Virus record (IMG/VR): IMGVR_UViG_3300044825_000698
Span: 1 to 64,000 of that record
DNA from: a virus
Direction: 5' to 3' (one strand)
DNA: 64,000 nucleotides
Under the pieces are notes generated by a model, which worked only from the letters and a program-made list of their open reading frames with translations, was not told the origin of the DNA and did not search any database. Positions within the stretch are counted from its first letter, which is position 1. Each line of letters starts with the position of its first letter. Positions 1 to 64,000 of the stretch are shown here, piece after piece. The translations under genes and the position numbers were made by a program.

Positions 1-6
1 AGAACC

Positions 7-228
7 TCAGACCTGAGCACCGGAACCAGCCTCAACGAGAGATTCCTCACGAACCTTATTCACGGTGTACATAACGAGTGACTCCAGTTCTTTGTAGAGC
101 CACTCAGCGGCCTTCTTCTTACCCTTGTCGTCGTCGATAGCAAATGTCGACCACAGGGTGGTTCGCTTCTCGCCTAACCATCCGACGATGGTCTCGACCT
201 GGACGCTGATGCTTTCTTTGTCTTCCAC
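7..228 (-). CDS. hypothetical protein
   Basis: 73-aa ORF with AGGAG-type RBS, co-oriented with operon. Confidence 0.6.
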   Translation of the reverse strand: MEDKESISVQVETIVGWLGEKRTTLWSTFAIDDDKGKKKAAEWLYKELESLVMYTVNKVREESLVEAGSGAQV

Positions 229-237
229 TACTTCTCC

Positions 238-1680
238 TTATTCTAAATCGATGATGTCTTGAATAAATCGATCAGTTTGGTTGGAGTCCATACCGCCGTT
301 AGGTAACTGGCGTGAAACTTCCCCAGCCTTCTGCCCGAATAGACGAGATAATACACCTGCGCTACCCCGAGCCTCAACCTCTATCCGCATCATGTCTCGA
401 CTGTCTGAGATGTTCTTGAACTTATCCACGAGAGAGAACAGTCGGTCCATCTCTGCCGAAAGCGCCGGGTCGAGACCCTGACCTTCTAGTTCCTCAGCGA
501 ACCGGGCGAACAGAACACGGCTCGCCTGCATTTCGATGAGGGCCGTCATCATGGCCTGTAACTGATCTTTCGTACGTACTTCTACTGGCAACTTGTAGCC
601 ACATTCTGAATGTTCCTGAAATGCAGGACACCTAGAGGCTAGATAGCAACTATCGCACTGTCGAATCGTGTTCGCTTGGTAGCGAATAATGGTGGTCTCT
701 TCAGGGTTTACTTCGATGGCTTCACCCTGGTCAGACATCGTTTTTGAACCGACGGACACGATACGGTCAAGACCCATAACCGGTAGCAATAACCGCTCAT
801 CCTCGTGCCGTCTTTTTAGGGGTGCGATATCAATACTTGACCCCTTTGGTTCCGTAAGAACCCCACTTTGTGTTTCGGGGGTGATAGCAACTATCTCCCC
901 CTCTTCCGAGGCTCCGAACTCGGACTCGTCGTCGCCCTCCGAGGGGTCATAGGCCCTAAATGTGGATGCTTCCCACTCCTTCCACGACAGGATGGCGAGG
1001 GTTCCAACTGCGCTTACATCGTCCTCCATGACGGCATCGAAATCGACGCCAAGGCGCACGATGTCTGAGCGGTGCTTCTTACGGGACGACTCCTTCTGCT
1101 GGGCCGGGTAACGGCGTAGACCGTGGCCATCCCATACCTGAGTCTCACCGTAACGGATGGCGCTAGTCCACGACCCGACGACGACAGCCTCCCAAGGCAG
1201 AGCCTCGATGACTTCGGGCTTGCTGGTGATTCCGTACAACTTGGTGTCCCAGCGACTGGACAGAGACCTGATACGCGGCAGGGTTTTCGCCGTGATGGCT
1301 TTGTCAGATATCGCTACCCGTCCGTAACGCTGGCATAGCCACGCTAACCGCTCTAAGTCCTCCCCGTCAGACCATGCCGGAATGTGCTTCGAGCCAAGCC
1401 ATTCGCCATCGAAGTCCGGGCGACCGATTACGTAAGTCAAGTCCTCGGCGTGTGTACGAACGAAATCGGCATAACGGTTGATGTCCTCGTCGCCTTCGGA
1501 GGTGTAGACCAGGATCTCCGATCCATTGAACACGGTCGGCACATGGAACTCTTTGGTCTTAGGGATGGCTAAGTGCGTGATATTGACCGCTATGCGACTT
1601 ACAGCGTTATTGAGGAGCAGACTTCGGTGCGAACCTTTTTCCCCGCCAGCCAGAAACACCTTCATATCTCGTCCCTCCAC
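238..1680 (-). CDS. degenerate TGT/DpdA-like TIM-barrel protein fused to a Cys-rich Zn-binding motif and helical C-terminal domain
   Basis: N-terminal MKVFLAG, IPAW, LAWLCQRYGRVAI, KLYGIT, PWEAVVVGSWTSAIRYG follow the order of motifs in phage tRNA-guanine-transglycosylase-like proteins; CDSCYLASRC..C cluster. Confidence 0.4.
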   Translation of the reverse strand: MEGRDMKVFLAGGEKGSHRSLLLNNAVSRIAVNITHLAIPKTKEFHVPTVFNGSEILVYTSEGDEDINRYADFVRTHAEDLTYVIGRPDFDGEWLGSKHIPAWSDGEDLERLAWLCQRYGRVAISDKAITAKTLPRIRSLSSRWDTKLYGITSKPEVIEALPWEAVVVGSWTSAIRYGETQVWDGHGLRRYPAQQKESSRKKHRSDIVRLGVDFDAVMEDDVSAVGTLAILSWKEWEASTFRAYDPSEGDDESEFGASEEGEIVAITPETQSGVLTEPKGSSIDIAPLKRRHEDERLLLPVMGLDRIVSVGSKTMSDQGEAIEVNPEETTIIRYQANTIRQCDSCYLASRCPAFQEHSECGYKLPVEVRTKDQLQAMMTALIEMQASRVLFARFAEELEGQGLDPALSAEMDRLFSLVDKFKNISDSRDMMRIEVEARGSAGVLSRLFGQKAGEVSRQLPNGGMDSNQTDRFIQDIIDLE

Positions 1681-2138
1681 GCCTTAGTAGCACGGATAAG
1701 GTGCTGGCGGTTTACTTCTTCTACGAGAGTATCCCAGGGTTTCAGGGCCTTGTCCCCTGCCCATTCGGGACGGATAATGTAAGGAGTAGCCACTAACAGA
1801 GTGGGTATGCCCAACTTCAGGGTCTGGGCACACACCTCTGGGTCGTTGTCGACATACCACTTGGCTTTACCGAATACAGCGGAGACACGGTGGATACGTT
1901 CAGCCTGGAGAGTCGGTTTATCTTCACCAATGAACTCGTAGAACGAGGGCTTGAACCCTTCTCGTTTGAGCCACTCTTCAAGAAGTTCCTTGTCGTAATC
2001 TTCGTTAACGACTAAGCAGATACGGCCATAGTTGGCTTCGTGAAACATCGACCAGATACTGCGACCATCCGAGTCGGGCTGTCGTAACGGCAACGACTCC
2101 GCTGGCCTGGCCAAGACGGAGAAGTTGAAGATGATCAC
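1662..2138 (-). CDS. hypothetical protein, HAD-fold-like (catalytic Asp apparently absent)
   Basis: IIFNFSVLA in place of DxDGVL; YVDNDP..C...LKLGIPTLL resembles HAD motif IV region. Confidence 0.4.
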   Translation of the reverse strand: MIIFNFSVLARPAESLPLRQPDSDGRSIWSMFHEANYGRICLVVNEDYDKELLEEWLKREGFKPSFYEFIGEDKPTLQAERIHRVSAVFGKAKWYVDNDPEVCAQTLKLGIPTLLVATPYIIRPEWAGDKALKPWDTLVEEVNRQHLIRATKAWRDEI

Positions 2139-2593
2139 GGGTTGTACATTCCCTTTGCCTTACGCACCTTATGGATAACGTACGCCGAGGCTGGGCAGTA
2201 GTGGCAGAGGTACTGACGGTTCTCTTTCGGGACGCCGATAGTGCGACCAATGGCCTTAGAGGAGTCCTCATAGTCAGGGCACATTCCTGATGGGCGGTTA
2301 TGACGGTTGAAGCACTTCAGGGCCTCGACCTTCATGTCGTCACGAATCTCACGGACTTCCCATTCGTTCTTGGCGAGTTCTTCTTTGATCTTGGTCTCGT
2401 CGCCAAGTTTCTCCCAGGTCTTCTCATCACAACGGATGATGATCGAGCGGTGGGCTTCCGGGTTCGGGTCCTGGGCCTGGCCGAGATGCCGCTTGATAAT
2501 CTCGATCAGTTCCATGTCATAGTCGGCTGGCCCGTCGTAATCCCGAAGTCGGTACATGACTTGGCAAGACTGGCAGGTAAGCAGACGGGGCAT
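2135..2593 (-). CDS. hypothetical protein with Cys/His metal-binding motifs
   Basis: CQSC, CFNRH..C, LCHYC. Confidence 0.6.
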   Translation of the reverse strand: MPRLLTCQSCQVMYRLRDYDGPADYDMELIEIIKRHLGQAQDPNPEAHRSIIIRCDEKTWEKLGDETKIKEELAKNEWEVREIRDDMKVEALKCFNRHNRPSGMCPDYEDSSKAIGRTIGVPKENRQYLCHYCPASAYVIHKVRKAKGMYNP

Positions 2594-2642
2594 GGTGAAC
2601 TCCTAGGGGTCGTATTGTGGTCAGAAGGGTTATAGAACCCTA

Positions 2643-2852
2643 TCAGGCGTAGCCGAAGCCGTCTTCCTCAGGATCACCGATCCCATAGTTTACATCCGTC
2701 ACGTTGTACTGACGCTGAAGCATAGCGGCCCGGTCGATAACGGCCTTGGTTTCAACTTCTCCACCACGGCCAGGGGTAACGGACTTGATAAGACCGTCGT
2801 TAACCCCCATTTGAAGGTCACGGTTCATTGAACGGGTTTCGTTTACAGCCAT
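2643..2852 (-). CDS. hypothetical protein
   Basis: 69-aa ORF with RBS. Confidence 0.6.
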   Translation of the reverse strand: MAVNETRSMNRDLQMGVNDGLIKSVTPGRGGEVETKAVIDRAAMLQRQYNVTDVNYGIGDPEEDGFGYA

Positions 2853-2869
2853 AGTTATATCCTATCAGA

Positions 2870-3970
2870 TTAGGCGTTCTTCTTACGGGTACGTTTGGGT
2901 GGAGTTACGCCCTCAGCGGATAAACGCTCCTCCTGTCCACCAACACTTGAGGTGGGGGGTGTAATCGGAACGGTGCCTATGGAACCTGGGCGTGGCTCTG
3001 GCGTTGGTTGTTCAAACGGGACATTTTGAGGCATCGACGCTGACCTACCAGAGGCTACGGAACCTGGCAAGTTCCGGTTACGGGGGGCATTACCACGAGC
3101 AAGTTCTCGTTCGGCTTGAAGTTGGCGAGCACGTGCTCTCCGTTCAGCACTAGTGGGCATACCAACTTCTGGCTCGCTGGGGGCCGTGGCTCGTGCTTCT
3201 CGTTCCTGGGCACGCTCCTGTTGGTATGTACGGCTACCGAGCGTTACATCAGGAGTTGGTTGACCTGGCTCACCTAGTTCCCACTCGGCAATGCGCTGAG
3301 CCTGTTCTTCACGCCAGTTGGATGTGGCCAGTGGGCTTGGGGTAGGGCCGGTGGGGGGTGTGGTTACCCACGATGGTTGCTGTGCCGCTGGGGTCGGGCT
3401 TGGCAACGGTGGAGCCTCTCCTGGTTGAGGAGGCAACGGTACGTTTTGTGGTAGCCCCATGTTAAGGCTTTGTGGGGGTTGAGGAGCATTGCGCTGACGC
3501 CAGCGTTGAGCAAGGCGTCCTGCCGGGGTAGACGGTGGGGCAGGAACTCCTGACGGTGGGGTGGTTCGGGAACGGGGTGCCCGTTGACCTTCCCCTTGTC
3601 CACGAGACTGGGTCATGGCAGATACTGCTGGGACAACAACTGAGCCGAGACGATTCCATTCACCACGATCAATGGACTGAGCACCGTAGTTGCGACCACC
3701 GAATGAAAGATTACGGGGGTTAGCGAGCATATTGACTGGGGTGGCTTGTGCTCGTGGGGCTTGCCCAACCGGTGCGTTTACTGCGAGTCCCCGGACACCG
3801 CTACGGGTGGACGTTACTGGATTGGACTGGATGCCACGGACACCCTGACGACCAGCGGCGAACTGGTTGTCGGTATCCCAATACAGACCAATGCCCTGAA
3901 CTTCGGCCCACATACGCCATGGGTCTTTGGGAGTAAACGACCTTTCGTCATATGAACCTTCAATGGCCAT
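2870..3970 (-). CDS. Pro/Gln/Arg-rich, probably disordered protein
   Basis: 366-aa low-complexity ORF, overlapping stop/start with upstream gene. Confidence 0.6.
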   Translation of the reverse strand: MAIEGSYDERSFTPKDPWRMWAEVQGIGLYWDTDNQFAAGRQGVRGIQSNPVTSTRSGVRGLAVNAPVGQAPRAQATPVNMLANPRNLSFGGRNYGAQSIDRGEWNRLGSVVVPAVSAMTQSRGQGEGQRAPRSRTTPPSGVPAPPSTPAGRLAQRWRQRNAPQPPQSLNMGLPQNVPLPPQPGEAPPLPSPTPAAQQPSWVTTPPTGPTPSPLATSNWREEQAQRIAEWELGEPGQPTPDVTLGSRTYQQERAQEREARATAPSEPEVGMPTSAERRARARQLQAERELARGNAPRNRNLPGSVASGRSASMPQNVPFEQPTPEPRPGSIGTVPITPPTSSVGGQEERLSAEGVTPPKRTRKKNA

Positions 3971-4269
3971 CAGTTACCGCTCCACATACTGTCCATCGAG
4001 TACCGGGACGAACCGGTGAACGAGGTGTCTTCGTTAGATGTACGCATAACACTGATACCTGATACCCACGAACGGTAAGTCGCTGAGTACCGGCTGGTGT
4101 TGAGGGCATCAAACACAGTTGGTTCTTGTTTGGTGATTCCTCGTGTCTGGGGGAATAGAACCTGTGGCACGGCAGGACGAATCGACCGAATCGTCTCTGG
4201 GTCGCTTATCGCTGACTCAAGAGCCTGATCGGTGAGCATCTCCTGTCGAGTTTGCCACGGACGCGCCAT
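3970..4269 (-). CDS. hypothetical protein
   Basis: 99-aa ORF coupled by TAATG/TGATG overlaps. Confidence 0.6.
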   Translation of the reverse strand: MARPWQTRQEMLTDQALESAISDPETIRSIRPAVPQVLFPQTRGITKQEPTVFDALNTSRYSATYRSWVSGISVMRTSNEDTSFTGSSRYSMDSMWSGN

Positions 4270-4448
4270 TACTTCTTCCGTTTCTTTGCTTCGCCTTTGG
4301 CGATAGCGGCGTTAGCAATGCGAACTGCTTTGCCTTCGTCTTTACTAGATTTTAGCACTGCATTAGCCGTCTTAGCCCATTGCTTCTTCTCAGAAGGGGT
4401 ATCGGCCTTCTTGGTGTGCTTGCTTGCGTCTTTCGATTTCCAGGGCAT
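4269..4448 (-). CDS. small basic ChaB-like protein (not in ORF track)
   Basis: hand translation MPWKSKDASKHTKKADTPSEKKQWAKTANAVLKSSKDEGKAVRIANAAIAKGEAKKRKK; GGAG RBS; fills gap between neighbours. Confidence 0.6.
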   Translation of the reverse strand: MPWKSKDASKHTKKADTPSEKKQWAKTANAVLKSSKDEGKAVRIANAAIAKGEAKKRKK

Positions 4449-4450
4449 TG

Positions 4451-4948
4451 TTATCTCCAGGGTGGGGCCATCATCTTCAGACGACTGGCACGCTCGGGAT
4501 TGATAGTTTGTACTTCAGGGCGGTCGAGGCCAGACGGGACACCACGAGGCCCGGACTTACCGTCGTTGATAAGGCGAGGGTTCTCGGCTCCAACTGGAGC
4601 GTACTTCTTACCTTTGGCCTGGTTAGCCAGACCCGTCATCAGGTTGAACTCCTGGGGCCACAGGTAGTCCCCAGTGTTGATGCGCTCACCTTTGTGTACG
4701 CCACGAGAGTAAGACCGGGTGTTGGTGCGTAACGATGACTGACCCAACTTGTCCTGACGGCGGTTGGAGTACAGAGTGCCCAAGTAGCCATCGGGATACT
4801 GAGTATCAGGTGAATTGCCCCAGGCGGCTAGGTTCGCATCCTTGGCATTACGGAATACCGGCGCTGGCCCCAACAGAGGCTGTGTTTCTCCACCTTGTGG
4901 GTCGTAACCCCCACTCCAGTCGGAGAATGTCTGTTGGTTAGCAGGCAT
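4451..4948 (-). CDS. hypothetical protein
   Basis: 165-aa ORF in operon. Confidence 0.6.
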   Translation of the reverse strand: MPANQQTFSDWSGGYDPQGGETQPLLGPAPVFRNAKDANLAAWGNSPDTQYPDGYLGTLYSNRRQDKLGQSSLRTNTRSYSRGVHKGERINTGDYLWPQEFNLMTGLANQAKGKKYAPVGAENPRLINDGKSGPRGVPSGLDRPEVQTINPERASRLKMMAPPWR

Positions 4949-4957
4949 CAGTAAGGC

Positions 4958-5449
4958 TTACTTTATTAGTCCTAGACCCTTAGAGAGACGCCTAGAGACA
5001 TCCCGTTCACCTGGGCCAACTGTACCCACCATGTCTTTCTTACCGGATTTAGGTGCTTTAGGTTCTTTAGGTCGACCTGTCTTGAGATCACGACCTTCAG
5101 CAATACGGTTTTTCATTGCCTCAGCGGCGATCATGGCACGCATAGGGGTACTAGCAGTACCGGTAGTTGTGCGAACATTTGTATTGAATCCACGGGCAAC
5201 ACTTGACCGCTTTTCGCGTCCAAGGTCTACCTCACCGGATGTCGGGTCACTTACGTCGTCGTGTGTTTGCCAAGTATAATGACCTTTAGGTTCGCCATAA
5301 GAGTCAGTACCACTAACGACTGCACCGGCAAGCCCGCTAGTTGGAGTCCGTCCCTTTACATACGTGTCATATGGGTCGGAGCGCCAACCCAATTCCTGGG
5401 CGGTGCGCTTACCTGCGTGAAGTTCACGTCCACGATGATCTGATGCCAT
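4958..5449 (-). CDS. hypothetical basic protein
   Basis: 163-aa ORF with AGGAG RBS. Confidence 0.6.
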   Translation of the reverse strand: MASDHRGRELHAGKRTAQELGWRSDPYDTYVKGRTPTSGLAGAVVSGTDSYGEPKGHYTWQTHDDVSDPTSGEVDLGREKRSSVARGFNTNVRTTTGTASTPMRAMIAAEAMKNRIAEGRDLKTGRPKEPKAPKSGKKDMVGTVGPGERDVSRRLSKGLGLIK

Positions 5450-5457
5450 GGCTACTC

Positions 5458-5583
5458 CTAACGTCCTAAGCCGTTACCTGGTCCTGTAAGAAGACCGCCC
5501 TGAAGTCCACCTCCGGTGAGGGGAACGGGACGGGGCTTCTTTTTCTTCTTAGAAGTCGCCTTTGGTTTCGGTTTCTTAGTCAT
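5458..5583 (-). CDS. small Lys-rich peptide (not in ORF track)
   Basis: MTKKPKPKATSKKKKKPRPVPLTGGGLQGGLLTGPGNGLGR. Confidence 0.45.
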   Translation of the reverse strand: MTKKPKPKATSKKKKKPRPVPLTGGGLQGGLLTGPGNGLGR

Positions 5584-5725
5584 AGAAGTAGTCCGAGGAG
5601 TGAGAGCGTTGCTTGCTTCGTTTGCTATCTCGTGCCTCGTACTTGTTGTACTTCTTGTTGTAATTGAACTCAGCGAGGTCCTCTTTAAAGTCCTCGTTTT
5701 CGTAACTTTTATGCTTCTTAGACAT
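5576..5725 (-). CDS. small hypothetical protein (not in ORF track)
   Basis: MSKKHKSYENEDFKEDLAEFNYNKKYNKYEARDSKRSKQRSHSSDYFYD. Confidence 0.45.
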   Translation of the reverse strand: MSKKHKSYENEDFKEDLAEFNYNKKYNKYEARDSKRSKQRSHSSDYFYD

Positions 5726-5755
5726 AGGCGTTTCTATGACAAGTTTACCATAATG

Positions 5756-6037
5756 CTAACGAATGACGGGCTTGAAGGAGATGGCTGAAATGGTGTCGCC
5801 ATTCTCTCCTGGGATGTCATCGAAACCGATGATGAAGCAAAGGTCGATACCCCGTGGGGCCACGAATCCTCGGGCAATAGCGCAGGCTTTCACGGCCTGG
5901 TTCACGGCGCTGGCACCGATGGCACGCATCTTGGGCGACTGCCCAGCAACTACGCCACGAGCAACAATAGATCCTACACTCTGTGGGCTACTGCTACCTG
6001 ATACTTTGATTATGTCGTCAGCCGACTCTTGGGACAT
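5756..6037 (-). CDS. spoVS: stage V sporulation protein S family (Alba-like fold)
   Basis: IKVS..SSPQSV...RAIGASAVNQAVKACAIARGFVAPRGIDL closely matches the SpoVS signature AIGAGALNQAVKAVAIARGFVAP.G.DL. Confidence 0.9.
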   Translation of the reverse strand: MSQESADDIIKVSGSSSPQSVGSIVARGVVAGQSPKMRAIGASAVNQAVKACAIARGFVAPRGIDLCFIIGFDDIPGENGDTISAISFKPVIR

Positions 6038-6073
6038 GGTTGTACTCCTAGTGTTCCTGGTTCTCAGGTCAGT

Positions 6074-6436
6074 TTAGGAGTAGTCAGCCTCTCCTAGGAG
6101 TTCAACAAAGTCAGAAAGACGCATAACAACGTAGGAATCACCTACGGCTTTTTCTCCCTTACCAGCCCGCTTAACAACTAGGGCAGGTACAGCGTCATTC
6201 GCTCGGGCCGCCTGTTCGACCGTGTCGTCGAGCCATCCGCTTAGGTCATACTTCTTATGATTCTTACACTGGAGAATGGCCTTATGACCATCGGGGCGTT
6301 CGATTCCGTGGATGTCACCGGCGTCATCGCCGCCGGTGAGTGCCGTGCGGTGCGCTTTCTTGAATCCCTTATCGTTTAAATAGTTCTTTATCAGGGTCTC
6401 AAATGAGGTTCCCTTAGCCTTACTCCGATTTGCCAT
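6074..6436 (-). CDS. Holliday junction resolvase-like PD-(D/E)xK nuclease
   Basis: SKAKGTSFE, GDI, QCKN motifs typical of Hjc-type phage resolvases. Confidence 0.75.
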   Translation of the reverse strand: MANRSKAKGTSFETLIKNYLNDKGFKKAHRTALTGGDDAGDIHGIERPDGHKAILQCKNHKKYDLSGWLDDTVEQAARANDAVPALVVKRAGKGEKAVGDSYVVMRLSDFVELLGEADYS

Positions 6437-6593
6437 GTAACGGTCCTACGTATGGTTCCCAAATGATCTGGGGGCGTTTTCCGCATAGTTTACAGAACCC
6501 GCCTTGCCCGGGTGGAACGACGGGCCAGTCCCGACAACAACGTCCGATGATCAGATCCTCAAAGACGTGTAGTTCAGGCTTGTCAGTACTCAT
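6420..6593 (-). CDS. small Cys-containing hypothetical protein (not in ORF track)
   Basis: MSTDKPELHVFEDLIIGRCCRDWPVVPPGQGGFCKLCGKRP... Confidence 0.45.
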   Translation of the reverse strand: MSTDKPELHVFEDLIIGRCCRDWPVVPPGQGGFCKLCGKRPQIIWEPYVGPLHGKSE

Positions 6594-6915
6594 TGACTGC
6601 CCTGTCGATCGCTTTATACAGGGTGGGCCACTCTTTCTTCATACTGCGCTTGATGTGTTCGTGGTACGCAGGAACGGGTCCCTGAACTGTGAACGCCTTG
6701 ATGATGGGGTCTAACAACCCCTTGAGACGCTCTACCTCATCCTCGTAGGTAGAGTTGTCCTCAACAAGGCCTGCGTAGCCTGCCTGATATCCAATCAGGC
6801 GCCTAATCTCAGCCGATGCCCGACATTGGAGGCATTCTCCGCAGTAATACGCCCCCATGACAGCACAATTGGCGTCAAGTTCGGCTATCAGATGGAGGGT
6901 TGAGTCGTCAGCCAC
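6583..6915 (-). CDS. cassette-array hypothetical protein
   Basis: probable GTG start in CCGTGGCTGA junction; CGECLQC; AEIRRL and EVERL motifs. Confidence 0.55.
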   Translation of the reverse strand: MADDSTLHLIAELDANCAVMGAYYCGECLQCRASAEIRRLIGYQAGYAGLVEDNSTYEDEVERLKGLLDPIIKAFTVQGPVPAYHEHIKRSMKKEWPTLYKAIDRAVNEY

Positions 6916-7069
6916 GGCTTTGCTCCAAGTCTGAAACACGGTCTTCCAGTTCCGAGATACGTTGCCGCAATTTGTCTACCTCCGCTACCGAGTCTCGTAG
7001 CCGTTCAATCTCCGCTTCTAGAACACCGTTCTCTTCAATAAGGTCGTCAATAATTTTATTATTGTCCAC
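6908..7069 (-). CDS. cassette-array coiled-coil mini-protein (not in ORF track)
   Basis: VDNNKIIDDLIEENGVLEAEIERLRDSVAEVDKLRQRISELEDRVSDLEQSRG. Confidence 0.55.
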   Translation of the reverse strand: MDNNKIIDDLIEENGVLEAEIERLRDSVAEVDKLRQRISELEDRVSDLEQSRG

Positions 7070-7265
7070 CGCGCAACTCCGTCCATGCGTCTAGCGCATC
7101 GTCCCAATGTCCTGTGCGGATGCCTTGGGCGAGGGCATCACCTGCTTCTCGTAGCCATTCAATCTCCTTGACGGCATCACTGAGCAACATGGCTTGGTCA
7201 AGAACATGGGGGTGGATTGCGTATGGGATGCGCTCCCGTAGTCGGGTCACGATGTCGTCAGCCAC
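7059..7265 (-). CDS. cassette-array mini-protein (DDIVTRLR family)
   Basis: ADDIVTRLRE...EIEWLR; GTG start in junction motif. Confidence 0.6.
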   Translation of the reverse strand: MADDIVTRLRERIPYAIHPHVLDQAMLLSDAVKEIEWLREAGDALAQGIRTGHWDDALDAWTELRGGQ

Positions 7266-7326
7266 GGCGGGCCTTTTCTTGGTCAAAACAATGAGGCATG
7301 GGCGGTCGAAACGGTGAATCAGCCAC
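7258..7326 (-). CDS. 22-aa cassette-array peptide (possibly a remnant)
   Basis: bounded on both sides by CCGTGGCTGA junctions. Confidence 0.3.
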   Translation of the reverse strand: MADSPFRPPMPHCFDQEKARRG

Positions 7327-7393
7327 GGCGACCCCCAAAGTAAATAAACCAGGCAGTAATTATTCCAGCGATTACAGCAAAAGCGTTAGTCAT
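7319..7393 (-). CDS. 24-aa single-TM peptide
   Basis: MTNAFAVIAGIITAWFIYFGGRRG. Confidence 0.4.
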   Translation of the reverse strand: MTNAFAVIAGIITAWFIYFGGRRG

Positions 7394-7616
7394 GGTCGGC
7401 CTCGTTCAAGAACTGCTTCATCAGCGGTTCGGGATGCTGATTGCGATGGTGGTCGGTCGTTGAAAGTTCACCGCATGCCAACGCCAGAGCCACACGCAGT
7501 CGCTCAATCTCATCGGCGGCCAGGCACTTGACGCACCTGACCGACCAGGGTGAACCCGGGTCGCCACAGGCCAGGTGGTTTCCCTCCATGAGACGAGTCA
7601 CGATGTCGTAGGTCAT
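7386..7616 (-). CDS. cassette-array mini-protein (DIVTRL...AADEIERLR)
   Basis: motifs seen in translation; CVKC. Confidence 0.6.
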   Translation of the reverse strand: MTYDIVTRLMEGNHLACGDPGSPWSVRCVKCLAADEIERLRVALALACGELSTTDHHRNQHPEPLMKQFLNEADHD

Positions 7617-7855
7617 GATGGTTCTTCTTTCAATTTCTGCATTTGGCTTTCAGTAATGGTTGGGCTTGTCCCATAGGTATTGATGACCATTCCAACCGGA
7701 TGCAGGAACGTCCCTAGACGGGCAACTTCGGCTCGTAGCCGTTCAATCTCGTCGGCGGCTTCCCAGCAAAGCGACCCCACGCGCCCGGCCTCTTCTAGTC
7801 GGGTTATGAGGTCATCAGATTTCATATCTATTCCGTCAACGGAAGAGTTATGCAT
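7613..7855 (-). CDS. cassette-array mini-protein (DLITRL...AADEIERLR)
   Basis: motifs seen in translation; start uncertain (7825 or 7855). Confidence 0.55.
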   Translation of the reverse strand: MHNSSVDGIDMKSDDLITRLEEAGRVGSLCWEAADEIERLRAEVARLGTFLHPVGMVINTYGTSPTITESQMQKLKEEPS

Positions 7856-8339
7856 TGAATCGGCTTCCACGGTTCTCCTTGGAGTGGAGACCAATACGAC
7901 GGCTCAATTCACGGGACAACAACTGCGCCCCACGTTCACAACGGTCGAATACTGACTCGACCAACTTGCGATATGCCCGAGACTGCCGGTGAAGATCTTG
8001 CTGGGCGACAACACGAGAGTCGATGTCACGGCGGGCCTTAGCGATTGTAACCCTGTCTCCCTTGGCCTCAGCCCCCCATTGTTCGATAAGGACCTTGGCC
8101 TCCAGCACACGCAGGAAGTTGGCCTCACGTTCCTCAGCGATCTCGGCGGTAACCATCTCGGCCTTGGCGTAGGAAACCCAGGACATGAACTCGCTGTACA
8201 AGTCCATCAAATCATTGTCGTCCATGTCGTCCAGGTGCCTGGGCAGGTCGGGGACGCTTTCGGCTGGGCGTGCTGGCAGGCTGAACTTGTTGTTGAACTT
8301 GGCTAGAACCTGGTCTTCGTCGTTACGAATTACTCGCAC
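7848..8339 (-). CDS. helical protein, possible UvsY-like recombination mediator
   Basis: coiled-coil character and position in the RecA/Cas4-like cluster. Confidence 0.35.
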   Translation of the reverse strand: MRVIRNDEDQVLAKFNNKFSLPARPAESVPDLPRHLDDMDDNDLMDLYSEFMSWVSYAKAEMVTAEIAEEREANFLRVLEAKVLIEQWGAEAKGDRVTIAKARRDIDSRVVAQQDLHRQSRAYRKLVESVFDRCERGAQLLSRELSRRIGLHSKENRGSRFNA

Positions 8340-9195
8340 TCCAGCACTCCTTGTTGTACGGGCACTTCTTACACTCCGACATTACCTGTGATGCCCACAT
8401 GGGACGAGGCGGTGGAGTGTCACCATCCAGATGTTCAACCACAGTCTGGCATCCCTGGATGATCGGGTCCATGATTTCCTGCTGGAACTCAATGATGAAC
8501 TCTTTGACTTCCTGCGACGGCTTCCATTCGTAAATGAGGATGGCCGTATCCACCTTACGGCAGTACATATAAATCGTGGCCTGGCGAATGTGGGAAGCAA
8601 ATGGCTTCTTGATGTTCTTCCACATACCGTCAAGGGTTAGTTCCTTATTCTGGTATGCATTAAACAACGTGGGGTTTTCCCAGCGTACTGTGCCGGGGCC
8701 AATGCTCTTTATCTCAATGAGGGCACGGCCCTCGTTATCGATAATCTCACCGTCAGCATGGCCCATGATGTGCAAATCGTCATGACGAATTGGCACCTCA
8801 CGGTAATAGATGTCCTTGCCAAAGCATGACTGGCAGATATTGGGGGCATCAGCGTAGAACGAGTTGGAGCAGGTGTTACAGCCCCACAGACCACAGAGGA
8901 CCCCAGCCTTCTGGAGCCAGGTCTGCCACTTGTGATGGATGCTGTGGCCCTCGGCAAATACGTTGAGACGCTGAAACGACAAGTTCTCTAATGGCGCTGG
9001 GTATCCTTTGATCTTGTACCAAGACGACCGGGGGCACCAGTCCTTCTTAGATATTTCACTTGGGTGAAGGTGCTTGGTGTCCCGACCAGCGTTCCTGAGT
9101 TCGGTTTCTCGCATTAACGCCCGCTCGACAACCGGTATCAGACGGCCACGGGTCTTGAATGAGTCCTTGTAACCCTGGTTAACCCAATCAGACAT
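8323..9195 (-). CDS. Cas4-like / PD-(D/E)xK exonuclease
   Basis: HPSEI...CPR, GHSIH, GHADG, IEIKS, HIRQATIYM, C-terminal CKKCPYNKEC. Confidence 0.85.
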   Translation of the reverse strand: MSDWVNQGYKDSFKTRGRLIPVVERALMRETELRNAGRDTKHLHPSEISKKDWCPRSSWYKIKGYPAPLENLSFQRLNVFAEGHSIHHKWQTWLQKAGVLCGLWGCNTCSNSFYADAPNICQSCFGKDIYYREVPIRHDDLHIMGHADGEIIDNEGRALIEIKSIGPGTVRWENPTLFNAYQNKELTLDGMWKNIKKPFASHIRQATIYMYCRKVDTAILIYEWKPSQEVKEFIIEFQQEIMDPIIQGCQTVVEHLDGDTPPPRPMWASQVMSECKKCPYNKECWSASNS

Positions 9196-9520
9196 TGATC
9201 AGCGCCAGGAAGTCATCCTCGTTCAGGATGACAAAGTTCCTGCCCCCCAGGTCGAACTGGAGAACAGCGATTCGGTCATCCATGATCGCTCGTGTCCTGA
9301 GTTCATCCAAGTCCTTGAACTTGATCGAGTACGACTTGGTGTTCTCGGTCAGTTTGTTCTCGATGAGGAACTGCTCGGCCCGCACGTCATTCTTTCGAAG
9401 CCAGCCAGAACCGGACCCTGCGTTACGTGAGCCACGATAACGGTTAGCCGTTCTTTCCTCTTGTTTACGGCTTGCACGCATGATGCGTTTCTGCCTGTCG
9501 CCTTCTCCGCCAAAGATCAT
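9188..9520 (-). CDS. small PD-(D/E)xK nuclease (resolvase-like)
   Basis: QE...GSGSGWLRKNDV...IENK. Confidence 0.65.
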   Translation of the reverse strand: MIFGGEGDRQKRIMRASRKQEERTANRYRGSRNAGSGSGWLRKNDVRAEQFLIENKLTENTKSYSIKFKDLDELRTRAIMDDRIAVLQFDLGGRNFVILNEDDFLALINV

Positions 9521-10566
9521 CTCAGGAAATACTCCATCGCCTTGTTCTTCAATTCATTCTGGAGGGTGATGTCTTCACGAACACCCAACAGGAGGGCATC
9601 CTTACCTTGCCATTTCTGGTCACCGTAGTTGTAGTACGCACCCGTACGGGTGATAATGTCCACAGCAATACAGATGTTTACCACGTCCTTGATGACATCA
9701 AAGTCACCAAGATGGAACGTACCGAAGTCGGCAAAGTAGAAGTCAACCTGAGCCACCTGCTGTGGGCGGTAGGTCTTGTTCTTCAGGGTCCGGGCACGGA
9801 TGGTCTGACCGACGGCTTCGTCTTTATCCTTCAACCACTCGTCACGCTTGACTTCGACACGAGTGAAGTAGTGGAAGTTCTTGGCACGGCCACCAGGAGT
9901 CGTACGGTTGTCGCCGTACATGACACCGATCTTCTCACGCCACTGGTTGATGATGAGTCCCGTACAACCACGGTCTTCATTAACGAGAGACCGTTTCTGC
10001 GCCTTAGACGACTTACGCAAGAACTTGCCGGTAAGGCGAGCACCAATACCGACCGAGAACTCGTCCATCATCTTTTCTGCTTCGTCACCTGGAACCAGAG
10101 CCGGAAGCGAATCAATGACGATGCAATCGACGGCTCGGTTATCCAATGCACGAATAACGAGATCATAAGCGTGCTCCATGACGTTGGTTTCGACTACCCA
10201 TAGGCGGTCAAGGTCTACGCCAATGGCTTTGGCGTACTCGGGAACGAACTCCTCGGCGGCAATCCACATGGCAATGAAGTCAGGGTCTAATGCCTGGTTA
10301 GCGGCGATGGTCTTGTAGGCGACCGCTGTCTTACCTGATGACTCATCGCCAATGATCTCCGACCACTGGTTCGTTGGCCAACCGCCACCGAGCATGAGGT
10401 CGAACGCCAGTACGCCCGTAGTAATGCGTGGGAGTTCTTCCCTCACAGCGCTTCCCTGAAGCACTATGTCTTCGCCATACTTCTTGTTTACGGACGCAAT
10501 GATTGAAGCAAGAGTTTCCCTCTGCTCAGTTTTAGACACGTTGTTTCCTTTGGTCAGGTTCCCCAA
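9517..10566 (-). CDS. recA: RecA/UvsX-like recombinase
   Basis: TTGVLAFDLMLGGG, Walker A GDESSGKT, VIDSLPALVP, INQWREKIGVMYG..TTPGG. Confidence 0.95.
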   Translation of the reverse strand: MGNLTKGNNVSKTEQRETLASIIASVNKKYGEDIVLQGSAVREELPRITTGVLAFDLMLGGGWPTNQWSEIIGDESSGKTAVAYKTIAANQALDPDFIAMWIAAEEFVPEYAKAIGVDLDRLWVVETNVMEHAYDLVIRALDNRAVDCIVIDSLPALVPGDEAEKMMDEFSVGIGARLTGKFLRKSSKAQKRSLVNEDRGCTGLIINQWREKIGVMYGDNRTTPGGRAKNFHYFTRVEVKRDEWLKDKDEAVGQTIRARTLKNKTYRPQQVAQVDFYFADFGTFHLGDFDVIKDVVNICIAVDIITRTGAYYNYGDQKWQGKDALLLGVREDITLQNELKNKAMEYFLR

Positions 10567-10991
10567 GAACCCTCGATGGCCTGATTATAGATGCCATTCC
10601 AGCCACACTCAAAGCACCTGGGGGCTGGTGCTTTACCGGCGATGGTTGTATTACTTGCTCGGGAACTGCGCCCGAACACATTGCTACTACCGCAGTCAGG
10701 GCAGGTCATGTTACCTTCACGGCGCATGGCTTCCCCACCACGCCACAAACGGATGGCATCACCCATACTGATTTGGTCAGTAGGAGCACGATTCTCATCG
10801 AGAACCTGTTGGCGGTCCTGAGACTGTTGGACGGGCTGGGGCGACGTAGGTACCTGGACCGGGAACCGCAGAGGGGGTGATGACGGGGGAGTCGATTGGG
10901 TGTTAGTAGGTTGTGGCCGTGGATTATTTGATAGGCGTTTTGCCCACCAGTCATTACTCATCGTCTTCGTCCTCCCCGAAGTCCGCATCAA
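10554..10991 (-). CDS. Zn-ribbon protein
   Basis: CPDC and CFEC pairs. Confidence 0.6.
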   Translation of the reverse strand: MMRTSGRTKTMSNDWWAKRLSNNPRPQPTNTQSTPPSSPPLRFPVQVPTSPQPVQQSQDRQQVLDENRAPTDQISMGDAIRLWRGGEAMRREGNMTCPDCGSSNVFGRSSRASNTTIAGKAPAPRCFECGWNGIYNQAIEGSWGT

Positions 10992-11406
10992 ATGATATGT
11001 CTAGGTCGATTTCTTCGTCCGTAAGAAACTCTAGCAGACGGTTAATTCGGTCTGGGTCCAGAACTCCATTGTCCTGTACTGCTAGTTCTAAGTATTCGCT
11101 ATCTATTAGATAGGATAATAAGGCGATACTGAAACAGATCAACACCGTCTGAGTATTTTTCAACTCGTCTTCATCGAGGTCCTGGAAAGACAGAAGAACC
11201 TCGGTCATCCAGTCGGCGCACTCTCTGACCTGGTCTGTTATGCCGAGAGCGGCAAGTGTCATCCACTTCTGGACGGTGTCGATCAGTTCGTTCTGCTGGA
11301 CTTCCAGGGAAGGAATAGCGAACCCCACCGAGTTGGCGAGAGCCTGACCATCTGATACCGATAGAGCAAGATAGAAGTTTCGTTTGTCTACCGGTGTTGA
11401 TGGCAT
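10954..11406 (-). CDS. hypothetical acidic protein
   Basis: 150-aa ORF with acidic tail. Confidence 0.6.
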   Translation of the reverse strand: MPSTPVDKRNFYLALSVSDGQALANSVGFAIPSLEVQQNELIDTVQKWMTLAALGITDQVRECADWMTEVLLSFQDLDEDELKNTQTVLICFSIALLSYLIDSEYLELAVQDNGVLDPDRINRLLEFLTDEEIDLDISFDADFGEDEDDE

Positions 11407-11407
11407 A

Positions 11408-13498
11408 CTATTTACCTTTCGCCTCCGACCAACTATAGGCCGAATGGCAGGACACTTTCAGTGGTATACCATCGTACACTATTCCGTCGCCCATCGCCTG
11501 GATGAACAACGGCTCTAGTTCGTCGACCTTATCCTCCGGAACAACGATGACCAACTCGTCGTGAACCTGAACCATCATCCTGGCCCCGGTTCCGTTAAGG
11601 GCGTCATACACATCGACCATCGCCTTCTTACAGATATCGGCGGCGGACCCCTGTACTACGGCATTGACGGCTTGTCGTTCGGCTCGTGACCGTAACGCCA
11701 TATCGGTAGAGAGGATGTCCGGTAACCGGCGACGACGGCCCGACATAGTTGTAACAAAGCCCTTTGTCATGGCTTCCCGAACTACTGATTGCTTCCATTT
11801 TGTGATCCCTGAGAACTGTTTGTAATACTGGTCGATAACGTATTTAGCATGATCTTCTTCAATGCCGGTGGTACGGGCAAGTTTCTGCGCCCCACCGCCG
11901 TACGCCGTAAGGAAGTTCACTCCCTTACCTAACTGTCGCTCATCCGGTGTTACCTCGGATACAGGCTTGTTAAGCACCAAAGCGGCGGCTCCCGCATGGA
12001 TGTCAGCGCCGGTCAAGAAGAACTCGCTCATCTTCTTATCTCCGGAGAACATACACATCACCCGAAGTTCGATCTGGTCATAGTCGGCCACGAGCATCTT
12101 GTAGCCCTCGGGGGCCACGAACAAACCACGGACGCTGGAGTCACGGGGGATGTTCTGGAGGTTGGGATTGCTCGACGACAGACGACCCGTGGCTGTGCGG
12201 TGTAAGTGGAACGACGGATGAAGTGAACCTTTGTACAACTTGGGTAAGAGGCCATCAACATACGTTGACTTCATCTTCTTGGTCTCGGCCCACTCCAGAA
12301 GCATGGGCACGACCGGATGCTTACTCTCCAACTTGCGTAATGTTTCTTCGTCGACCGAGGCGGCTCCTGTGCCCGTCTTCTTGGACGGTGTAAGACCAAG
12401 ACCACCTTCACGCCTCTTGTTGAACAGCAACTCCTGCTTGTGCTTGGTGCTATCCGGGTTGAACCCCGGTGGGGCGTAATCCATCATCCGCTTCAGCAGA
12501 TCGGTCAACGTGTTATCCAGGTCTTTGCCGAGAGTACGCATCGAGCGGTGGTTAACCGGGATGCCGTTGTCTTCCATGTCCATGAGTACACGGAGAACCC
12601 TCATGTCCTGGCGCAGACACTCAAGCAACTGATCGTTGTTCTTGATTCTGCGCCATAGCAGGCGATATAGGTTCCAGGTCCAGCGCACGTCACGGTGCAC
12701 ATACAGGCAGGCGGTCGAGAACGGGACCTCGGTGATAATGGCACCGATCTTTCCTGCTCCCTGATACGCCGAGAACCCTTCAAAGTTATTACGGATAAGT
12801 CCGTCCAGGCTGTACTCGCTTAAGTTCTCGTCCAGGATGTGTTGCATGATCATGGTGTCCATGAATGGGTCGGGTGGCAACTCATCGTCGTAGTACTTAC
12901 GGATGGAGCGAGCATCAAACTTCACGTTGTGCCCGATCTTCAGGATGTCGCTAAAGAACAGGGGGCGCAGGACGCTGAACACCTCGGAGCGAGACATCTG
13001 CGCTGGGGGTGGGCTGAACACGGCTGGCTTGAAGTACTTGGACTTGGCCATCGATTCCTGGCCACTCTTCAAGATCGCTCGGTAACCCTCAGGTGGAACA
13101 GTAGAACCGTCGCCACGTTCGGCTGGCTCGATGACCTCACCGTTAGGGTGCCCCATGGGAATGGCCCATGACCGTGTCTCGGTGGCAATACCTATCCAGA
13201 ACACCTCGTTACGCATGGGGTCCAGGGCCAGAGTGTTACGCCACTTGTTGGTGATGTTCTCTTTGGCTCGGGCCAAGATGTCAGGAGACTTGGTCTTCAG
13301 GCTGGCCGTGTGGTCTTTCCACTCGGCTTCTATCCAGTCGAGAACGTCGGGGTGTAGTTCGACAATGCCACGTGTTTCCACGTCGAAAACGAAGTGGCCC
13401 GTTCCCTGAACAACACGGACGATCTCGTCCAGTTCTTCCCTGGTAGATACAACGTAGGGGGCCATGTGGCCCCCTACGCTCGACTCTGTCGTTGTCAC
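11408..13498 (-). CDS. polA: family A DNA polymerase with 3'-5' exonuclease
   Basis: ExoI FDVET, GHNVKFD, TGRLSSSNPNLQNIP, motif A ADYDQIELRV, motif B RQLGKGVNF, motif C QVHDE. Confidence 0.97.
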   Translation of the reverse strand: MTTTESSVGGHMAPYVVSTREELDEIVRVVQGTGHFVFDVETRGIVELHPDVLDWIEAEWKDHTASLKTKSPDILARAKENITNKWRNTLALDPMRNEVFWIGIATETRSWAIPMGHPNGEVIEPAERGDGSTVPPEGYRAILKSGQESMAKSKYFKPAVFSPPPAQMSRSEVFSVLRPLFFSDILKIGHNVKFDARSIRKYYDDELPPDPFMDTMIMQHILDENLSEYSLDGLIRNNFEGFSAYQGAGKIGAIITEVPFSTACLYVHRDVRWTWNLYRLLWRRIKNNDQLLECLRQDMRVLRVLMDMEDNGIPVNHRSMRTLGKDLDNTLTDLLKRMMDYAPPGFNPDSTKHKQELLFNKRREGGLGLTPSKKTGTGAASVDEETLRKLESKHPVVPMLLEWAETKKMKSTYVDGLLPKLYKGSLHPSFHLHRTATGRLSSSNPNLQNIPRDSSVRGLFVAPEGYKMLVADYDQIELRVMCMFSGDKKMSEFFLTGADIHAGAAALVLNKPVSEVTPDERQLGKGVNFLTAYGGGAQKLARTTGIEEDHAKYVIDQYYKQFSGITKWKQSVVREAMTKGFVTTMSGRRRRLPDILSTDMALRSRAERQAVNAVVQGSAADICKKAMVDVYDALNGTGARMMVQVHDELVIVVPEDKVDELEPLFIQAMGDGIVYDGIPLKVSCHSAYSWSEAKGK

Positions 13499-13502
13499 GA
13501 GG

Positions 13503-14249
13503 TCAGTCGTCCAAGTCCTCGATGACGATGTCCATCAGTTCCTTCCGAGTGGGAATCGGAATGATCTCGGCGGTGTACGAGTCCTTGGTGAACGTCTTGA
13601 TGTCGGCCTCGCTGAGTGCCTCGATCTCCCAGTCCTCAAGATCACGGTCACGGAGCATCTGGTGGTTGGTTGCCGAGGTGGCACCCTTACCCGAACGGCT
13701 CACGGCCCAGTAGTTCTTGGACAACGGTCCCTGACGAGGGTCCTGGTGGAAGTTCTTCAACTGGTCGATGACACGAGCACCGACTTCGTATGACTTGATC
13801 GAGTGGTCTCCGTCCTTAGACAGGAGGACGACGTTGAAGGCGAAGCGCATCGACGGGCGATTACCAGCCTTACACAACGGGCAACCACGCTCGTCGATGT
13901 CATCGATGCAAGTGAACGACTTCTGACCACTGCGCTCTACCCAGTGCTGGCGATAGGTCGCATACGGGGCATCGTTCAAGAACTTGATGACGATGGGTTC
14001 TTCGGTGACTCGCAGACGCTGTGCGTACGGAGCGTCAGCGCTCTTCATCTTTTCGACAGCACCCCATCCACCCTTGATGACACGGGAGGCACTGGCCTTG
14101 ACAGCGGTGCGGTCCTCGTCGTCTTCGTCGTCGGACTCTTCAGCCTTGACGGGCGGGGCTTTCTTGACGGGGGCATCATCGTCGTCGTAACGGCGACGGG
14201 GTGCTTCCTCCGTGATTTCTGTTTCGTCTTCGTCTGTGTATCTGCTCAT
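13503..14249 (-). CDS. single-stranded DNA-binding protein (gp32-like)
   Basis: IKFL..YRQHW...C...CPLC, FAFNV, acidic termini; adjacent to polymerase. Confidence 0.7.
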   Translation of the reverse strand: MSRYTDEDETEITEEAPRRRYDDDDAPVKKAPPVKAEESDDEDDEDRTAVKASASRVIKGGWGAVEKMKSADAPYAQRLRVTEEPIVIKFLNDAPYATYRQHWVERSGQKSFTCIDDIDERGCPLCKAGNRPSMRFAFNVVLLSKDGDHSIKSYEVGARVIDQLKNFHQDPRQGPLSKNYWAVSRSGKGATSATNHQMLRDRDLEDWEIEALSEADIKTFTKDSYTAEIIPIPTRKELMDIVIEDLDD

Positions 14250-14261
14250 GATTTCTCCGTG

Positions 14262-14696
14262 TTAGTTGGGCCAGTTGTCTTTGGTGTGTTTCCTGAAGGC
14301 GACCCAATTGGCCTGGTTTGGGTCATTCAGGTGGAAACGCTCTAGAGCGTCCATCAGGAACTCTACCTGTTCCAGCGAGTAAAGTCTACGACCTTTCGCA
14401 GTTTTTCCAGGAAGTTGTTGCCCCTGTGGAGCCGGTGTCCGGTAATTGGCTTTAGGAATCCAACCACGGGACTCCCACATCCTAACCGTAACGGCTTGGC
14501 GCTGTAACGCTTTGGCGAGTTCCCCAATGGTGAAGAACATACGATCTTGACCGCCTACACGGAACACCTTAGGTTTGGCTCCGTGAAACCTGTCATCTAT
14601 TTCTGGCGTCCGTTTGGTGTTAGGACGATTCTTGGGCGGCGTGTTACCCGGCCAGTCGGGCAAGTCACCAAGGAGATCAAGGGGATCACGAGTCAC
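14262..14696 (-). CDS. MerR-type HTH DNA-binding protein
   Basis: FTIGELAKALQRQAVTVRMWESRGWIP...RRLYSLEQV; GTG start in junction motif. Confidence 0.75.
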   Translation of the reverse strand: MTRDPLDLLGDLPDWPGNTPPKNRPNTKRTPEIDDRFHGAKPKVFRVGGQDRMFFTIGELAKALQRQAVTVRMWESRGWIPKANYRTPAPQGQQLPGKTAKGRRLYSLEQVEFLMDALERFHLNDPNQANWVAFRKHTKDNWPN

Positions 14697-14916
14697 CACG
14701 CACCGCCTCTTCGTACTCGGCAAGTATTGTCTGTTTTTCTTCTGCGGTAAACAACTGCCATTTGCCTACATGGTCAATAGCGTGTTGCAGACATTCCCGT
14801 AGCCGTTCAATCTCGGCGGCGGCTCGCATGGAAATACATGGGTCATCGACTGCTCGGCAGTCGTCTGTACATTGGCACTCTCGCCGTAATCGTGTCACAA
14901 TATCGTCAGTCACCAT
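14686..14916 (-). CDS. cassette-array mini-protein (DDIVTRLR...EIERLR...EAVRG)
   Basis: motifs seen in translation. Confidence 0.6.
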   Translation of the reverse strand: MVTDDIVTRLRRECQCTDDCRAVDDPCISMRAAAEIERLRECLQHAIDHVGKWQLFTAEEKQTILAEYEEAVRGDS

Positions 14917-15205
14917 ACACCGCCTTGTATTTCTGCCATGCTTTTTTAAACTTATTTTCGTTTATGCGAAAACTGGTAACATCGCTTCCGTACTTAGTGC
15001 CAAATTCTGTCCCGGATTGTGCAAATTCTTCACATATCGACCGTAGCCGTTCAATCTCTCGTTCTAAGTGGGCTGAACGGTCGCACTCATTATGTAACGC
15101 GCTAATCCAAAACCCCATTTCTGTATTTGGGTCATAGTTTGTCACGCTCCCGTCTGAAGCAATCCATGTATTTGTTGCCTGTGTTGAACCGTATCCGTCA
15201 CTCAC
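14906..15205 (-). CDS. cassette-array mini-protein (EIERLR...AVYGD)
   Basis: motifs seen in translation. Confidence 0.55.
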   Translation of the reverse strand: MSDGYGSTQATNTWIASDGSVTNYDPNTEMGFWISALHNECDRSAHLEREIERLRSICEEFAQSGTEFGTKYGSDVTSFRINENKFKKAWQKYKAVYGD

Positions 15206-15479
15206 CACGCACCGCCTCGTATTCATCCATCACATCGTCATACCCACATTTACATTTGGACATGTTGCAATGACAGACATACCCCCGCAGATGGTGCGCC
15301 AAGTCATCAGCAAGTCGTTGTAGCCGTTCAATCTCATACAGTGCATCGCAGTAATCACATGGCGTGTGAACGTCTGGAAGCCAGTCGTGGTCATGGCGGT
15401 GCAGGCGTGTCACAATGTCGGCAACCGTCTGGTCTTTACCAAGATTAAAGTTCATGTTGACAACGATGTCGTCACTCAT
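15198..15479 (-). CDS. cassette-array mini-protein (DIVTRL...EIERL...EAVRGE)
   Basis: motifs seen; CDYC and CHC..CKC. Confidence 0.6.
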   Translation of the reverse strand: MSDDIVVNMNFNLGKDQTVADIVTRLHRHDHDWLPDVHTPCDYCDALYEIERLQRLADDLAHHLRGYVCHCNMSKCKCGYDDVMDEYEAVRGE

Positions 15480-15912
15480 CGTCGTACGTCTTTCCTTCGA
15501 CGACCTTAAATGCCCAGGATGTCTTCTCTTCGTAGAAACCTTCGATGATCGGCTCTAGTTCTGGGTTCTTCCAGACCAGGGCCATAAGAGCGTCCACGTC
15601 TAGCACTTCGACGACCTTCTTAACGGTGTCCCAATGACCTTCGGCCTTGGCCCAGTTCTGGGCCGCATGCTCATTTAGCGACCGACTGACACGCTTCTCG
15701 TTCTTCAGTTGATGCGTATTAGCCGGGAGCCATACATGGCCACGGTCATCGGTTGCGCCGTACTTCTTGACGTAACCACGAAGTGCTTCCTTGAGTTCGT
15801 CGACACGGTCGGTCGCCTTCTTGGCGAAATCCTTTGACTTCTCATACTCGTCAATCAGTTTCTGGAGATACTGATTATCGGGCTTCTGGTCTTTAATGGT
15901 CCTGGGTTCCAT
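15472..15912 (-). CDS. hypothetical protein
   Basis: 146-aa ORF in replication operon. Confidence 0.6.
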   Translation of the reverse strand: MEPRTIKDQKPDNQYLQKLIDEYEKSKDFAKKATDRVDELKEALRGYVKKYGATDDRGHVWLPANTHQLKNEKRVSRSLNEHAAQNWAKAEGHWDTVKKVVEVLDVDALMALVWKNPELEPIIEGFYEEKTSWAFKVVEGKTYDDE

Positions 15913-15918
15913 GATTCC

Positions 15919-17463
15919 TCACACTGATGTTTCTTTTAGGAAGGTTGAAAGACTGCCGAGGGTGACATCAAATCCACCCTTGATGTCGTGGTGTTTACCA
16001 TCTACGAACGCCTCGTTGATGGATTTCTTCTGCTGGAGCATTTCATACTGGCGTTCCTCGATGCTTCCCCTCATTACGAATGTCGCAATCGTAACGTGGG
16101 GGAACTGCGATGATAGCCGAATGATGCGGGCTTCCCGCTGTTCCAACTTACCACTCGACCAGGGCAAGTCGTAACTAATGAGGTAGTTGGCCATTGGCAG
16201 GTCCACGCCATAACCGCCAGCATCCGACGACAGAAACAGTCTGGTGTCTGGGTCGGTTGAGAACTGTTGTTTCGCATCATCTCGCTCCTGGGCAGTCATA
16301 CCGCCCATGAACAGAACGCTACGAGTGAGCGGTTGTGTGCGCTTCTTGATCAGGCGCAGGTTCTCCTTGAAGAAAGAGAACAGGACCACCTTATTCCTGG
16401 GGTCTTCGTCTAGAACGTCCGTGATGTAGTCGATAACAGCATCCAGTTTAGGTGTACTTGTAACACCAGTCATGATGTTCTTACTGACTAGTTCGTGGGC
16501 GTACTGACTCCCCTCGTTGCTGTTCGGATTCTCAAACAGTGCGGCGGATCTGGTAACGAGTTCCGGGTTATCGCAGAGCATCCGTAATGCCGTCAGACGG
16601 GTCATGATCTGGCCTTGAGCCTCATTAGAGGCCGCATCGTTGTAATGGCTCCACAGGTTAAATGCCGCCCCGTGCTGTCCGATCACAGTACTCAACTGAT
16701 GAAGAAGATCGGACGAAATACGATTGTAAACCTCAGCACCCTTGCCGTCGAACTGTACTGGGATTACCTGATGGATGATCTTGGGCAACTGGTCGGCTAT
16801 GTCTTCCCTGGTTTTACGAATCATGCACTCTTTCAGGGAGTCATGCAGTGCGTCCAGATTCTTATAGCGGGTTGGGCGACCAAAGTGATCACGGACGATA
16901 AACGTCCGGTCGAATAAGTCAAACCTACCGAGGATAGATGCGTCCACGAACTCCATGATCGAGAACAGTTCTTCGGGCCGGTTCTCGATGGGCTGACCTG
17001 TCAGAGCGAATCGGTAGTACACCGGCTTGGCCAACTTCTTCAGCATCTTAGAACGCTTGCTCGATCTCGACTTGAGCATTGTTGCTTCGTCCACAACGAT
17101 GCACTGCCAAGACAGGTGCTTGTAATAGGCGCTATCTCGTATTAGGGACTCGGGGTTAACGATGATGTATTTGGACGAAAGCGCTTTCTTCCATTTCTGT
17201 TCCCGTACCTTCGGCGTACCATCGATAACCACCACAGATGAGTTAGTGAACTTATTGATTTCACGCATCCACTGGTACTTCAAGGATGCTGGAACCACGA
17301 CCAGACATCGGTCGATCTCGTTCAACGCAATGAGGCGCTCGACTGCCGCAATGGTAGTCACCGTCTTACCTGCACCCATGACGAGGCCCAGCAGAAGTTG
17401 ACCACGGTCGATCATCTTGTCGACCGACTCTTGCTGGTATGGGTACAGGCTTCCGGTAAACAT
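15919..17463 (-). CDS. SNF2-family (SF2) helicase
   Basis: LYPYQ, MGAGKT, VVPASLKYQW, DEAT, LTGQPIEN, GGYGVDL, EQREARIIR. Confidence 0.93.
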   Translation of the reverse strand: MFTGSLYPYQQESVDKMIDRGQLLLGLVMGAGKTVTTIAAVERLIALNEIDRCLVVVPASLKYQWMREINKFTNSSVVVIDGTPKVREQKWKKALSSKYIIVNPESLIRDSAYYKHLSWQCIVVDEATMLKSRSSKRSKMLKKLAKPVYYRFALTGQPIENRPEELFSIMEFVDASILGRFDLFDRTFIVRDHFGRPTRYKNLDALHDSLKECMIRKTREDIADQLPKIIHQVIPVQFDGKGAEVYNRISSDLLHQLSTVIGQHGAAFNLWSHYNDAASNEAQGQIMTRLTALRMLCDNPELVTRSAALFENPNSNEGSQYAHELVSKNIMTGVTSTPKLDAVIDYITDVLDEDPRNKVVLFSFFKENLRLIKKRTQPLTRSVLFMGGMTAQERDDAKQQFSTDPDTRLFLSSDAGGYGVDLPMANYLISYDLPWSSGKLEQREARIIRLSSQFPHVTIATFVMRGSIEERQYEMLQQKKSINEAFVDGKHHDIKGGFDVTLGSLSTFLKETSV

Positions 17464-18401
17464 CAGGACATCCAGGGAGGAACCACAGTAGCCGTCGTCA
17501 GGCCCTGCTCGATCTGCTCGTCGGTCATGTCACCGATGTCCTTAACATCCATGCCCTTGTAGTTCCACCACTTAAGTCCACGTCGAGGTGTCCAGATGCG
17601 CTTATAGATGCTCTGGTTTGCTTTCATTCCAGCCTCGTCATTGTCCATGGCGATAATGACCCGTTCGGCCACGGTAGTGAGCAACTCCAACTGGATATCA
17701 GATACGTGGGCACCGAACGAGGCGACTGCTTGTGGTGATGAGTACACGCTGGCGAATCGAACGACATCCAACGGTGACTCGACTAGCACGATGGTATTAA
17801 CACGGAACCGCTCGATACCGAACAGAGTGGCGCTCTTGACAACACCCATGGGGTAATTGCGAACCCATCCGGTCTTCTTCTCCTGCCACCCCTTTAACTC
17901 AGCAGTTGGAGAGATAATCGGGATGGCCCACGACTTGTGTTCTGAGTTCCAGCGAACTCCGTACTGGTACACAAGGTCAGGATCAAGGTTACGACGAGCG
18001 CACATCTTGTCTGATACACGCTTGAACTTAGAGAACTCATGGATGTTGACGACAGGTTCTTGCTCTACATCATCTGGTTTGGTCAGACGGTTAATTGAGT
18101 TCTGGATAAGGAACTTCTGGATGTCCCACGTCGATGTAGAGCCGACCAACTCGGACAGGAGCATCGACAAGGTGCCTCGTGAACCGCATGAGAAACAGAT
18201 CCACAGTCCGGTTTTGGCGTTGATGCTCCACGATGGAGAGCGGTCATCTCTACCAGTCACACGAGCGTGGACAGGACACAGCCCTGTTATCTCTCGGTCA
18301 CCAACAGACTTCAGCGATACGCCCGCTGACTTCAGGAGTTCAGCGAGGTCAGTCGAAGGATGGGTTGACGTTGCCATCGTCATCGTTGTACACCTCTTCA
18401 A
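17463..18401 (-). CDS. DNA primase (CHC2 Zn finger + TOPRIM)
   Basis: CPVH...CFSC, LVESPLD, MDND.AG, KDIGD. Confidence 0.9.
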   Translation of the reverse strand: MKRCTTMTMATSTHPSTDLAELLKSAGVSLKSVGDREITGLCPVHARVTGRDDRSPSWSINAKTGLWICFSCGSRGTLSMLLSELVGSTSTWDIQKFLIQNSINRLTKPDDVEQEPVVNIHEFSKFKRVSDKMCARRNLDPDLVYQYGVRWNSEHKSWAIPIISPTAELKGWQEKKTGWVRNYPMGVVKSATLFGIERFRVNTIVLVESPLDVVRFASVYSSPQAVASFGAHVSDIQLELLTTVAERVIIAMDNDEAGMKANQSIYKRIWTPRRGLKWWNYKGMDVKDIGDMTDEQIEQGLTTATVVPPWMS

Positions 18402-19605
18402 ACTCCATGGTGGTCCAGTCCCACTTGACGTGGATTTCGATCTTCGGCGCAGTTCGTGCTTCTACGACACGGATGATCGCCTGATCGTCAACGTCAGGGT
18501 TGCGCTCCACGCCAAGGAGCAAGTCAGCGTCCTGTCCGAATGATGACGAGTAACCAATGGCATCGGCTGTCACCGCTCGGGTACGACGGTTATTCAACTT
18601 CCACGCCAGCACCTGTGTTGTTGCTACGACTGGAATGTCATGGCTCTGGGCCAATCTCTTTAAGGCACGGGTGATGTTGGTGATGGCTTGAGGTGACCCC
18701 TTTGGCTCTCCCTCTTCGTCGTCCATGAGGTACACACCGTCAACCACCAGCAGGTCGGGTTTGTATTCCTTGACCTTGCCCGACAACGCACTGACAGTCG
18801 TCAACGACGACGTGTCTTCGCTGATGATGAACGGTTGCATGTTCTTACGTGAACGTAGGGCCTTAGATATCCGCTCACGTTCGTCACGACTGGTGTCACC
18901 CGACAGGATTCGTGTGTATGGGACTTTAGAAATGAATGAGTCGTATCGAGCCGTCTGCTCTTCCACACTCATCTCAAACGACACGAACAACGGGCGCTTA
19001 CCAAAGATGTGCGCTGAGTTGGCGATGATGAGAGCGAACAGCGACTTACCACGCTTCGGCTCTCCAGCAAACACAATGAACTGTTGGGGGCGTAGACCGT
19101 GAGTTACCCGGTCGAGTCCAGCGAACCCAGTAGGAATACCACGCAGAGCGTTTGGTGTGTTGCTCATCTCTTCGTAGCGAGCGAGACGATCTTCCCAGTT
19201 CTGGATGATGTCTACGTCACGGATGCGTGCGCCCTCGACTGAGGCTTTCTGCACGCTGGCTGACATCGATGCGATGGCCTTAGATGGGTCGTTGTCGTTA
19301 AGGGCCGCGAACGCTTCTTGTAGACCATCGCTGATGGTGCGTGTCTTGTAACCATCGATCAGTTCTTCGATGAGCCGAGTGGTTACTTCACCTGTCGTAT
19401 CGGCAAGGGTGATCGCACCAAACTCTGTTGACAACGCACGCTCAGTAGGAACTTCACCGTGGTCTCGGTGGTAAGTGACGATCCATTCCCACACCTCGGG
19501 CCACTTGCCAGTGAAGTGGTATGGCTTGATGCCACTATTGATCGGAACAGATACGTCACGACTTTCGATGACCTTGGAAATAAGTAGAATCTCGCTACTT
19601 GCCAT
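18349..19605 (-). CDS. dnaB: DnaB-like replicative helicase
   Basis: GIPTGF..LD, GEPKRGKS, SFEM, VVDGVYLM, LKRLA, QDAD. Confidence 0.93.
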   Translation of the reverse strand: MASSEILLISKVIESRDVSVPINSGIKPYHFTGKWPEVWEWIVTYHRDHGEVPTERALSTEFGAITLADTTGEVTTRLIEELIDGYKTRTISDGLQEAFAALNDNDPSKAIASMSASVQKASVEGARIRDVDIIQNWEDRLARYEEMSNTPNALRGIPTGFAGLDRVTHGLRPQQFIVFAGEPKRGKSLFALIIANSAHIFGKRPLFVSFEMSVEEQTARYDSFISKVPYTRILSGDTSRDERERISKALRSRKNMQPFIISEDTSSLTTVSALSGKVKEYKPDLLVVDGVYLMDDEEGEPKGSPQAITNITRALKRLAQSHDIPVVATTQVLAWKLNNRRTRAVTADAIGYSSSFGQDADLLLGVERNPDVDDQAIIRVVEARTAPKIEIHVKWDWTTMEFEEVYNDDDGNVNPSFD

Positions 19606-20048
19606 CAGAGTCTCCAGGCGGTGGTTGGGGCCACGACAGTAGCACGCATGCCGATGACATGTGCGTCATCCATGTTTGATGTGTAAAACACCCGAACGCT
19701 TCTGTTGTACTTGAAGTCATCGTTGTACGCCTCGATGTTTTCGTAATACAACACCGAGGTGGATACACCTTTACGGGACAGCCAGGCATAGATCGGCTCG
19801 ACGGCATCGGGGTGAATAAACGTAATGACTTCTGTTCCCAGGGCGAGGCGATTCACGCAATCGATCAGTGATCTGATCGGTAGATCGTTGGGAGTCCACA
19901 ACTTGATTGCCGATTCCCAGTCGTTACGGCTTTCATAGAACTTGGCTTTCAGTTTCCCGGTGCCCGATGGTGGCGATGCCAGTACGCCCTCAAACATGCT
20001 CGCCTGACCTATGCGGTCATACGTGCTGATGTCGTTTCCCTGCATCAC
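19605..20048 (-). CDS. hypothetical protein, HAD-fold-like
   Basis: FEGVLA near N-terminus. Confidence 0.4.
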   Translation of the reverse strand: MMQGNDISTYDRIGQASMFEGVLASPPSGTGKLKAKFYESRNDWESAIKLWTPNDLPIRSLIDCVNRLALGTEVITFIHPDAVEPIYAWLSRKGVSTSVLYYENIEAYNDDFKYNRSVRVFYTSNMDDAHVIGMRATVVAPTTAWRL

Positions 20049-20671
20049 GAAATCTTGATCGTTGCCATCTCCGACAGAGCCAACTTCACTCGGTCGCCAT
20101 ACCGACGGACGAAGTCCATCTGACTGAACGATGTAGTGATGATAACGCTCCGCTTGTTTTCGTAACGACGACGGATAAGACTGCCGATCTCGTGCCGGGT
20201 AAACTCGGTGTCACGTTCCTGACCAACGCCGTCCAGTAACACGATGTCGAATACACCCTGGATGTACTTCAGCAAGTGAGGTGTCGAGTACATCTCTGGC
20301 AAGACGTTGTTGTTGTCGAAAGTGTCTTGGAGCATTTCGATGTACCGCTCACTGGCCAGAAACTTGCCTGACAAGTCTTTCTTAGTCACAAGCGTCTTGG
20401 CCAATGCCTGTGCAAGAACGGTTTTACCGGAACCACTTCGACCCGACACGAACAGCGAATCGCCGGGAGTGAACTTGCTTACCCACTCCGATGCCTGCTC
20501 CAGAACCGCCTTGTCCATATCCAGGTCGCTGTAGTTGATGTCCTTCCAGCGGGGAGGCACATTCAGGTGATACAGGCGTTCGTCTTTCGACCTGTTACGC
20601 CACCACTTCTCAGATTTCCAGTCAGTCGGTGTTGTGAAGGTTGTCATTGTTCCCCTCATTGTGGTTTTCAT
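20045..20671 (-). CDS. DnaC/IstB-like AAA+ ATPase (helicase loader)
   Basis: VPPRW, GRSGSGKT, LLDGVGQE, IRRRY..KRSVIITTS. Confidence 0.85.
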   Translation of the reverse strand: MKTTMRGTMTTFTTPTDWKSEKWWRNRSKDERLYHLNVPPRWKDINYSDLDMDKAVLEQASEWVSKFTPGDSLFVSGRSGSGKTVLAQALAKTLVTKKDLSGKFLASERYIEMLQDTFDNNNVLPEMYSTPHLLKYIQGVFDIVLLDGVGQERDTEFTRHEIGSLIRRRYENKRSVIITTSFSQMDFVRRYGDRVKLALSEMATIKIS

Positions 20672-21020
20672 ATGAGTTCTTTATGATATTCCAGAACTCA
20701 TCATTCTTCTCTTTATTGATCGCTTCTGCGTGTAGAACCGTTTGGTGGATACGCAGACCGGATGCGGTGGCAAAGATACCGCCACACTCTTCACATTCCA
20801 AGTAACCGTCGTCAGTTGTGGATGGCTGACGGGTGCAGTACGAAACACCCAGAACCAGGTCGAGAGCATCTTCCAAGTCAGGGTCATCATCTGCCGACAC
20901 AGAACTGAGGGCGACTTCAAAGTCCTCGGGCGTATCGAAGTTCTCGGTCAACCACTTCACGAAGTGGAGGAGGTCGTTCAGGCTAGAGAACATGTAAGCC
21001 GGTTCGTCATGCATTACCAA
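20622..21020 (-). CDS. C2H2 zinc-finger protein
   Basis: CEECGGIFATASGLRIHQTVLH. Confidence 0.65.
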   Translation of the reverse strand: MVMHDEPAYMFSSLNDLLHFVKWLTENFDTPEDFEVALSSVSADDDPDLEDALDLVLGVSYCTRQPSTTDDGYLECEECGGIFATASGLRIHQTVLHAEAINKEKNDEFWNIIKNSYENHNEGNNDNLHNTD

Positions 21021-22323
21021 ACCTCCGGTAATTATAAATCGCCTCCCCTATAGTACCAGCGGGGGACCGGAGCATTGTTGGTTCTTTTTCATAGAGAACA
21101 GTTGGCAGTTTGATAAATGACAGACGCTCGTGTAGTTCATGTACGTCAGATGGGTCCTGGCTACAGTGCCACAGGACCAGTGTGTTGAAATCCTCCAGGG
21201 CGTTAAGAAATGCCCTGTCGGTGAACTCGCCACCCCACATCATGGCGATAGTGGCTATGACCTCGGGATACCGATAACAGGCATCCATACACCGCATCAT
21301 GATCGCCTTTTGTAGATCCTGGTCAGCCGAGACCGACCACGGCAGTGCTTCACTGGTTCGGACGAAATCGTTGGCCATAAGGTTTAGCACCGGGTTGTCG
21401 TCCTCGATCTTGATATCGATGGATTCCATCAGCGACTTCTGGACGGGGCGACTGGCGAACGCCTGGGCCGGGTCGGTGTAGGCCGAGAACCGTGGGTTAT
21501 CCCAGAACTCGTTAATCATCTTGACGATGGTCTGACGGGCGATATTACCGTCGAGTAATTTCTTGAAGGCTGTCATCAGGATGACCCGATCACGGGGCGT
21601 GTAACTACGGGACATGAGCGACTTCGGGTGGTGCATGAACCGCTCTGCGAGATCGAACGGTTTCTTGGAGGCGGGGCGTGCCTTGGTGGGAGCGGGGGCT
21701 TCCTTCTTCACCTCGTGAGGGTCCTCACCGAGAATCATGGTTTCGTCCTCCTGGCTCCCGCAGGGAGCACTCTCTATTATCTCTAGTACTTCTCTATTAT
21801 CCATATATATCTCTGTCGTATTGCTATCGCCCCTCTGAGCAGGGGAAACGACGGAGTTGGTAGTGTCACCCGTGACACCCCCAGCATGGTCTAGGGGTGT
21901 CAGCGCTGACACCCCGGAGTGTCTCCCGTGACTACCCGGAGTGTCACCGGTGACACCCCCACGGGGCTTGAAAACGACCGTGTAAGTGTTTACAGAATTA
22001 CTTGAACGCTCGATCTTGATGACCCCTTCTTGACCTAACCACTTGACCGAACGGATGACCGTTTCACGAGATATCCCGACAAAATCGGCCACCTGTTGGT
22101 ACGAGGCCGTGATGGTTCGTGTACGAATGTCCATACACCCGATCAGGCCCACCAGGACCTGGAGATCACGCTGGTGACCACGATCTTTGATCGCCTCTAC
22201 GGCCCACACGGGGACGGCCAAGAAAGGCCCATCGAAGTGGTTGGTGGTCATGAGCGACGGAGGATACCGGATGTGAAACCTGGCCGCAAGCATAGTTGCG
22301 TAATCCCTGATCCGGTGGTACAT
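21007..22323 (-). CDS. replication initiator-like HTH protein carrying internal iterons
   Basis: ASYQQVADFVGISRETVIRSVKWL winged-HTH; repeated GVTGDT linker; upstream of DnaC-like gene. Confidence 0.75.
   Translation of the reverse strand: MYHRIRDYATMLAARFHIRYPPSLMTTNHFDGPFLAVPVWAVEAIKDRGHQRDLQVLVGLIGCMDIRTRTITASYQQVADFVGISRETVIRSVKWLGQEGVIKIERSSNSVNTYTVVFKPRGGVTGDTPGSHGRHSGVSALTPLDHAGGVTGDTTNSVVSPAQRGDSNTTEIYMDNREVLEIIESAPCGSQEDETMILGEDPHEVKKEAPAPTKARPASKKPFDLAERFMHHPKSLMSRSYTPRDRVILMTAFKKLLDGNIARQTIVKMINEFWDNPRFSAYTDPAQAFASRPVQKSLMESIDIKIEDDNPVLNLMANDFVRTSEALPWSVSADQDLQKAIMMRCMDACYRYPEVIATIAMMWGGEFTDRAFLNALEDFNTLVLWHCSQDPSDVHELHERLSFIKLPTVLYEKEPTMLRSPAGTIGEAIYNYRRFGNA
21771..21956. repeat. 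putative replication origin: four palindromic iterons GTGTCA-N4-TGACAC plus AT-rich segment
   Basis: iterons at 21863, 21897, 21919 (degenerate), 21941; TCTCTATTAT twice at 21771 and 21791. Confidence 0.75.
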
Positions 22324-22371
22324 TTCCGTGTAGCCAGGAGGTTGGTGGTTCTCCTATCTGGTGACTGATGG

Positions 22372-22407
22372 CATTGGGGTATGAGGTATAATCCTCATAC
22401 CCCAATG
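22372..22407. promoter_or_regulatory. perfect 15-bp inverted repeat with TATAAT as 6-nt loop between divergent transcription units
   Basis: CATTGGGGTATGAGG-TATAAT-CCTCATACCCCAATG. Confidence 0.7.
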
Positions 22408-22423
22408 TTATTTAGGAGCCATA

Positions 22424-22858
22424 GTGGACGCACTTATTAAAGCCCTCAAAGAGGCGATGGCTGATGTAATTACTTTTTACTTCATGGCTCATGGGTACCA
22501 CTGGAACGTAGAAGGCCAGGACTTCAGCCAGTACCACAACCTGTTCGGTGACATCTACGAAGATGTGTATGGGTCCATCGACCCACTGGCCGAGAACATC
22601 CGCAAGATGGATGATTACGCCCCGTTCAGTCTCCAGAAGTTCATCGATCTACGCAACGTCGAGTTCAAGGATGTAGATCCGTCGCCTAAGGCGATGGCGA
22701 AGTCTCTGTTATCAGCAAATGAGACAGTCATCGATACCTTGAACAGCGCCTTCGATGCGGCTGAGGAGCAGAACGAGCAGGGCATCATGGATTTCCTCGC
22801 CTCTCGTATTGACATGCATAAGAAATGGGCATGGCAACTCCGTGCCTCAACTAAGTGA
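22424..22858 (+). CDS. dps: Dps family ferritin-like DNA protection protein
   Basis: HGYHWNVEGQDFSQYHNLF..IYE...DPLAENIR...KKWAWQL. Confidence 0.93.
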   Translation: MDALIKALKEAMADVITFYFMAHGYHWNVEGQDFSQYHNLFGDIYEDVYGSIDPLAENIRKMDDYAPFSLQKFIDLRNVEFKDVDPSPKAMAKSLLSANETVIDTLNSAFDAAEEQNEQGIMDFLASRIDMHKKWAWQLRASTK

Positions 22859-22866
22859 GGTAACTC

Positions 22867-23163
22867 ATGGCAGAGAAGAAAAAGAAAGACCCACGTCTAG
22901 AGCGTGCCGGTGTCAGTGGCTACAACAAGCCAAAGCGCACACCAGATCATCCGACGAAGTCACACATTGTTGTTGCCAAGGAAGGCGACCAGGTGAAGAC
23001 CATCCGTTTCGGTGAACAGGGCGCAGAGACAGCCGGTAAGCCGAAGGAAGGCGAGTCGGAACGCATGAAAGAAAAGCGTGAATCATTTAAGGCTCGTCAT
23101 GCCAAGAATATCGCCAAGGGCAAGATGTCAGCGGCGTATTGGGCAGACAAGGTGAAGTGGTGA
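22867..23163 (+). CDS. small basic phage protein
   Basis: GYNKPKRTPDHPTKSH...TIRFG...SFKARH...SAAYWADKVKW, a recurrent aquatic-phage family. Confidence 0.75.
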   Translation: MAEKKKKDPRLERAGVSGYNKPKRTPDHPTKSHIVVAKEGDQVKTIRFGEQGAETAGKPKEGESERMKEKRESFKARHAKNIAKGKMSAAYWADKVKW

Positions 23164-23354
23164 TGGCCGCTAAGAAGAAGGCTGAATCTAAGGTCAACGA
23201 GGCCGGTAACTACACTAAGCCAGCGTTACGTAAGCGCCTGTTCAATGAGATCAAAGCCGGTACTAAGGGTGGAGACCCAGGTGAATGGTCTGCCCGTAAA
23301 GCCCAACTTCTAGCCAAGCGGTACAAGGAAGCGGGCGGAGGTTACAAGGACTGA
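23163..23354 (+). CDS. small basic phage protein
   Basis: NYTKPALRKRLF..IKAG.KGG.PGEWSARKAQLLAKRYK..GGGY; TGATG coupling. Confidence 0.75.
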   Translation: MAAKKKAESKVNEAGNYTKPALRKRLFNEIKAGTKGGDPGEWSARKAQLLAKRYKEAGGGYKD

Positions 23355-23599
23355 TGGCCAAGAAGGAATCACAGAAGTCTTTAGAGAACTGGACCAAGCA
23401 GGAATGGCGTACGTCCGATGGTTCTCCATCAAAAGGTAAGAAGCGTTACCTTCCTGACAAGGCATGGAATGAGTTGAGTCCTGCTGAGAAGGCGGCTACC
23501 AACAAGGCCAAAGCCGAAGGTAACAAGAAGGGCAAGCAGTACGTAGATCAGCCCGAGAAGATCGCCAAGAAAACTGCGAAGCACCGAAAGGGGGAATGA
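23354..23599 (+). CDS. small basic phage protein
   Basis: QKSL..WTKQEWRT...RYLPDKAW..LS..EKAATN.AK. Confidence 0.75.
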   Translation: MAKKESQKSLENWTKQEWRTSDGSPSKGKKRYLPDKAWNELSPAEKAATNKAKAEGNKKGKQYVDQPEKIAKKTAKHRKGE

Positions 23600-23601
23600 C
23601 A

Positions 23602-23715
23602 ATGTGCAAGACCTGTGGATGCGGTATGACCAACCCCAAGGCCCCCGGCTACGGCAAGGGTAAGCCTGGCAAGAAGGGCGCTGACAAGAAGGCCCCAGCC
23701 AAGAAGAAGAAATGA
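23602..23715 (+). CDS. 37-aa Cys-motif, Lys-rich peptide (not in ORF track)
   Basis: MCKTCGCGMTNPKAPGYGKGKPGKKGADKKAPAKKKK. Confidence 0.6.
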   Translation: MCKTCGCGMTNPKAPGYGKGKPGKKGADKKAPAKKKK

Positions 23716-23751
23716 AGTAAGTGAGTTCCAATAGTTATTGGACTTAACGAG

Positions 23752-23775
23752 AGAGGCCCCCTTTCGGGGGCCTCT
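23752..23775. terminator. GC-rich hairpin terminator between convergent units
   Basis: AGAGGCCCCC-TTTC-GGGGGCCTCT. Confidence 0.75.
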
Positions 23776-23859
23776 TCCGTGTGTGGAGTTTAAAGGGGGA
23801 CCTTCACACCATATGTTGTGCCGTGTCGCCGGTATCCCGGTTACACGTACGTGAGGGTA

Positions 23860-24603
23860 TCAGTTACCCGAGTGTTCCGCAACCACCATGGCATGAATTT
23901 TATTGAGCAGTTCCTGGTTCACCAGATACGAAATGCAGTCCCCGTTGTTGAACGTCACGGCGATCTCAGCGATGTGAGGGGTTGGTTCGGGGGCATCTTT
24001 CAGCAGGACCTTGATGGCCTCTTCTTTGGTTTTGACTTCATGCCCAGCATTACGGGCCAACCTTTTGACATGGGCGGCTGGCATGACCTCCAGCGTCTCA
24101 CGGTCGAACGAACTGACATCCAACTCTTCCATGCCATCGTCAGTTTTCTCGGCGGTGACTTCCACGATGGGTGGAGTGTCAGACTCCAGGATGATCGGGG
24201 TCAAACCGTTAGTGAGTTCCAAAGTCGGCAGGCCCAAGTTAATCGACGTGGTTGCGATGTTCGTGGCGTACTGGGGGTCGTCCTGATTCCACAGGATGGC
24301 CGACAGGCCATGGAGTGACTTGAGATCACGGATGATGGTGATGTCTACATCTTCGGTCTCGGCAACTTCGATGGCGCTCTTCGCCAACACTTTCGGCACC
24401 GGCTTACGACCCTCAGCGGCGATGATGCGGAACTGGGCTTCGTTATCCAACATCCAGTCGTACACGAGTTCCAGTCCCTGTGGGATGTTGGAATCGCCGT
24501 ACCACGGAATGAGGTAGGTGACCTTTGTTCCGATGTCATCAAGAGATGCGTTGATGACTTTCTTGGGGGCCGAACCGGTCCCCAGAATCCCGTAGTGTTC
24601 CAT
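23860..24603 (-). CDS. hypothetical protein
   Basis: 247-aa ORF with AGGAG RBS. Confidence 0.65.
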   Translation of the reverse strand: MEHYGILGTGSAPKKVINASLDDIGTKVTYLIPWYGDSNIPQGLELVYDWMLDNEAQFRIIAAEGRKPVPKVLAKSAIEVAETEDVDITIIRDLKSLHGLSAILWNQDDPQYATNIATTSINLGLPTLELTNGLTPIILESDTPPIVEVTAEKTDDGMEELDVSSFDRETLEVMPAAHVKRLARNAGHEVKTKEEAIKVLLKDAPEPTPHIAEIAVTFNNGDCISYLVNQELLNKIHAMVVAEHSGN

Positions 24604-24620
24604 TGGTTCTCCTTGTGGTT

Positions 24621-24878
24621 TTAGCGCGTACTCTTCTTCCGCGCCATGTCCCCGGTCAATGTGATGAGCCGAAGTACGGAGTGGATGGTACCAGCCACAG
24701 TGGCAACAGCGAGACCACCAAGAGAGACATTTGACACATCGGCCAAGATAGCAATTGGGTATCCAAGGGCTACACCCAGAACGACTTTGACCCAGGGCAT
24801 AGCCTCTCGTGGGCTAACCGCATCGAGGACTTGGATGACCTTGTATAGGGCCAGCCCGGCTAACAGAATATTGATCAT
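24621..24878 (-). CDS. small membrane protein, possible holin
   Basis: three hydrophobic segments, basic C-terminus, end of tail operon. Confidence 0.5.
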   Translation of the reverse strand: MINILLAGLALYKVIQVLDAVSPREAMPWVKVVLGVALGYPIAILADVSNVSLGGLAVATVAGTIHSVLRLITLTGDMARKKSTR

Positions 24879-26593
24879 ACCCCTGGCACGTTATTATATG
24901 TAATGGTGTATTTCAAGTTAGTGGTAGGAATTCTGTTGCTGTAGACAGTGCCACTGGTTACTAACCTGGTGACCGGCAAGATACTCGACACCATCTGAGC
25001 CACCACCTTCTTCATTTTCTGGAAGTTGTCGGTGTAGACACTGATTGATTCGGCAGGGTTACCTAACCAGCCGTAGTCACTGATACTTCCTCCACCGTCA
25101 ACAATCCATGCTCCACGGTTGCTATCTCCATCGAAGTAGTCACCAACAATGTTGCGTTCTAGTAGAAAGAAATCAAAATCATTGACGTTATATATCAATG
25201 AATCTTCATAACGAACAACAATGTTCATAGCCGTATACGAAGAATATCCTTCAGGTACTTCTAAACGCCAATAACGGTGGCTACCTGAAATTGTCTGTAG
25301 ATCGCTTTCAACGACAAACTCGGCAGGCCCATCTGCGTAAGACCCGGTGTACAAATATACGGCGCTTATCAGATCCTGAACCTCACGACGACAGTGTGCA
25401 GAGAAGTACAGCACATCACCCGTCTTTAGCATTATCTCAGGAGTTGTACGTTCTAATATGTTAGTCCCCGGATCGTCGAAATCTGCGTAGGTAGTCCACC
25501 CACCAGTAAGCGATATGGTTCCACCACCTGTGTAGTCAGGGTTAGGGGTACTTCCACCATCATAAGTTCCGTCGGTCTGGCTCGTTCCTACAACACCTGC
25601 GTCCAGAGTAAAACCTGCACCGTACGTGCTACTTGGATTACCGCCGTCGATGCTTCCCACTATCCCACTAATTAAACGTGGGTCGTAAATGAGATTGGCC
25701 CTCTGAGTAAAGATTCGTATTTCATCAGGATCGGTAGTCATGTCATATTCGACATCACACCCGGTAATGGCCTTAAAGGTCATTTCTATAATCTCAGGTG
25801 TTCCTTTTCCACGTCTAAGCGTCCCGATGCTGTCAACCAAGTTACGCACTCGGTCGACGCCTAGTTCGTGGCTTTGAATAGGTAACCCAAAATCACGAGC
25901 AAGAGTGTCAAGGGCTTCTTGCTCTGCTATCCGTGGGTCCTTAGAGGCAATGACATAATCAAGAAGCGTTCTTGTCCGGTCAATATCCCAACCAATTACT
26001 GATAGGAACCGATACAGAGGACCGTTACTTAATGACGTAGATTGGTTGTCGTCTAACCACCTGTAGTACTCAGGGATGTGTTGAAATAGGGCGTTTGTGC
26101 TTCCATAGTTACTGGGAAGCATTACCTTTACACTCGCTACAGGCTCGTAGTAGTCATCTCCAGTGTTGGATAGGTATCTGATAAATAAGGTGTAGTAGGC
26201 CCACCTGGTGTTATCAGGAACCTCGTGTACGAGAGAGTCAGAGTACGCGGTTTCACGAAGGACAGCGCCGTTGTTTATCGATGTTGACGGACCTTGAGAA
26301 CTGTATAAGATGTGTGCCTCGTACGGAACAGGCACTGATCCAACAGTCTGTTCAAGATCGACGTTCCATGAAACCCGAACCGCCTGGTAGTCAATAACCG
26401 TTGCCTCAAACTGACCTACGCCAACTTCAAAACCAGAATCTGTTGGAACCTGTAATAGGTCGTCTGCACGCAGGTAGTTGTCGTTATCAGTACGAGGGGG
26501 ATAACTAGCACTCGCTGACTCACCTACTGGGTATTGAAGATACGCACCCTTATCTAGGGTGGAGCGGCGAAGAGTAAATGATGCACGTGCCAT
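24875..26593 (-). CDS. baseplate wedge / tail protein (P2 gpI-like region)
   Basis: IPEYYR..D...LYRFL...LARDFG...RRGKGT; follows baseplate J. Confidence 0.7.
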   Translation of the reverse strand: MARASFTLRRSTLDKGAYLQYPVGESASASYPPRTDNDNYLRADDLLQVPTDSGFEVGVGQFEATVIDYQAVRVSWNVDLEQTVGSVPVPYEAHILYSSQGPSTSINNGAVLRETAYSDSLVHEVPDNTRWAYYTLFIRYLSNTGDDYYEPVASVKVMLPSNYGSTNALFQHIPEYYRWLDDNQSTSLSNGPLYRFLSVIGWDIDRTRTLLDYVIASKDPRIAEQEALDTLARDFGLPIQSHELGVDRVRNLVDSIGTLRRGKGTPEIIEMTFKAITGCDVEYDMTTDPDEIRIFTQRANLIYDPRLISGIVGSIDGGNPSSTYGAGFTLDAGVVGTSQTDGTYDGGSTPNPDYTGGGTISLTGGWTTYADFDDPGTNILERTTPEIMLKTGDVLYFSAHCRREVQDLISAVYLYTGSYADGPAEFVVESDLQTISGSHRYWRLEVPEGYSSYTAMNIVVRYEDSLIYNVNDFDFFLLERNIVGDYFDGDSNRGAWIVDGGGSISDYGWLGNPAESISVYTDNFQKMKKVVAQMVSSILPVTRLVTSGTVYSNRIPTTNLKYTITYNNVPGV

Positions 26594-28035
26594 TACGAAG
26601 TACTAATCCCTCCACTAATGGTCAGATTGACGGTACCTTTTCGCAGAAGACCAATCTCCGGCATGTTAGTAACCAAAGCGTTCGACGCATCGTAAATACC
26701 GTATGAGGTGACTACTGCGTATTCGACACCTACTACGTTAAATATTGCTCGGTACACTTCGCCTATACGGATCTCCTGCCCAATGAATAGATCGTCATAT
26801 TGGAATAGGCTGTCTATAGCCGAAACAACATCACGCTCAATCCATGGCGCTACATAACGGTCGAGAACCTTCACCGTAACGTCCATGTCAACTCGGTACA
26901 CCGGTAGGTTAGTAGCCGCTGTTACGGTCACTCCCGCCATAGCCAGAGGTTGTAGTAGGGCTTCTGCCTCGTCTTGCATAGCGGTCGGGATCGGTACAGA
27001 TGCTCCAGTAAAAGACGTGTAGTCATTTACATATGGAACTGCGTAAACCGTAACCGTCGAAGTACCAGAGTTGTAACTGGCAACCGTCTTAGATGCTCCA
27101 GATACGTTGATAGCAAGGTCTGCGTAGTCACGAAGGGTGACTGCACGGTTCTGAGACCTAGTTACACTCTTAATAGCCCGTTTAATAGACTCAACACTTT
27201 CAATGTTTTGCCCACCGGTAGCCGCAGATGATGACTGTATAGTCAGGTCAGCCGAAACGGAGTTTCTAAATGCCGTAATCGTGTTGGCTGGTAAGTTCCC
27301 GTCCTCACCATTACTAATAGTGTACGAAGCCGTTATTCGCACACCAGCAGGGGGTATCCGACCATTGATTCGGTTACCGAAATAGATCTCAGTCTCTTCG
27401 TCGGCGTTGACATATACGACAAACGCTCCTACTCCCGTATTTACGGTGTAGATAGAATCTACTTTCTGCCATTCACTTGGAGATGCTGGGTCTTCGTAAA
27501 CGAACACCCTTACGCTGTCTGGAGCGATATTCTCGCTACGTAGTACGTATCGCTGACCGACTTCTCCGGATGCTGACGTGGTCAGTACCTCTTCAGTTAC
27601 ACGTTCACCTTCTACGACGTTGATTGTCGATGAACCTTCGGCTGGCACCGACGCACCAGTAGTGCTGTAGAAGTAGTAGAACTTATTGTCGTACTGCGCT
27701 ACGAATTCTGTTTCTTCAGGTATACCGACACTTGCTCCAGCGTTGGCAATGGTTACTGTGGCCGTTGCCGAGGTGCGGTAATTAGGTTTGTAGTCAAACA
27801 GGTTGGCGTACGCCAGCACGCTCTCACGCTGTGTAGCGGTATCTACGAATGATTCACCAGCCGCCCGGTCGATGTAGTAATGAAAGATGTCTCCCATGTA
27901 CGCCCATAAGTCAACGAGCAACATGCCGAAGTCAGATGGGTCACGATCAGTCCATTCAGGGGCTACCACGGAAGCCCGGTTCAGCAAGTCTTGTTTGATC
28001 GTGCTGTAATCTCGTGATGAGTAGTCAAAGGCCAT
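26593..28035 (-). CDS. baseplate J/gp47-like protein
   Basis: DYSSRDY...PEWTD...DFG, ATQRESV, RAVTLRDY. Confidence 0.9.
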   Translation of the reverse strand: MAFDYSSRDYSTIKQDLLNRASVVAPEWTDRDPSDFGMLLVDLWAYMGDIFHYYIDRAAGESFVDTATQRESVLAYANLFDYKPNYRTSATATVTIANAGASVGIPEETEFVAQYDNKFYYFYSTTGASVPAEGSSTINVVEGERVTEEVLTTSASGEVGQRYVLRSENIAPDSVRVFVYEDPASPSEWQKVDSIYTVNTGVGAFVVYVNADEETEIYFGNRINGRIPPAGVRITASYTISNGEDGNLPANTITAFRNSVSADLTIQSSSAATGGQNIESVESIKRAIKSVTRSQNRAVTLRDYADLAINVSGASKTVASYNSGTSTVTVYAVPYVNDYTSFTGASVPIPTAMQDEAEALLQPLAMAGVTVTAATNLPVYRVDMDVTVKVLDRYVAPWIERDVVSAIDSLFQYDDLFIGQEIRIGEVYRAIFNVVGVEYAVVTSYGIYDASNALVTNMPEIGLLRKGTVNLTISGGISTS

Positions 28036-28049
28036 GGGTTATCCCTTTA

Positions 28050-28454
28050 TTAAATAATCGAATCTTCGGTGAGTTGACCAGGGGCCGCAATTTCAACTTG
28101 GGCTACTTGTAAAGAGCCTAAAGGCAATCTGTATATGGCGTTAACAACTGCTGTAGTAGGCTCACCCGTCTGTGAATAAAAACTGTTGTCTACCGCAATA
28201 TCAAGTATTACTGCTCCAGATACATAACGCTTTAAATCTTGAATAGCATCTACACGATAATCAGCAAACTCCATAGGAACTGTAATGTCAAAGAGTAGGC
28301 GAGACGTTGATGCCCCGTATGACGGATTCATTACCCGTTCTCCCTCAGAGGTGACGAGTACGTTGGCTATCTTCTGCTCCACCATGGTGGACCGGTCAGC
28401 AGTAAAGCCAACACGACCACCATCAAATGAGAATGGTACTTTAATTGACTTCAT
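28050..28454 (-). CDS. baseplate wedge GPW/gp25 family
   Basis: VLVTSEGERVMNPSYG. Confidence 0.85.
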   Translation of the reverse strand: MKSIKVPFSFDGGRVGFTADRSTMVEQKIANVLVTSEGERVMNPSYGASTSRLLFDITVPMEFADYRVDAIQDLKRYVSGAVILDIAVDNSFYSQTGEPTTAVVNAIYRLPLGSLQVAQVEIAAPGQLTEDSII

Positions 28455-28518
28455 ATAGAGCCTCCGACAACAATCGGTACCATTATATAGTTTATATATA
28501 GTTTACTAAAGTAACACA

Positions 28519-28812
28519 TCAATGGTACTGCTTTACAGTTGCTGGAAGGGCAGTAATCGTAATGGTTGTCGATGGGGCGGGAGGAGGGTTAAGAAGATAT
28601 ACATTCGTCATCTCGGCATCTTCAACTACCACTAGCACCATGCTTTTCTCAGCAGGAACTCCCCAACCTGACGCTGACTTGTTCATGTTCATCTTGGACA
28701 CCACTATTGATTCTGTGGTCCCCAACACAGACGGTATTTTCACGATGACATTGCCGGTGGAAGACGATGAACTTACCACTAGTGCTTTATGGATACTCAT
28801 GGGGCTACGCAT
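28519..28812 (-). CDS. short baseplate spike-like OB-fold protein
   Basis: HKALVV...VIVKIP...VP....VLV; position between hub and gp25. Confidence 0.45.
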   Translation of the reverse strand: MRSPMSIHKALVVSSSSSTGNVIVKIPSVLGTTESIVVSKMNMNKSASGWGVPAEKSMVLVVVEDAEMTNVYLLNPPPAPSTTITITALPATVKQYH

Positions 28813-29968
28813 ACTCGGTTACCTTCCTTGTGCGGGCTACCCATTTCTTATCAACCACAATCGAGTCTGATGGGATTCTAAACTTAGTAACCGGTTTTAT
28901 TTCATTGTTCTTTGTGTAGAGGGCATCCTTAGTCAACTCTAAGTCAGTGGTGTAATGGTTTTGTTGTAGCACATGCTTTACACTTTTCACATACCACAAT
29001 CCGTCAAACTCAGATCCGTAATTAAGTACGTTGACAACTCCACCGGGAACAATACCGGCACCCGCTGACACTTGTACTTTAGCGTTAAACGGCATATTGT
29101 TTTTTCTAATACGTAATAGTTCTTTTTGCGCTTCTTCAAATGACTGTGTAGATGAGGACACAAAGTTCTCTACCCCCGGTTTAACCGCACGTCCTAATCC
29201 TGAGCGATCTCTCAAGGTACGGGTGTTGACTTGAAATGAAGACCCTTGTCGATCAAGGTACGCAACAGTTGTTGACGATGAATACCCAGTTGGTGATAGT
29301 GAGCCGAAAAACCCATCAAAGTTCATAATCGTGCACGGATGAGGTCCCATCTGACTATCTGGGGTAAACAGTTCGTGGTACGAAGATGACCGACCGGTGG
29401 CGCTATAAGTATCCCATACGTGTATGTGAGTTCCGTGCACAGTTACCTTGAAACTGTATTTGTTGACTGTCTTTACTAAAAACTCCCAATCCGATTCAGC
29501 AGTTTGGGTTATGTTAATTGGAACATACTTACTCTTTGGAAAATCAGCACTGAATCCGTATTTCTTTGACATCGACGACACGACGTTATTTAGTGTTGGT
29601 GGATTCCATGACTTACTATTGGTTACTTTCATTGAAAATGAAGCACCAACACAATAAACGTCCACCTGTTGGAAAGGACTTCCGTTGACAAACCCGTGGT
29701 TTGTTTGTGATACCGGTTCAATATTAGAAACGTACCCTACAAACTTCTGTGTTCTCAATGTTCCAGAGTCAATTGTAAACACCACGGGGGCAGTCAAATA
29801 CTCGTGGAGTACCTGTGGCGGTACACCCAGTAATTTAATTATTAGCAGATCATGCTTGTTTTCTTCAAGCATTAGTTCTGCACCAACTATTGAACTGTAA
29901 TCAACCGGAACACCGTCAATAACGACGGTAACCGCTGGTGATAACGGGCTAGAAGACTTATAGATCAT
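28805..29968 (-). CDS. baseplate hub (gpD/Mu gp44-like)
   Basis: QTAESDWEFL, FDGLWYVKSVKH. Confidence 0.8.
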   Translation of the reverse strand: MIYKSSSPLSPAVTVVIDGVPVDYSSIVGAELMLEENKHDLLIIKLLGVPPQVLHEYLTAPVVFTIDSGTLRTQKFVGYVSNIEPVSQTNHGFVNGSPFQQVDVYCVGASFSMKVTNSKSWNPPTLNNVVSSMSKKYGFSADFPKSKYVPINITQTAESDWEFLVKTVNKYSFKVTVHGTHIHVWDTYSATGRSSSYHELFTPDSQMGPHPCTIMNFDGFFGSLSPTGYSSSTTVAYLDRQGSSFQVNTRTLRDRSGLGRAVKPGVENFVSSSTQSFEEAQKELLRIRKNNMPFNAKVQVSAGAGIVPGGVVNVLNYGSEFDGLWYVKSVKHVLQQNHYTTDLELTKDALYTKNNEIKPVTKFRIPSDSIVVDKKWVARTRKVTEYA

Positions 29969-30207
29969 ACTGGTATGCGGAGTACAGTTCCCGCAGGTAT
30001 GCGATCAGGCCACTCTATTTGTGGATTAATGTCTGCTATTTCCCAGTATCTAGTACTGTCACCAAGAAACTGAGATGCTAGGAGAGCGAAAGTGTCACCA
30101 TCACGTGATGTGTAAACGGCGTAACCAACGAGATCCTGCGGTTTTCTATTGGCGGATCTACCATCATCAGATAGTTCATATCGGGAAGTAGTTTTATAAA
30201 CGGCCAT
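29965..30207 (-). CDS. LysM-like baseplate protein (P2 gpX-like)
   Basis: GDTF..LA..FLGD...YWEIADINP...IPAGTVLRIP. Confidence 0.8.
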   Translation of the reverse strand: MAVYKTTSRYELSDDGRSANRKPQDLVGYAVYTSRDGDTFALLASQFLGDSTRYWEIADINPQIEWPDRIPAGTVLRIPV

Positions 30208-30215
30208 ATACGATC

Positions 30216-31961
30216 CTATTGAAGGTAAGCACTACTTGGATTAAGAGCACCCCGTCTAGCACTATCTTGTTTTGGACGGTCAGCCAACTGATCTTCTCGT
30301 GAGTATTGAACCCCTCCTGGCAATACGACAGGCCACTCAATCTTCTTTTCTATGTATAACTTGTCATCTGCACCTAGGTATTTCCACTCATCAAACTTAT
30401 AGGTGCCACCACCAGCACTAGTTGTTACAGAAACCTTTACAACAAAGTACTTACCCGTCAAGTCGGTGTCAGGGTTTAGTGCTTTATCTCCAGCCTGATT
30501 TGTTGTTATTTGAATAGATTCTTTCCCCTTATTAGGGTCTTTACTTCGATATGATTTTGATCGGATGGTATCCCAGGTGTCTTTATCTGATGCGCTTTCA
30601 GTAGCGGTATACGCACCTACCCTGGGCTTCAATGGCTCTGTATTGTTGCGTGCACCAGCAAGTGCGGCGGCGGCGGCTTCAGTTGCGTTGGTGTAAGGAC
30701 CCCATATTTGAAGAGTCCATTGATATGAAAATGTAAATGTTTGTCCATTTTCAAATAACTTAAGAACTTTGTCGTTCTTACCTTTTGCCTTAGCATCCTT
30801 AAATCCAGCCTTCGCTTCACGTATGTACTCTGACTTACGTTCAGGTCCTCTTGGTGCATCAGTGTTCTTATGGGTGTAGTGCTTTATAGCGACAAGTCCT
30901 TCTTTACCTAGACCCTTTTCCCAACTATCACTATTGTCAAGTGCAAACACAAACTGCTTTGCGTCGGCCCCAGCCGCACGCAATACCTCACGGTTTTGTT
31001 CCAGGGATGTATTTATATCGTTTATTTGGTTCTCTAGTTGGTTCTGTAGTTGGGTTGTCAAGAACGTCTTTTCTTTGGCAAACCCCACATATAGAGCGTT
31101 CATAGAAATGCCAATTGTTGCTTGAATAGGAACCATGTTGGTATTAAACTTTGTGTAAACGGTTCGTGTGCTAGTTACGAAACCATCGACCATGAATAGT
31201 TCAGAGAACACAACACGAACAGGCATGGGGATAAGGAACGCGCTGTTTCCAATATTCTCTTTCCCCATAAATTGGTCAGACGTAATCGCTTCAATTTCTG
31301 TAAGACTCGCCGCCTGATCGGGGTTGTTATTAGCATCGACAAGTGCTTGCTGTTTTATCTGGTCTAGTTGTGAATTAATTAAGTCTTTACTAAAACCTTG
31401 TCCAATGATTGAATATAAAACTTGGATATCACTAAGAACTCCAATTTGATAGACATCCCACTTAGGATTAATCGATTGATCCAGGTTGTCCAGATCTGGA
31501 AGTCTAAAATTAGGGTCTCCACTCGATAGTGGGTCTGTGTATACCCCACCTTCCCCAACTTCCATTGTTCTATCAAGAAGTATGTCAAAATTAAAAGTCG
31601 TAACCGCCGACATAGGTTGGGCAAACTGACTGGGGTCTTGAAGGATACTCAAGTAGATGTCTTGGCGCATCTGTACACTTTGTTCAATATCCTGTGGATT
31701 GAACTGAAAGTTAAACCTCATCTTTGTAGTGGGTACCACAGCGGTTTGATTTAGATTCGCTAGTCGCTGTGTTACAAGGCTTCTCATATACCCACGGTCT
31801 AATGACCGAGTGTTTAACACCGGTGCTTTAGTTCTCGGATCTATTTCTGTAGACCGTACGACTCGTCGTGGGTACTTAAACGGAGCGTTTACTATTTCGC
31901 TTTTCCCAACGCCGTGCATGGGGTTGTCACTATTAAATTGTCTATTACGGTACTGGGGCAT
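30216..31961 (-). CDS. tail tube initiator-like structural protein
   Basis: FNFQFNPQDI, FDILLDRT, PVRVVF..G; follows tape measure. Confidence 0.6.
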   Translation of the reverse strand: MPQYRNRQFNSDNPMHGVGKSEIVNAPFKYPRRVVRSTEIDPRTKAPVLNTRSLDRGYMRSLVTQRLANLNQTAVVPTTKMRFNFQFNPQDIEQSVQMRQDIYLSILQDPSQFAQPMSAVTTFNFDILLDRTMEVGEGGVYTDPLSSGDPNFRLPDLDNLDQSINPKWDVYQIGVLSDIQVLYSIIGQGFSKDLINSQLDQIKQQALVDANNNPDQAASLTEIEAITSDQFMGKENIGNSAFLIPMPVRVVFSELFMVDGFVTSTRTVYTKFNTNMVPIQATIGISMNALYVGFAKEKTFLTTQLQNQLENQINDINTSLEQNREVLRAAGADAKQFVFALDNSDSWEKGLGKEGLVAIKHYTHKNTDAPRGPERKSEYIREAKAGFKDAKAKGKNDKVLKLFENGQTFTFSYQWTLQIWGPYTNATEAAAAALAGARNNTEPLKPRVGAYTATESASDKDTWDTIRSKSYRSKDPNKGKESIQITTNQAGDKALNPDTDLTGKYFVVKVSVTTSAGGGTYKFDEWKYLGADDKLYIEKKIEWPVVLPGGVQYSREDQLADRPKQDSARRGALNPSSAYLQ

Positions 31962-34669
31962 TAAATGCTCCTCAATGTGCTAGTGCGAATCTCTTTTTCA
32001 AGCATACGTGCCACGGTCTTAGCCACTCGTTGCAGATCATCATTAGATGACGCACCGTTGATAGTGATGTTAGGAGATATATGGAACGTGTGGTTGCCAC
32101 TTATGTTGGCTGATTGGGCCGAGGTCATTGCCGGTGGAGTACTTCCAGCAGGAATCGGGTCTCCGGTTTCCTCTATTTGACGAGCAATACGAGTGGCCTC
32201 AGAATAGATCTCACCTGTACGCCCTAGATGGCTTCCATCGATGAACCAGCCATCGAACGGATGCCTATTCTTGCTCTTGTTCCACTTGTACTTTTCGTAA
32301 GCAATACGTACGTTAGTAATAGGATCGAACAGGGCCTCGTTATTAGGAATACCCCAATCTCTGCGATTACCTTCTGGGTTTGTTGCTCCTGGGATCATGT
32401 TGTGTTGGAACAACCCGTATGACAAATCGTCTTCATCGTTAGCAAACGCCCCAGGATTCCAATGCGATTCACGCCATGAAATAGCCAGAGCATCAGCCAG
32501 ATCCTTGCCACGGAATCCAGCGGCGTATAGGAGTTTGGCTACTGCTTCTCCAGACATTACTCCTCCACCAAGTTCTGGTGAGGTAGTTGTTGATTTAGAC
32601 GTAGTAGTACCACTAGGGCTATTTGTATTAGTCCCGGAACCCCCAGGTGCGCGACTTCCACGAACAAAGGCCGTTGTCAAATCAATTTGATCTTGGATAC
32701 CTAACTGACTACCGAGAAGGGAGGCGGCACCCAGTGCATCCGACATAGACCCCTCAGCCATGGATACTCCGCCACCTTCGACAGGAGTATCGTTAGTGCT
32801 AGGGGCATATGAATCTTCTACTGACTTAAACTGCCCCATGGTTCCCCATGGTGCGCCACCCTTTTCGTATTCTGCACGAGAACCGGGAAGATCCGCTGGC
32901 TGAATGTGCCACGGCTCTCCTAGTTTTTCATAGGTCTTCAAACCGTACTTAGAAGCGTTCTTAACCACCCAGTCGATGTCTCCAACGAGGTCAGCCGCTA
33001 GTCCTATTTCGTGCATCGACCGTCCGGGGGGTGCGGCATTGGCACCCTTTACCTTCTTCCAGTAACTACCCCGCCAATAGATGTCAGTCTTTTCGCTTGT
33101 CGGACGATAGCGATCAAGGAACATCCGTTCCTGCTGTGCACTAGTACGGAAACCTTCTCCAATGCCCACTGCTGGGTTATCGGAGATCATTCGCAGTAAG
33201 CGCTGTTTAAAAGTTGGGTGCAGGTTAGAGAAAGTAGATGATGACTCAAGTTGAGAGCGTGGCTTAGTTTCGTTCCCATACCCAATAGGAACACTGGTGT
33301 TACCGTCATCTCCTCCGGTGGCATCACCAGTCACGGCTGACCCAACTACTTGACCGAGTACGTTTCCTACAATGGCTCCTGCCACCGGTGATCCAACAAA
33401 TGACCCCGCCACAGCGCCAACAGCAGTTCCAATTGCTCCCCCTATTTGGCGGGCACCCCTAGACCCAATTGCCTGTCCTATTATTCCTGACATGGCGTCT
33501 TCAAAGTCACGCATGGTGTTTACCAAGCGCCTGGTCTGCCTCTCCATATCGGCGTAGTTATCAGCCTGACGCTTATAGAACTGCTCTTCACGAGATACAC
33601 GAGCGGCGTCTGTACGCTCTGCTTCCATGGCGAAGTTGTCTTCGATGCCCATAATCTTCTGGGCTTCTTTGTTGCGGGGGTCGTACATACCACGACCACC
33701 ACGTTGCTGGTAGGTTAGGTTTTGCTGTGCATACTGGAGGACCATGTCCTGCATCTCACCAGTGACACCCATCATTGTTAGATTGGCACGAGTAATAGAA
33801 CCAGGGGCCATGGCACTGCGAGCCAGACGTGGATCAGTTAATCCTGCTGACCTGGCAATGTCCTGGATCACTTGCATAGTGTCCCGCTGTTGGCCACCTG
33901 GTCCGATCAAGCCAGTTCCACCGAACATGAACATACGGTTGGCTACATCAGGAGCGGCCAATTGAGAGATCATGTTGGTGATCTGCCCAGTTGAGAGTGA
34001 GAAGCCACTCATTACTCGCATGGCTTCGACGCTAGGGGCCTGCTGTAACGCACTGATACCAGTAGTGGCCTGCATGGACATCAGTTCGTTGATACCCCCG
34101 GCTCCCAAAAGCATGTTGGCCATGGGGGTACGGAACTGGTTAGCAACCTGGTTCTGAGACAACCCGTACATCTGCTGGTAGACCAGCGACATACGATCAG
34201 CACTGAGGGCATAATCTCTAGAGCGATCAATGCGGGCATCGAGAGCCGAAATACCTGCGTTGATGACTGTGCCCGCCGCACCTACTGCTCCAGCACCCCT
34301 ACCCATTGCTCCAGCGGCTCCAGCAATCTGGGCTTGATCCGCAGACGGAGCGGCACCTGTCGATACGGGGGTGGTATCAAAGATGCCACCTGCCATCGGA
34401 GTGCCAGCCGCACCGACACCCGCTATGACTCCCGCACGACCAGGACCTTGAATGGACTTGGAGGCCCGAGCAATGCCTTCCATCTCTTCACGTACACGTT
34501 TTAATTCAGCGCGTAGAGATGAGAACTCACCCTTAAGTTTTGATACGGCTTTGGTATCGGCGGAGATACCGATCTTGGCGTTTGCGCCCAAGGGCTGGTT
34601 AGCACCGCCCATAAGCGAACCCATCATGGATGCGCCGCCATCATCCCCTAGGTTTTCTACGTTACTCAT
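31961..34669 (-). CDS. tape measure protein with M15/VanY-like peptidase and lysozyme-like transglycosylase domains
   Basis: Ala/Gly-rich N-terminus; GFRTSAQQ...APPGRSMHEIGLAADL...EPWH; AISWRES...SYGLFQ.N. Confidence 0.85.
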   Translation of the reverse strand: MSNVENLGDDGGASMMGSLMGGANQPLGANAKIGISADTKAVSKLKGEFSSLRAELKRVREEMEGIARASKSIQGPGRAGVIAGVGAAGTPMAGGIFDTTPVSTGAAPSADQAQIAGAAGAMGRGAGAVGAAGTVINAGISALDARIDRSRDYALSADRMSLVYQQMYGLSQNQVANQFRTPMANMLLGAGGINELMSMQATTGISALQQAPSVEAMRVMSGFSLSTGQITNMISQLAAPDVANRMFMFGGTGLIGPGGQQRDTMQVIQDIARSAGLTDPRLARSAMAPGSITRANLTMMGVTGEMQDMVLQYAQQNLTYQQRGGRGMYDPRNKEAQKIMGIEDNFAMEAERTDAARVSREEQFYKRQADNYADMERQTRRLVNTMRDFEDAMSGIIGQAIGSRGARQIGGAIGTAVGAVAGSFVGSPVAGAIVGNVLGQVVGSAVTGDATGGDDGNTSVPIGYGNETKPRSQLESSSTFSNLHPTFKQRLLRMISDNPAVGIGEGFRTSAQQERMFLDRYRPTSEKTDIYWRGSYWKKVKGANAAPPGRSMHEIGLAADLVGDIDWVVKNASKYGLKTYEKLGEPWHIQPADLPGSRAEYEKGGAPWGTMGQFKSVEDSYAPSTNDTPVEGGGVSMAEGSMSDALGAASLLGSQLGIQDQIDLTTAFVRGSRAPGGSGTNTNSPSGTTTSKSTTTSPELGGGVMSGEAVAKLLYAAGFRGKDLADALAISWRESHWNPGAFANDEDDLSYGLFQHNMIPGATNPEGNRRDWGIPNNEALFDPITNVRIAYEKYKWNKSKNRHPFDGWFIDGSHLGRTGEIYSEATRIARQIEETGDPIPAGSTPPAMTSAQSANISGNHTFHISPNITINGASSNDDLQRVAKTVARMLEKEIRTSTLRSI

Positions 34670-34680
34670 AACTATCTCCG

Positions 34681-34842
34681 TTATCGGTTACGCCATTTCG
34701 CCATCCGGTACCAGAAGTCCCGTTGGCGCACAGTCATGGACTGTATGTCGCTTAAATTAAACCCTTTGTAAACGGAGGCTATGAGTTCGTATTCCCAATA
34801 ATTATACGCTAGTTCAACCGAGTAGAAGGGAGATCCAGTCGA
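34681..34842 (-). CDS. probable frameshift-accessed C-terminal extension of tail assembly chaperone
   Basis: +1 frame ...YWEYELIASVYKGFNLSDIQSMTVRQRDFWYRMAKWRNR with no start codon before the conserved part. Confidence 0.6.
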   Translation of the reverse strand, partial: STGSPFYSVELAYNYWEYELIASVYKGFNLSDIQSMTVRQRDFWYRMAKWRNR

Positions 34843-35611
34843 TCACAACTCGGATTGGTTCCTGGCAGTGGGCGCAATGGACATTCACCTCCCCGATCTT
34901 GGGGCCGACAGTTAGGTCAGTCAGCGTCTTCACAATTGTATTACGATCTACAATACTGAGATCTCGTGCCCACTCTTCTACGTTGAGCGGCTTATCTCCA
35001 TCAGCCCATACTGTGCATCGGGCGATCATAAGAGTCGTTTGGTTAGCGGTGCTCGTCGACTTGTTCGCCACATAAGCACTATCCGCCCCAGTTGGAAGAC
35101 GCAGACTTACTGTTTTACCATTACGGAGAGTTACCGGGATCGGCTTATGGAAATCAATAGACGGTGGATCGTAGGCGAAGTCATCATCAATATTGATGGT
35201 TACGTCGTTCTTCTGTTCACAGGCATTGCACTTGGCGTTAAACGTGCGCTCTACGCCATAGGTGCATTTGATAATCCCTAGAAACAGTGCGTCACGATCA
35301 CCAATGATCAAGTTATCTAGTGCACTTGGGTCCTTTGATATATCGATAGACCCGACCGACACAGTCGCCCTCTTTAACAGGGCCGACATGTACTCAGCGT
35401 AAGTAACATCTTTCTTGGCTTCTACACGCGCCAAGTATTCTTCGTCTGCTCCGGTGAGTTCACGAACCTGAGCGTCCATCTGCCAATCGCCTGATGCAGG
35501 ATCAACAAGACCCCGCATCAGGCGAACGTGCGTAGATTCTGGGTTGGCTATCTCCGGAACTTTGTCTTCGATAGCCTTATTAAGGGCATCGGCTTCTTCA
35601 GTTAAACTCAC
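34814..35611 (-). CDS. tail assembly chaperone / baseplate hub assembly protein
   Basis: VRELTGADEE, L.IGDRD.L, CxxC pairs, RLPTG.D; between tube and tape measure. Confidence 0.75.
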   Translation of the reverse strand: MSLTEEADALNKAIEDKVPEIANPESTHVRLMRGLVDPASGDWQMDAQVRELTGADEEYLARVEAKKDVTYAEYMSALLKRATVSVGSIDISKDPSALDNLIIGDRDALFLGIIKCTYGVERTFNAKCNACEQKNDVTINIDDDFAYDPPSIDFHKPIPVTLRNGKTVSLRLPTGADSAYVANKSTSTANQTTLMIARCTVWADGDKPLNVEEWARDLSIVDRNTIVKTLTDLTVGPKIGEVNVHCAHCQEPIRVVIDWISLLLG

Positions 35612-35633
35612 CTTGTACTCCTAAGTGTTTGTA

Positions 35634-36239
35634 CTAACTTACTGTACTGATATTAGCAATCTGATCCTCGGTCCAGGCGACATAGAAGCCCTCATGGTGA
35701 ACCGTCAACTGCTGGACCATGATTCCACTGTCAGCGGCGTTCAGGTCACTCAGGGCGTAGGCCCCTGGCCAGCAGTCGAACAACTTGACGGCCAACCGAA
35801 CCCCACCGAGGTTCGGGGTATTGCCATCTGTGTTGGTGGGAGTCTGGTAGTTACCCGCTGATACTGGGTGGTCATAAATGCGTACCACGATGTCACAGCG
35901 GTAGTCGTTACCAGCGGTGATGCTTCCACTGTCAGCCTGGTTCCACGAATGGAGGAACTCCTGCCAGCGGTACATCTGTGGCTGGTTATAGAACACGCCA
36001 CGGCTGAAGGTCACCGGGGCAAAGTCTGATTGACCCACCAATTTGTGCGGGTGAGTGTTCATTCCACCCTCACGGTAGCCAATCATCTGGTTCTGCACCG
36101 ACAGACCTGACATAACGGCAAACCCGAGGCTACCTAGCCCCTGAGTAGCCGTTGCCAAGCGGTTGCTCGGGCCGGTTGGGATGATGTTGACCTGAAACTT
36201 AAAGTTACGAATCGGGTCAGTTACGGTTGCACGTGCCAT
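35634..36239 (-). CDS. tail tube protein (T4 gp19-like)
   Basis: DPIRNFKF, GF..SGL, YREGG, VTFSRG, WP...SDLNA. Confidence 0.92.
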   Translation of the reverse strand: MARATVTDPIRNFKFQVNIIPTGPSNRLATATQGLGSLGFAVMSGLSVQNQMIGYREGGMNTHPHKLVGQSDFAPVTFSRGVFYNQPQMYRWQEFLHSWNQADSGSITAGNDYRCDIVVRIYDHPVSAGNYQTPTNTDGNTPNLGGVRLAVKLFDCWPGAYALSDLNAADSGIMVQQLTVHHEGFYVAWTEDQIANISTVS

Positions 36240-36253
36240 TTAATGTCTCCTTA

Positions 36254-37768
36254 TCAGAGTGCTTCTGCGGTGTTAGCCCCACCAGTCCACTGACTGATGG
36301 TGATGACTACGAATTCAGCGGGGTACTGTAGGGCCACGCCAACTTCAATGTGGACTTCGCCATTTGAAATAGACTCTTCAGTGTTGTTGCTTGCATCGCA
36401 AACTACATAGAAAGCCTGATTGGCGTTGCGTCCCTTAAGACCGCCTGCTCGCCAGAACTCGGACAACAGTGAAGACACTGTTACGTTGAGGCGGGTCCAC
36501 AGACGCTCATCGTTCGGCTCAAACACAGCGAAGGCAGTGGCATCAGTAAGAGCCTGCTTCAAGTAGTTGAGAGAGCGACGAATCGGAACGTACTTACCGG
36601 GTGTGGTCTTTTCCAGAGTACGAGCGCCGTTAATTACAACGCCAGCACCAGGAACAGCCTTGAACATATTTACGTTATAGGTGTCATACAGAGTGCCTGT
36701 TTGAGCCGCCGTAAACGTGGTGACTAGCCCCAATGCTCCTCGTACCTCAACATCAAACCCAGCGGGAGCCTTCGCCACCGTGCGGGCAACTTCGGTGCGT
36801 ACATAAGCACCAGCCACTGCACCGCCTGGGTGGGTGTTGCGGATTGCTCCTGGACCAGTCTTCGACGGATCGATCATCTTCAACATTGGGTAGTACACGG
36901 CACCGTAGTTAGAGGTGCTGTACGAACCAACAACGGTTCCCCCGATGTCAGACACAGTCACTGCATCGGCCTGCGGGTCAATGATGACAAACGAATTGCC
37001 CCGTGACTCAGCCTTAGCGAGGAAGGCGTTAACAACAGTCGGGCTGGTTACTCCGGGGGCGTTCAGCAACAAGACACCTTCAACGGTGTCAAGAAGCGTG
37101 AGAGCATTTACGTAATCGGAGTCAGCAACCGCTGAACCATTGGTACCAGACGCCGAAGTAAAGGCGCTGGTAATGAACGCCCATGTTGCAGAGGCACTAA
37201 TCGACGGAACTGCCGCTGTGATGAACTTGGAATAGTTATTAATAACGGTCGTCAGGTACCGGTTGTGATTGGGATCAACCGATACCTCGTTCCAGCGCTC
37301 AACCTCTGTTCCATCAAGTTTGATAATGACATTGAATGTCGGAATCTGAGTTGCGGAAGGAGCGACAACACCGGCAGTTATTTCGATAGTTACACCGTTA
37401 CCCCAAGTACCAGGACTATTTACAGTGTATGTAAACAATGTCCCGGCTGATGCACCTGAGCCATTCGGGTAATACGTAACAGTTCCAGTTGCGGCTACGG
37501 CATTTGATGCCACGACTCGGCAGATATAGGCATCACGACCACCATTAGCAAAGTAGTGGTAGACCGAGAAGCCAAGATTGTGGTCGTTGCTGAGTTCCCC
37601 ATACTGGGTGGTGAACTCTGACCAGGACGAAATGAGAGTGGCTTCGTCTGGGCCACGACTGGCAGTACCAAAGAAAGCGGCTACTGATTGAGACGATGAT
37701 CCACGACGGGGAAGAGACCGCAGTGGCTTCTCGGCTACATAGACACCGGGGTTAGTGTATGTGGGCAT
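36254..37768 (-). CDS. tail sheath protein
   Basis: PGVYV.E, YFANGG, KAPAG, GART, VFEPN, PAEFV. Confidence 0.95.
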   Translation of the reverse strand: MPTYTNPGVYVAEKPLRSLPRRGSSSQSVAAFFGTASRGPDEATLISSWSEFTTQYGELSNDHNLGFSVYHYFANGGRDAYICRVVASNAVAATGTVTYYPNGSGASAGTLFTYTVNSPGTWGNGVTIEITAGVVAPSATQIPTFNVIIKLDGTEVERWNEVSVDPNHNRYLTTVINNYSKFITAAVPSISASATWAFITSAFTSASGTNGSAVADSDYVNALTLLDTVEGVLLLNAPGVTSPTVVNAFLAKAESRGNSFVIIDPQADAVTVSDIGGTVVGSYSTSNYGAVYYPMLKMIDPSKTGPGAIRNTHPGGAVAGAYVRTEVARTVAKAPAGFDVEVRGALGLVTTFTAAQTGTLYDTYNVNMFKAVPGAGVVINGARTLEKTTPGKYVPIRRSLNYLKQALTDATAFAVFEPNDERLWTRLNVTVSSLLSEFWRAGGLKGRNANQAFYVVCDASNNTEESISNGEVHIEVGVALQYPAEFVVITISQWTGGANTAEAL

Positions 37769-38467
37769 TTAAAAATCCTCCAAGAATGGACTGGTGAATA
37801 CAGAGGGGTTCTCGTTGTCTGCGTTTGTTATGGTTCCTACAACTGTAGTTACTTTCTTTACTGCTTGTACGTCCGATGTGGGCAACTCGGCGGACATCTG
37901 CAAGGTGTACACCTTGCGGAATATACGCTTTCGGTAGCCAGCCTCCTGATCTAAAAGATCGGCGGCTGTCCACCCCAGAAGGTCAAAACGACGAATCGTC
38001 CCATCCTCTGGAACTTCAATAAAGCCCCGCCTAAACGGGGTTACTCTACGTAATAGTTTACTTGTTAGTTGTCTGTCGTGCAGAGCGCTTCTTGTGTAAG
38101 TAGAGATTTGGTAAATGAGGGTAACAGGAACGAACGAATCGATTCTCAGTACCCCACCTTCTGCCACTAGATCATCTAGACCGTCTGAATCTAATTCAGA
38201 CGGGTAATAGTCAATTGTACTATTAGCACTTGCGCTGTCATTAGCGCCGTAGTAATAGTAAGACGTTTCAGACATCTGACGACTTCTATCATGTACAAGA
38301 TCAACAAGTTCGATAGTAATGAAGGGGTAGTGCTTCTCAGTTTCCCCATCGGGGTACCGGAAGAAGACCGATACGGGGCGCACGTTGTTACGGTCGTCAG
38401 AGACGGTAAGGGTCGAAAAACGTGCCTTAACGGCGGCGTCCTCAGCCAGTAGGAATCCGGCGGGCAT
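37769..38467 (-). CDS. tail terminator/completion protein
   Basis: YPFITI, YQISTY; immediately upstream of sheath. Confidence 0.6.
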   Translation of the reverse strand: MPAGFLLAEDAAVKARFSTLTVSDDRNNVRPVSVFFRYPDGETEKHYPFITIELVDLVHDRSRQMSETSYYYYGANDSASANSTIDYYPSELDSDGLDDLVAEGGVLRIDSFVPVTLIYQISTYTRSALHDRQLTSKLLRRVTPFRRGFIEVPEDGTIRRFDLLGWTAADLLDQEAGYRKRIFRKVYTLQMSAELPTSDVQAVKKVTTVVGTITNADNENPSVFTSPFLEDF

Positions 38468-38844
38468 TAGAACAGATCCTTTGCTATCTGCTTGTTAACC
38501 ATACGCTCAAGGCCGTCAAGGTCTGTTATTGCCGATCTAACCACAGGAAGAGGTGGCTCTATGCCCGTTCCGTACTCTTTATTAAAATCTCCCTGGATAG
38601 CCAATTCCATGTTGTCAGCATCATAAGTAACTGTCAGTGACTGGGCGGCGCTACCCCATCCTTTACGACGGGCCAGTTTACGAAGTTTACGTTCATAACG
38701 AGGAATGGCCTTATCAATAGCCCTATTCACGTGCTTATCGATGTTGTTGATGTAGTCCTCGTAAAAGGCAACAATCGTGGGAGTTCCGCTGATAAGCGAA
38801 CCAGAACCGGATTCGGGGCTAGGTGATGACAAAGCCATAGACAT
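38467..38844 (-). CDS. neck-region hypothetical protein
   Basis: EYGT..PP.PVVR motif; position. Confidence 0.5.
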   Translation of the reverse strand: MSMALSSPSPESGSGSLISGTPTIVAFYEDYINNIDKHVNRAIDKAIPRYERKLRKLARRKGWGSAAQSLTVTYDADNMELAIQGDFNKEYGTGIEPPLPVVRSAITDLDGLERMVNKQIAKDLF

Positions 38845-38907
38845 TGGCTCATATCCTCCGGTTCTGGGCGTTGTTACCCACTGACGCGCATCAGTGGTGA
38901 CTATAGT

Positions 38908-39444
38908 TTAGCCCAAATTAGGAAGCGTTGATGGCCATGCGTAGTTAGTTACTCCAAGACTGTCTGGCCCTGGATCATTAACTAGTTCCTCATCCACGTA
39001 GGTTTCGTATCCGGTAATGAGGACAAACACTTCGTCTTTGATGACTCCCCGTACCTTGTACGAGGCTATGTTGTAAAAGCGACCATCGTACACGAACACG
39101 TCGTTGAGGTGGTGCTGGTACTCCCATGGCTGATAGAGGCCAGCATCTTTCATGTCCTTCATGGTGATGAACAACGTCATGGTCTGAGTAGGTTTACGAC
39201 CGTCGGCTACAGCACGACGTTCATCCTCATTCTCGGAGGCAAGCATTATCGGAAGCATGACACCCGGTTTGTACTTCTTACCGCCACTGCCCCGGATTCC
39301 TTCATCGTATATATCATCATATACGCTGTTAACGGAGGCCGACCCTAGAGGTATGAATTCATACCAGACAACGGCTAACTGGGACACTTCACGGAATCTC
39401 CTGAAGTGCTTATTTATGTTGGCGAGTTCTCTACGGACATCCAT
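38908..39444 (-). CDS. head closure/stopper-like protein
   Basis: YDDIYDEG; position between adaptor and tail genes. Confidence 0.5.
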   Translation of the reverse strand: MDVRRELANINKHFRRFREVSQLAVVWYEFIPLGSASVNSVYDDIYDEGIRGSGGKKYKPGVMLPIMLASENEDERRAVADGRKPTQTMTLFITMKDMKDAGLYQPWEYQHHLNDVFVYDGRFYNIASYKVRGVIKDEVFVLITGYETYVDEELVNDPGPDSLGVTNYAWPSTLPNLG

Positions 39445-40238
39445 CAGTAATAGGCGTTAGTGGTCTGCCCTGACCTGGGAGCCGTATCGATGTAAACGTC
39501 TTCTCGTAGGCTGTCTTCCTGAACCTCTCGGTCAATGACACCTGGATCGATGTCGGGCCATAGGCGCTTCATTGGTGAGTAATCGCCAAACTCCTGGGGC
39601 GCATATAGAGGCACCAGGCGATTTGTGGTTCGGGCAATACGACGCAGACTGAAGACCTCAACCCGGTCAATACCAATGTTGAGAGCCGTGGCATGGCGCT
39701 TGTACTCTTCTTCCCACTGTGCCAGTAGAGCCTGGACCATGCGGAAACGCTGACTGGCAGGGATATGGACAGACTCAGAGGTTATTACGTCGATGTCCCG
39801 GCTGTACTCAGTCATCAATGCCCATAGACATTCGGTGATAGTAGCGATACCGATGGCATTGACCATGAGGTCAGACATCCCATCAATACCTACTCCAATG
39901 TTTTTGACATGCTTTTCTATGGCCCGCTGGGCGTAGAAGGACAAGTCTTCTGGGGTTACCCACTCGTAGTAGTAACCCTCGACCATGATGGTCTGAGTAC
40001 CACCAGGCAATGAAGCAAGGCGCAAGATGCCGTTACGTGAGTCAATAGCGTACTGGGTTGATGTTAATTCGGTTGTGGTTGAACCGTTATATAGAGCAAC
40101 CCACAGGCTGTCGGCATCGACGTTTATTTGCCCAAGTTCGTATGTACGTCCTACAACGGTAAAAGTAGACTGGAAGAACTTGGGGAAGTCTCGCAAATAG
40201 CGACGAGCAATTTCCTCTATATCAGTTACTGTGGCCAC
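39444..40238 (-). CDS. head-tail adaptor-like protein
   Basis: IDV...ESVHIPASQRF; position. Confidence 0.55.
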   Translation of the reverse strand: MATVTDIEEIARRYLRDFPKFFQSTFTVVGRTYELGQINVDADSLWVALYNGSTTTELTSTQYAIDSRNGILRLASLPGGTQTIMVEGYYYEWVTPEDLSFYAQRAIEKHVKNIGVGIDGMSDLMVNAIGIATITECLWALMTEYSRDIDVITSESVHIPASQRFRMVQALLAQWEEEYKRHATALNIGIDRVEVFSLRRIARTTNRLVPLYAPQEFGDYSPMKRLWPDIDPGVIDREVQEDSLREDVYIDTAPRSGQTTNAYY

Positions 40239-40253
40239 AAACCAATTCTACTA

Positions 40254-40385
40254 TTAATTGGCTTTTGTGTCTTGCCGTGGCTGGTTAATAGACGGATGGG
40301 CTTCACGAATACGACCAGCCATATGCATGGCCCGCTTGATAAGCGAAGGGATCGATGCCCCAGTAGGTTTAGGCAAGTTAGGCAT
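40254..40385 (-). CDS. small hypothetical protein (not in ORF track)
   Basis: MPNLPKPTGASIPSLIKRAMHMAGRIREAHPSINQPRQDTKAN. Confidence 0.4.
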   Translation of the reverse strand: MPNLPKPTGASIPSLIKRAMHMAGRIREAHPSINQPRQDTKAN

Positions 40386-41610
40386 ACTTTATAAAGTACC
40401 GTACGCCGTAGTTACGGGGTTCAATGTTTATGGCCTCGGTGTATCCGGTGTTACGAGTGCGCCCACTTATTGCGTGTGAGTGGGCACCCGCCGTATTGGT
40501 AGAACCAACCCCAACCGTTGTTGTGAAATACCACGGGTACGCCCAGAAGTTAAGTGAACCAGTGGATGTTGACGACGACGAGTTAGCAATCAATATTCCA
40601 ACACCATTACCTGCTGTATGACTGTGGTCTCCGTTGGTTTGGATAACACCAGAGTCCATTTCGTGGGAGTGTTCAGGCATCTGGTTAATGGTCAAGTTAA
40701 TGCTGTTACCAGCATTGCCATAGGCAGTGGCCAAGGTACGACTACCTGACAATCCCATAAGGAAGTGACCACGGAAATCAGGAACCTTGAAAGTCAACGA
40801 ATCATTAGAACCATAGGCAGTTCCGAGAACCGAGAACAGCCCGGCGTAGGTTGTTCGGCTAATTGACTGACCATTGCACTCTAACCAGGCCAATGGGTCT
40901 GGACTTGCTGTGCCAGATACCCACGTGATAACAGCACCAACTGGGGTACCGGCTCCGACAGATGGGCCACCTGTTCCAACCTGTTCCCATGTGCCATTAA
41001 GTTTCACGTAAAGGCCAGCATCACCGGACAGGGAACTCTTGTAGTAGAGGTCGCCGTTATTACCGAAGGTGTTTGACGGAACTGCGTCTCCACGGAGAGA
41101 TGTGGATGCAACAGTCACACGCTTATCAACAATGTGGGCTTTTGTGACGTTTGCGGCACCTGACCGTAGAACAGCGGCTAGTACTACGTCGGTATTTGGG
41201 TTGACGTAGTTAGTTAAGGGAACCCCAACTACGGTGGTCAACTGACTTGGTGTTGGTGGAAATGATGGGTTGCTGGCACTGTTAGGTCCTGATAGGACCG
41301 TTAGGGCCATTGAACCATTAACAAGTCTGGCCACAACCAGATCGAATCTGGTGTTACTAGGTACTGACGGAAGAATAAGAGCAGGGTTAGATGGAATTGA
41401 ATAGACAGTTCCATCAAGCACTACGTGACCAGATGCCACCGCAACGGTGTAGTTGGCTACTGACTGGGCGGTTACTTCTCCGCCTGAAAGAACGCCAGTT
41501 GACCGGTTACCCAATAACTGAAAGTCAAGAGAATCAGGCTCCGCCTGGTCTAGAGAGTTATACCGGTTACTACCGGTCGTGTCTATCGCATTGGGGATAA
41601 CGAAGGGCAT
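40378..41610 (-). CDS. tail collar domain-containing fibre protein
   Basis: PVGAVI, WLECNGQSISRTTYA.LF..LGT.YG..D...TFKVPDFRG, LTINQMPEHSH. Confidence 0.85.
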   Translation of the reverse strand: MPFVIPNAIDTTGSNRYNSLDQAEPDSLDFQLLGNRSTGVLSGGEVTAQSVANYTVAVASGHVVLDGTVYSIPSNPALILPSVPSNTRFDLVVARLVNGSMALTVLSGPNSASNPSFPPTPSQLTTVVGVPLTNYVNPNTDVVLAAVLRSGAANVTKAHIVDKRVTVASTSLRGDAVPSNTFGNNGDLYYKSSLSGDAGLYVKLNGTWEQVGTGGPSVGAGTPVGAVITWVSGTASPDPLAWLECNGQSISRTTYAGLFSVLGTAYGSNDSLTFKVPDFRGHFLMGLSGSRTLATAYGNAGNSINLTINQMPEHSHEMDSGVIQTNGDHSHTAGNGVGILIANSSSSTSTGSLNFWAYPWYFTTTVGVGSTNTAGAHSHAISGRTRNTGYTEAINIEPRNYGVRYFIKYA

Positions 41611-41623
41611 CTGTTACCTCTCC

Positions 41624-41875
41624 TCAGAGGGTGTCGTAGATATTCCCGCTCTTCCGTAGGTATGCGTACAGATCGGCGGGAAGACGGTAACGGGTACCAT
41701 CCTGGAAGTTGTAAACCGCATTGCCCCAGAACATCTTCCACGTTCCCTTGACCCGGCATGAAATGAGGTCATCGGCAACAACGGTTGTTGGGGTGGCGAC
41801 TTCGACTTCGTCGTAGGTAACGATGTCGTCAGAATCAACTTCTGCAAATGCATTTGTTGTACGGCGATTAGCCAT
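41624..41875 (-). CDS. hypothetical protein downstream of capsid
   Basis: 83-aa ORF with AGGAG RBS. Confidence 0.65.
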   Translation of the reverse strand: MANRRTTNAFAEVDSDDIVTYDEVEVATPTTVVADDLISCRVKGTWKMFWGNAVYNFQDGTRYRLPADLYAYLRKSGNIYDTL

Positions 41876-41909
41876 TATTGGACTCCTTATTGTGTTGACT
41901 AGAAAGTTA

Positions 41910-41939
41910 ATGGCGGGGGCAGTTTCCCACCCCCGCCAT
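41910..41939 (-). terminator. hairpin terminator after major capsid gene
   Basis: ATGGCGGGG...CCCCGCCAT followed by T-containing tract on minus strand. Confidence 0.65.
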
Positions 41940-41962
41940 CATACCTTACATGAACCTTAGGT

Positions 41963-43042
41963 TCAGGAGATTGCGCCACCCAAGGTGTTGAGGATGACAC
42001 GGGACTCGTGGGTGATGACACCGAAGCCCCAGATTGCGTACCATGCGAGACCGTGCTCACGACCGAAGTCGATGACACCGCCGTCACGGAGTTCAACTGG
42101 GAGCGAAATAGCATGACCGAAGGCGTTGTCACCGATCATGATTGCGCTGTACGAGTCGGCTGTTGGGGCCTGGGCACCGCCGGTGTTCGGGTCGAGGTCA
42201 GCGGGGATGCTGAGACCCTTCTTGACCTGAGTGGTCTCGATGAACACCACGTCGTAGAGACGACCGATTTCACCAAGCATGAAGTTGCCGGGGGCGGCGT
42301 ACTTGGTGACTTCGATGAACTCTGGCCAGTCACGGAGCGAACGGCTCTGCGACGGGTGGACGAAGCACACGTAGGTGTCGCCCAGACGGGGGATGTTCTG
42401 ACCAGCGAGGACTTCGACAGCGTCCTTGATCGAGGCCGGGCTGAGGTAGCCAGGGGCACTGGCTGAACCGAGGGTACCGGCATCGTAGGGGCTGATCGAG
42501 CCACGGGTAGCGGCGGCAGTGCGACCGAACACAACACTCGGGGCCACAGCGGAGCCACCACCGAAGGGGACGCCGTTAGCGTAGAGGGTGTTACGGGCCT
42601 GGATGTCCATGCTCTGGGCCATGTGACGACCGAGGAGGCGTGAGGACGAAGCCATAACGTCGTCGAACGATGCGTTGAGAAGCAGTTCGGTGACGGCTAC
42701 GGCCTGACCATGCTCCGATACGGTGATCTGGATCTGGCTTGCTGACAGGGCCACTGGCTCCATACGTACACCTTCGGTGAGTGTTGCACCGGTGCTCTCG
42801 TTGACCGAGAGGTTGTTGTAACGCATGAAGTTGATGGTAAGACCGGGCATAACGCCGAGTTCGGTCTTCTTTACAGCAAACTGCTCGAACCGAAGTACGG
42901 GCATGGCCTGGAAAAGGATTTCCTTCGACCAAATCTGCTGGATTGCGGGTGAGAGGGTGCTGTCACTGGAGTAACCGGTCGTTGAAATGCTCTGTAGACC
43001 GGCTCCGGTAACCGCACCTCCTTGGGGGGCGGGAAATGCCAT
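41963..43042 (-). CDS. major capsid protein (N4-gp56 family)
   Basis: PVLRFEQFAVKKTEL, LTEG, YVCFVHP, GEIGRLYDVVFIET, DFGRE..LAWY. Confidence 0.92.
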   Translation of the reverse strand: MAFPAPQGGAVTGAGLQSISTTGYSSDSTLSPAIQQIWSKEILFQAMPVLRFEQFAVKKTELGVMPGLTINFMRYNNLSVNESTGATLTEGVRMEPVALSASQIQITVSEHGQAVAVTELLLNASFDDVMASSSRLLGRHMAQSMDIQARNTLYANGVPFGGGSAVAPSVVFGRTAAATRGSISPYDAGTLGSASAPGYLSPASIKDAVEVLAGQNIPRLGDTYVCFVHPSQSRSLRDWPEFIEVTKYAAPGNFMLGEIGRLYDVVFIETTQVKKGLSIPADLDPNTGGAQAPTADSYSAIMIGDNAFGHAISLPVELRDGGVIDFGREHGLAWYAIWGFGVITHESRVILNTLGGAIS

Positions 43043-43076
43043 TGTTTATCCTCCGATGGATAGTTGTTGATGGGTT

Positions 43077-43847
43077 TTAGAACCGACCTCTGGAAGGCCG
43101 AGCCTGTAGGAGCCTCTCACGCATCTTCACGTACTGATCCATCGGCATATTGCGGATATCCTCCGCGCTCATCGTTTGGTATTCCTGTTGGTTTTCCAGT
43201 GGCCCAGTGGGAGGAGCCGTTACCGGTGCCCCCCGCAGACGAGTCGTTTGACCCGCCTGTTGGATTGACTCTATAATAGCACTACTTCTGTCACGAAGTA
43301 CGGCAATAGAGTTTTCTATTTCTTCCTCATTATTTCCCGAGACTAGATCTCGTAGTTCGGGGATAATGGTCTCCTGTTCGTCCTGGAGCCTCCGTTGACG
43401 GTAGGACTCTAGTGATTGGAGATACCGCTCCTTTTCAAGGAGGGCTTCCTGCGCCTGGCGCTGTTGCTCCAGTTCGTTAAAGCGTACTTTCCACTCTTCC
43501 TCGACCTGGTTCAGGCGCTTATTGAACTCATCCTCACGCTTGGCAAGGAGATCCTTAGCGGAAAGTTCTTCCATCTCTCGCTGACGGAGCAGTTCGGCTT
43601 CTGCACGAGCCTTTTCCTCAGCGGCCTTAATGGCCTCTTCTCGCTCTTTACTTAGGACACTCAACTGCTCTTCCATGCTCTTAACACGGGTGTCGGCATC
43701 CTCAAGACGCTTGTACATCTTGTCTTTCTCCTGCTGACGGATCTTCTGCACGTCATCCTCGGAGAACAGACGCTGTTGTTCCGTCTTTACTTCAGGAGTG
43801 GGTTCGACGGGAATCTGAATCCCGTCCTCAATGGACTGCTTTGCCAT
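43077..43847 (-). CDS. capsid scaffolding protein
   Basis: Glu/Arg-rich coiled coil between portal and capsid. Confidence 0.8.
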   Translation of the reverse strand: MAKQSIEDGIQIPVEPTPEVKTEQQRLFSEDDVQKIRQQEKDKMYKRLEDADTRVKSMEEQLSVLSKEREEAIKAAEEKARAEAELLRQREMEELSAKDLLAKREDEFNKRLNQVEEEWKVRFNELEQQRQAQEALLEKERYLQSLESYRQRRLQDEQETIIPELRDLVSGNNEEEIENSIAVLRDRSSAIIESIQQAGQTTRLRGAPVTAPPTGPLENQQEYQTMSAEDIRNMPMDQYVKMRERLLQARPSRGRF

Positions 43848-43900
43848 ATCTTTACCTCGTTTGGTTAGGCGTTTATTGACTTGTTTTAAGCGACTTCTAA

Positions 43901-45592
43901 TTATTCTTCGTCAGGTACACGGCGCTGGGCGAACCTGGCTCCGTATGCCCGTTGGACAATCTTGTTCATTGTGTCTAACTCAGGACCACCTACGGCAGTA
44001 CCTGGCAGAGTTCCGCCTTCTTGGCCTTGCCCTGCGTTTGTTACATTAGCACCACCAGCAGACACTACGCTGGAAGTGCCGTCGGCTTGGGGCAATAAGC
44101 CCGTCGCCATCATAACAGCCTGTGAAATCTGTGCACGAAGCATGTCGAGCGCACCCTGATCGATGGCGTCGTCACGCAGTTCTTCAAAGATCTCGCCCAT
44201 CTTCTCGTTCGGGAACTCTTCACCCAAGATTCGGAGAGCGCCACGCTTGGATTCCAGACCGAGTCCCATCTTGGCCTGGACTTCGTTGAGTTTGATAAGT
44301 ACATCAACGGGTAGCGGTTCAGGCCAGTGAACAGTCGTCTGATAGGTAAGAGGATCAGCCGGGTCCAACTGAGTGAGTTGGTCTGGCTCGGGGACTTCGG
44401 CAACAGACGGGTTATAGATGAGCATCTCGGGCTGGAATACCGCCGCCGTCTTGATAACGATCTCGTTGATCTTCTCAAGGCCCTTAGTGAAATGAATCCG
44501 CTTCATGTGATAGCGATTCATCATCGGCTGGTACTGGATAGCCAAGGCTACGCCCGAAGTATTGGATACTGGCTGGAACTGGCCTAGGGCGGTCTCAGGA
44601 ACGCCAGTTATCTCGTGCATGGCCCGCTTCAGGAACGTGATGTATTCCAGAGCGCCCGCCATGTTGCCACGGGACTCCAGATTGAACACCTGGGAGTCCT
44701 TGGGAAGACCGGCCCATACCTTCTTAGGGCCTCGCTCCAACTGGCTTGCCTTAGCGCCGGTAATGATCGTTACAGGGGCGGCGTGATAGTTGATGATGTC
44801 CGATACTTCGGTCATCTTCTCGTTCAACTCACGATTCAGGGGAATGATGTCCCAAATGTCCGATTGTCCCCAGGGCGAGGAAGAAATCGTCATGTTAGGA
44901 ATGTGGACAACCGGAATCTGACCAATGGGGTTGGGGTATTGGTCGATCAGTTCGTCGTTGATGTACTGCTCGATACTGTCGTCTGTAAGGATCTCAGTAA
45001 AGGTGTAAACCTGTCGTGTTCCTTCGGGTGAAGTCCCCCAGAAGCGATACTTCAACTTGAAGCGGAGCAGACGATCACGGTCGTGTGGGTGGTACTCGGG
45101 GAAACAGTGTGCCGGGTTGAGCGGGATGATGCGAATACGCCCCTCGTGTGGAACCCCCAGCGGATCTACATAAGGATCTTCAAAAGCAATCTTAACGAAG
45201 CAGTCTCCGGTTACACCGGCTAACTGACCCATCTCCCATAGAACGTGGTGCTTGTTATTGTGCTGTTCCCAAACCTTATGTAGAAGGTGGGGAATGATCG
45301 CACCGTTCTGCTCGGGTACTTTCCACTGGACACCCTTACCGAAGCAGAAGTTAGTGATGTAGTCCGACATCGTACGGGTGTAGTTCATGGTCACATTGCT
45401 CTCGCCCATTTCACGGCGATAAGACCAGTGGTGTCCCAAATACCAGGCCCAGCAGGCGCTGTAGCGGTTTAGACGGGGGCCATGTACTTCAAACTCTTCG
45501 TCAGCCAGTTCAACTAAGCCAAGCGGCGAAATAGCGACGGTTAGGTCGCTGGAAGAAGCACGGTAACTTGGCGACCAGAAATCAATGGGCAT
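43901..45592 (-). CDS. portal protein (SPP1 gp6-like)
   Basis: IPVVHIPN, WGQSDI, SGVAL, W..PLP; upstream of scaffold. Confidence 0.9.
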   Translation of the reverse strand: MPIDFWSPSYRASSSDLTVAISPLGLVELADEEFEVHGPRLNRYSACWAWYLGHHWSYRREMGESNVTMNYTRTMSDYITNFCFGKGVQWKVPEQNGAIIPHLLHKVWEQHNNKHHVLWEMGQLAGVTGDCFVKIAFEDPYVDPLGVPHEGRIRIIPLNPAHCFPEYHPHDRDRLLRFKLKYRFWGTSPEGTRQVYTFTEILTDDSIEQYINDELIDQYPNPIGQIPVVHIPNMTISSSPWGQSDIWDIIPLNRELNEKMTEVSDIINYHAAPVTIITGAKASQLERGPKKVWAGLPKDSQVFNLESRGNMAGALEYITFLKRAMHEITGVPETALGQFQPVSNTSGVALAIQYQPMMNRYHMKRIHFTKGLEKINEIVIKTAAVFQPEMLIYNPSVAEVPEPDQLTQLDPADPLTYQTTVHWPEPLPVDVLIKLNEVQAKMGLGLESKRGALRILGEEFPNEKMGEIFEELRDDAIDQGALDMLRAQISQAVMMATGLLPQADGTSSVVSAGGANVTNAGQGQEGGTLPGTAVGGPELDTMNKIVQRAYGARFAQRRVPDEE

Positions 45593-45616
45593 TGAGTCAT
45601 CCTACATGTAAACGGA

Positions 45617-45916
45617 TTACTTATTTATATTAGCAGGAACTGGGATCTTTGTTATAGAAACGACCCACGACTCTGGGATGTGCACCGGGTTGCTGTAAAT
45701 CACGTCGTCTGTGTCTTCGTACAGATACGTGGAAATAACGGTGATGTAGCCGTCTAAATAGTTCGGAAGCAACCAGCCACACGTAACGGGTTCGGCTATT
45801 TCTGGTTTGTATTCCTGTGGATCAAACCAGCCGTTAGGACCATCAAAGGCGTCTTGCCATTTGACAACAACGAGGTCTAGTGCACGATGTTTATAGTGCT
45901 TCTGTTTCTTGGCCAT
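45617..45916 (-). CDS. hypothetical protein
   Basis: VKWQDA..GW...TCGWL...IP small beta-barrel phage family. Confidence 0.6.
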   Translation of the reverse strand: MAKKQKHYKHRALDLVVVKWQDAFDGPNGWFDPQEYKPEIAEPVTCGWLLPNYLDGYITVISTYLYEDTDDVIYSNPVHIPESWVVSITKIPVPANINK

Positions 45917-45931
45917 AGCCGCAATGGTAGG

Positions 45932-47083
45932 TCAAGCGGCGGTGTACTCGTTGCCCCGCCATATGGCACGGCCATTACGAATGTGTACGATCTCCTTAGA
46001 CCAGGAGCCGTCGGCGGCTACCGTAACAATGCCGACCCCTTGTTGCCAGTTCTCCCAGCGCTTCACAGGACGCCCTGTAATCGTCGTCCCGCCCTTGGTA
46101 GAGGGAATACTGCCATCGACCCTGGATAGGCACCCAGGAGACCAAGCATTGACCACTACAGGCTCACCATCGACCTCAAAGGTTTCGTAGTGGTCTTGTA
46201 TACGGTGTATATGACCCTGAACCATCGACTGGCGCTCGTTCTTAGCCACGGCAGATACGGTCAACCGTTCTCCGTGTACGGCATACAGCGGAGTCTGGTG
46301 GTCTCCACCGGTGGCCAGTCTCACTCGACCTGCCGGATAGCCATCATGGTATGTCACGCCGAGGTCTTCTAACCGCAATAAGGATTGAAGCGACAAGACG
46401 GGCCACTCCTCTGGAGCGTTGGCCCGTCGAAGCCGTAGAGCGGCCATAGCGTTCTTGGTGATGGCGATGGGCAGACGGTTATCGTGGTTGCCTTCCATCA
46501 TGTGGATTTCACAACCCGTTGGAGACTCCGCCTTCTGTTCGGCCAAATACTGATGCGTACGGTCGATAGTCGGCTGGGTAGTCATTACGAACTCGGGGCT
46601 GACCAAGAACTTGGACGACCACTCCGGGAAGTCACAGGTATCACCGAGGTTGACAATGACTGACGGCTTACACTCACGGATTAGTTGGAGCGATACGTTG
46701 ATGGCGACTTCGTCGTGGAAGGGGTCCAGCGTTCCGTCTTCGTAACGTCGATATCCGATCTGCGGGTCCGGGGCAATGAAGATGACCTTCTCAGTGCGCT
46801 TGGGGTCAGGCTTGATTGTTGACTTGACAATCGTGGGTTTGCACGGTTGTACAACAGGCCATTCAGGCCCCGATTCCCAACTAGGCGAGAAGGCAATGGC
46901 AGTAAGATCATGGATCTCTGCTTCGCCCTCGTCGTTCTTAGTTAGCGTCTGATAGAGGGAGACCTTCTGGATGTTGCCTACATCGTTTACATCGATGTTA
47001 TGGCGATCCAGTAGATCGGCAAGTTTGCCCAACTTCTGACGTGTGTTATCTGGGTTGGCCAGGTCCTTGGCAAGATCACTCAC
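45932..47083 (-). CDS. calcineurin-like metallophosphoesterase
   Basis: PDPQ, LGDTCD, GNHD, HG, GHIH motifs. Confidence 0.88.
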   Translation of the reverse strand: MSDLAKDLANPDNTRQKLGKLADLLDRHNIDVNDVGNIQKVSLYQTLTKNDEGEAEIHDLTAIAFSPSWESGPEWPVVQPCKPTIVKSTIKPDPKRTEKVIFIAPDPQIGYRRYEDGTLDPFHDEVAINVSLQLIRECKPSVIVNLGDTCDFPEWSSKFLVSPEFVMTTQPTIDRTHQYLAEQKAESPTGCEIHMMEGNHDNRLPIAITKNAMAALRLRRANAPEEWPVLSLQSLLRLEDLGVTYHDGYPAGRVRLATGGDHQTPLYAVHGERLTVSAVAKNERQSMVQGHIHRIQDHYETFEVDGEPVVVNAWSPGCLSRVDGSIPSTKGGTTITGRPVKRWENWQQGVGIVTVAADGSWSKEIVHIRNGRAIWRGNEYTAA

Positions 47084-47348
47084 AACTGCACTTCCCCGTT
47101 ACGTGGCGTGCGATAGTGCTTGAACTAATCGGATGCCCATTCTTCTTAAGAACGTCAGCCAACCATGTATACGAGTACACACGTGCTCTACCTTCTCCTG
47201 TGTCTGTCTTTACACGTTCAAGAGCGTTCTCGACGGCTGTGCGTTCCTCATCGGAGAGCGCCGCAAGTAGGCGAGTGAAAGCGCAGATCATCTTCACGTT
47301 TGATGGCTCGCGTGACAGGAGATCGGCTACTAGGCCGTGTTCAGACAT
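47076..47348 (-). CDS. small HTH-like protein
   Basis: WLADVLKKNGHPISSSTIARH..GKCSC. Confidence 0.6.
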   Translation of the reverse strand: MSEHGLVADLLSREPSNVKMICAFTRLLAALSDEERTAVENALERVKTDTGEGRARVYSYTWLADVLKKNGHPISSSTIARHVTGKCSCE

Positions 47349-47373
47349 GCGAAACTCCTAATTGTGATGGCGG

Positions 47374-47535
47374 TTATGCGGCGGTTACGCTCCGACCATT
47401 ATAGGGTTTCTTGACGGGGTTGGCAAGCACTGTCAATGACTGTATTACTTGCATGAGATTGCGCTCTTCATCGGTGCCACGTGGGGCAACTCGGGAAAGA
47501 AAATACAGGGCTACCTGTGCCTCTGATGGTGACAT
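47374..47535 (-). CDS. small hypothetical protein (not in ORF track)
   Basis: AGGAGG RBS then MSPSEAQVALYFLSRVAPRG... Confidence 0.55.
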   Translation of the reverse strand: MSPSEAQVALYFLSRVAPRGTDEERNLMQVIQSLTVLANPVKKPYNGRSVTAA

Positions 47536-47598
47536 CGTGTCCTCCTATTGTTTCACGGAACACGACTTTACCAAAGGTGTCAAGTACCTCGATACATC

Positions 47599-48363
47599 TC
47601 ACTTAGGCTTACGTTGACGCAGTGGGATGTCTGCTTCCGTCTTAGGACGAGCCGGTGTACGTGTTTTACGAAGATTCTTAAGACTTTCCTTTACGTACTG
47701 TGCGGCACCCTTCTCTTTGAACGGTTTGGGCTTTAGTCCCATGCTACGAGATATCTCACCGGCTTCTACTCCTATTGCTTCCTGAAGCCCAGGAGTAATA
47801 CGGACACGGCGACGACCGGACTCTTCTGATACACCAAGGTCTTCAACAGTTGGGTTATACCCCTCACGACCTTTCCACTGATCCTTGTTCAGATAATCAG
47901 GAATCGGGATGTCCCCTTCGTAACCTTTCTTACCGAGGTTACCAATAGCCGCTTGTTTCCCCTGTACGCCGATGTGCATCGCCGCCTCAAGACCCTCTGG
48001 TGTGCGGGGAGTAGCAACAGACGTATCCATCTGGACGACCCCTGTGTCCGGGTCGAGCCACCCGCCCATAATCATGGAAGCGCCTTTGGTTCCTAGAATC
48101 TTACGATTCTTCTCGTTGAACTCACGCATCTGGTCTGCGGCGGAACGGCCCTCAGTTAATGATACCTCTGCGGCACGCCCGCCCTCGGGGGCAAACCCTG
48201 TAGAGAACACATCACGAGCGGGACGGCCAACTCCGGGACCCGAGGTACGGATACTAAAACCTTCCCCTGGTTTCGGAGCATTACGGGTAATTTCCCCTGG
48301 CTTATTAGGCTCATCAAATGTCAACTCACCGGGGTATCTAACTTTACGCCTACGTCTGTCCAC
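47599..48363 (-). CDS. hypothetical protein
   Basis: 254-aa ORF with GGAGGAG RBS. Confidence 0.65.
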   Translation of the reverse strand: MDRRRRKVRYPGELTFDEPNKPGEITRNAPKPGEGFSIRTSGPGVGRPARDVFSTGFAPEGGRAAEVSLTEGRSAADQMREFNEKNRKILGTKGASMIMGGWLDPDTGVVQMDTSVATPRTPEGLEAAMHIGVQGKQAAIGNLGKKGYEGDIPIPDYLNKDQWKGREGYNPTVEDLGVSEESGRRRVRITPGLQEAIGVEAGEISRSMGLKPKPFKEKGAAQYVKESLKNLRKTRTPARPKTEADIPLRQRKPK

Positions 48364-48401
48364 GGTTGCTCCTCCAGATGTACCTTGGTATAGTACCAGA
48401 C

Positions 48402-48563
48402 ATGAGTATTAATATGAGTGACGAAGACTTTGCGGCAGTATACGAGGCCGTGCAATTCTTTAATGAAATGGGAGAAGATTCAGATATAAACTATTCTCTG
48501 GATCTACTGGAAATTGCCCAAGAGATTCTTGATAAGTACGTCAGTCAAATAAATCCCAGTTGA
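48402..48563 (+). CDS. small acidic counter-oriented protein, likely leaderless
   Basis: TATAGT at 48389-48394, ATG 7 nt later. Confidence 0.45.
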   Translation: MSINMSDEDFAAVYEAVQFFNEMGEDSDINYSLDLLEIAQEILDKYVSQINPS

Positions 48564-49407
48564 GATGGCTTAACCGTCCCATGTCTACTGGTTTTCCAGT
48601 ACTGGTCATGTATGGTTCACCTTTACGTGGGATTCCCACTTTCCTTTGGCCACCCTTTGCCGTAGGCCGACTCATTTCAATATCTTTACCAGCCAACCAA
48701 AGGGCGGCTTGAGCCTGATTTCCTACGTGCAGACCTCGGACACCACGCCCTGCCAAAGTTGAGTACACATCGGCCATCCGTTCAAAACGGCTTGAGCCTT
48801 GTTTGTATGGGTGTGAAGATCCTTTAACTAGGTCGGCACTTGTTATCCCACGAGGGTAACTTCGTGATGGTCGCATTTCGTTAGCGATCATGTCGTAGGC
48901 CCGAAAGTCCACGGTAACCTCAGGACCCTCAGGATCTAAGATATTACGGAAGAATGAGTTTGTCTTAGGGTTTGTACGGCGGTTAAGAACTTCTTCTGGG
49001 TCTGCTCCACGATGCATTTGTAATGCTCGTCCAATGTTCCTGTCTGTCGAAACACTAAGACCCGGATAGTGCTCCTTTAGTAGATTCTTTACTTCACTAC
49101 TACGACTATTGCGTAAAGAACTTCTTTGAATCATCTGCTCGTGTTCTGGTGTTAAACGCAATAAATCATGAAAAGCAGACTTATTCTGTTCCCACTCTGT
49201 TCCAGCAGATAAGGCAGATATTACCCCAGCGGCACTACGTGTGGATGTTCCAAACTCTCTACCGGCCTGACGGGTTATGTCATGAGCCTGCGGATACCAG
49301 TTCTTACCCGCTTCTATATGATGTTCAGGGATTGTTTCAGCAAAGTTAGACATACGTCTTACGATTGCCGCCATTTGACGTTGGTTAAAGATATCAAAAC
49401 CAGCCAT
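48541..49407 (-). CDS. conserved phage protein with weak HhH-glycosylase-like features
   Basis: GKNWY..AH, AAGVISALS, KT.SF..NI, VTVD, QAQA..W. Confidence 0.45.
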   Translation of the reverse strand: MAGFDIFNQRQMAAIVRRMSNFAETIPEHHIEAGKNWYPQAHDITRQAGREFGTSTRSAAGVISALSAGTEWEQNKSAFHDLLRLTPEHEQMIQRSSLRNSRSSEVKNLLKEHYPGLSVSTDRNIGRALQMHRGADPEEVLNRRTNPKTNSFFRNILDPEGPEVTVDFRAYDMIANEMRPSRSYPRGITSADLVKGSSHPYKQGSSRFERMADVYSTLAGRGVRGLHVGNQAQAALWLAGKDIEMSRPTAKGGQRKVGIPRKGEPYMTSTGKPVDMGRLSHLNWDLFD

Positions 49408-49604
49408 TATTTATCTCCCCGACACGAGCGGATGGAACCATAAAAACTGCACCGACGGCACTTGGTGCACCCACACCCGGATGAGTACACAGGCGCAATA
49501 GGTAGGTCCTCAGACGTGGTTAAAGCAGAGGGTGAGGCAACCTCTGTTACCCCACCCTCCGCACCAGTGGCGACACCTGGACTAATGCCAGGCCCCATTA
49601 TCAA
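49407..49604 (-). CDS. small Cys-rich hypothetical protein
   Basis: CGCTKCRRC. Confidence 0.4.
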   Translation of the reverse strand: MIMGPGISPGVATGAEGGVTEVASPSALTTSEDLPIAPVYSSGCGCTKCRRCSFYGSIRSCRGDK

Positions 49605-50002
49605 CCGCTAACGCGAGCGGCGGCTGGACGGTTTGCACGACCGCCCGAGTTGTATGCGTACTCAAACGTAGGCATACCGTCGCCAGACATGGAACCCTGT
49701 ACGAAGTCCCCGAGCATGGCTGGAGCCTCGACCCAGGAAGCCGAGCCGACGTGGGCACGCTCCTGCATGGTCTGCTCTGGGTACTTGTAGAACATCTCTG
49801 GGTTATTGTGGTTCATACGCGCCTGTGATGGAGCGGTGTCGGCGTAAGCGCCCTGGCCGAAGTCACGAGGAACATCGGTGTCAGTGGCTACGCCTTCCAT
49901 GAAGCGCTTTGGACCACGGTTCATTGGGATGCTCGATGCCATAGAGCGCTCAAATACGGGAGTGCCCTTCTCTGGGAACATCGGGTTGGGAGCAACATTC
50001 AT
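49601..50002 (-). CDS. hypothetical protein
   Basis: 133-aa ORF with AGGAGG RBS. Confidence 0.65.
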   Translation of the reverse strand: MNVAPNPMFPEKGTPVFERSMASSIPMNRGPKRFMEGVATDTDVPRDFGQGAYADTAPSQARMNHNNPEMFYKYPEQTMQERAHVGSASWVEAPAMLGDFVQGSMSGDGMPTFEYAYNSGGRANRPAAARVSG

Positions 50003-50062
50003 AAATTAATCCTCCTGAAGGAGTTTCCGGTAGATAAAGATTACCACTTTTTGTAGACCGTA

Positions 50063-51616
50063 TCAGAAGAACGGGTTCTCTGATACTGAGATTACCGGCA
50101 TTGTATCCTGAACCGACATCGCACATGCGATGGCTAGACTGTCTGGGTAGTCGTCGAAAGCGCCCCGCTCCTCTGGTGCGGCGGCTAGAAGGTATGGTCC
50201 TCTGTACACCTTCTCCAGGTCGGACATTTGCTGGTTAAAACGCTTCCACGGACGGGTACGGCGAGCCTTGGAGTGACCAGGAACAATCAACTGGTCACGC
50301 TGGATGAGTTCCGTCAGATGTACCCAGCGTTCATTCTGGGCCTTAGCGTCAGACGACACTGGTAGAACCTCTACCTGGGGCAGGAGGATCTGTAGACGTT
50401 CGGCTACAGCGCCTCCAACACCTTGCGAATCCACACCAATACGTAGTACATCATAATTGCGGATAAAATCAATGATCTCAAAGTACTGTTGCTCCCACTC
50501 TTGGTTATTGATTTCCAGCCAGTTAAGAACTCGGTGTTCGTAAAAACCGAAGCCGTCAGGGTGGTCCCAGTCGACCCACACGACAGTGGCCACGGTTGAG
50601 TCATTAGACCGGGCTACGTCGATACCAATGACAACTGGGGTCCGCCACCACTGTTTGATAAGGGCCATAGATGGGTCGTACATCCGCTCCAGGCGTTCCT
50701 CGGTAACGAACATTCCCTTCTCTAAGATCCACTTATTACAATAAGACATCATGAACTCGTCTGAGTCCTCGCCAATACGTACCTTCTCTTTGGCGATGAA
50801 CTTGGCGTAGTTCTCATTGTACTTGGCGGCTGTGCGCCAGTCGTATTCAAAATGAGCCTGACGGTGGCCCCTCTTGTGGTTTACGTCCCGGCGCTTGTTG
50901 TACTGGATCATCTTGTAGAAATAGGATTTATTCCTAGTTGCCGTACCAGTAAGGGCAATCGATCCGTTGTTGAACGCCAACATGGGCTTGATCGACTTGG
51001 TGATCATGAACTCGTCAGCCTCTTGGGCCTCGTCTACTAGAACGAAGTGATAGGTCTTGGACTCGATCTTGGCCTTGGGGTTACAAGTCTGCATACGACA
51101 CAGAGAACCGGAGTGTTTTAGGGTGATTATTCGACCCTTACCACGGGCACCACCAGAGGTGGCCTTGTCATCGATTTCAGGGTCCAGCAAGAAGTCCATG
51201 GCATGGTCGCTGGTCAACTTGGTGACGATACGGCTAAATACCGTGTCGGCTTGGTCTTCGACAGGGGCGAATACACCGCACCAGAAGCCCTTCTCAAACT
51301 TGCCCAACCAGGTTGGATACACCTTGGCCAACTTAGGAAGGATGACCATCATGGAGGCCATGACATTAGACAGAACTTCGGACTTACCCGACTGTCGGGT
51401 CGCCACGAGAGTTACCTCTTCACCATCGCCTAGAACAATCGACTCGATCAACCGATAGGCGATGGGCAACTGGTACGGGAACAGGGTTACGTCACAGAAC
51501 TCTTCCGTAAACAGTATGAGTTTCTTAACAAGAGCATCAACAAACTCTGCTGATGTTTCGTCCAGTTCCTCAACCTGGTCTTCTGGAAGAAGTTCTTCGT
51601 CTAGAAGATCATCCAT
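50063..51616 (-). CDS. terL: terminase large subunit
   Basis: LFPYQ, ATRQSGKS, LVDEAQ, LTGT, IGIDVAR..DST, DD.PDSLA. Confidence 0.95.
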   Translation of the reverse strand: MDDLLDEELLPEDQVEELDETSAEFVDALVKKLILFTEEFCDVTLFPYQLPIAYRLIESIVLGDGEEVTLVATRQSGKSEVLSNVMASMMVILPKLAKVYPTWLGKFEKGFWCGVFAPVEDQADTVFSRIVTKLTSDHAMDFLLDPEIDDKATSGGARGKGRIITLKHSGSLCRMQTCNPKAKIESKTYHFVLVDEAQEADEFMITKSIKPMLAFNNGSIALTGTATRNKSYFYKMIQYNKRRDVNHKRGHRQAHFEYDWRTAAKYNENYAKFIAKEKVRIGEDSDEFMMSYCNKWILEKGMFVTEERLERMYDPSMALIKQWWRTPVVIGIDVARSNDSTVATVVWVDWDHPDGFGFYEHRVLNWLEINNQEWEQQYFEIIDFIRNYDVLRIGVDSQGVGGAVAERLQILLPQVEVLPVSSDAKAQNERWVHLTELIQRDQLIVPGHSKARRTRPWKRFNQQMSDLEKVYRGPYLLAAAPEERGAFDDYPDSLAIACAMSVQDTMPVISVSENPFF

Positions 51617-51855
51617 TAGACCTTCTTACGTTCCCGAATCTCCGTTAGGAGGGCTTGTAGGGCATCTACGTGCTGGACCACTTCTTCGATAGGTGCATCG
51701 TGGTAACGCCATTGATCAAACGACGCCCCGAGACCCATAAGAGTATTGTCAAACCAGGACAACAAGGTTTGGTATTCCGTATTGGCCAGACGGGCTAAAC
51801 GCCTGTCTAGTTCCTGTGTTGGACCTTCTTTACGCTGAAACAACTTCATCGCCAA
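51616..51855 (-). CDS. hypothetical protein
   Basis: 79-aa ORF coupled to terL. Confidence 0.6.
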   Translation of the reverse strand: MAMKLFQRKEGPTQELDRRLARLANTEYQTLLSWFDNTLMGLGASFDQWRYHDAPIEEVVQHVDALQALLTEIRERKKV

Positions 51856-52115
51856 TCTCCAATATCGGATGGTGTCATTTCTAGAAATCTACCATTGACC
51901 GCTACAAGCATCCCTTGTTCCTCGTCAGCGGCTTTGTTATTACGGGCCAACCCAATCTGGAAAGAATACTTACCTATACGCAAATGAAGTCCACGACCGG
52001 TCTTCCATGGCGGAGCGGTTTGGCGCATGAATCCTAAACCGACTACCTTGTCGCCCTTCTTGGCGTTATCCCTTGTGATCCAGTAAAGAGGCCCGATGTA
52101 ATACAACCGATTCAT
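51846..52115 (-). CDS. hypothetical protein
   Basis: 89-aa ORF. Confidence 0.55.
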   Translation of the reverse strand: MNRLYYIGPLYWITRDNAKKGDKVVGLGFMRQTAPPWKTGRGLHLRIGKYSFQIGLARNNKAADEEQGMLVAVNGRFLEMTPSDIGDWR

Positions 52116-52118
52116 ATC

Positions 52119-52670
52119 TTAAATACCAACTCCAGCAGGCACCGACGCTACTGCGCCGTGTCCATATTGTTCCAAATACCGAACTGACTTTCCTTTGGAT
52201 ACTGAGTTACGGAAGTTGCGATACTCAGCCAAGGGGATAGGGGTGTAAATACCGTAACGCCACAGGGAGTTGTTCTTGATGAACCGCACATAAATTAATC
52301 CGGTGATATTGAAATCCATGAACTGACGCTGGCTAAGAGTTCCAGACTCAGTGGCTTCTGAAATCTTGCTAATGATATCCGGGTCATCTGGAACAAACTG
52401 ATGTGCTGATACACGAGTACTGCGGTTTGGACCCTGGTAATACTCCTGGGCTATATCTAGAACGTACGGTTCAAAGTCCGGGATACCTAGAAGTAGAGAA
52501 CGTCGTCCGGTAGCCCCGTAGGGGTTTTCTTCACTAGGGAGTTCTCGTCCCTGCGCCGGTCGAGAATAGAACTCATCAATATCGGCGGTTATCTCGTCTA
52601 GGCGAGTACCGAGAGCATTGGGCCTACGATCACGTCGTGGGTACTGTGGGTAATCTTTGTAACTCGCCAT
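52119..52670 (-). CDS. KTSC-like domain protein
   Basis: IYVRF....WRY.....EY..FRNS.SKGK. Confidence 0.55.
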   Translation of the reverse strand: MASYKDYPQYPRRDRRPNALGTRLDEITADIDEFYSRPAQGRELPSEENPYGATGRRSLLLGIPDFEPYVLDIAQEYYQGPNRSTRVSAHQFVPDDPDIISKISEATESGTLSQRQFMDFNITGLIYVRFIKNNSLWRYGIYTPIPLAEYRNFRNSVSKGKSVRYLEQYGHGAVASVPAGVGI

Positions 52671-52723
52671 ACAACTTCTCCGGTGTTAGATCCCAATAGT
52701 ATCATTCACCTATCGGTTGTATT

Positions 52724-53767
52724 CTATAAATTGTTAAGCATCCACTGGAGATTGTTGGTCAAACGCTCGTCGCTGTTCCTAGCAATGGCTTGTTCGACGT
52801 ATGTGATGGCCAGGTCCTTAACCCCGGTATGCCAAGCCGCAAGTGACCCAATATCGTATAGGTATGACCCCCACGCCTCTGGCTCACTGAGGTAATCGGT
52901 GGCTTTGTCGGTGATGCTGAGGGCACGAGTTACTGCGGCCAGACATTCAGTCCACTGCTCTGTGCGGTAATAGTGGGACGCCAAGTCGACCCATGGTTCT
53001 CTGCGCCCTGGATCTTCTGCGGTGGCCCGTAGTAACCAGGTCTCAGCCTCGTGGGGCAGGCACTTGGCTAGATACCTCATGCTCTTGGCCCGTTCTGGTT
53101 TCCATACCGCTGAGGGCATGGCCAGATGACGTTTGAACTCCGTAGCCGCCTTATCCAATTGATCATTAAAGAAGTATTCCCTGGCCAAGTAATGGGCCGT
53201 GCGGTCACAGTCAGGGGACTCCTTGGCCGCAAGTTCTAATAGTGGGAAGTACTGACTACGTGGTTTGGAGTTATCCGGATGATGGTGGATCTCCAGGCCG
53301 CACCAACCCTGAACTTCCTTAATAGTGGGAGTCAGAGTCTCATGAACTGGGTGCTTCCAGCGATACCCAAATCGGGAGTGGATCTTGTCTCCGCCGTAGG
53401 TAAGTCCAGGTGAACCGTCTGGGTTCCATGACCAGATGTAGTTATAACGAGGCCGAGTGATACTCGGGTCTAATGCTTCTAAATGTTCGCGCCATCCCGG
53501 TTGTAGCACCTCGTCAGCGTCTAGTGCGATGCACATATCAATGTCGTCTGGGACAAGCGCCAGGGAGGCATTACGGGCATCGTCGAAACGCCACGGTCGC
53601 ACGGTTATGAACGCAACTTCACATCCACTTTCCATGGCCACGCTGGTGGTGTTGTCGGTGGACCCAGTATCTACAACAAGGCGATAGTCAGCGTCGGCAC
53701 ATGAATCAGCCCATCGTTTGATGAACTGTTCTTCGTTCTTAGTAATCGTATAGACGGCTATACGCAT
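52724..53767 (-). CDS. glycosyltransferase family 2 with TPR repeats
   Basis: ITKNEE, VVDTGSTDNT, WRFDDARN, LDADE, VHE, TPR-like C-terminus. Confidence 0.9.
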   Translation of the reverse strand: MRIAVYTITKNEEQFIKRWADSCADADYRLVVDTGSTDNTTSVAMESGCEVAFITVRPWRFDDARNASLALVPDDIDMCIALDADEVLQPGWREHLEALDPSITRPRYNYIWSWNPDGSPGLTYGGDKIHSRFGYRWKHPVHETLTPTIKEVQGWCGLEIHHHPDNSKPRSQYFPLLELAAKESPDCDRTAHYLAREYFFNDQLDKAATEFKRHLAMPSAVWKPERAKSMRYLAKCLPHEAETWLLRATAEDPGRREPWVDLASHYYRTEQWTECLAAVTRALSITDKATDYLSEPEAWGSYLYDIGSLAAWHTGVKDLAITYVEQAIARNSDERLTNNLQWMLNNL

Positions 53768-54402
53768 TACTTAAAGGGTGGGCCGCTGATCCAGGCTACT
53801 AGGGAGTAACGGGTACCTTGCGTTACAGGCTTGACTCGATGCATCGTGTATGACGGGAAAAACACCGTCATTCCACGGTCCTTCTTTACCTTTTGTGGAA
53901 CCCGTCCGAACATCATTTCAAAATCTCCGCCTTTGTAGTCCTTAGGATCAGACAATTGAACGGATACGGATAATTTACGAGTAGCGGTAAGAAACCCACG
54001 GTCAACGTGCCAGTCATAATGTTGGCCCGGTGCAACATAACGTGTGAACTGGATACCTTGTTCCATACCTGTGAGATCAAATTTAAAGAATTGAGAGTTA
54101 ATCTCGTTAATGGCACCAGCCATGCGAGCAAATATCCAGTTAGTAACTTCGTTAGGATACAAGAAATTAACGTATGAATTGCGGGTTTTGTCGGACTGCT
54201 CACCATAGGTATTGGCTTTTAGTAGTTCTGTACTATTACCAATTTCTATAATTGTGTCCAATTCTTCTGGCGTAAATACGCCAGTACGCCATGCCCAATT
54301 CTCTACATGGTCCAGTTGTAGTGGCCATGCCCCGCCACCTCGGGTGGGGTCTGGGCGTTCGGGCAGGTCAAGTTTGATTTTTGGTTTAATCGAGCGGGCC
54401 AT
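53767..54402 (-). CDS. 2OG-Fe(II) oxygenase (prolyl 4-hydroxylase-like)
   Basis: QFTRY..GQHYDWHVD, RKLS, Y.GG, FPSY..HRV.PVT.GTRYSLV.W. Confidence 0.92.
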   Translation of the reverse strand: MARSIKPKIKLDLPERPDPTRGGGAWPLQLDHVENWAWRTGVFTPEELDTIIEIGNSTELLKANTYGEQSDKTRNSYVNFLYPNEVTNWIFARMAGAINEINSQFFKFDLTGMEQGIQFTRYVAPGQHYDWHVDRGFLTATRKLSVSVQLSDPKDYKGGDFEMMFGRVPQKVKKDRGMTVFFPSYTMHRVKPVTQGTRYSLVAWISGPPFK

Positions 54403-54991
54403 TAAACTTCTCCGGGACGAAGTGGAAGAACACTAGATCTGCTGATCCATCACTTTTGGTAGGACGGTAGTGCCACGCATTAGTGCCAGAGTAACAGACA
54501 GCGTCGTTTGGACGCAAGTTACACACGGTCCAATCAACGGAGTCAATAATCGATTGCCGTTCCTCATCTAGAGGAAACGTATTACTAACACTTTTAACTT
54601 CTTTATCAGACATTTGAGGACCAATCGCAATTGGCCATGGGTCTGGTTGTTCTTGACGTATTAGATAGTCAATTGTGTACCGACACTGTGGGCGGTCAAT
54701 GTGGAGTGGGCATTGACCACCCTTGTCGTACATCGACAAGAAGTTGTATGACGGTTTAACCTTTTCACCGAATAACTCACTTGCGTAATCGGTCAATTGG
54801 TGGTGGATACTGACAAAGAATCCTAAATTGTGACCATACCTACGGCCAAACTTTATTGGGGTGTTTGACCTATCATTATCGGATGCAAGCGGTATTGTTG
54901 GTAACCAATTATCCATAAATTTGATAATTGTTTTATAAGTGTTTGAATCAAATAGATCATTTACAATTAGTGGTTTATTTTTGTATTGCAC
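54386..54991 (-). CDS. 2OG-Fe(II) oxygenase-like protein
   Basis: PSY...MY..G....HIDRP.C, DAVCYSG...WHYR, VFFHFV. Confidence 0.8.
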   Translation of the reverse strand: MQYKNKPLIVNDLFDSNTYKTIIKFMDNWLPTIPLASDNDRSNTPIKFGRRYGHNLGFFVSIHHQLTDYASELFGEKVKPSYNFLSMYDKGGQCPLHIDRPQCRYTIDYLIRQEQPDPWPIAIGPQMSDKEVKSVSNTFPLDEERQSIIDSVDWTVCNLRPNDAVCYSGTNAWHYRPTKSDGSADLVFFHFVPEKFNGPLD

Positions 54992-55014
54992 AATTGCTAC
55001 TCCTAATTTATGTG

Positions 55015-55248
55015 TTAACGGATTATTGCGTTGATTTCGTCCTCATCTAGACCAAGATTCATTAACTTATCACGTGCAGAAGACCTCTTAGCCGCTATTT
55101 CAGCAAACGAGTTTTCACGGGCGACACGATCAGCCTCAAACTGTACTAAATCGGCTTCTCGTTGAGCAACCTCTGCGGGTGTGGACATACGAGTTTCAGT
55201 ACGACCATCAGGGTAAGTGGTTGTGATCTCAAACGGCTCTATGGGCAT
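55015..55248 (-). CDS. small fibre-associated/chaperone-like protein
   Basis: R.ST..E...SARDKL..LGL.EDEI pattern following fibre genes. Confidence 0.55.
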   Translation of the reverse strand: MPIEPFEITTTYPDGRTETRMSTPAEVAQREADLVQFEADRVARENSFAEIAAKRSSARDKLMNLGLDEDEINAIIR

Positions 55249-55265
55249 TTTTTCTCCTGTTTTAA

Positions 55266-55811
55266 TTATTGGGTAAAAGCATAGACAGTTACTTCACCAG
55301 TAAATGAACCAGCGGAGGCGATCAATGTAATACCATCATATGCGGTTGACTGAGAGTGTGTTGACGCAAGATCTAGTACGGCACCACCTAAGTAGTCATC
55401 TGCCAATATTGATCTTAGAGCAGTTGGCTGTGCCAACCTAGGACCAAATACATACGCTGTAAATCCAGCACGCTGGGTGTTTCCACGGAAAGACATATCT
55501 GCATATGTAGTGGTAGTGCGTGAAGCACTTATAGCCGTCCCATCAGAAAATACGTATTGAGATACATACCCTGCATCGGTGGCATCACTGCCAGAATTTC
55601 TAAATCTATAACGAAATGTATAGTCGGCTGAAGTGGAGTGCCTACCCATAATCATGTAGTTGTTGTATGACGTAGTAAATACCCCATTTAAAGACAGTGT
55701 TGCACATGCTGTAAATGATACGCGACCAGATGTGCCGATAGATGCAGATGAACCAGTTCCTGTTTGCGTAATACTAGTAGGAGTAACAACTACAAGACCG
55801 TTATCAGGCAT
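55266..55811 (-). CDS. virion appendage protein, paralog 3
   Basis: GLVVVTPTS, SLNGVF.S.YNNY, SH..STAYDG.TL, G.V.VY. Confidence 0.65.
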   Translation of the reverse strand: MPDNGLVVVTPTSITQTGTGSSASIGTSGRVSFTACATLSLNGVFTTSYNNYMIMGRHSTSADYTFRYRFRNSGSDATDAGYVSQYVFSDGTAISASRTTTTYADMSFRGNTQRAGFTAYVFGPRLAQPTALRSILADDYLGGAVLDLASTHSQSTAYDGITLIASAGSFTGEVTVYAFTQ

Positions 55812-55812
55812 A

Positions 55813-56370
55813 TTAATTCCTTATACCATAAAAGGTAATTTGACCAGAAATGCTTCCGGCTTCCGTAAGTAGGCTAATCCCATCATAAGATACTGGTAGT
55901 TCATGCCTAGTAGCAGACTCCCATAGCACAGTTCCACCAGTAGTTCGGCAAACATTACTCGTCCTTGCAATAGTACGTTTAGTTGTAAAAGGGTTGTAGA
56001 TGTAACCTATGGTTCCTGAAGGAAGGCCCATTCCGTGTAACGTAAAATACCCGTATGTGTCATTCTCTATACGCTCTCCACCGACAACAGCACCATCTCC
56101 AGTAGTGGTGTTCCATGTGTACGATGCAGTGGAACTAGCATTACCATTAGCAAGAAGTCTAAAATAGGTTCTATTAGAACCAGTAGTACCACCTGAATAA
56201 CGCATAACAACCATGTAATTGTCGTAGGCCGAACTAAAGACGTTGTTAATATTTAAAGTAGATGCGCTAGTAAACGTAATAGATCCTGAAGAACTAATAG
56301 ATGAAGAAGAACCTGTTCCAAATGCAGTCACGCTAGCCGGAACTGCTATGTATAACCCATTAAGAGGCAT
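55813..56370 (-). CDS. virion appendage protein, paralog 2
   Basis: same domain as 55266..55811. Confidence 0.65.
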   Translation of the reverse strand: MPLNGLYIAVPASVTAFGTGSSSSISSSGSITFTSASTLNINNVFSSAYDNYMVVMRYSGGTTGSNRTYFRLLANGNASSTASYTWNTTTGDGAVVGGERIENDTYGYFTLHGMGLPSGTIGYIYNPFTTKRTIARTSNVCRTTGGTVLWESATRHELPVSYDGISLLTEAGSISGQITFYGIRN

Positions 56371-56372
56371 CT

Positions 56373-57038
56373 TTAACCTGCCATTCCATAAATTCTGACG
56401 TCACCAGTAAAAGCGTCATCGAATGACAAAGTAAAACCATCAAAAGATGATGATACGTTGTGTGTTCCTGCACCGTCTAATCGTCGCAATCTTCCTGTTG
56501 ATGTTCCATCATGACCCACTGAATCAATCGATCTAAAAGCAGTAGGTTGAGTCAAAAATGGACCATATAAATGAACCACAGTTCCGGTTGGGAAGTTTTC
56601 CTGCCTTGATCCAATATTAAAGTTACTCCAGGCGTTACCGGTTCCCCTACCAGCGTAACGATACGGACCATGCTCATCAAGGTATTGCGCTATGTAACTA
56701 CTAGCAGTCGTATTATCAGTTCCCGAAGCGCGAAGACGGAAATATATACCAAATACATTAAACGAAGCACCTCTGCCAGTAATCATTAACGTGTAGTTAA
56801 TGTAATTTGATGAAAAACAACCATTTACAGATATAGCAGTGCATGATGTCATGACGACATCGCCTGTGTTAGAAACAGTTGCTGAAGAACCAGTCCCGGC
56901 AGAGACAACCGACGTGGGAAATACAACAGCCAACCCCCCATTGGAGGGGAGATCTTCACCTGGAACCCAGGTACCATCCAGGATGCGTTTACGAACTTTA
57001 TTAGGGTTCCATCTACCTACTGTTGTCATGTCAACCAC
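56373..57038 (-). CDS. virion appendage protein, paralog 1 with N-terminal GxW motif
   Basis: same domain plus N-terminal extension. Confidence 0.65.
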   Translation of the reverse strand: MVDMTTVGRWNPNKVRKRILDGTWVPGEDLPSNGGLAVVFPTSVVSAGTGSSATVSNTGDVVMTSCTAISVNGCFSSNYINYTLMITGRGASFNVFGIYFRLRASGTDNTTASSYIAQYLDEHGPYRYAGRGTGNAWSNFNIGSRQENFPTGTVVHLYGPFLTQPTAFRSIDSVGHDGTSTGRLRRLDGAGTHNVSSSFDGFTLSFDDAFTGDVRIYGMAG

Positions 57039-57940
57039 CTAATAATCACTCGACCTGAACCTCCCACACCTGCACCGCCAATCGCCCTTGCACCACCACC
57101 ACCACCACCAGTATTAGCAGTGCCTGAACCACCACCTCCTGGACCTCCTCCTCCAGGTCCTCCTGATCCTACGGGGATACCGGTATTAGACGGTGCTCCA
57201 CCACCTCCACCACCGGCAAGAGTAAGTGGTGAACCTGTTATTGTGGTGGTTGCCCCCGAACCACCAGGCCCACCTGTGCCCTCCGGCCAAAGACCACTAG
57301 GTACAGTAGGTGTTCCAGCGCTACCGGCACCACCTCCACCAGCGGCGGATAGAGAGTTACTAAAACTAACAGGTATTCCGTTACCACCAGGATTTCCTTG
57401 AGGTGGACTTACTGGTGGGACGTTACCCGAACCTCCACCATACCCTATTGGTGGGGAAGCACTAAGGGCGAGAACATAACCTCCACCACCAGAGCCGCCA
57501 CTTCCTGAGTTGCCTGCTCCACCTGCGGCGGAAGTTATACGTGATGCATACGAGGGGGGACTAAATTCGGAGAAAGACCCACCTCCACCAACTACTACTA
57601 AGTAGTTACCCTCTGATGCTGACGGTATAGTTCCCGACCTATAACCACCTGCGCCTCCACCTCCACCTCCAGTAACTGCACTACCGCTAACAGGACCACC
57701 ACCAGTGCCACCACCACCAACTACTACGTATTCAATTGCTCTGCTACCTTTGCTTATTGTGAAGGTAGCAGAGGCGGTAAAGTCAACACCGGTATAACTA
57801 CCCGTTGTAAACGGTGTTCCCGCTGGCCCAGGACTCCATGAAACTGATAATCCGGGGGTGGCCCAGGTGTTATCTAAACGTGCTTCATACACGGAGTTTA
57901 CTGGCCAACGTCCGTAATAGGGGGGTCCACCTGAAGGCAT
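57026..57940 (-). CDS. glycine-rich domain virion protein
   Basis: EYVVVGGGG...GGSG.VIIR. Confidence 0.75.
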   Translation of the reverse strand: MPSGGPPYYGRWPVNSVYEARLDNTWATPGLSVSWSPGPAGTPFTTGSYTGVDFTASATFTISKGSRAIEYVVVGGGGTGGGPVSGSAVTGGGGGGAGGYRSGTIPSASEGNYLVVVGGGGSFSEFSPPSYASRITSAAGGAGNSGSGGSGGGGYVLALSASPPIGYGGGSGNVPPVSPPQGNPGGNGIPVSFSNSLSAAGGGGAGSAGTPTVPSGLWPEGTGGPGGSGATTTITGSPLTLAGGGGGGAPSNTGIPVGSGGPGGGGPGGGGSGTANTGGGGGGARAIGGAGVGGSGRVIIRWLT

Positions 57941-57983
57941 TACTGTTATCTCCTATTAGTCAACATGCTCTACAACAGTATAC

Positions 57984-58874
57984 TTAAGATTCTAGGAACC
58001 ATTCCATAGCATAAAATCCATCATGCACGGTTAGGCTGTTCTGTATCCAAGTACTTTGCTCAGTAACTTTAGCAGGACGGAATAGTTCTTCTAGTTGGTC
58101 TATGGGGATAAGCGTACTCATGTCACACTGGATCGTCAAATCTAATGACCTTTGTAGTTTGTTATTTTTTACACAATTAAACCATTGACTTCCTGGGAAG
58201 TCGGTGGTATTGCGGAACCCATAGTCCAACATCAGGACTGAACCTGTGAGGTTGCGAGTTAAGTTGTGTAGCAGGTCAGCGGCTTGTTGTATCCACGGGG
58301 CTGAACCATCCATGCCTTTGATTGCTTGGAGAGTTGCAGGTATCGGTTCGTTGAGGTCATGCCATTCGTAGATGGCTGTGTCGGCAACACGGATGAATAG
58401 TTCTTGCCAACGGTCATCTCGGAAGGACACAAAACGCATTGGTTGAACATCTAGCAACTCATTGGCAAACATCACACCAAAAGCGGGAGGTTGATCTAGT
58501 TGTTGCGTCACAGCCACCTCGTCAGGAAACGATTCCTTGTACAGAGGATTTGATTCAACGGCGGTGTACCGTAAGGCTGACCGACACGCCAGGTTTTGTG
58601 CCAATAGTTTGCGGCACAGCGTTCCGTTTCCTGCGGCTATCTCATAGACGGGATACGGGTTTGGTTTGCCGAGCCGTTCCCATTCGGCGTCCAACCATTG
58701 ACCGATGCGGTCAGACAACTTGTTGTCCAGACTGACAAATGTTTCAAAGTCTTTGCCGACTCCGTTGCCTGTCTCGTAATACCCACCAGGCCCGTAAATA
58801 CGCGCCCAATAAAACTGGTCAAATCGGTACAGTCCTGGTGTCAGGTTGGTAGTTCGTTGTCTACCAGAGTCCAT
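57984..58874 (-). CDS. SAM-dependent methyltransferase, MidA/NDUFAF7 family
   Basis: RFDQF...YGPGGYY, DF.T, EIAAGNGTL, AVE, FANELLD..P, LDYG, D.S. Confidence 0.8.
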   Translation of the reverse strand: MDSGRQRTTNLTPGLYRFDQFYWARIYGPGGYYETGNGVGKDFETFVSLDNKLSDRIGQWLDAEWERLGKPNPYPVYEIAAGNGTLCRKLLAQNLACRSALRYTAVESNPLYKESFPDEVAVTQQLDQPPAFGVMFANELLDVQPMRFVSFRDDRWQELFIRVADTAIYEWHDLNEPIPATLQAIKGMDGSAPWIQQAADLLHNLTRNLTGSVLMLDYGFRNTTDFPGSQWFNCVKNNKLQRSLDLTIQCDMSTLIPIDQLEELFRPAKVTEQSTWIQNSLTVHDGFYAMEWFLES

Positions 58875-59221
58875 GAAAGATCAGATTCATTCCATACATA
58901 AGTACCGCCATCAGTAGGACGTGGTACTGGGGGTTGCCAGTCATAGTTAGAATCAAGAGTCCAGGACGCATACGGTGGAGTTAGATTATAGAAAACGTCT
59001 ATTATTGGATCATAGTTATCACCAATATTAGCGTACTTTTTACGAAAGTTATTATTGTACGAAGTTTGAACCCACTTAGTGTCAGTACCAAATATGTTTT
59101 TACACACCTGTATACCTAGTGACTCCTGTTCTACACCGTCCTTATCCAACAAATCATCATTAGCAATGACAACAACACGTAAAACTATATTGTTGTTATC
59201 TAACTCAGCGAAGTGAGCCAT
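58841..59221 (-). CDS. conserved phage protein (MAHFAELD family)
   Basis: MAHFAEL...WVQTSYN..FRK.YA.IG..YD...PY.SW.L. Confidence 0.75.
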   Translation of the reverse strand: MAHFAELDNNNIVLRVVVIANDDLLDKDGVEQESLGIQVCKNIFGTDTKWVQTSYNNNFRKKYANIGDNYDPIIDVFYNLTPPYASWTLDSNYDWQPPVPRPTDGGTYVWNESDLSWTLVDNELPT

Positions 59222-59230
59222 CAGTGTCTC

Positions 59231-60085
59231 CTATACGTTAGTTAACCAGCGTAACATCACAATGCCAGAGCCACCTGAAGTTGCACCGCCACCGCCACCA
59301 CCACCGCTAGACGGTGTTCCAGAAGTTCCAGCAGGTCCTCCACTAAAACTTCCCCCTACACCACCATTAGAACCACCGCCGCCTCCGGCCAAACCGCGAG
59401 TACCATCCCACATTGCTACATACCCAGAACCCCCTGGTCCCCCTCCACCTGGACCACTCGGTGTTGCCCCAATTGCGTTTCCTCCGATAGAGGAATAACC
59501 ACCACCACCACCACCACCACCGACAAAGGTTCGAGGTCCACCTACACGGAAAGGTGCAGGTATAAATATCGATGGTGCTCCAGTTCCTCCTGGATTACCT
59601 GCTCCAATCGCAGTAGCGCCAAGTCCAACAGTGCCGCCCCCTATGGAACCGCCTCCACCTGATGCACCAGGAGTTCCTCCTGATCCTCCTCCAACCGCTT
59701 CTAACGATCCAAAGGATGATGGTGATCCTTGTGTAGCGGGACCTGGTCCTGCCCCTCCCCCTACGGTAATAGATCGTGAAGAGGGAGCGCTTACCAGAGT
59801 TGACCCTATTACTAGACCACCGCCTCCTCCTCCTCCTCCGTCTGCAACACTTCCACCACCACCACCAACTACTATGTACTCTACATTTCGTATACCTGAT
59901 GTAAACGATACAGTTGATGCGCTACTAAAAGTTACACCAGTGTAATTACCAGCGACAAATGGTGTCCCTGATGGTGTTGGAGTCCAACTAACTGCAAATG
60001 GGGATGACGGTAACGACCAGTCACCTTGAGCAATTCGACGGTATACGTCGCTAGGGTCCCAAAGTCCAGATGTTGTTTCAGGCAT
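59231..60085 (-). CDS. glycine-rich domain virion protein
   Basis: EYIVVGGGG...GGSGIVMLR; paralog of 57026..57940. Confidence 0.75.
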   Translation of the reverse strand: MPETTSGLWDPSDVYRRIAQGDWSLPSSPFAVSWTPTPSGTPFVAGNYTGVTFSSASTVSFTSGIRNVEYIVVGGGGGSVADGGGGGGGGLVIGSTLVSAPSSRSITVGGGAGPGPATQGSPSSFGSLEAVGGGSGGTPGASGGGGSIGGGTVGLGATAIGAGNPGGTGAPSIFIPAPFRVGGPRTFVGGGGGGGGYSSIGGNAIGATPSGPGGGGPGGSGYVAMWDGTRGLAGGGGGSNGGVGGSFSGGPAGTSGTPSSGGGGGGGATSGGSGIVMLRWLTNV

Positions 60086-60092
60086 AACTCAC

Positions 60093-60464
60093 TCAGGAAA
60101 TATCCTCGTAAGCAACGGTTACATGAATATGACCACTGCTGTTGCTGGATTTTGCCATTAGGGTGTCGCCCTCTTCAAGATATACAGGAGTTGAGTCTTT
60201 CATGAAGGCTTCATATGCGGCCAACGCTGGAATTGTGATGTTACGAGCCAGATAATAATCTACACCGCCACGGGTTATGTAGAGATCAAATCCCACGTTT
60301 ACACTAGCCCCCTCAGTATTAGCGGCCAAAACACCAGCCAATTTAAATACTTTATTAGATGCGGCGGAGTTTGCAAGTACCTGGGTAGCAGTAGCGTTGG
60401 TAAGTCGCACAAGAGCGGTCCTACCAATGATGGTTGCTACGTTTACGATATTGGGTGCGGCCAT
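60093..60464 (-). CDS. conserved phage fibre-associated protein (MAAPNIVNV family)
   Basis: MAAPNIVNV...YLEEGD...YEDIS. Confidence 0.7.
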   Translation of the reverse strand: MAAPNIVNVATIIGRTALVRLTNATATQVLANSAASNKVFKLAGVLAANTEGASVNVGFDLYITRGGVDYYLARNITIPALAAYEAFMKDSTPVYLEEGDTLMAKSSNSSGHIHVTVAYEDIS

Positions 60465-60473
60465 AATTATTCC

Positions 60474-60923
60474 TTATCCAAATATGAGAGATATAGCGAT
60501 TGACTGACTAGATGTTCCAGGTGGAGTCGACAATGCGGTCCATTCTAGTCCAGTTGCTGTGGCACTGTTGGCAGTTAAAACATAGCCATCTGTACCTACG
60601 GGCAGTTTACTGACGGTATCGGTGGCGGTACCCACCAGGATATCCCCCTTAGCGTCAACAACTTGTGGTGAAATGTAAATCGAAGTATCGACATTTAATG
60701 TAACCGATCCTAGGGTTCCACCGCCGGTAAGTCCAGTACCTGCAACAACCTCGGTGATGGTACCACTTGCTAGATATGGTAAGTCATCCCATACATCGGT
60801 ACCATTTCCTATTTTAAACAGACCAGTGTCTGTTTCAAAACCAAATTCACCAGATGACAGTGCAGGGTTTGCTGAAGTCCATTGAGACTCAGTTCCCCGT
60901 CTAAATTGAATTCGTACTGCCAT
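60474..60923 (-). CDS. short fibre protein with Mtd/hyaluronidase-like N-terminal domain
   Basis: IQFRRGT..QW...NP.L..GE.GFETDTG.FKIG.G...W..L.Y. Confidence 0.75.
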   Translation of the reverse strand: MAVRIQFRRGTESQWTSANPALSSGEFGFETDTGLFKIGNGTDVWDDLPYLASGTITEVVAGTGLTGGGTLGSVTLNVDTSIYISPQVVDAKGDILVGTATDTVSKLPVGTDGYVLTANSATATGLEWTALSTPPGTSSQSIAISLIFG

Positions 60924-60980
60924 ATGCCGAGTTCCTTAGGTTATCGGAGAGTGCTATTCATTTTAGCATTGACCAGCGTG

Positions 60981-63518
<2,538 letters not shown>

Positions 63519-63556
63519 TCAACTCTAGTAGATGTTATGCCCCTCAGGGCCTTATG

Positions 63557-64000
63557 TTAGCCCGTGATAACGACTCGGTATGAGTTGGTTGCCGGTGCGG
63601 ATGAGAATGAAACAGTCACGGTGTTAGTCGTCGAACGAGCAACATCAGTGAAAACAGTGTCGTAAGTTGCTACGTCGTACACCTGAACAAGTACGTCACG
63701 AGTACCGAGGTTGTGGGTAATCGTGAAGGACGTAGCCGAGTTGTCACCGATGGTCTTGGCCGCAACTCGGGCCAGAACCGGGGTGCTGGTATCAAACCCA
63801 GCGGTGGTATCGGCCAAGTTGGTACGGGCGCTGGCGGCGGTCGAAGCGCCAGTACCACCGTCGGCAACCGCAACGTCAGTACCATTCCACACACCTGTGG
63901 TGATGGTTCCTAGTGTGGTGATCGATGCCTGACCAACATAGGTGCTGGCAATGTCGATGCTGTCAGCGTTGGAAACAATACGGTCGGCGGTTCCGACGAC
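63557..64000 (-). CDS. tail fibre/structural protein, 5' part outside window
   Basis: open frame to window edge; ADGGTGAS..A.ARTNL, ITHNLGT.DV.VQVY. Confidence 0.75.
   Translation of the reverse strand, partial: VVGTADRIVSNADSIDIASTYVGQASITTLGTITTGVWNGTDVAVADGGTGASTAASARTNLADTTAGFDTSTPVLARVAAKTIGDNSATSFTITHNLGTRDVLVQVYDVATYDTVFTDVARSTTNTVTVSFSSAPATNSYRVVITG

Follow-up and report, generated by a model that had tools for sequence, protein, structure and literature searches.

Gene content of the two arrays

The window analysed here is a stretch of 64,000 nucleotides from a 99,044-bp viral genome. It carries two arrays of small genes inserted among conserved core genes, and all of the genes described below lie on the minus strand. 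Slot 1, which holds array 1, is bounded upstream by a core gene (7848..8339) conserved in 65 related loci and downstream by a Holliday-junction-resolvase-like gene of the PD-(D/E)XK type (6074..6436; PF24608, 1e-7; phrog_244, 2e-29) conserved in 62 related loci. Recombination genes are found upstream of array 1 (8323..10566; Pfam RecA, 9e-52; phrog_2506/1706/1990 and phrog_2002). They comprise a Cas4-domain exonuclease (8323-9195), a second resolvase-like gene (9188-9520) and RecA (9517-10566). A previous reading made from the sequence alone (the sequence-only reading) had already placed the array downstream of RecA and a Cas4-like nuclease and between two resolvases, and the profile searches confirmed this context.

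Read in the direction of transcription, array 1 opens with the cassette gene g7613 (7613..7825, 70 aa), which has the start motif DDLITRL and an EIERL anchor at 7735-7750. It is followed by g7386 (7386..7616, 76 aa), the only gene in which EIERL is written in other codons (7497-7511), and by an ORF for a 24-aa hydrophobic peptide (7319..7393) that ends in the junction 10-mer at 7319-7328. A 22-aa remnant ORF (7258..7328) then extends between this junction and the next one (7258-7267); it retains both junction anchors and its interior module is absent. The GTG start of g7059 (7059..7265, 68 aa) lies within the junction; this gene has a start anchor at 7234-7265 and the variant EIEWL at 7151-7166. 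The coiled-coil-like g6908 (6908..7069, 53 aa) carries its EIERL anchor at 6997-7012 and ends in the junction 10-mer at 6908-6917. The last cassette gene, g6583 (6583..6915, 110 aa), has the variant anchor EIRRL at 6796-6810. A small Cys-rich gene that does not belong to the family, g6420 (6420..6593), completes the block that is absent from the closest relative, L070; in another relative, L074, g6420 is fused to a truncated cassette. The transmembrane peptide, the remnant and the Cys-rich loops were thus present as the sequence-only reading had described them.

Array 2 occupies slot 2. Its first cassette, g15198 (15198..15479, 93 aa), carries an EIERL anchor at 15320-15335 and an end anchor at 15202-15218. 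The second, g14906 (14906..15226, 106 aa from the ATG), has its EIERL anchor at 15043-15058, with GTG start codons inside the end anchor. The third, g14686 (14686..14916, 76 aa), has an EIERL anchor at 14799-14814 and an end anchor at 14693-14709. The array is followed by a MerR-like core gene (14262..14699), which takes its GTG start from the end anchor of the last cassette. In L070, which lacks the array, the ATG of the MerR-like gene overlaps the stop of the upstream core gene; in the window, this overlapping stop/start is taken over by the ATG of g15198.

The family and its products

The family members are small phage proteins of about 50-110 aa, each with three short conserved motifs: a start motif (DDIVTRLR) in an N-terminal helix, a mid motif (AADEIERLR) in the centre of a long helix, and an end motif (AVRGE-stop) that overlaps the start of the next gene. 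Within the AVRGE codons lie, in addition, a GAGG resembling a Shine-Dalgarno sequence, the TGA stop and, overlapping it, the GTG with which the next gene begins. Eight genes of this genome belong to the family and five of their mid anchors are identical base for base. Several of the proteins have Cys4 loops.

The products had been expected to be small coiled coils. Only g6908 (6908-7069) looks like a plain coiled coil; g14686 is a small three-helix protein according to its AlphaFold2 model (pLDDT 82; helices 6-13, 28-50 and 58-73), with the anchor within the long helix.

For the eight window proteins, searches of Pfam, PHROGs and NCBIfam yielded nothing beyond generic coiled-coil noise, and neither a toxin nor an immunity family was indicated; ten members from other phages were without a match in Pfam or PHROGs. 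When the AlphaFold2 model was searched against BFVD, nothing was found below E = 1. ESM Atlas returned unnamed clusters and a weak Ead/Ea22 lead. The nearest feature-based look-alike cluster with a Pfam annotation carried PF13935 (Ead/Ea22) on 44% of its members (score 0.83), which is to be read as a lead only. Like the family, Ead/Ea22 proteins are small and helical, and they come from phage early regions. PF13935 was rejected as an assignment, as it matched neither the eight window proteins (E up to 1) nor the ten other members (E up to 0.01). A full-text literature search for the motif retrieved no relevant paper. No DNA match and no protein match to a cassette was found in cultured phages. 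The DNA polymerase of this virus is only about 34% identical to enzymes of Streptomyces phages. The genes form a widespread, uncatalogued family of small phage proteins. Our guess at their role, made with low confidence, is that they act early as small binders or inhibitors and are under diversifying selection.

Identity of the anchors at the DNA level

The mid anchor was searched as the 16-mer GTAGCCGTTCAATCTC (plus strand). As first noticed, it is exact at 6997, 7735, 14799, 15043 and 15320 and has one mismatch at 7151; shuffles gave 0.01 expected matches, and the 99,044-bp genome held no further copy, so that nothing was found outside the two arrays. All copies are on the coding (minus) strand in a single codon phase and read E-I-E-R-L (E-I-E-W-L at 7151). 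The junction 10-mer TCAGCCACGG (plus strand) is exact at the three places noted (6908, 7258 and 7319), where chance would give about 0.12 exact copies across both strands of 64 kb, and in 3/3 cases the stop of one ORF overlaps the GTG start of the next. Longer identities surround some of these sites: 6904 and 7254 share an exact 15-mer that surrounds the junction, and the 17-mer end anchor at 14693 recurs unchanged at 15202 and as a variant at 14910. The longest exact repeats inside the window are 17-18 nt. Directly beyond the 16-18 nt core, DNA identity between paralogues collapses and the flanks are at random level, in agreement with the view that the sequences between anchors are unrelated.

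The five exact copies do share one codon choice. Under the codon usage of this genome, the EIERL codon string has a probability of 0.0015 per copy, and two of its codons, CGG and CTA, are minor ones (14% and 13%). The same string occurs in 2 of 133 AADEIERLR copies from other phages, where 62 different codon strings are used. Genome-wide codon bias, which had been named as the explanation that would undo the claim, therefore does not explain the identity. The five identical anchors point rather to recent copying or gene conversion within the genome, as judged from the sequences. Related complete genomes have 0-2 copies each, and these are not identical. In other genomes with 2-3 anchor copies, the anchors often differ from one another; the family can thus exist without exact identity. 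The 16-mer was also considered as a clade-wide DNA element; this was rejected, since a scan of IMG/VR gave only single hits and relatives use other codons.

Identity at all synonymous sites despite the minor codons CGG and CTA, in this genome specifically, is also what would be seen if the 16-mer were a phage-specific cis-acting DNA or RNA signal (e.g. for protein binding, for processing or for ribosome pausing on the rare codons CGG-CTA) and the shuffling were incidental. We consider such a signal quite unlikely. The 16-mer is confined to the two arrays and to one codon phase, in a peptide motif that is kept elsewhere by 62 codon strings, and g7386 in the same array uses other codons. A promoter scan of 5400-16000 gave 5 sites versus 6.6 expected, none at any anchor, and no terminator-like site was found at the anchors on the coding strand. 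Two weak terminator-like hits at 7253-7270 do fall across the 7258 junction, but on the non-coding strand. The mid-gene anchors thus have no promoter- or terminator-like site, and the junctions have none on the coding strand.

Hypervariable slots among relatives

Slot 1 varies in length from 2 to 1625 bp in 60 related loci and slot 2 from 2 to 3188 bp in 41 related loci. The core genes that flank the arrays were found in 57-80 related loci and the array genes in 0-8. L070, the closest relative, aligns collinearly with the window at 72-77% identity; its gaps fall at exactly 6437-7866 and 14691-15471, and it is cleanly devoid of both arrays. Identical gene content and order in relatives had been named as a finding that would speak against exchange; the slot contents proved to differ. 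Two complete genomes with terminal repeats carry family genes. Other loci show internal changes: in L074, the DNA between start and mid anchors is deleted, which joins two motifs coding for R-L-R, and the third cassette of L149 is a register variant with an extra heptad-like insert after the anchor.

Reassortment of half-genes

Database homologues of three window genes were divided at the mid anchor. Among 121 homologues, 5 matched both halves and 116 only one, with the switch at EIERLR. For g7386, 6 homologues were found (3 with both halves, one of which is the window's own, 2 with the C-half only and 1 with the N-half only). The 73 homologues of g7059 divided into 2 with both halves, 63 C-only and 8 N-only, and the 42 homologues of g14686 into 0, 33 and 9, respectively. 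The C-half of g7059 was paired with about 30 distinct N modules and that of g14686 with about 16; these partner counts were redone per module, as single-linkage clustering of C-halves had over-merged low-complexity helices, and most of the partner proteins come from short metagenome contigs (1-5 kb). Several N modules occur with both the g7059 and the g14686 C-halves.

Individual combinations illustrate the exchange. The g7613 N-half is joined to the g14686 C-half in P0004/P0006/P0012 and in L268, and the g7613 C-half is found with other N-halves in L022/L055/L060, L047 and L149. P0047 combines the g7386 N-half with the g7059 C-half, P0015 and P0019 combine the g6908 N-half with the g14686 C-half, and P0036 combines the g14686 N-half with the g14906 C-half.

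The genes are tandem paralogues with shared motifs, and their divergence around the motifs could be put down to ordinary point mutation within a paralogous family, with the DNA identity left over from recent duplication. The probability of this is next to negligible: one half is 75-97% identical to a half found elsewhere and the other half is unrelated, N modules occur with several C modules and vice versa, which point mutation cannot yield, and the flanks of the 16-mer are at random-level identity.

Breakpoints at the nucleotide level

DNA homology blocks of 84-96% identity begin or end at the anchors, and this identity exceeds that of the core to L070 (72-77%). The match between L243 and g6908 is 89% identical only over 7012 to 6904 and is at chance level on both sides. 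Counted in bins of 15 nt, identities number 1-5 ahead of the anchor and rise to 13-14 between anchor and junction; the following bin has 7, and within it the match breaks off about 4 nt beyond the junction. Blocks in L200, L047 and L197 end at anchors in the same way. For g6583, the partners differ across the anchor: its N-half (6910-6800) matches L200 and L268 at 86% identity, and its C-half (6793-6585) matches L047 at 84%. The start anchor of g7059 is 92-100% identical over 28-41 nt in L047, L071, L117, L007 and L087. The C module of g14686 is 95-96% identical in L268 and L273. In L268, modules that lie at 7.8 kb, 14.8 kb and 6.9 kb in the window are contiguous, at 85%, 95% and 86% identity; two of the homology blocks overlap by 19 nt, which is the anchor itself, and no further ORF of this 10-kb locus matches the genome studied here. 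The arrays of L273 and L274 are joined by the same junction as in the window. Homology blocks between otherwise dissimilar genomes thus end in short shared sequences in L243, L200, L047, L197, L268 and L273. The predicted chimeras with breakpoints in the anchors were therefore found in large numbers, in proteins as well as in DNA.

Metagenome assemblers may join different cassettes at repeated anchors, and the reassortment would then be largely an artefact. The short contigs of most partner proteins, and start anchors that are identical over 28 nt between phages and could confuse small k-mers, fit such an error. It is nevertheless very unlikely as a general explanation. The 17-18 nt repeats of the window are under usual k-mer sizes, and reads of 100-150 nt would cover an anchor and both of its flanks. 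The same chimeras were recovered in independent samples or sources (e.g. L022/L055/L060 and L012/L046), protein clusters are found on 12-16 contigs and on contigs over 100 kb, and family genes are present in the two complete genomes with terminal repeats.

The joins could also be illegitimate, made at random sites independently of microhomology, with selection keeping those that preserve the helix or the stop/start, so that the anchors mark tolerance. The mid anchor lies inside a continuous predicted helix, in which an in-register join would keep the fold, and register variants do exist, such as the insert of the third L149 cassette. This alternative is unlikely, since dozens of independent N-C combinations are joined at exactly one codon and the parents are near-identical across the seam, as in the 19-nt overlap of the L268 blocks, in DNA whose flanks have no other homology. 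The L074 deletion, which joins two motifs coding for R-L-R, also argues against it.

Proposed mechanism

The anchors, slots, reassortment and nucleotide breakpoints, all documented here by comparison of sequences, are very probably explained by homologous recombination at short coding anchors, which would reassort half-genes and whole cassettes. Exchange of half-genes in frame at fixed anchors had been proposed from the sequence, and the slots, the chimeras and the anchor breakpoints support it. The arrangement may have been selected as a system or may simply follow from the usual recombination of phages. Because the motif peptides are conserved, otherwise unrelated genes share stretches of near-identical DNA of about 16-40 nt. 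These stretches would act as portable homology for recombination, performed possibly by the phage RecA, the Cas4-type exonuclease and the resolvases, or by host enzymes. Crossovers at the mid-gene anchor would swap N-halves and C-halves in frame. Crossovers at the stop/start junctions would insert, delete or reorder whole cassettes, presumably with translational coupling kept. Modules of about 100 nt would therefore move between phages and between the two slots, including between phages in which no further homology can be detected around the cassettes.

Two points count against recombination at the anchors by this route. Anchors of 16-40 nt are at or below the usual minimum for RecA-type recombination. 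Moreover, short, diverged exchanges have been credited to Rad52-like recombinases and not to RecA (PMC3945230). The anchor breakpoints could also partly mirror selection for in-frame, foldable chimeras and not the sites at which recombination starts.

Ordered cassette arrays with repeated boundary sequences recall dedicated site-specific or templated systems (e.g. integron-like arrays, shufflons and diversity-generating retroelements) that would act on the anchors. A dedicated system of this kind is extremely unlikely here. Tyrosine and serine recombinases (PF00589 and PF00239) were absent from the 99-kb genome, with control genomes positive, and reverse transcriptase (PF00078) was absent from it as well. 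As for the anchors, they are repeated directly within coding sequence and differ from phage to phage. For a diversity-generating retroelement, the variable parts would be point-mutated copies, but here they are unrelated sequences.

Comparison with known systems

In polymorphic toxin loci, variable modules are exchanged after a short peptide motif (CdiA-CT after VENN, Rhs tips after PxxxxDPxGL) and orphan cassettes are found nearby. The arrays resemble them in that a short peptide motif marks the swap point and spare modules are arrayed close by. Polymorphic toxins are large bacterial proteins with paired immunity genes, and only their C-terminal tip varies, whereas here both halves vary and the proteins are tiny, phage-encoded and without a toxin or immunity signature in the searches performed. 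In Neisseria (pilE/pilS) and Borrelia (vlsE), silent donors within one genome feed a single expression site and switching occurs during infection. Short conserved stretches frame the variable mini-cassettes and the reading frame is kept on exchange, as in the phage arrays. In contrast to these systems, all copies here appear expressible, and exchange has taken place between genomes over evolutionary time.

The conserved boundary sequences of lambdoid phages are also a source of mosaicism, together with relaxed recombination at short homologies. Phage recombination acts on short, diverged homologies, and intragenic exchanges of ~100 bp are common (De Paepe et al. 2014, PMC3945230); that study concerned temperate phages with Rad52-like recombinases and homology from common descent. 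Short homologous exchange sites, intragenic segments of ~100 bp and phage-encoded recombination genes are features in common. The differences are that the homology here is a recurring peptide-coding anchor common to otherwise unrelated modules, that the recombinase is RecA-like and that N and C modules end up combined in an N x C matrix.

PeSLs combine a promoter with a terminator hairpin in an intergenic regulatory unit, and mini-circles have been demonstrated for them (2010, PMC2839356; Comeau et al. 2014, PMC4122927). As in PeSL cassettes, small genes of unassigned function occupy hyperplastic slots between conserved core genes, and short border repeats bound gain, loss and replacement between related phages; this resemblance is functional only. 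Unlike PeSLs, the repeats described here are coding sequence: one specifies the mid-helix motif, and the other is the joint at which stop and start overlap. They lie inside ORFs or stop/start overlaps, without a sigma-70-like early promoter and with no terminator on the coding strand, and half-genes are exchanged in frame too.

Significance

The arrangement is a variant of known phage modular shuffling, with in-frame half-gene exchange at coding anchors. Most small early phage genes are 'dark matter' without a family, and the arrays provide one reason and one mechanism for this. The family, very common and defined by its motifs, goes unseen by Pfam, PHROGs and NCBIfam because each member is a mosaic of ~100-nt modules that are re-dealt at coding anchors, and the members therefore resemble a crowd of orphan genes. 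The exchange of half-genes in frame at a conserved helix is a concrete and testable case. The anchors could act as primer sites, so that the module repertoire would be recoverable from environmental DNA, and the family is a natural set of chimeras for probing protein binding partners.

A further idea, which we hold to be speculative and on balance doubtful, is that the anchors are maintained, down to identity at synonymous sites within a genome, as the means of cassette exchange. The arrays would then be an evolved combinatorial library of small early proteins (e.g. counter-defence or host-takeover binders), re-dealt in ordinary infections by gene conversion, both from slot to slot and with co-infecting phages. 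If so, one phage population would hold many N x C variants simultaneously, and the arrays would parallel, in a phage, cassette-based antigenic variation. If the proteins act in the conflict between phage and host, the exchange of modules at coding anchors would be a new route to rapid phage diversity.

Anatomy of the cassette arrays

The viral record is 99,044 bp long and carries direct terminal repeats; the window covers its first 64 kb, with nearly all genes on the minus strand. The 16-mer coding EIERL (the mid anchor) was found exact at 6997, 7735, 14799, 15043 and 15320 and with one mismatch at 7151, against 0.01 copies expected from shuffles; no additional copy was found anywhere in the 99,044-bp genome. 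On the coding strand, all copies share one codon phase and read E-I-E-R-L every time (E-I-E-W-L at 7151). The junction 10-mer was exact at 6908, 7258 and 7319, each time with a TGA stop laid over the GTG start of the next gene. The copies of both repeats that the sequence-only reading had claimed were thus recovered in position and in phase. The repeat search also gave an end anchor of 17 nt, found exactly at 14693 and at 15202 and as a variant at 14910, and two exact copies of a 15-mer surrounding the array-1 junction.

Array 1 (about 6583-7855) contains genes g7613, g7386, a 24-aa hydrophobic ORF, a 22-aa remnant ORF with a junction copy on each side, g7059, g6908 and g6583 (genes are named by their lower coordinate). 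It is followed by the small Cys-rich gene g6420. Array 2 (about 14686-15479) contains g15198, g14906 and g14686. Each ORF of the two arrays, as well as g6420, shares a few bases with the ORF after it. Most members carry three motifs: N-terminal D-D-I-V-T-R-L-R, central A-A-D-E-I-E-R-L-R and C-terminal A-V-R-G-E before the stop. One DNA stretch, read in two frames, codes for the end motif and supplies the next gene's start. It has GAGG 6-10 nt ahead of the GTG and so, judging from the ORF overlaps, resembles a compact unit for ribosome binding, start and stop. At loci from other phage groups (L250, L165, L170, L193, L205 and L207), the family C-terminus is a different conserved motif of the A-L-G-E-K-E type, rich in GGAG-like codons. 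Such ends fit an end motif that would also provide the next cassette with its ribosome-binding site.

Hypervariable slots

Related loci (n = 80, from phages of ~93 kb) were obtained by a RecA-based search. Core genes flanking the arrays were present in 57-80 of them and array genes in 0-8 only. Slot 1, between the two core genes bounding array 1, measured 2-1625 bp across 60 of the related loci, and slot 2, the site of array 2, 2-3188 bp across 41. Gene content here, whose constancy would have spoken against cassette exchange, thus differs among relatives. Many slots contained other members of the cassette family and a few contained unrelated genes.

Over 13.7 kb, the closest relative (L070) was collinear with the window at 72-77% identity, interrupted by exactly two gaps (window 6437-7866 and 14691-15471). 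Its slot 2 is empty, and there the MerR-like gene has an ATG overlapped by the stop of the gene upstream. In the window, the gene upstream of array 2 retains this overlapping stop/start, and the start is taken by the first cassette of array 2. The MerR-like core gene of the window (14262-14723) no longer has an ATG context of its own; its GTG start lies in the last cassette's end anchor.

Slot 2 of one related phage (L116:2785-5972) is 3.2 kb long and contains some ten family-like cassettes in tandem, which are GC-rich (60.5% versus 53% in the flanks) and have their own junction and end motifs; this block looks like an import from a different phage lineage. Larger unrelated genes occupy slot 1 at L094:12776-13432, L125:12731-13294 and L149:13077-13538, which by eye resemble a ThyX-like thymidylate synthase, a methyltransferase and a cytidylyltransferase-like protein; slot 1 therefore takes more than the cassette family. 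Elsewhere in the window, 28001-32000 and 54001-56000 have 43% GC (genome, 53%) and may be acquired islands.

Reassortment of half-genes

Homologues of g14686 were searched among 5.8 billion proteins. None of the 42 found matched both halves: 33 matched the C-half only (75-94% identity) and nine the N-half only (75-95%), with similarity switching at EIERLR. For g7059, 63 of 73 homologues matched the C-half only, eight the N-half only and two both, one of these being the window's own protein. The six g7386 homologues comprised three with both halves (again including the own protein), two with the C-half only and one with the N-half only. About 30 distinct N modules were partners of the g7059 C-half and about 16 of the g14686 C-half, several being paired with both; seven other C modules were joined to the g14686 N-half and six to the g7059 N-half. 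Modules of the window were also found joined to each other elsewhere: the N-half of g6908, g7613 or g7059 with the g14686 C-half, that of g14686 with the g14906 C-half, and that of g7386 with the g7059 C-half. In some family proteins, two or three anchors are present and enclose a middle module.

The AlphaFold2 model of g14686 (mean pLDDT 82) has three predicted helices (6-13, 28-50 and 58-73), with a Cys-rich loop between the first two. The mid anchor is within the long helix, which would let halves join in register. No function for the cassette proteins was obtained from family libraries, a fold library or a literature search.

DNA breakpoints

Where the window arrays share homology blocks with other loci, these blocks start or stop at anchors. 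The L243 block (89% identity) opens at the first anchor base, 7012, and closes at 6904, slightly beyond the junction. Matches per 15-nt bin were 1-5 ahead of the anchor, 13-14 inside the block and 7 in the following bin, and matching was lost about 4 nt beyond the junction. Gene g6583 is matched by L200 from junction to anchor (6910-6800) and by L047 from anchor to stop (6793-6585), the remaining halves being different. The match of L197 and L220 to g7059 starts 9-12 nt upstream of the anchor and ends no more than 10 nt from the stop codon. At L268, window modules from 7.8, 14.8 and 6.9 kb are contiguous (85%, 95% and 86% identity). They meet at a first seam formed by the anchor, where the matches overlap by 19 nt, and at a second formed by the stop/start joint. 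Beyond these modules, none of the ORFs in this 10-kb locus matched this genome, protein level included. L273 has a new N module with the g14686 C module (96%), then a g7059-like cassette (89%), and L274 is a run of five cassettes with the same stop/start joint between members. With these blocks and the one-half homologues, the chimeras joined at anchors that had been predicted were found. Because module identity (84-96%) exceeds core identity to the closest known relative (72-77%), modules move independently of genomes.

At L074, a deletion fuses the start motif directly to sequence past the mid motif. The fusion gene (L074:12844-13152) consists of the start motif, the post-anchor part of a cassette and a homologue of g6420, and looks like the product of deletions between anchors.

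This evidence is comparative and largely from metagenome assemblies, in which chimeras might arise as artefacts; however, exact repeats in the window fall below the usual k-mer length, and the same chimeras were seen repeatedly, in independent samples and on long contigs. The breakpoint pattern may have been sharpened by selection for chimeras able to fold.

Codon identity of the mid anchor

Codon bias did not explain the anchor identity: under the codon usage of this genome, the probability of the 16-mer codon string for EIERL is 0.0015, and CGG and CTA are minor codons. DNA identity between paralogues falls to chance level immediately beyond the 16-18 nt core. An IMG/VR scan for the nine-residue motif gave at least 133 copies with at least 62 different codon strings; the string of the window occurred twice among the 133 copies listed, and other genomes with two or three copies among the listed matches had mostly non-identical strings. 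EIERL had only 18 copies in the 80 related loci, with varied codons, and 0-2 copies per genome in five related genomes, of which three are 99-100% complete. The 16-mer was rejected as a clade-wide DNA signal; since codons vary across phages, the conserved element is the peptide, not the DNA. The base-for-base identity of the five copies is, from these comparisons, a peculiarity of this genome, in which the family is expanded; it suggests recent intragenomic copying or gene conversion.

Mechanism and known systems

Homologous recombination using the coding anchors as portable homology is the simplest account. RecA, a Cas4-domain exonuclease, two Holliday-junction-resolvase-like proteins and SSB are encoded around the arrays. 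Experiment and genome comparison have documented phage recombination at short, diverged homologies, with frequent 100-bp intragenic exchanges (PMC3945230). Reverse transcriptase, tyrosine recombinase and serine recombinase were all absent from the genome, and a scan gave no promoter or terminator at mid-gene anchors and none on the coding strand at junctions. The earlier proposal of in-frame exchange by recombination holds; its driver enzymes, any adaptive design and the role as effectors are hypothetical.

Analogous cases are polymorphic-toxin tips and cassette-based antigenic variation, in which swapping likewise occurs at a conserved motif. The closest described system is the shuffling of PeSL cassettes in T4-type phages (PMC2839356, PMC4122927), whose logic is shared; unlike PeSLs, the repeats of the window are coding and also split genes into halves.
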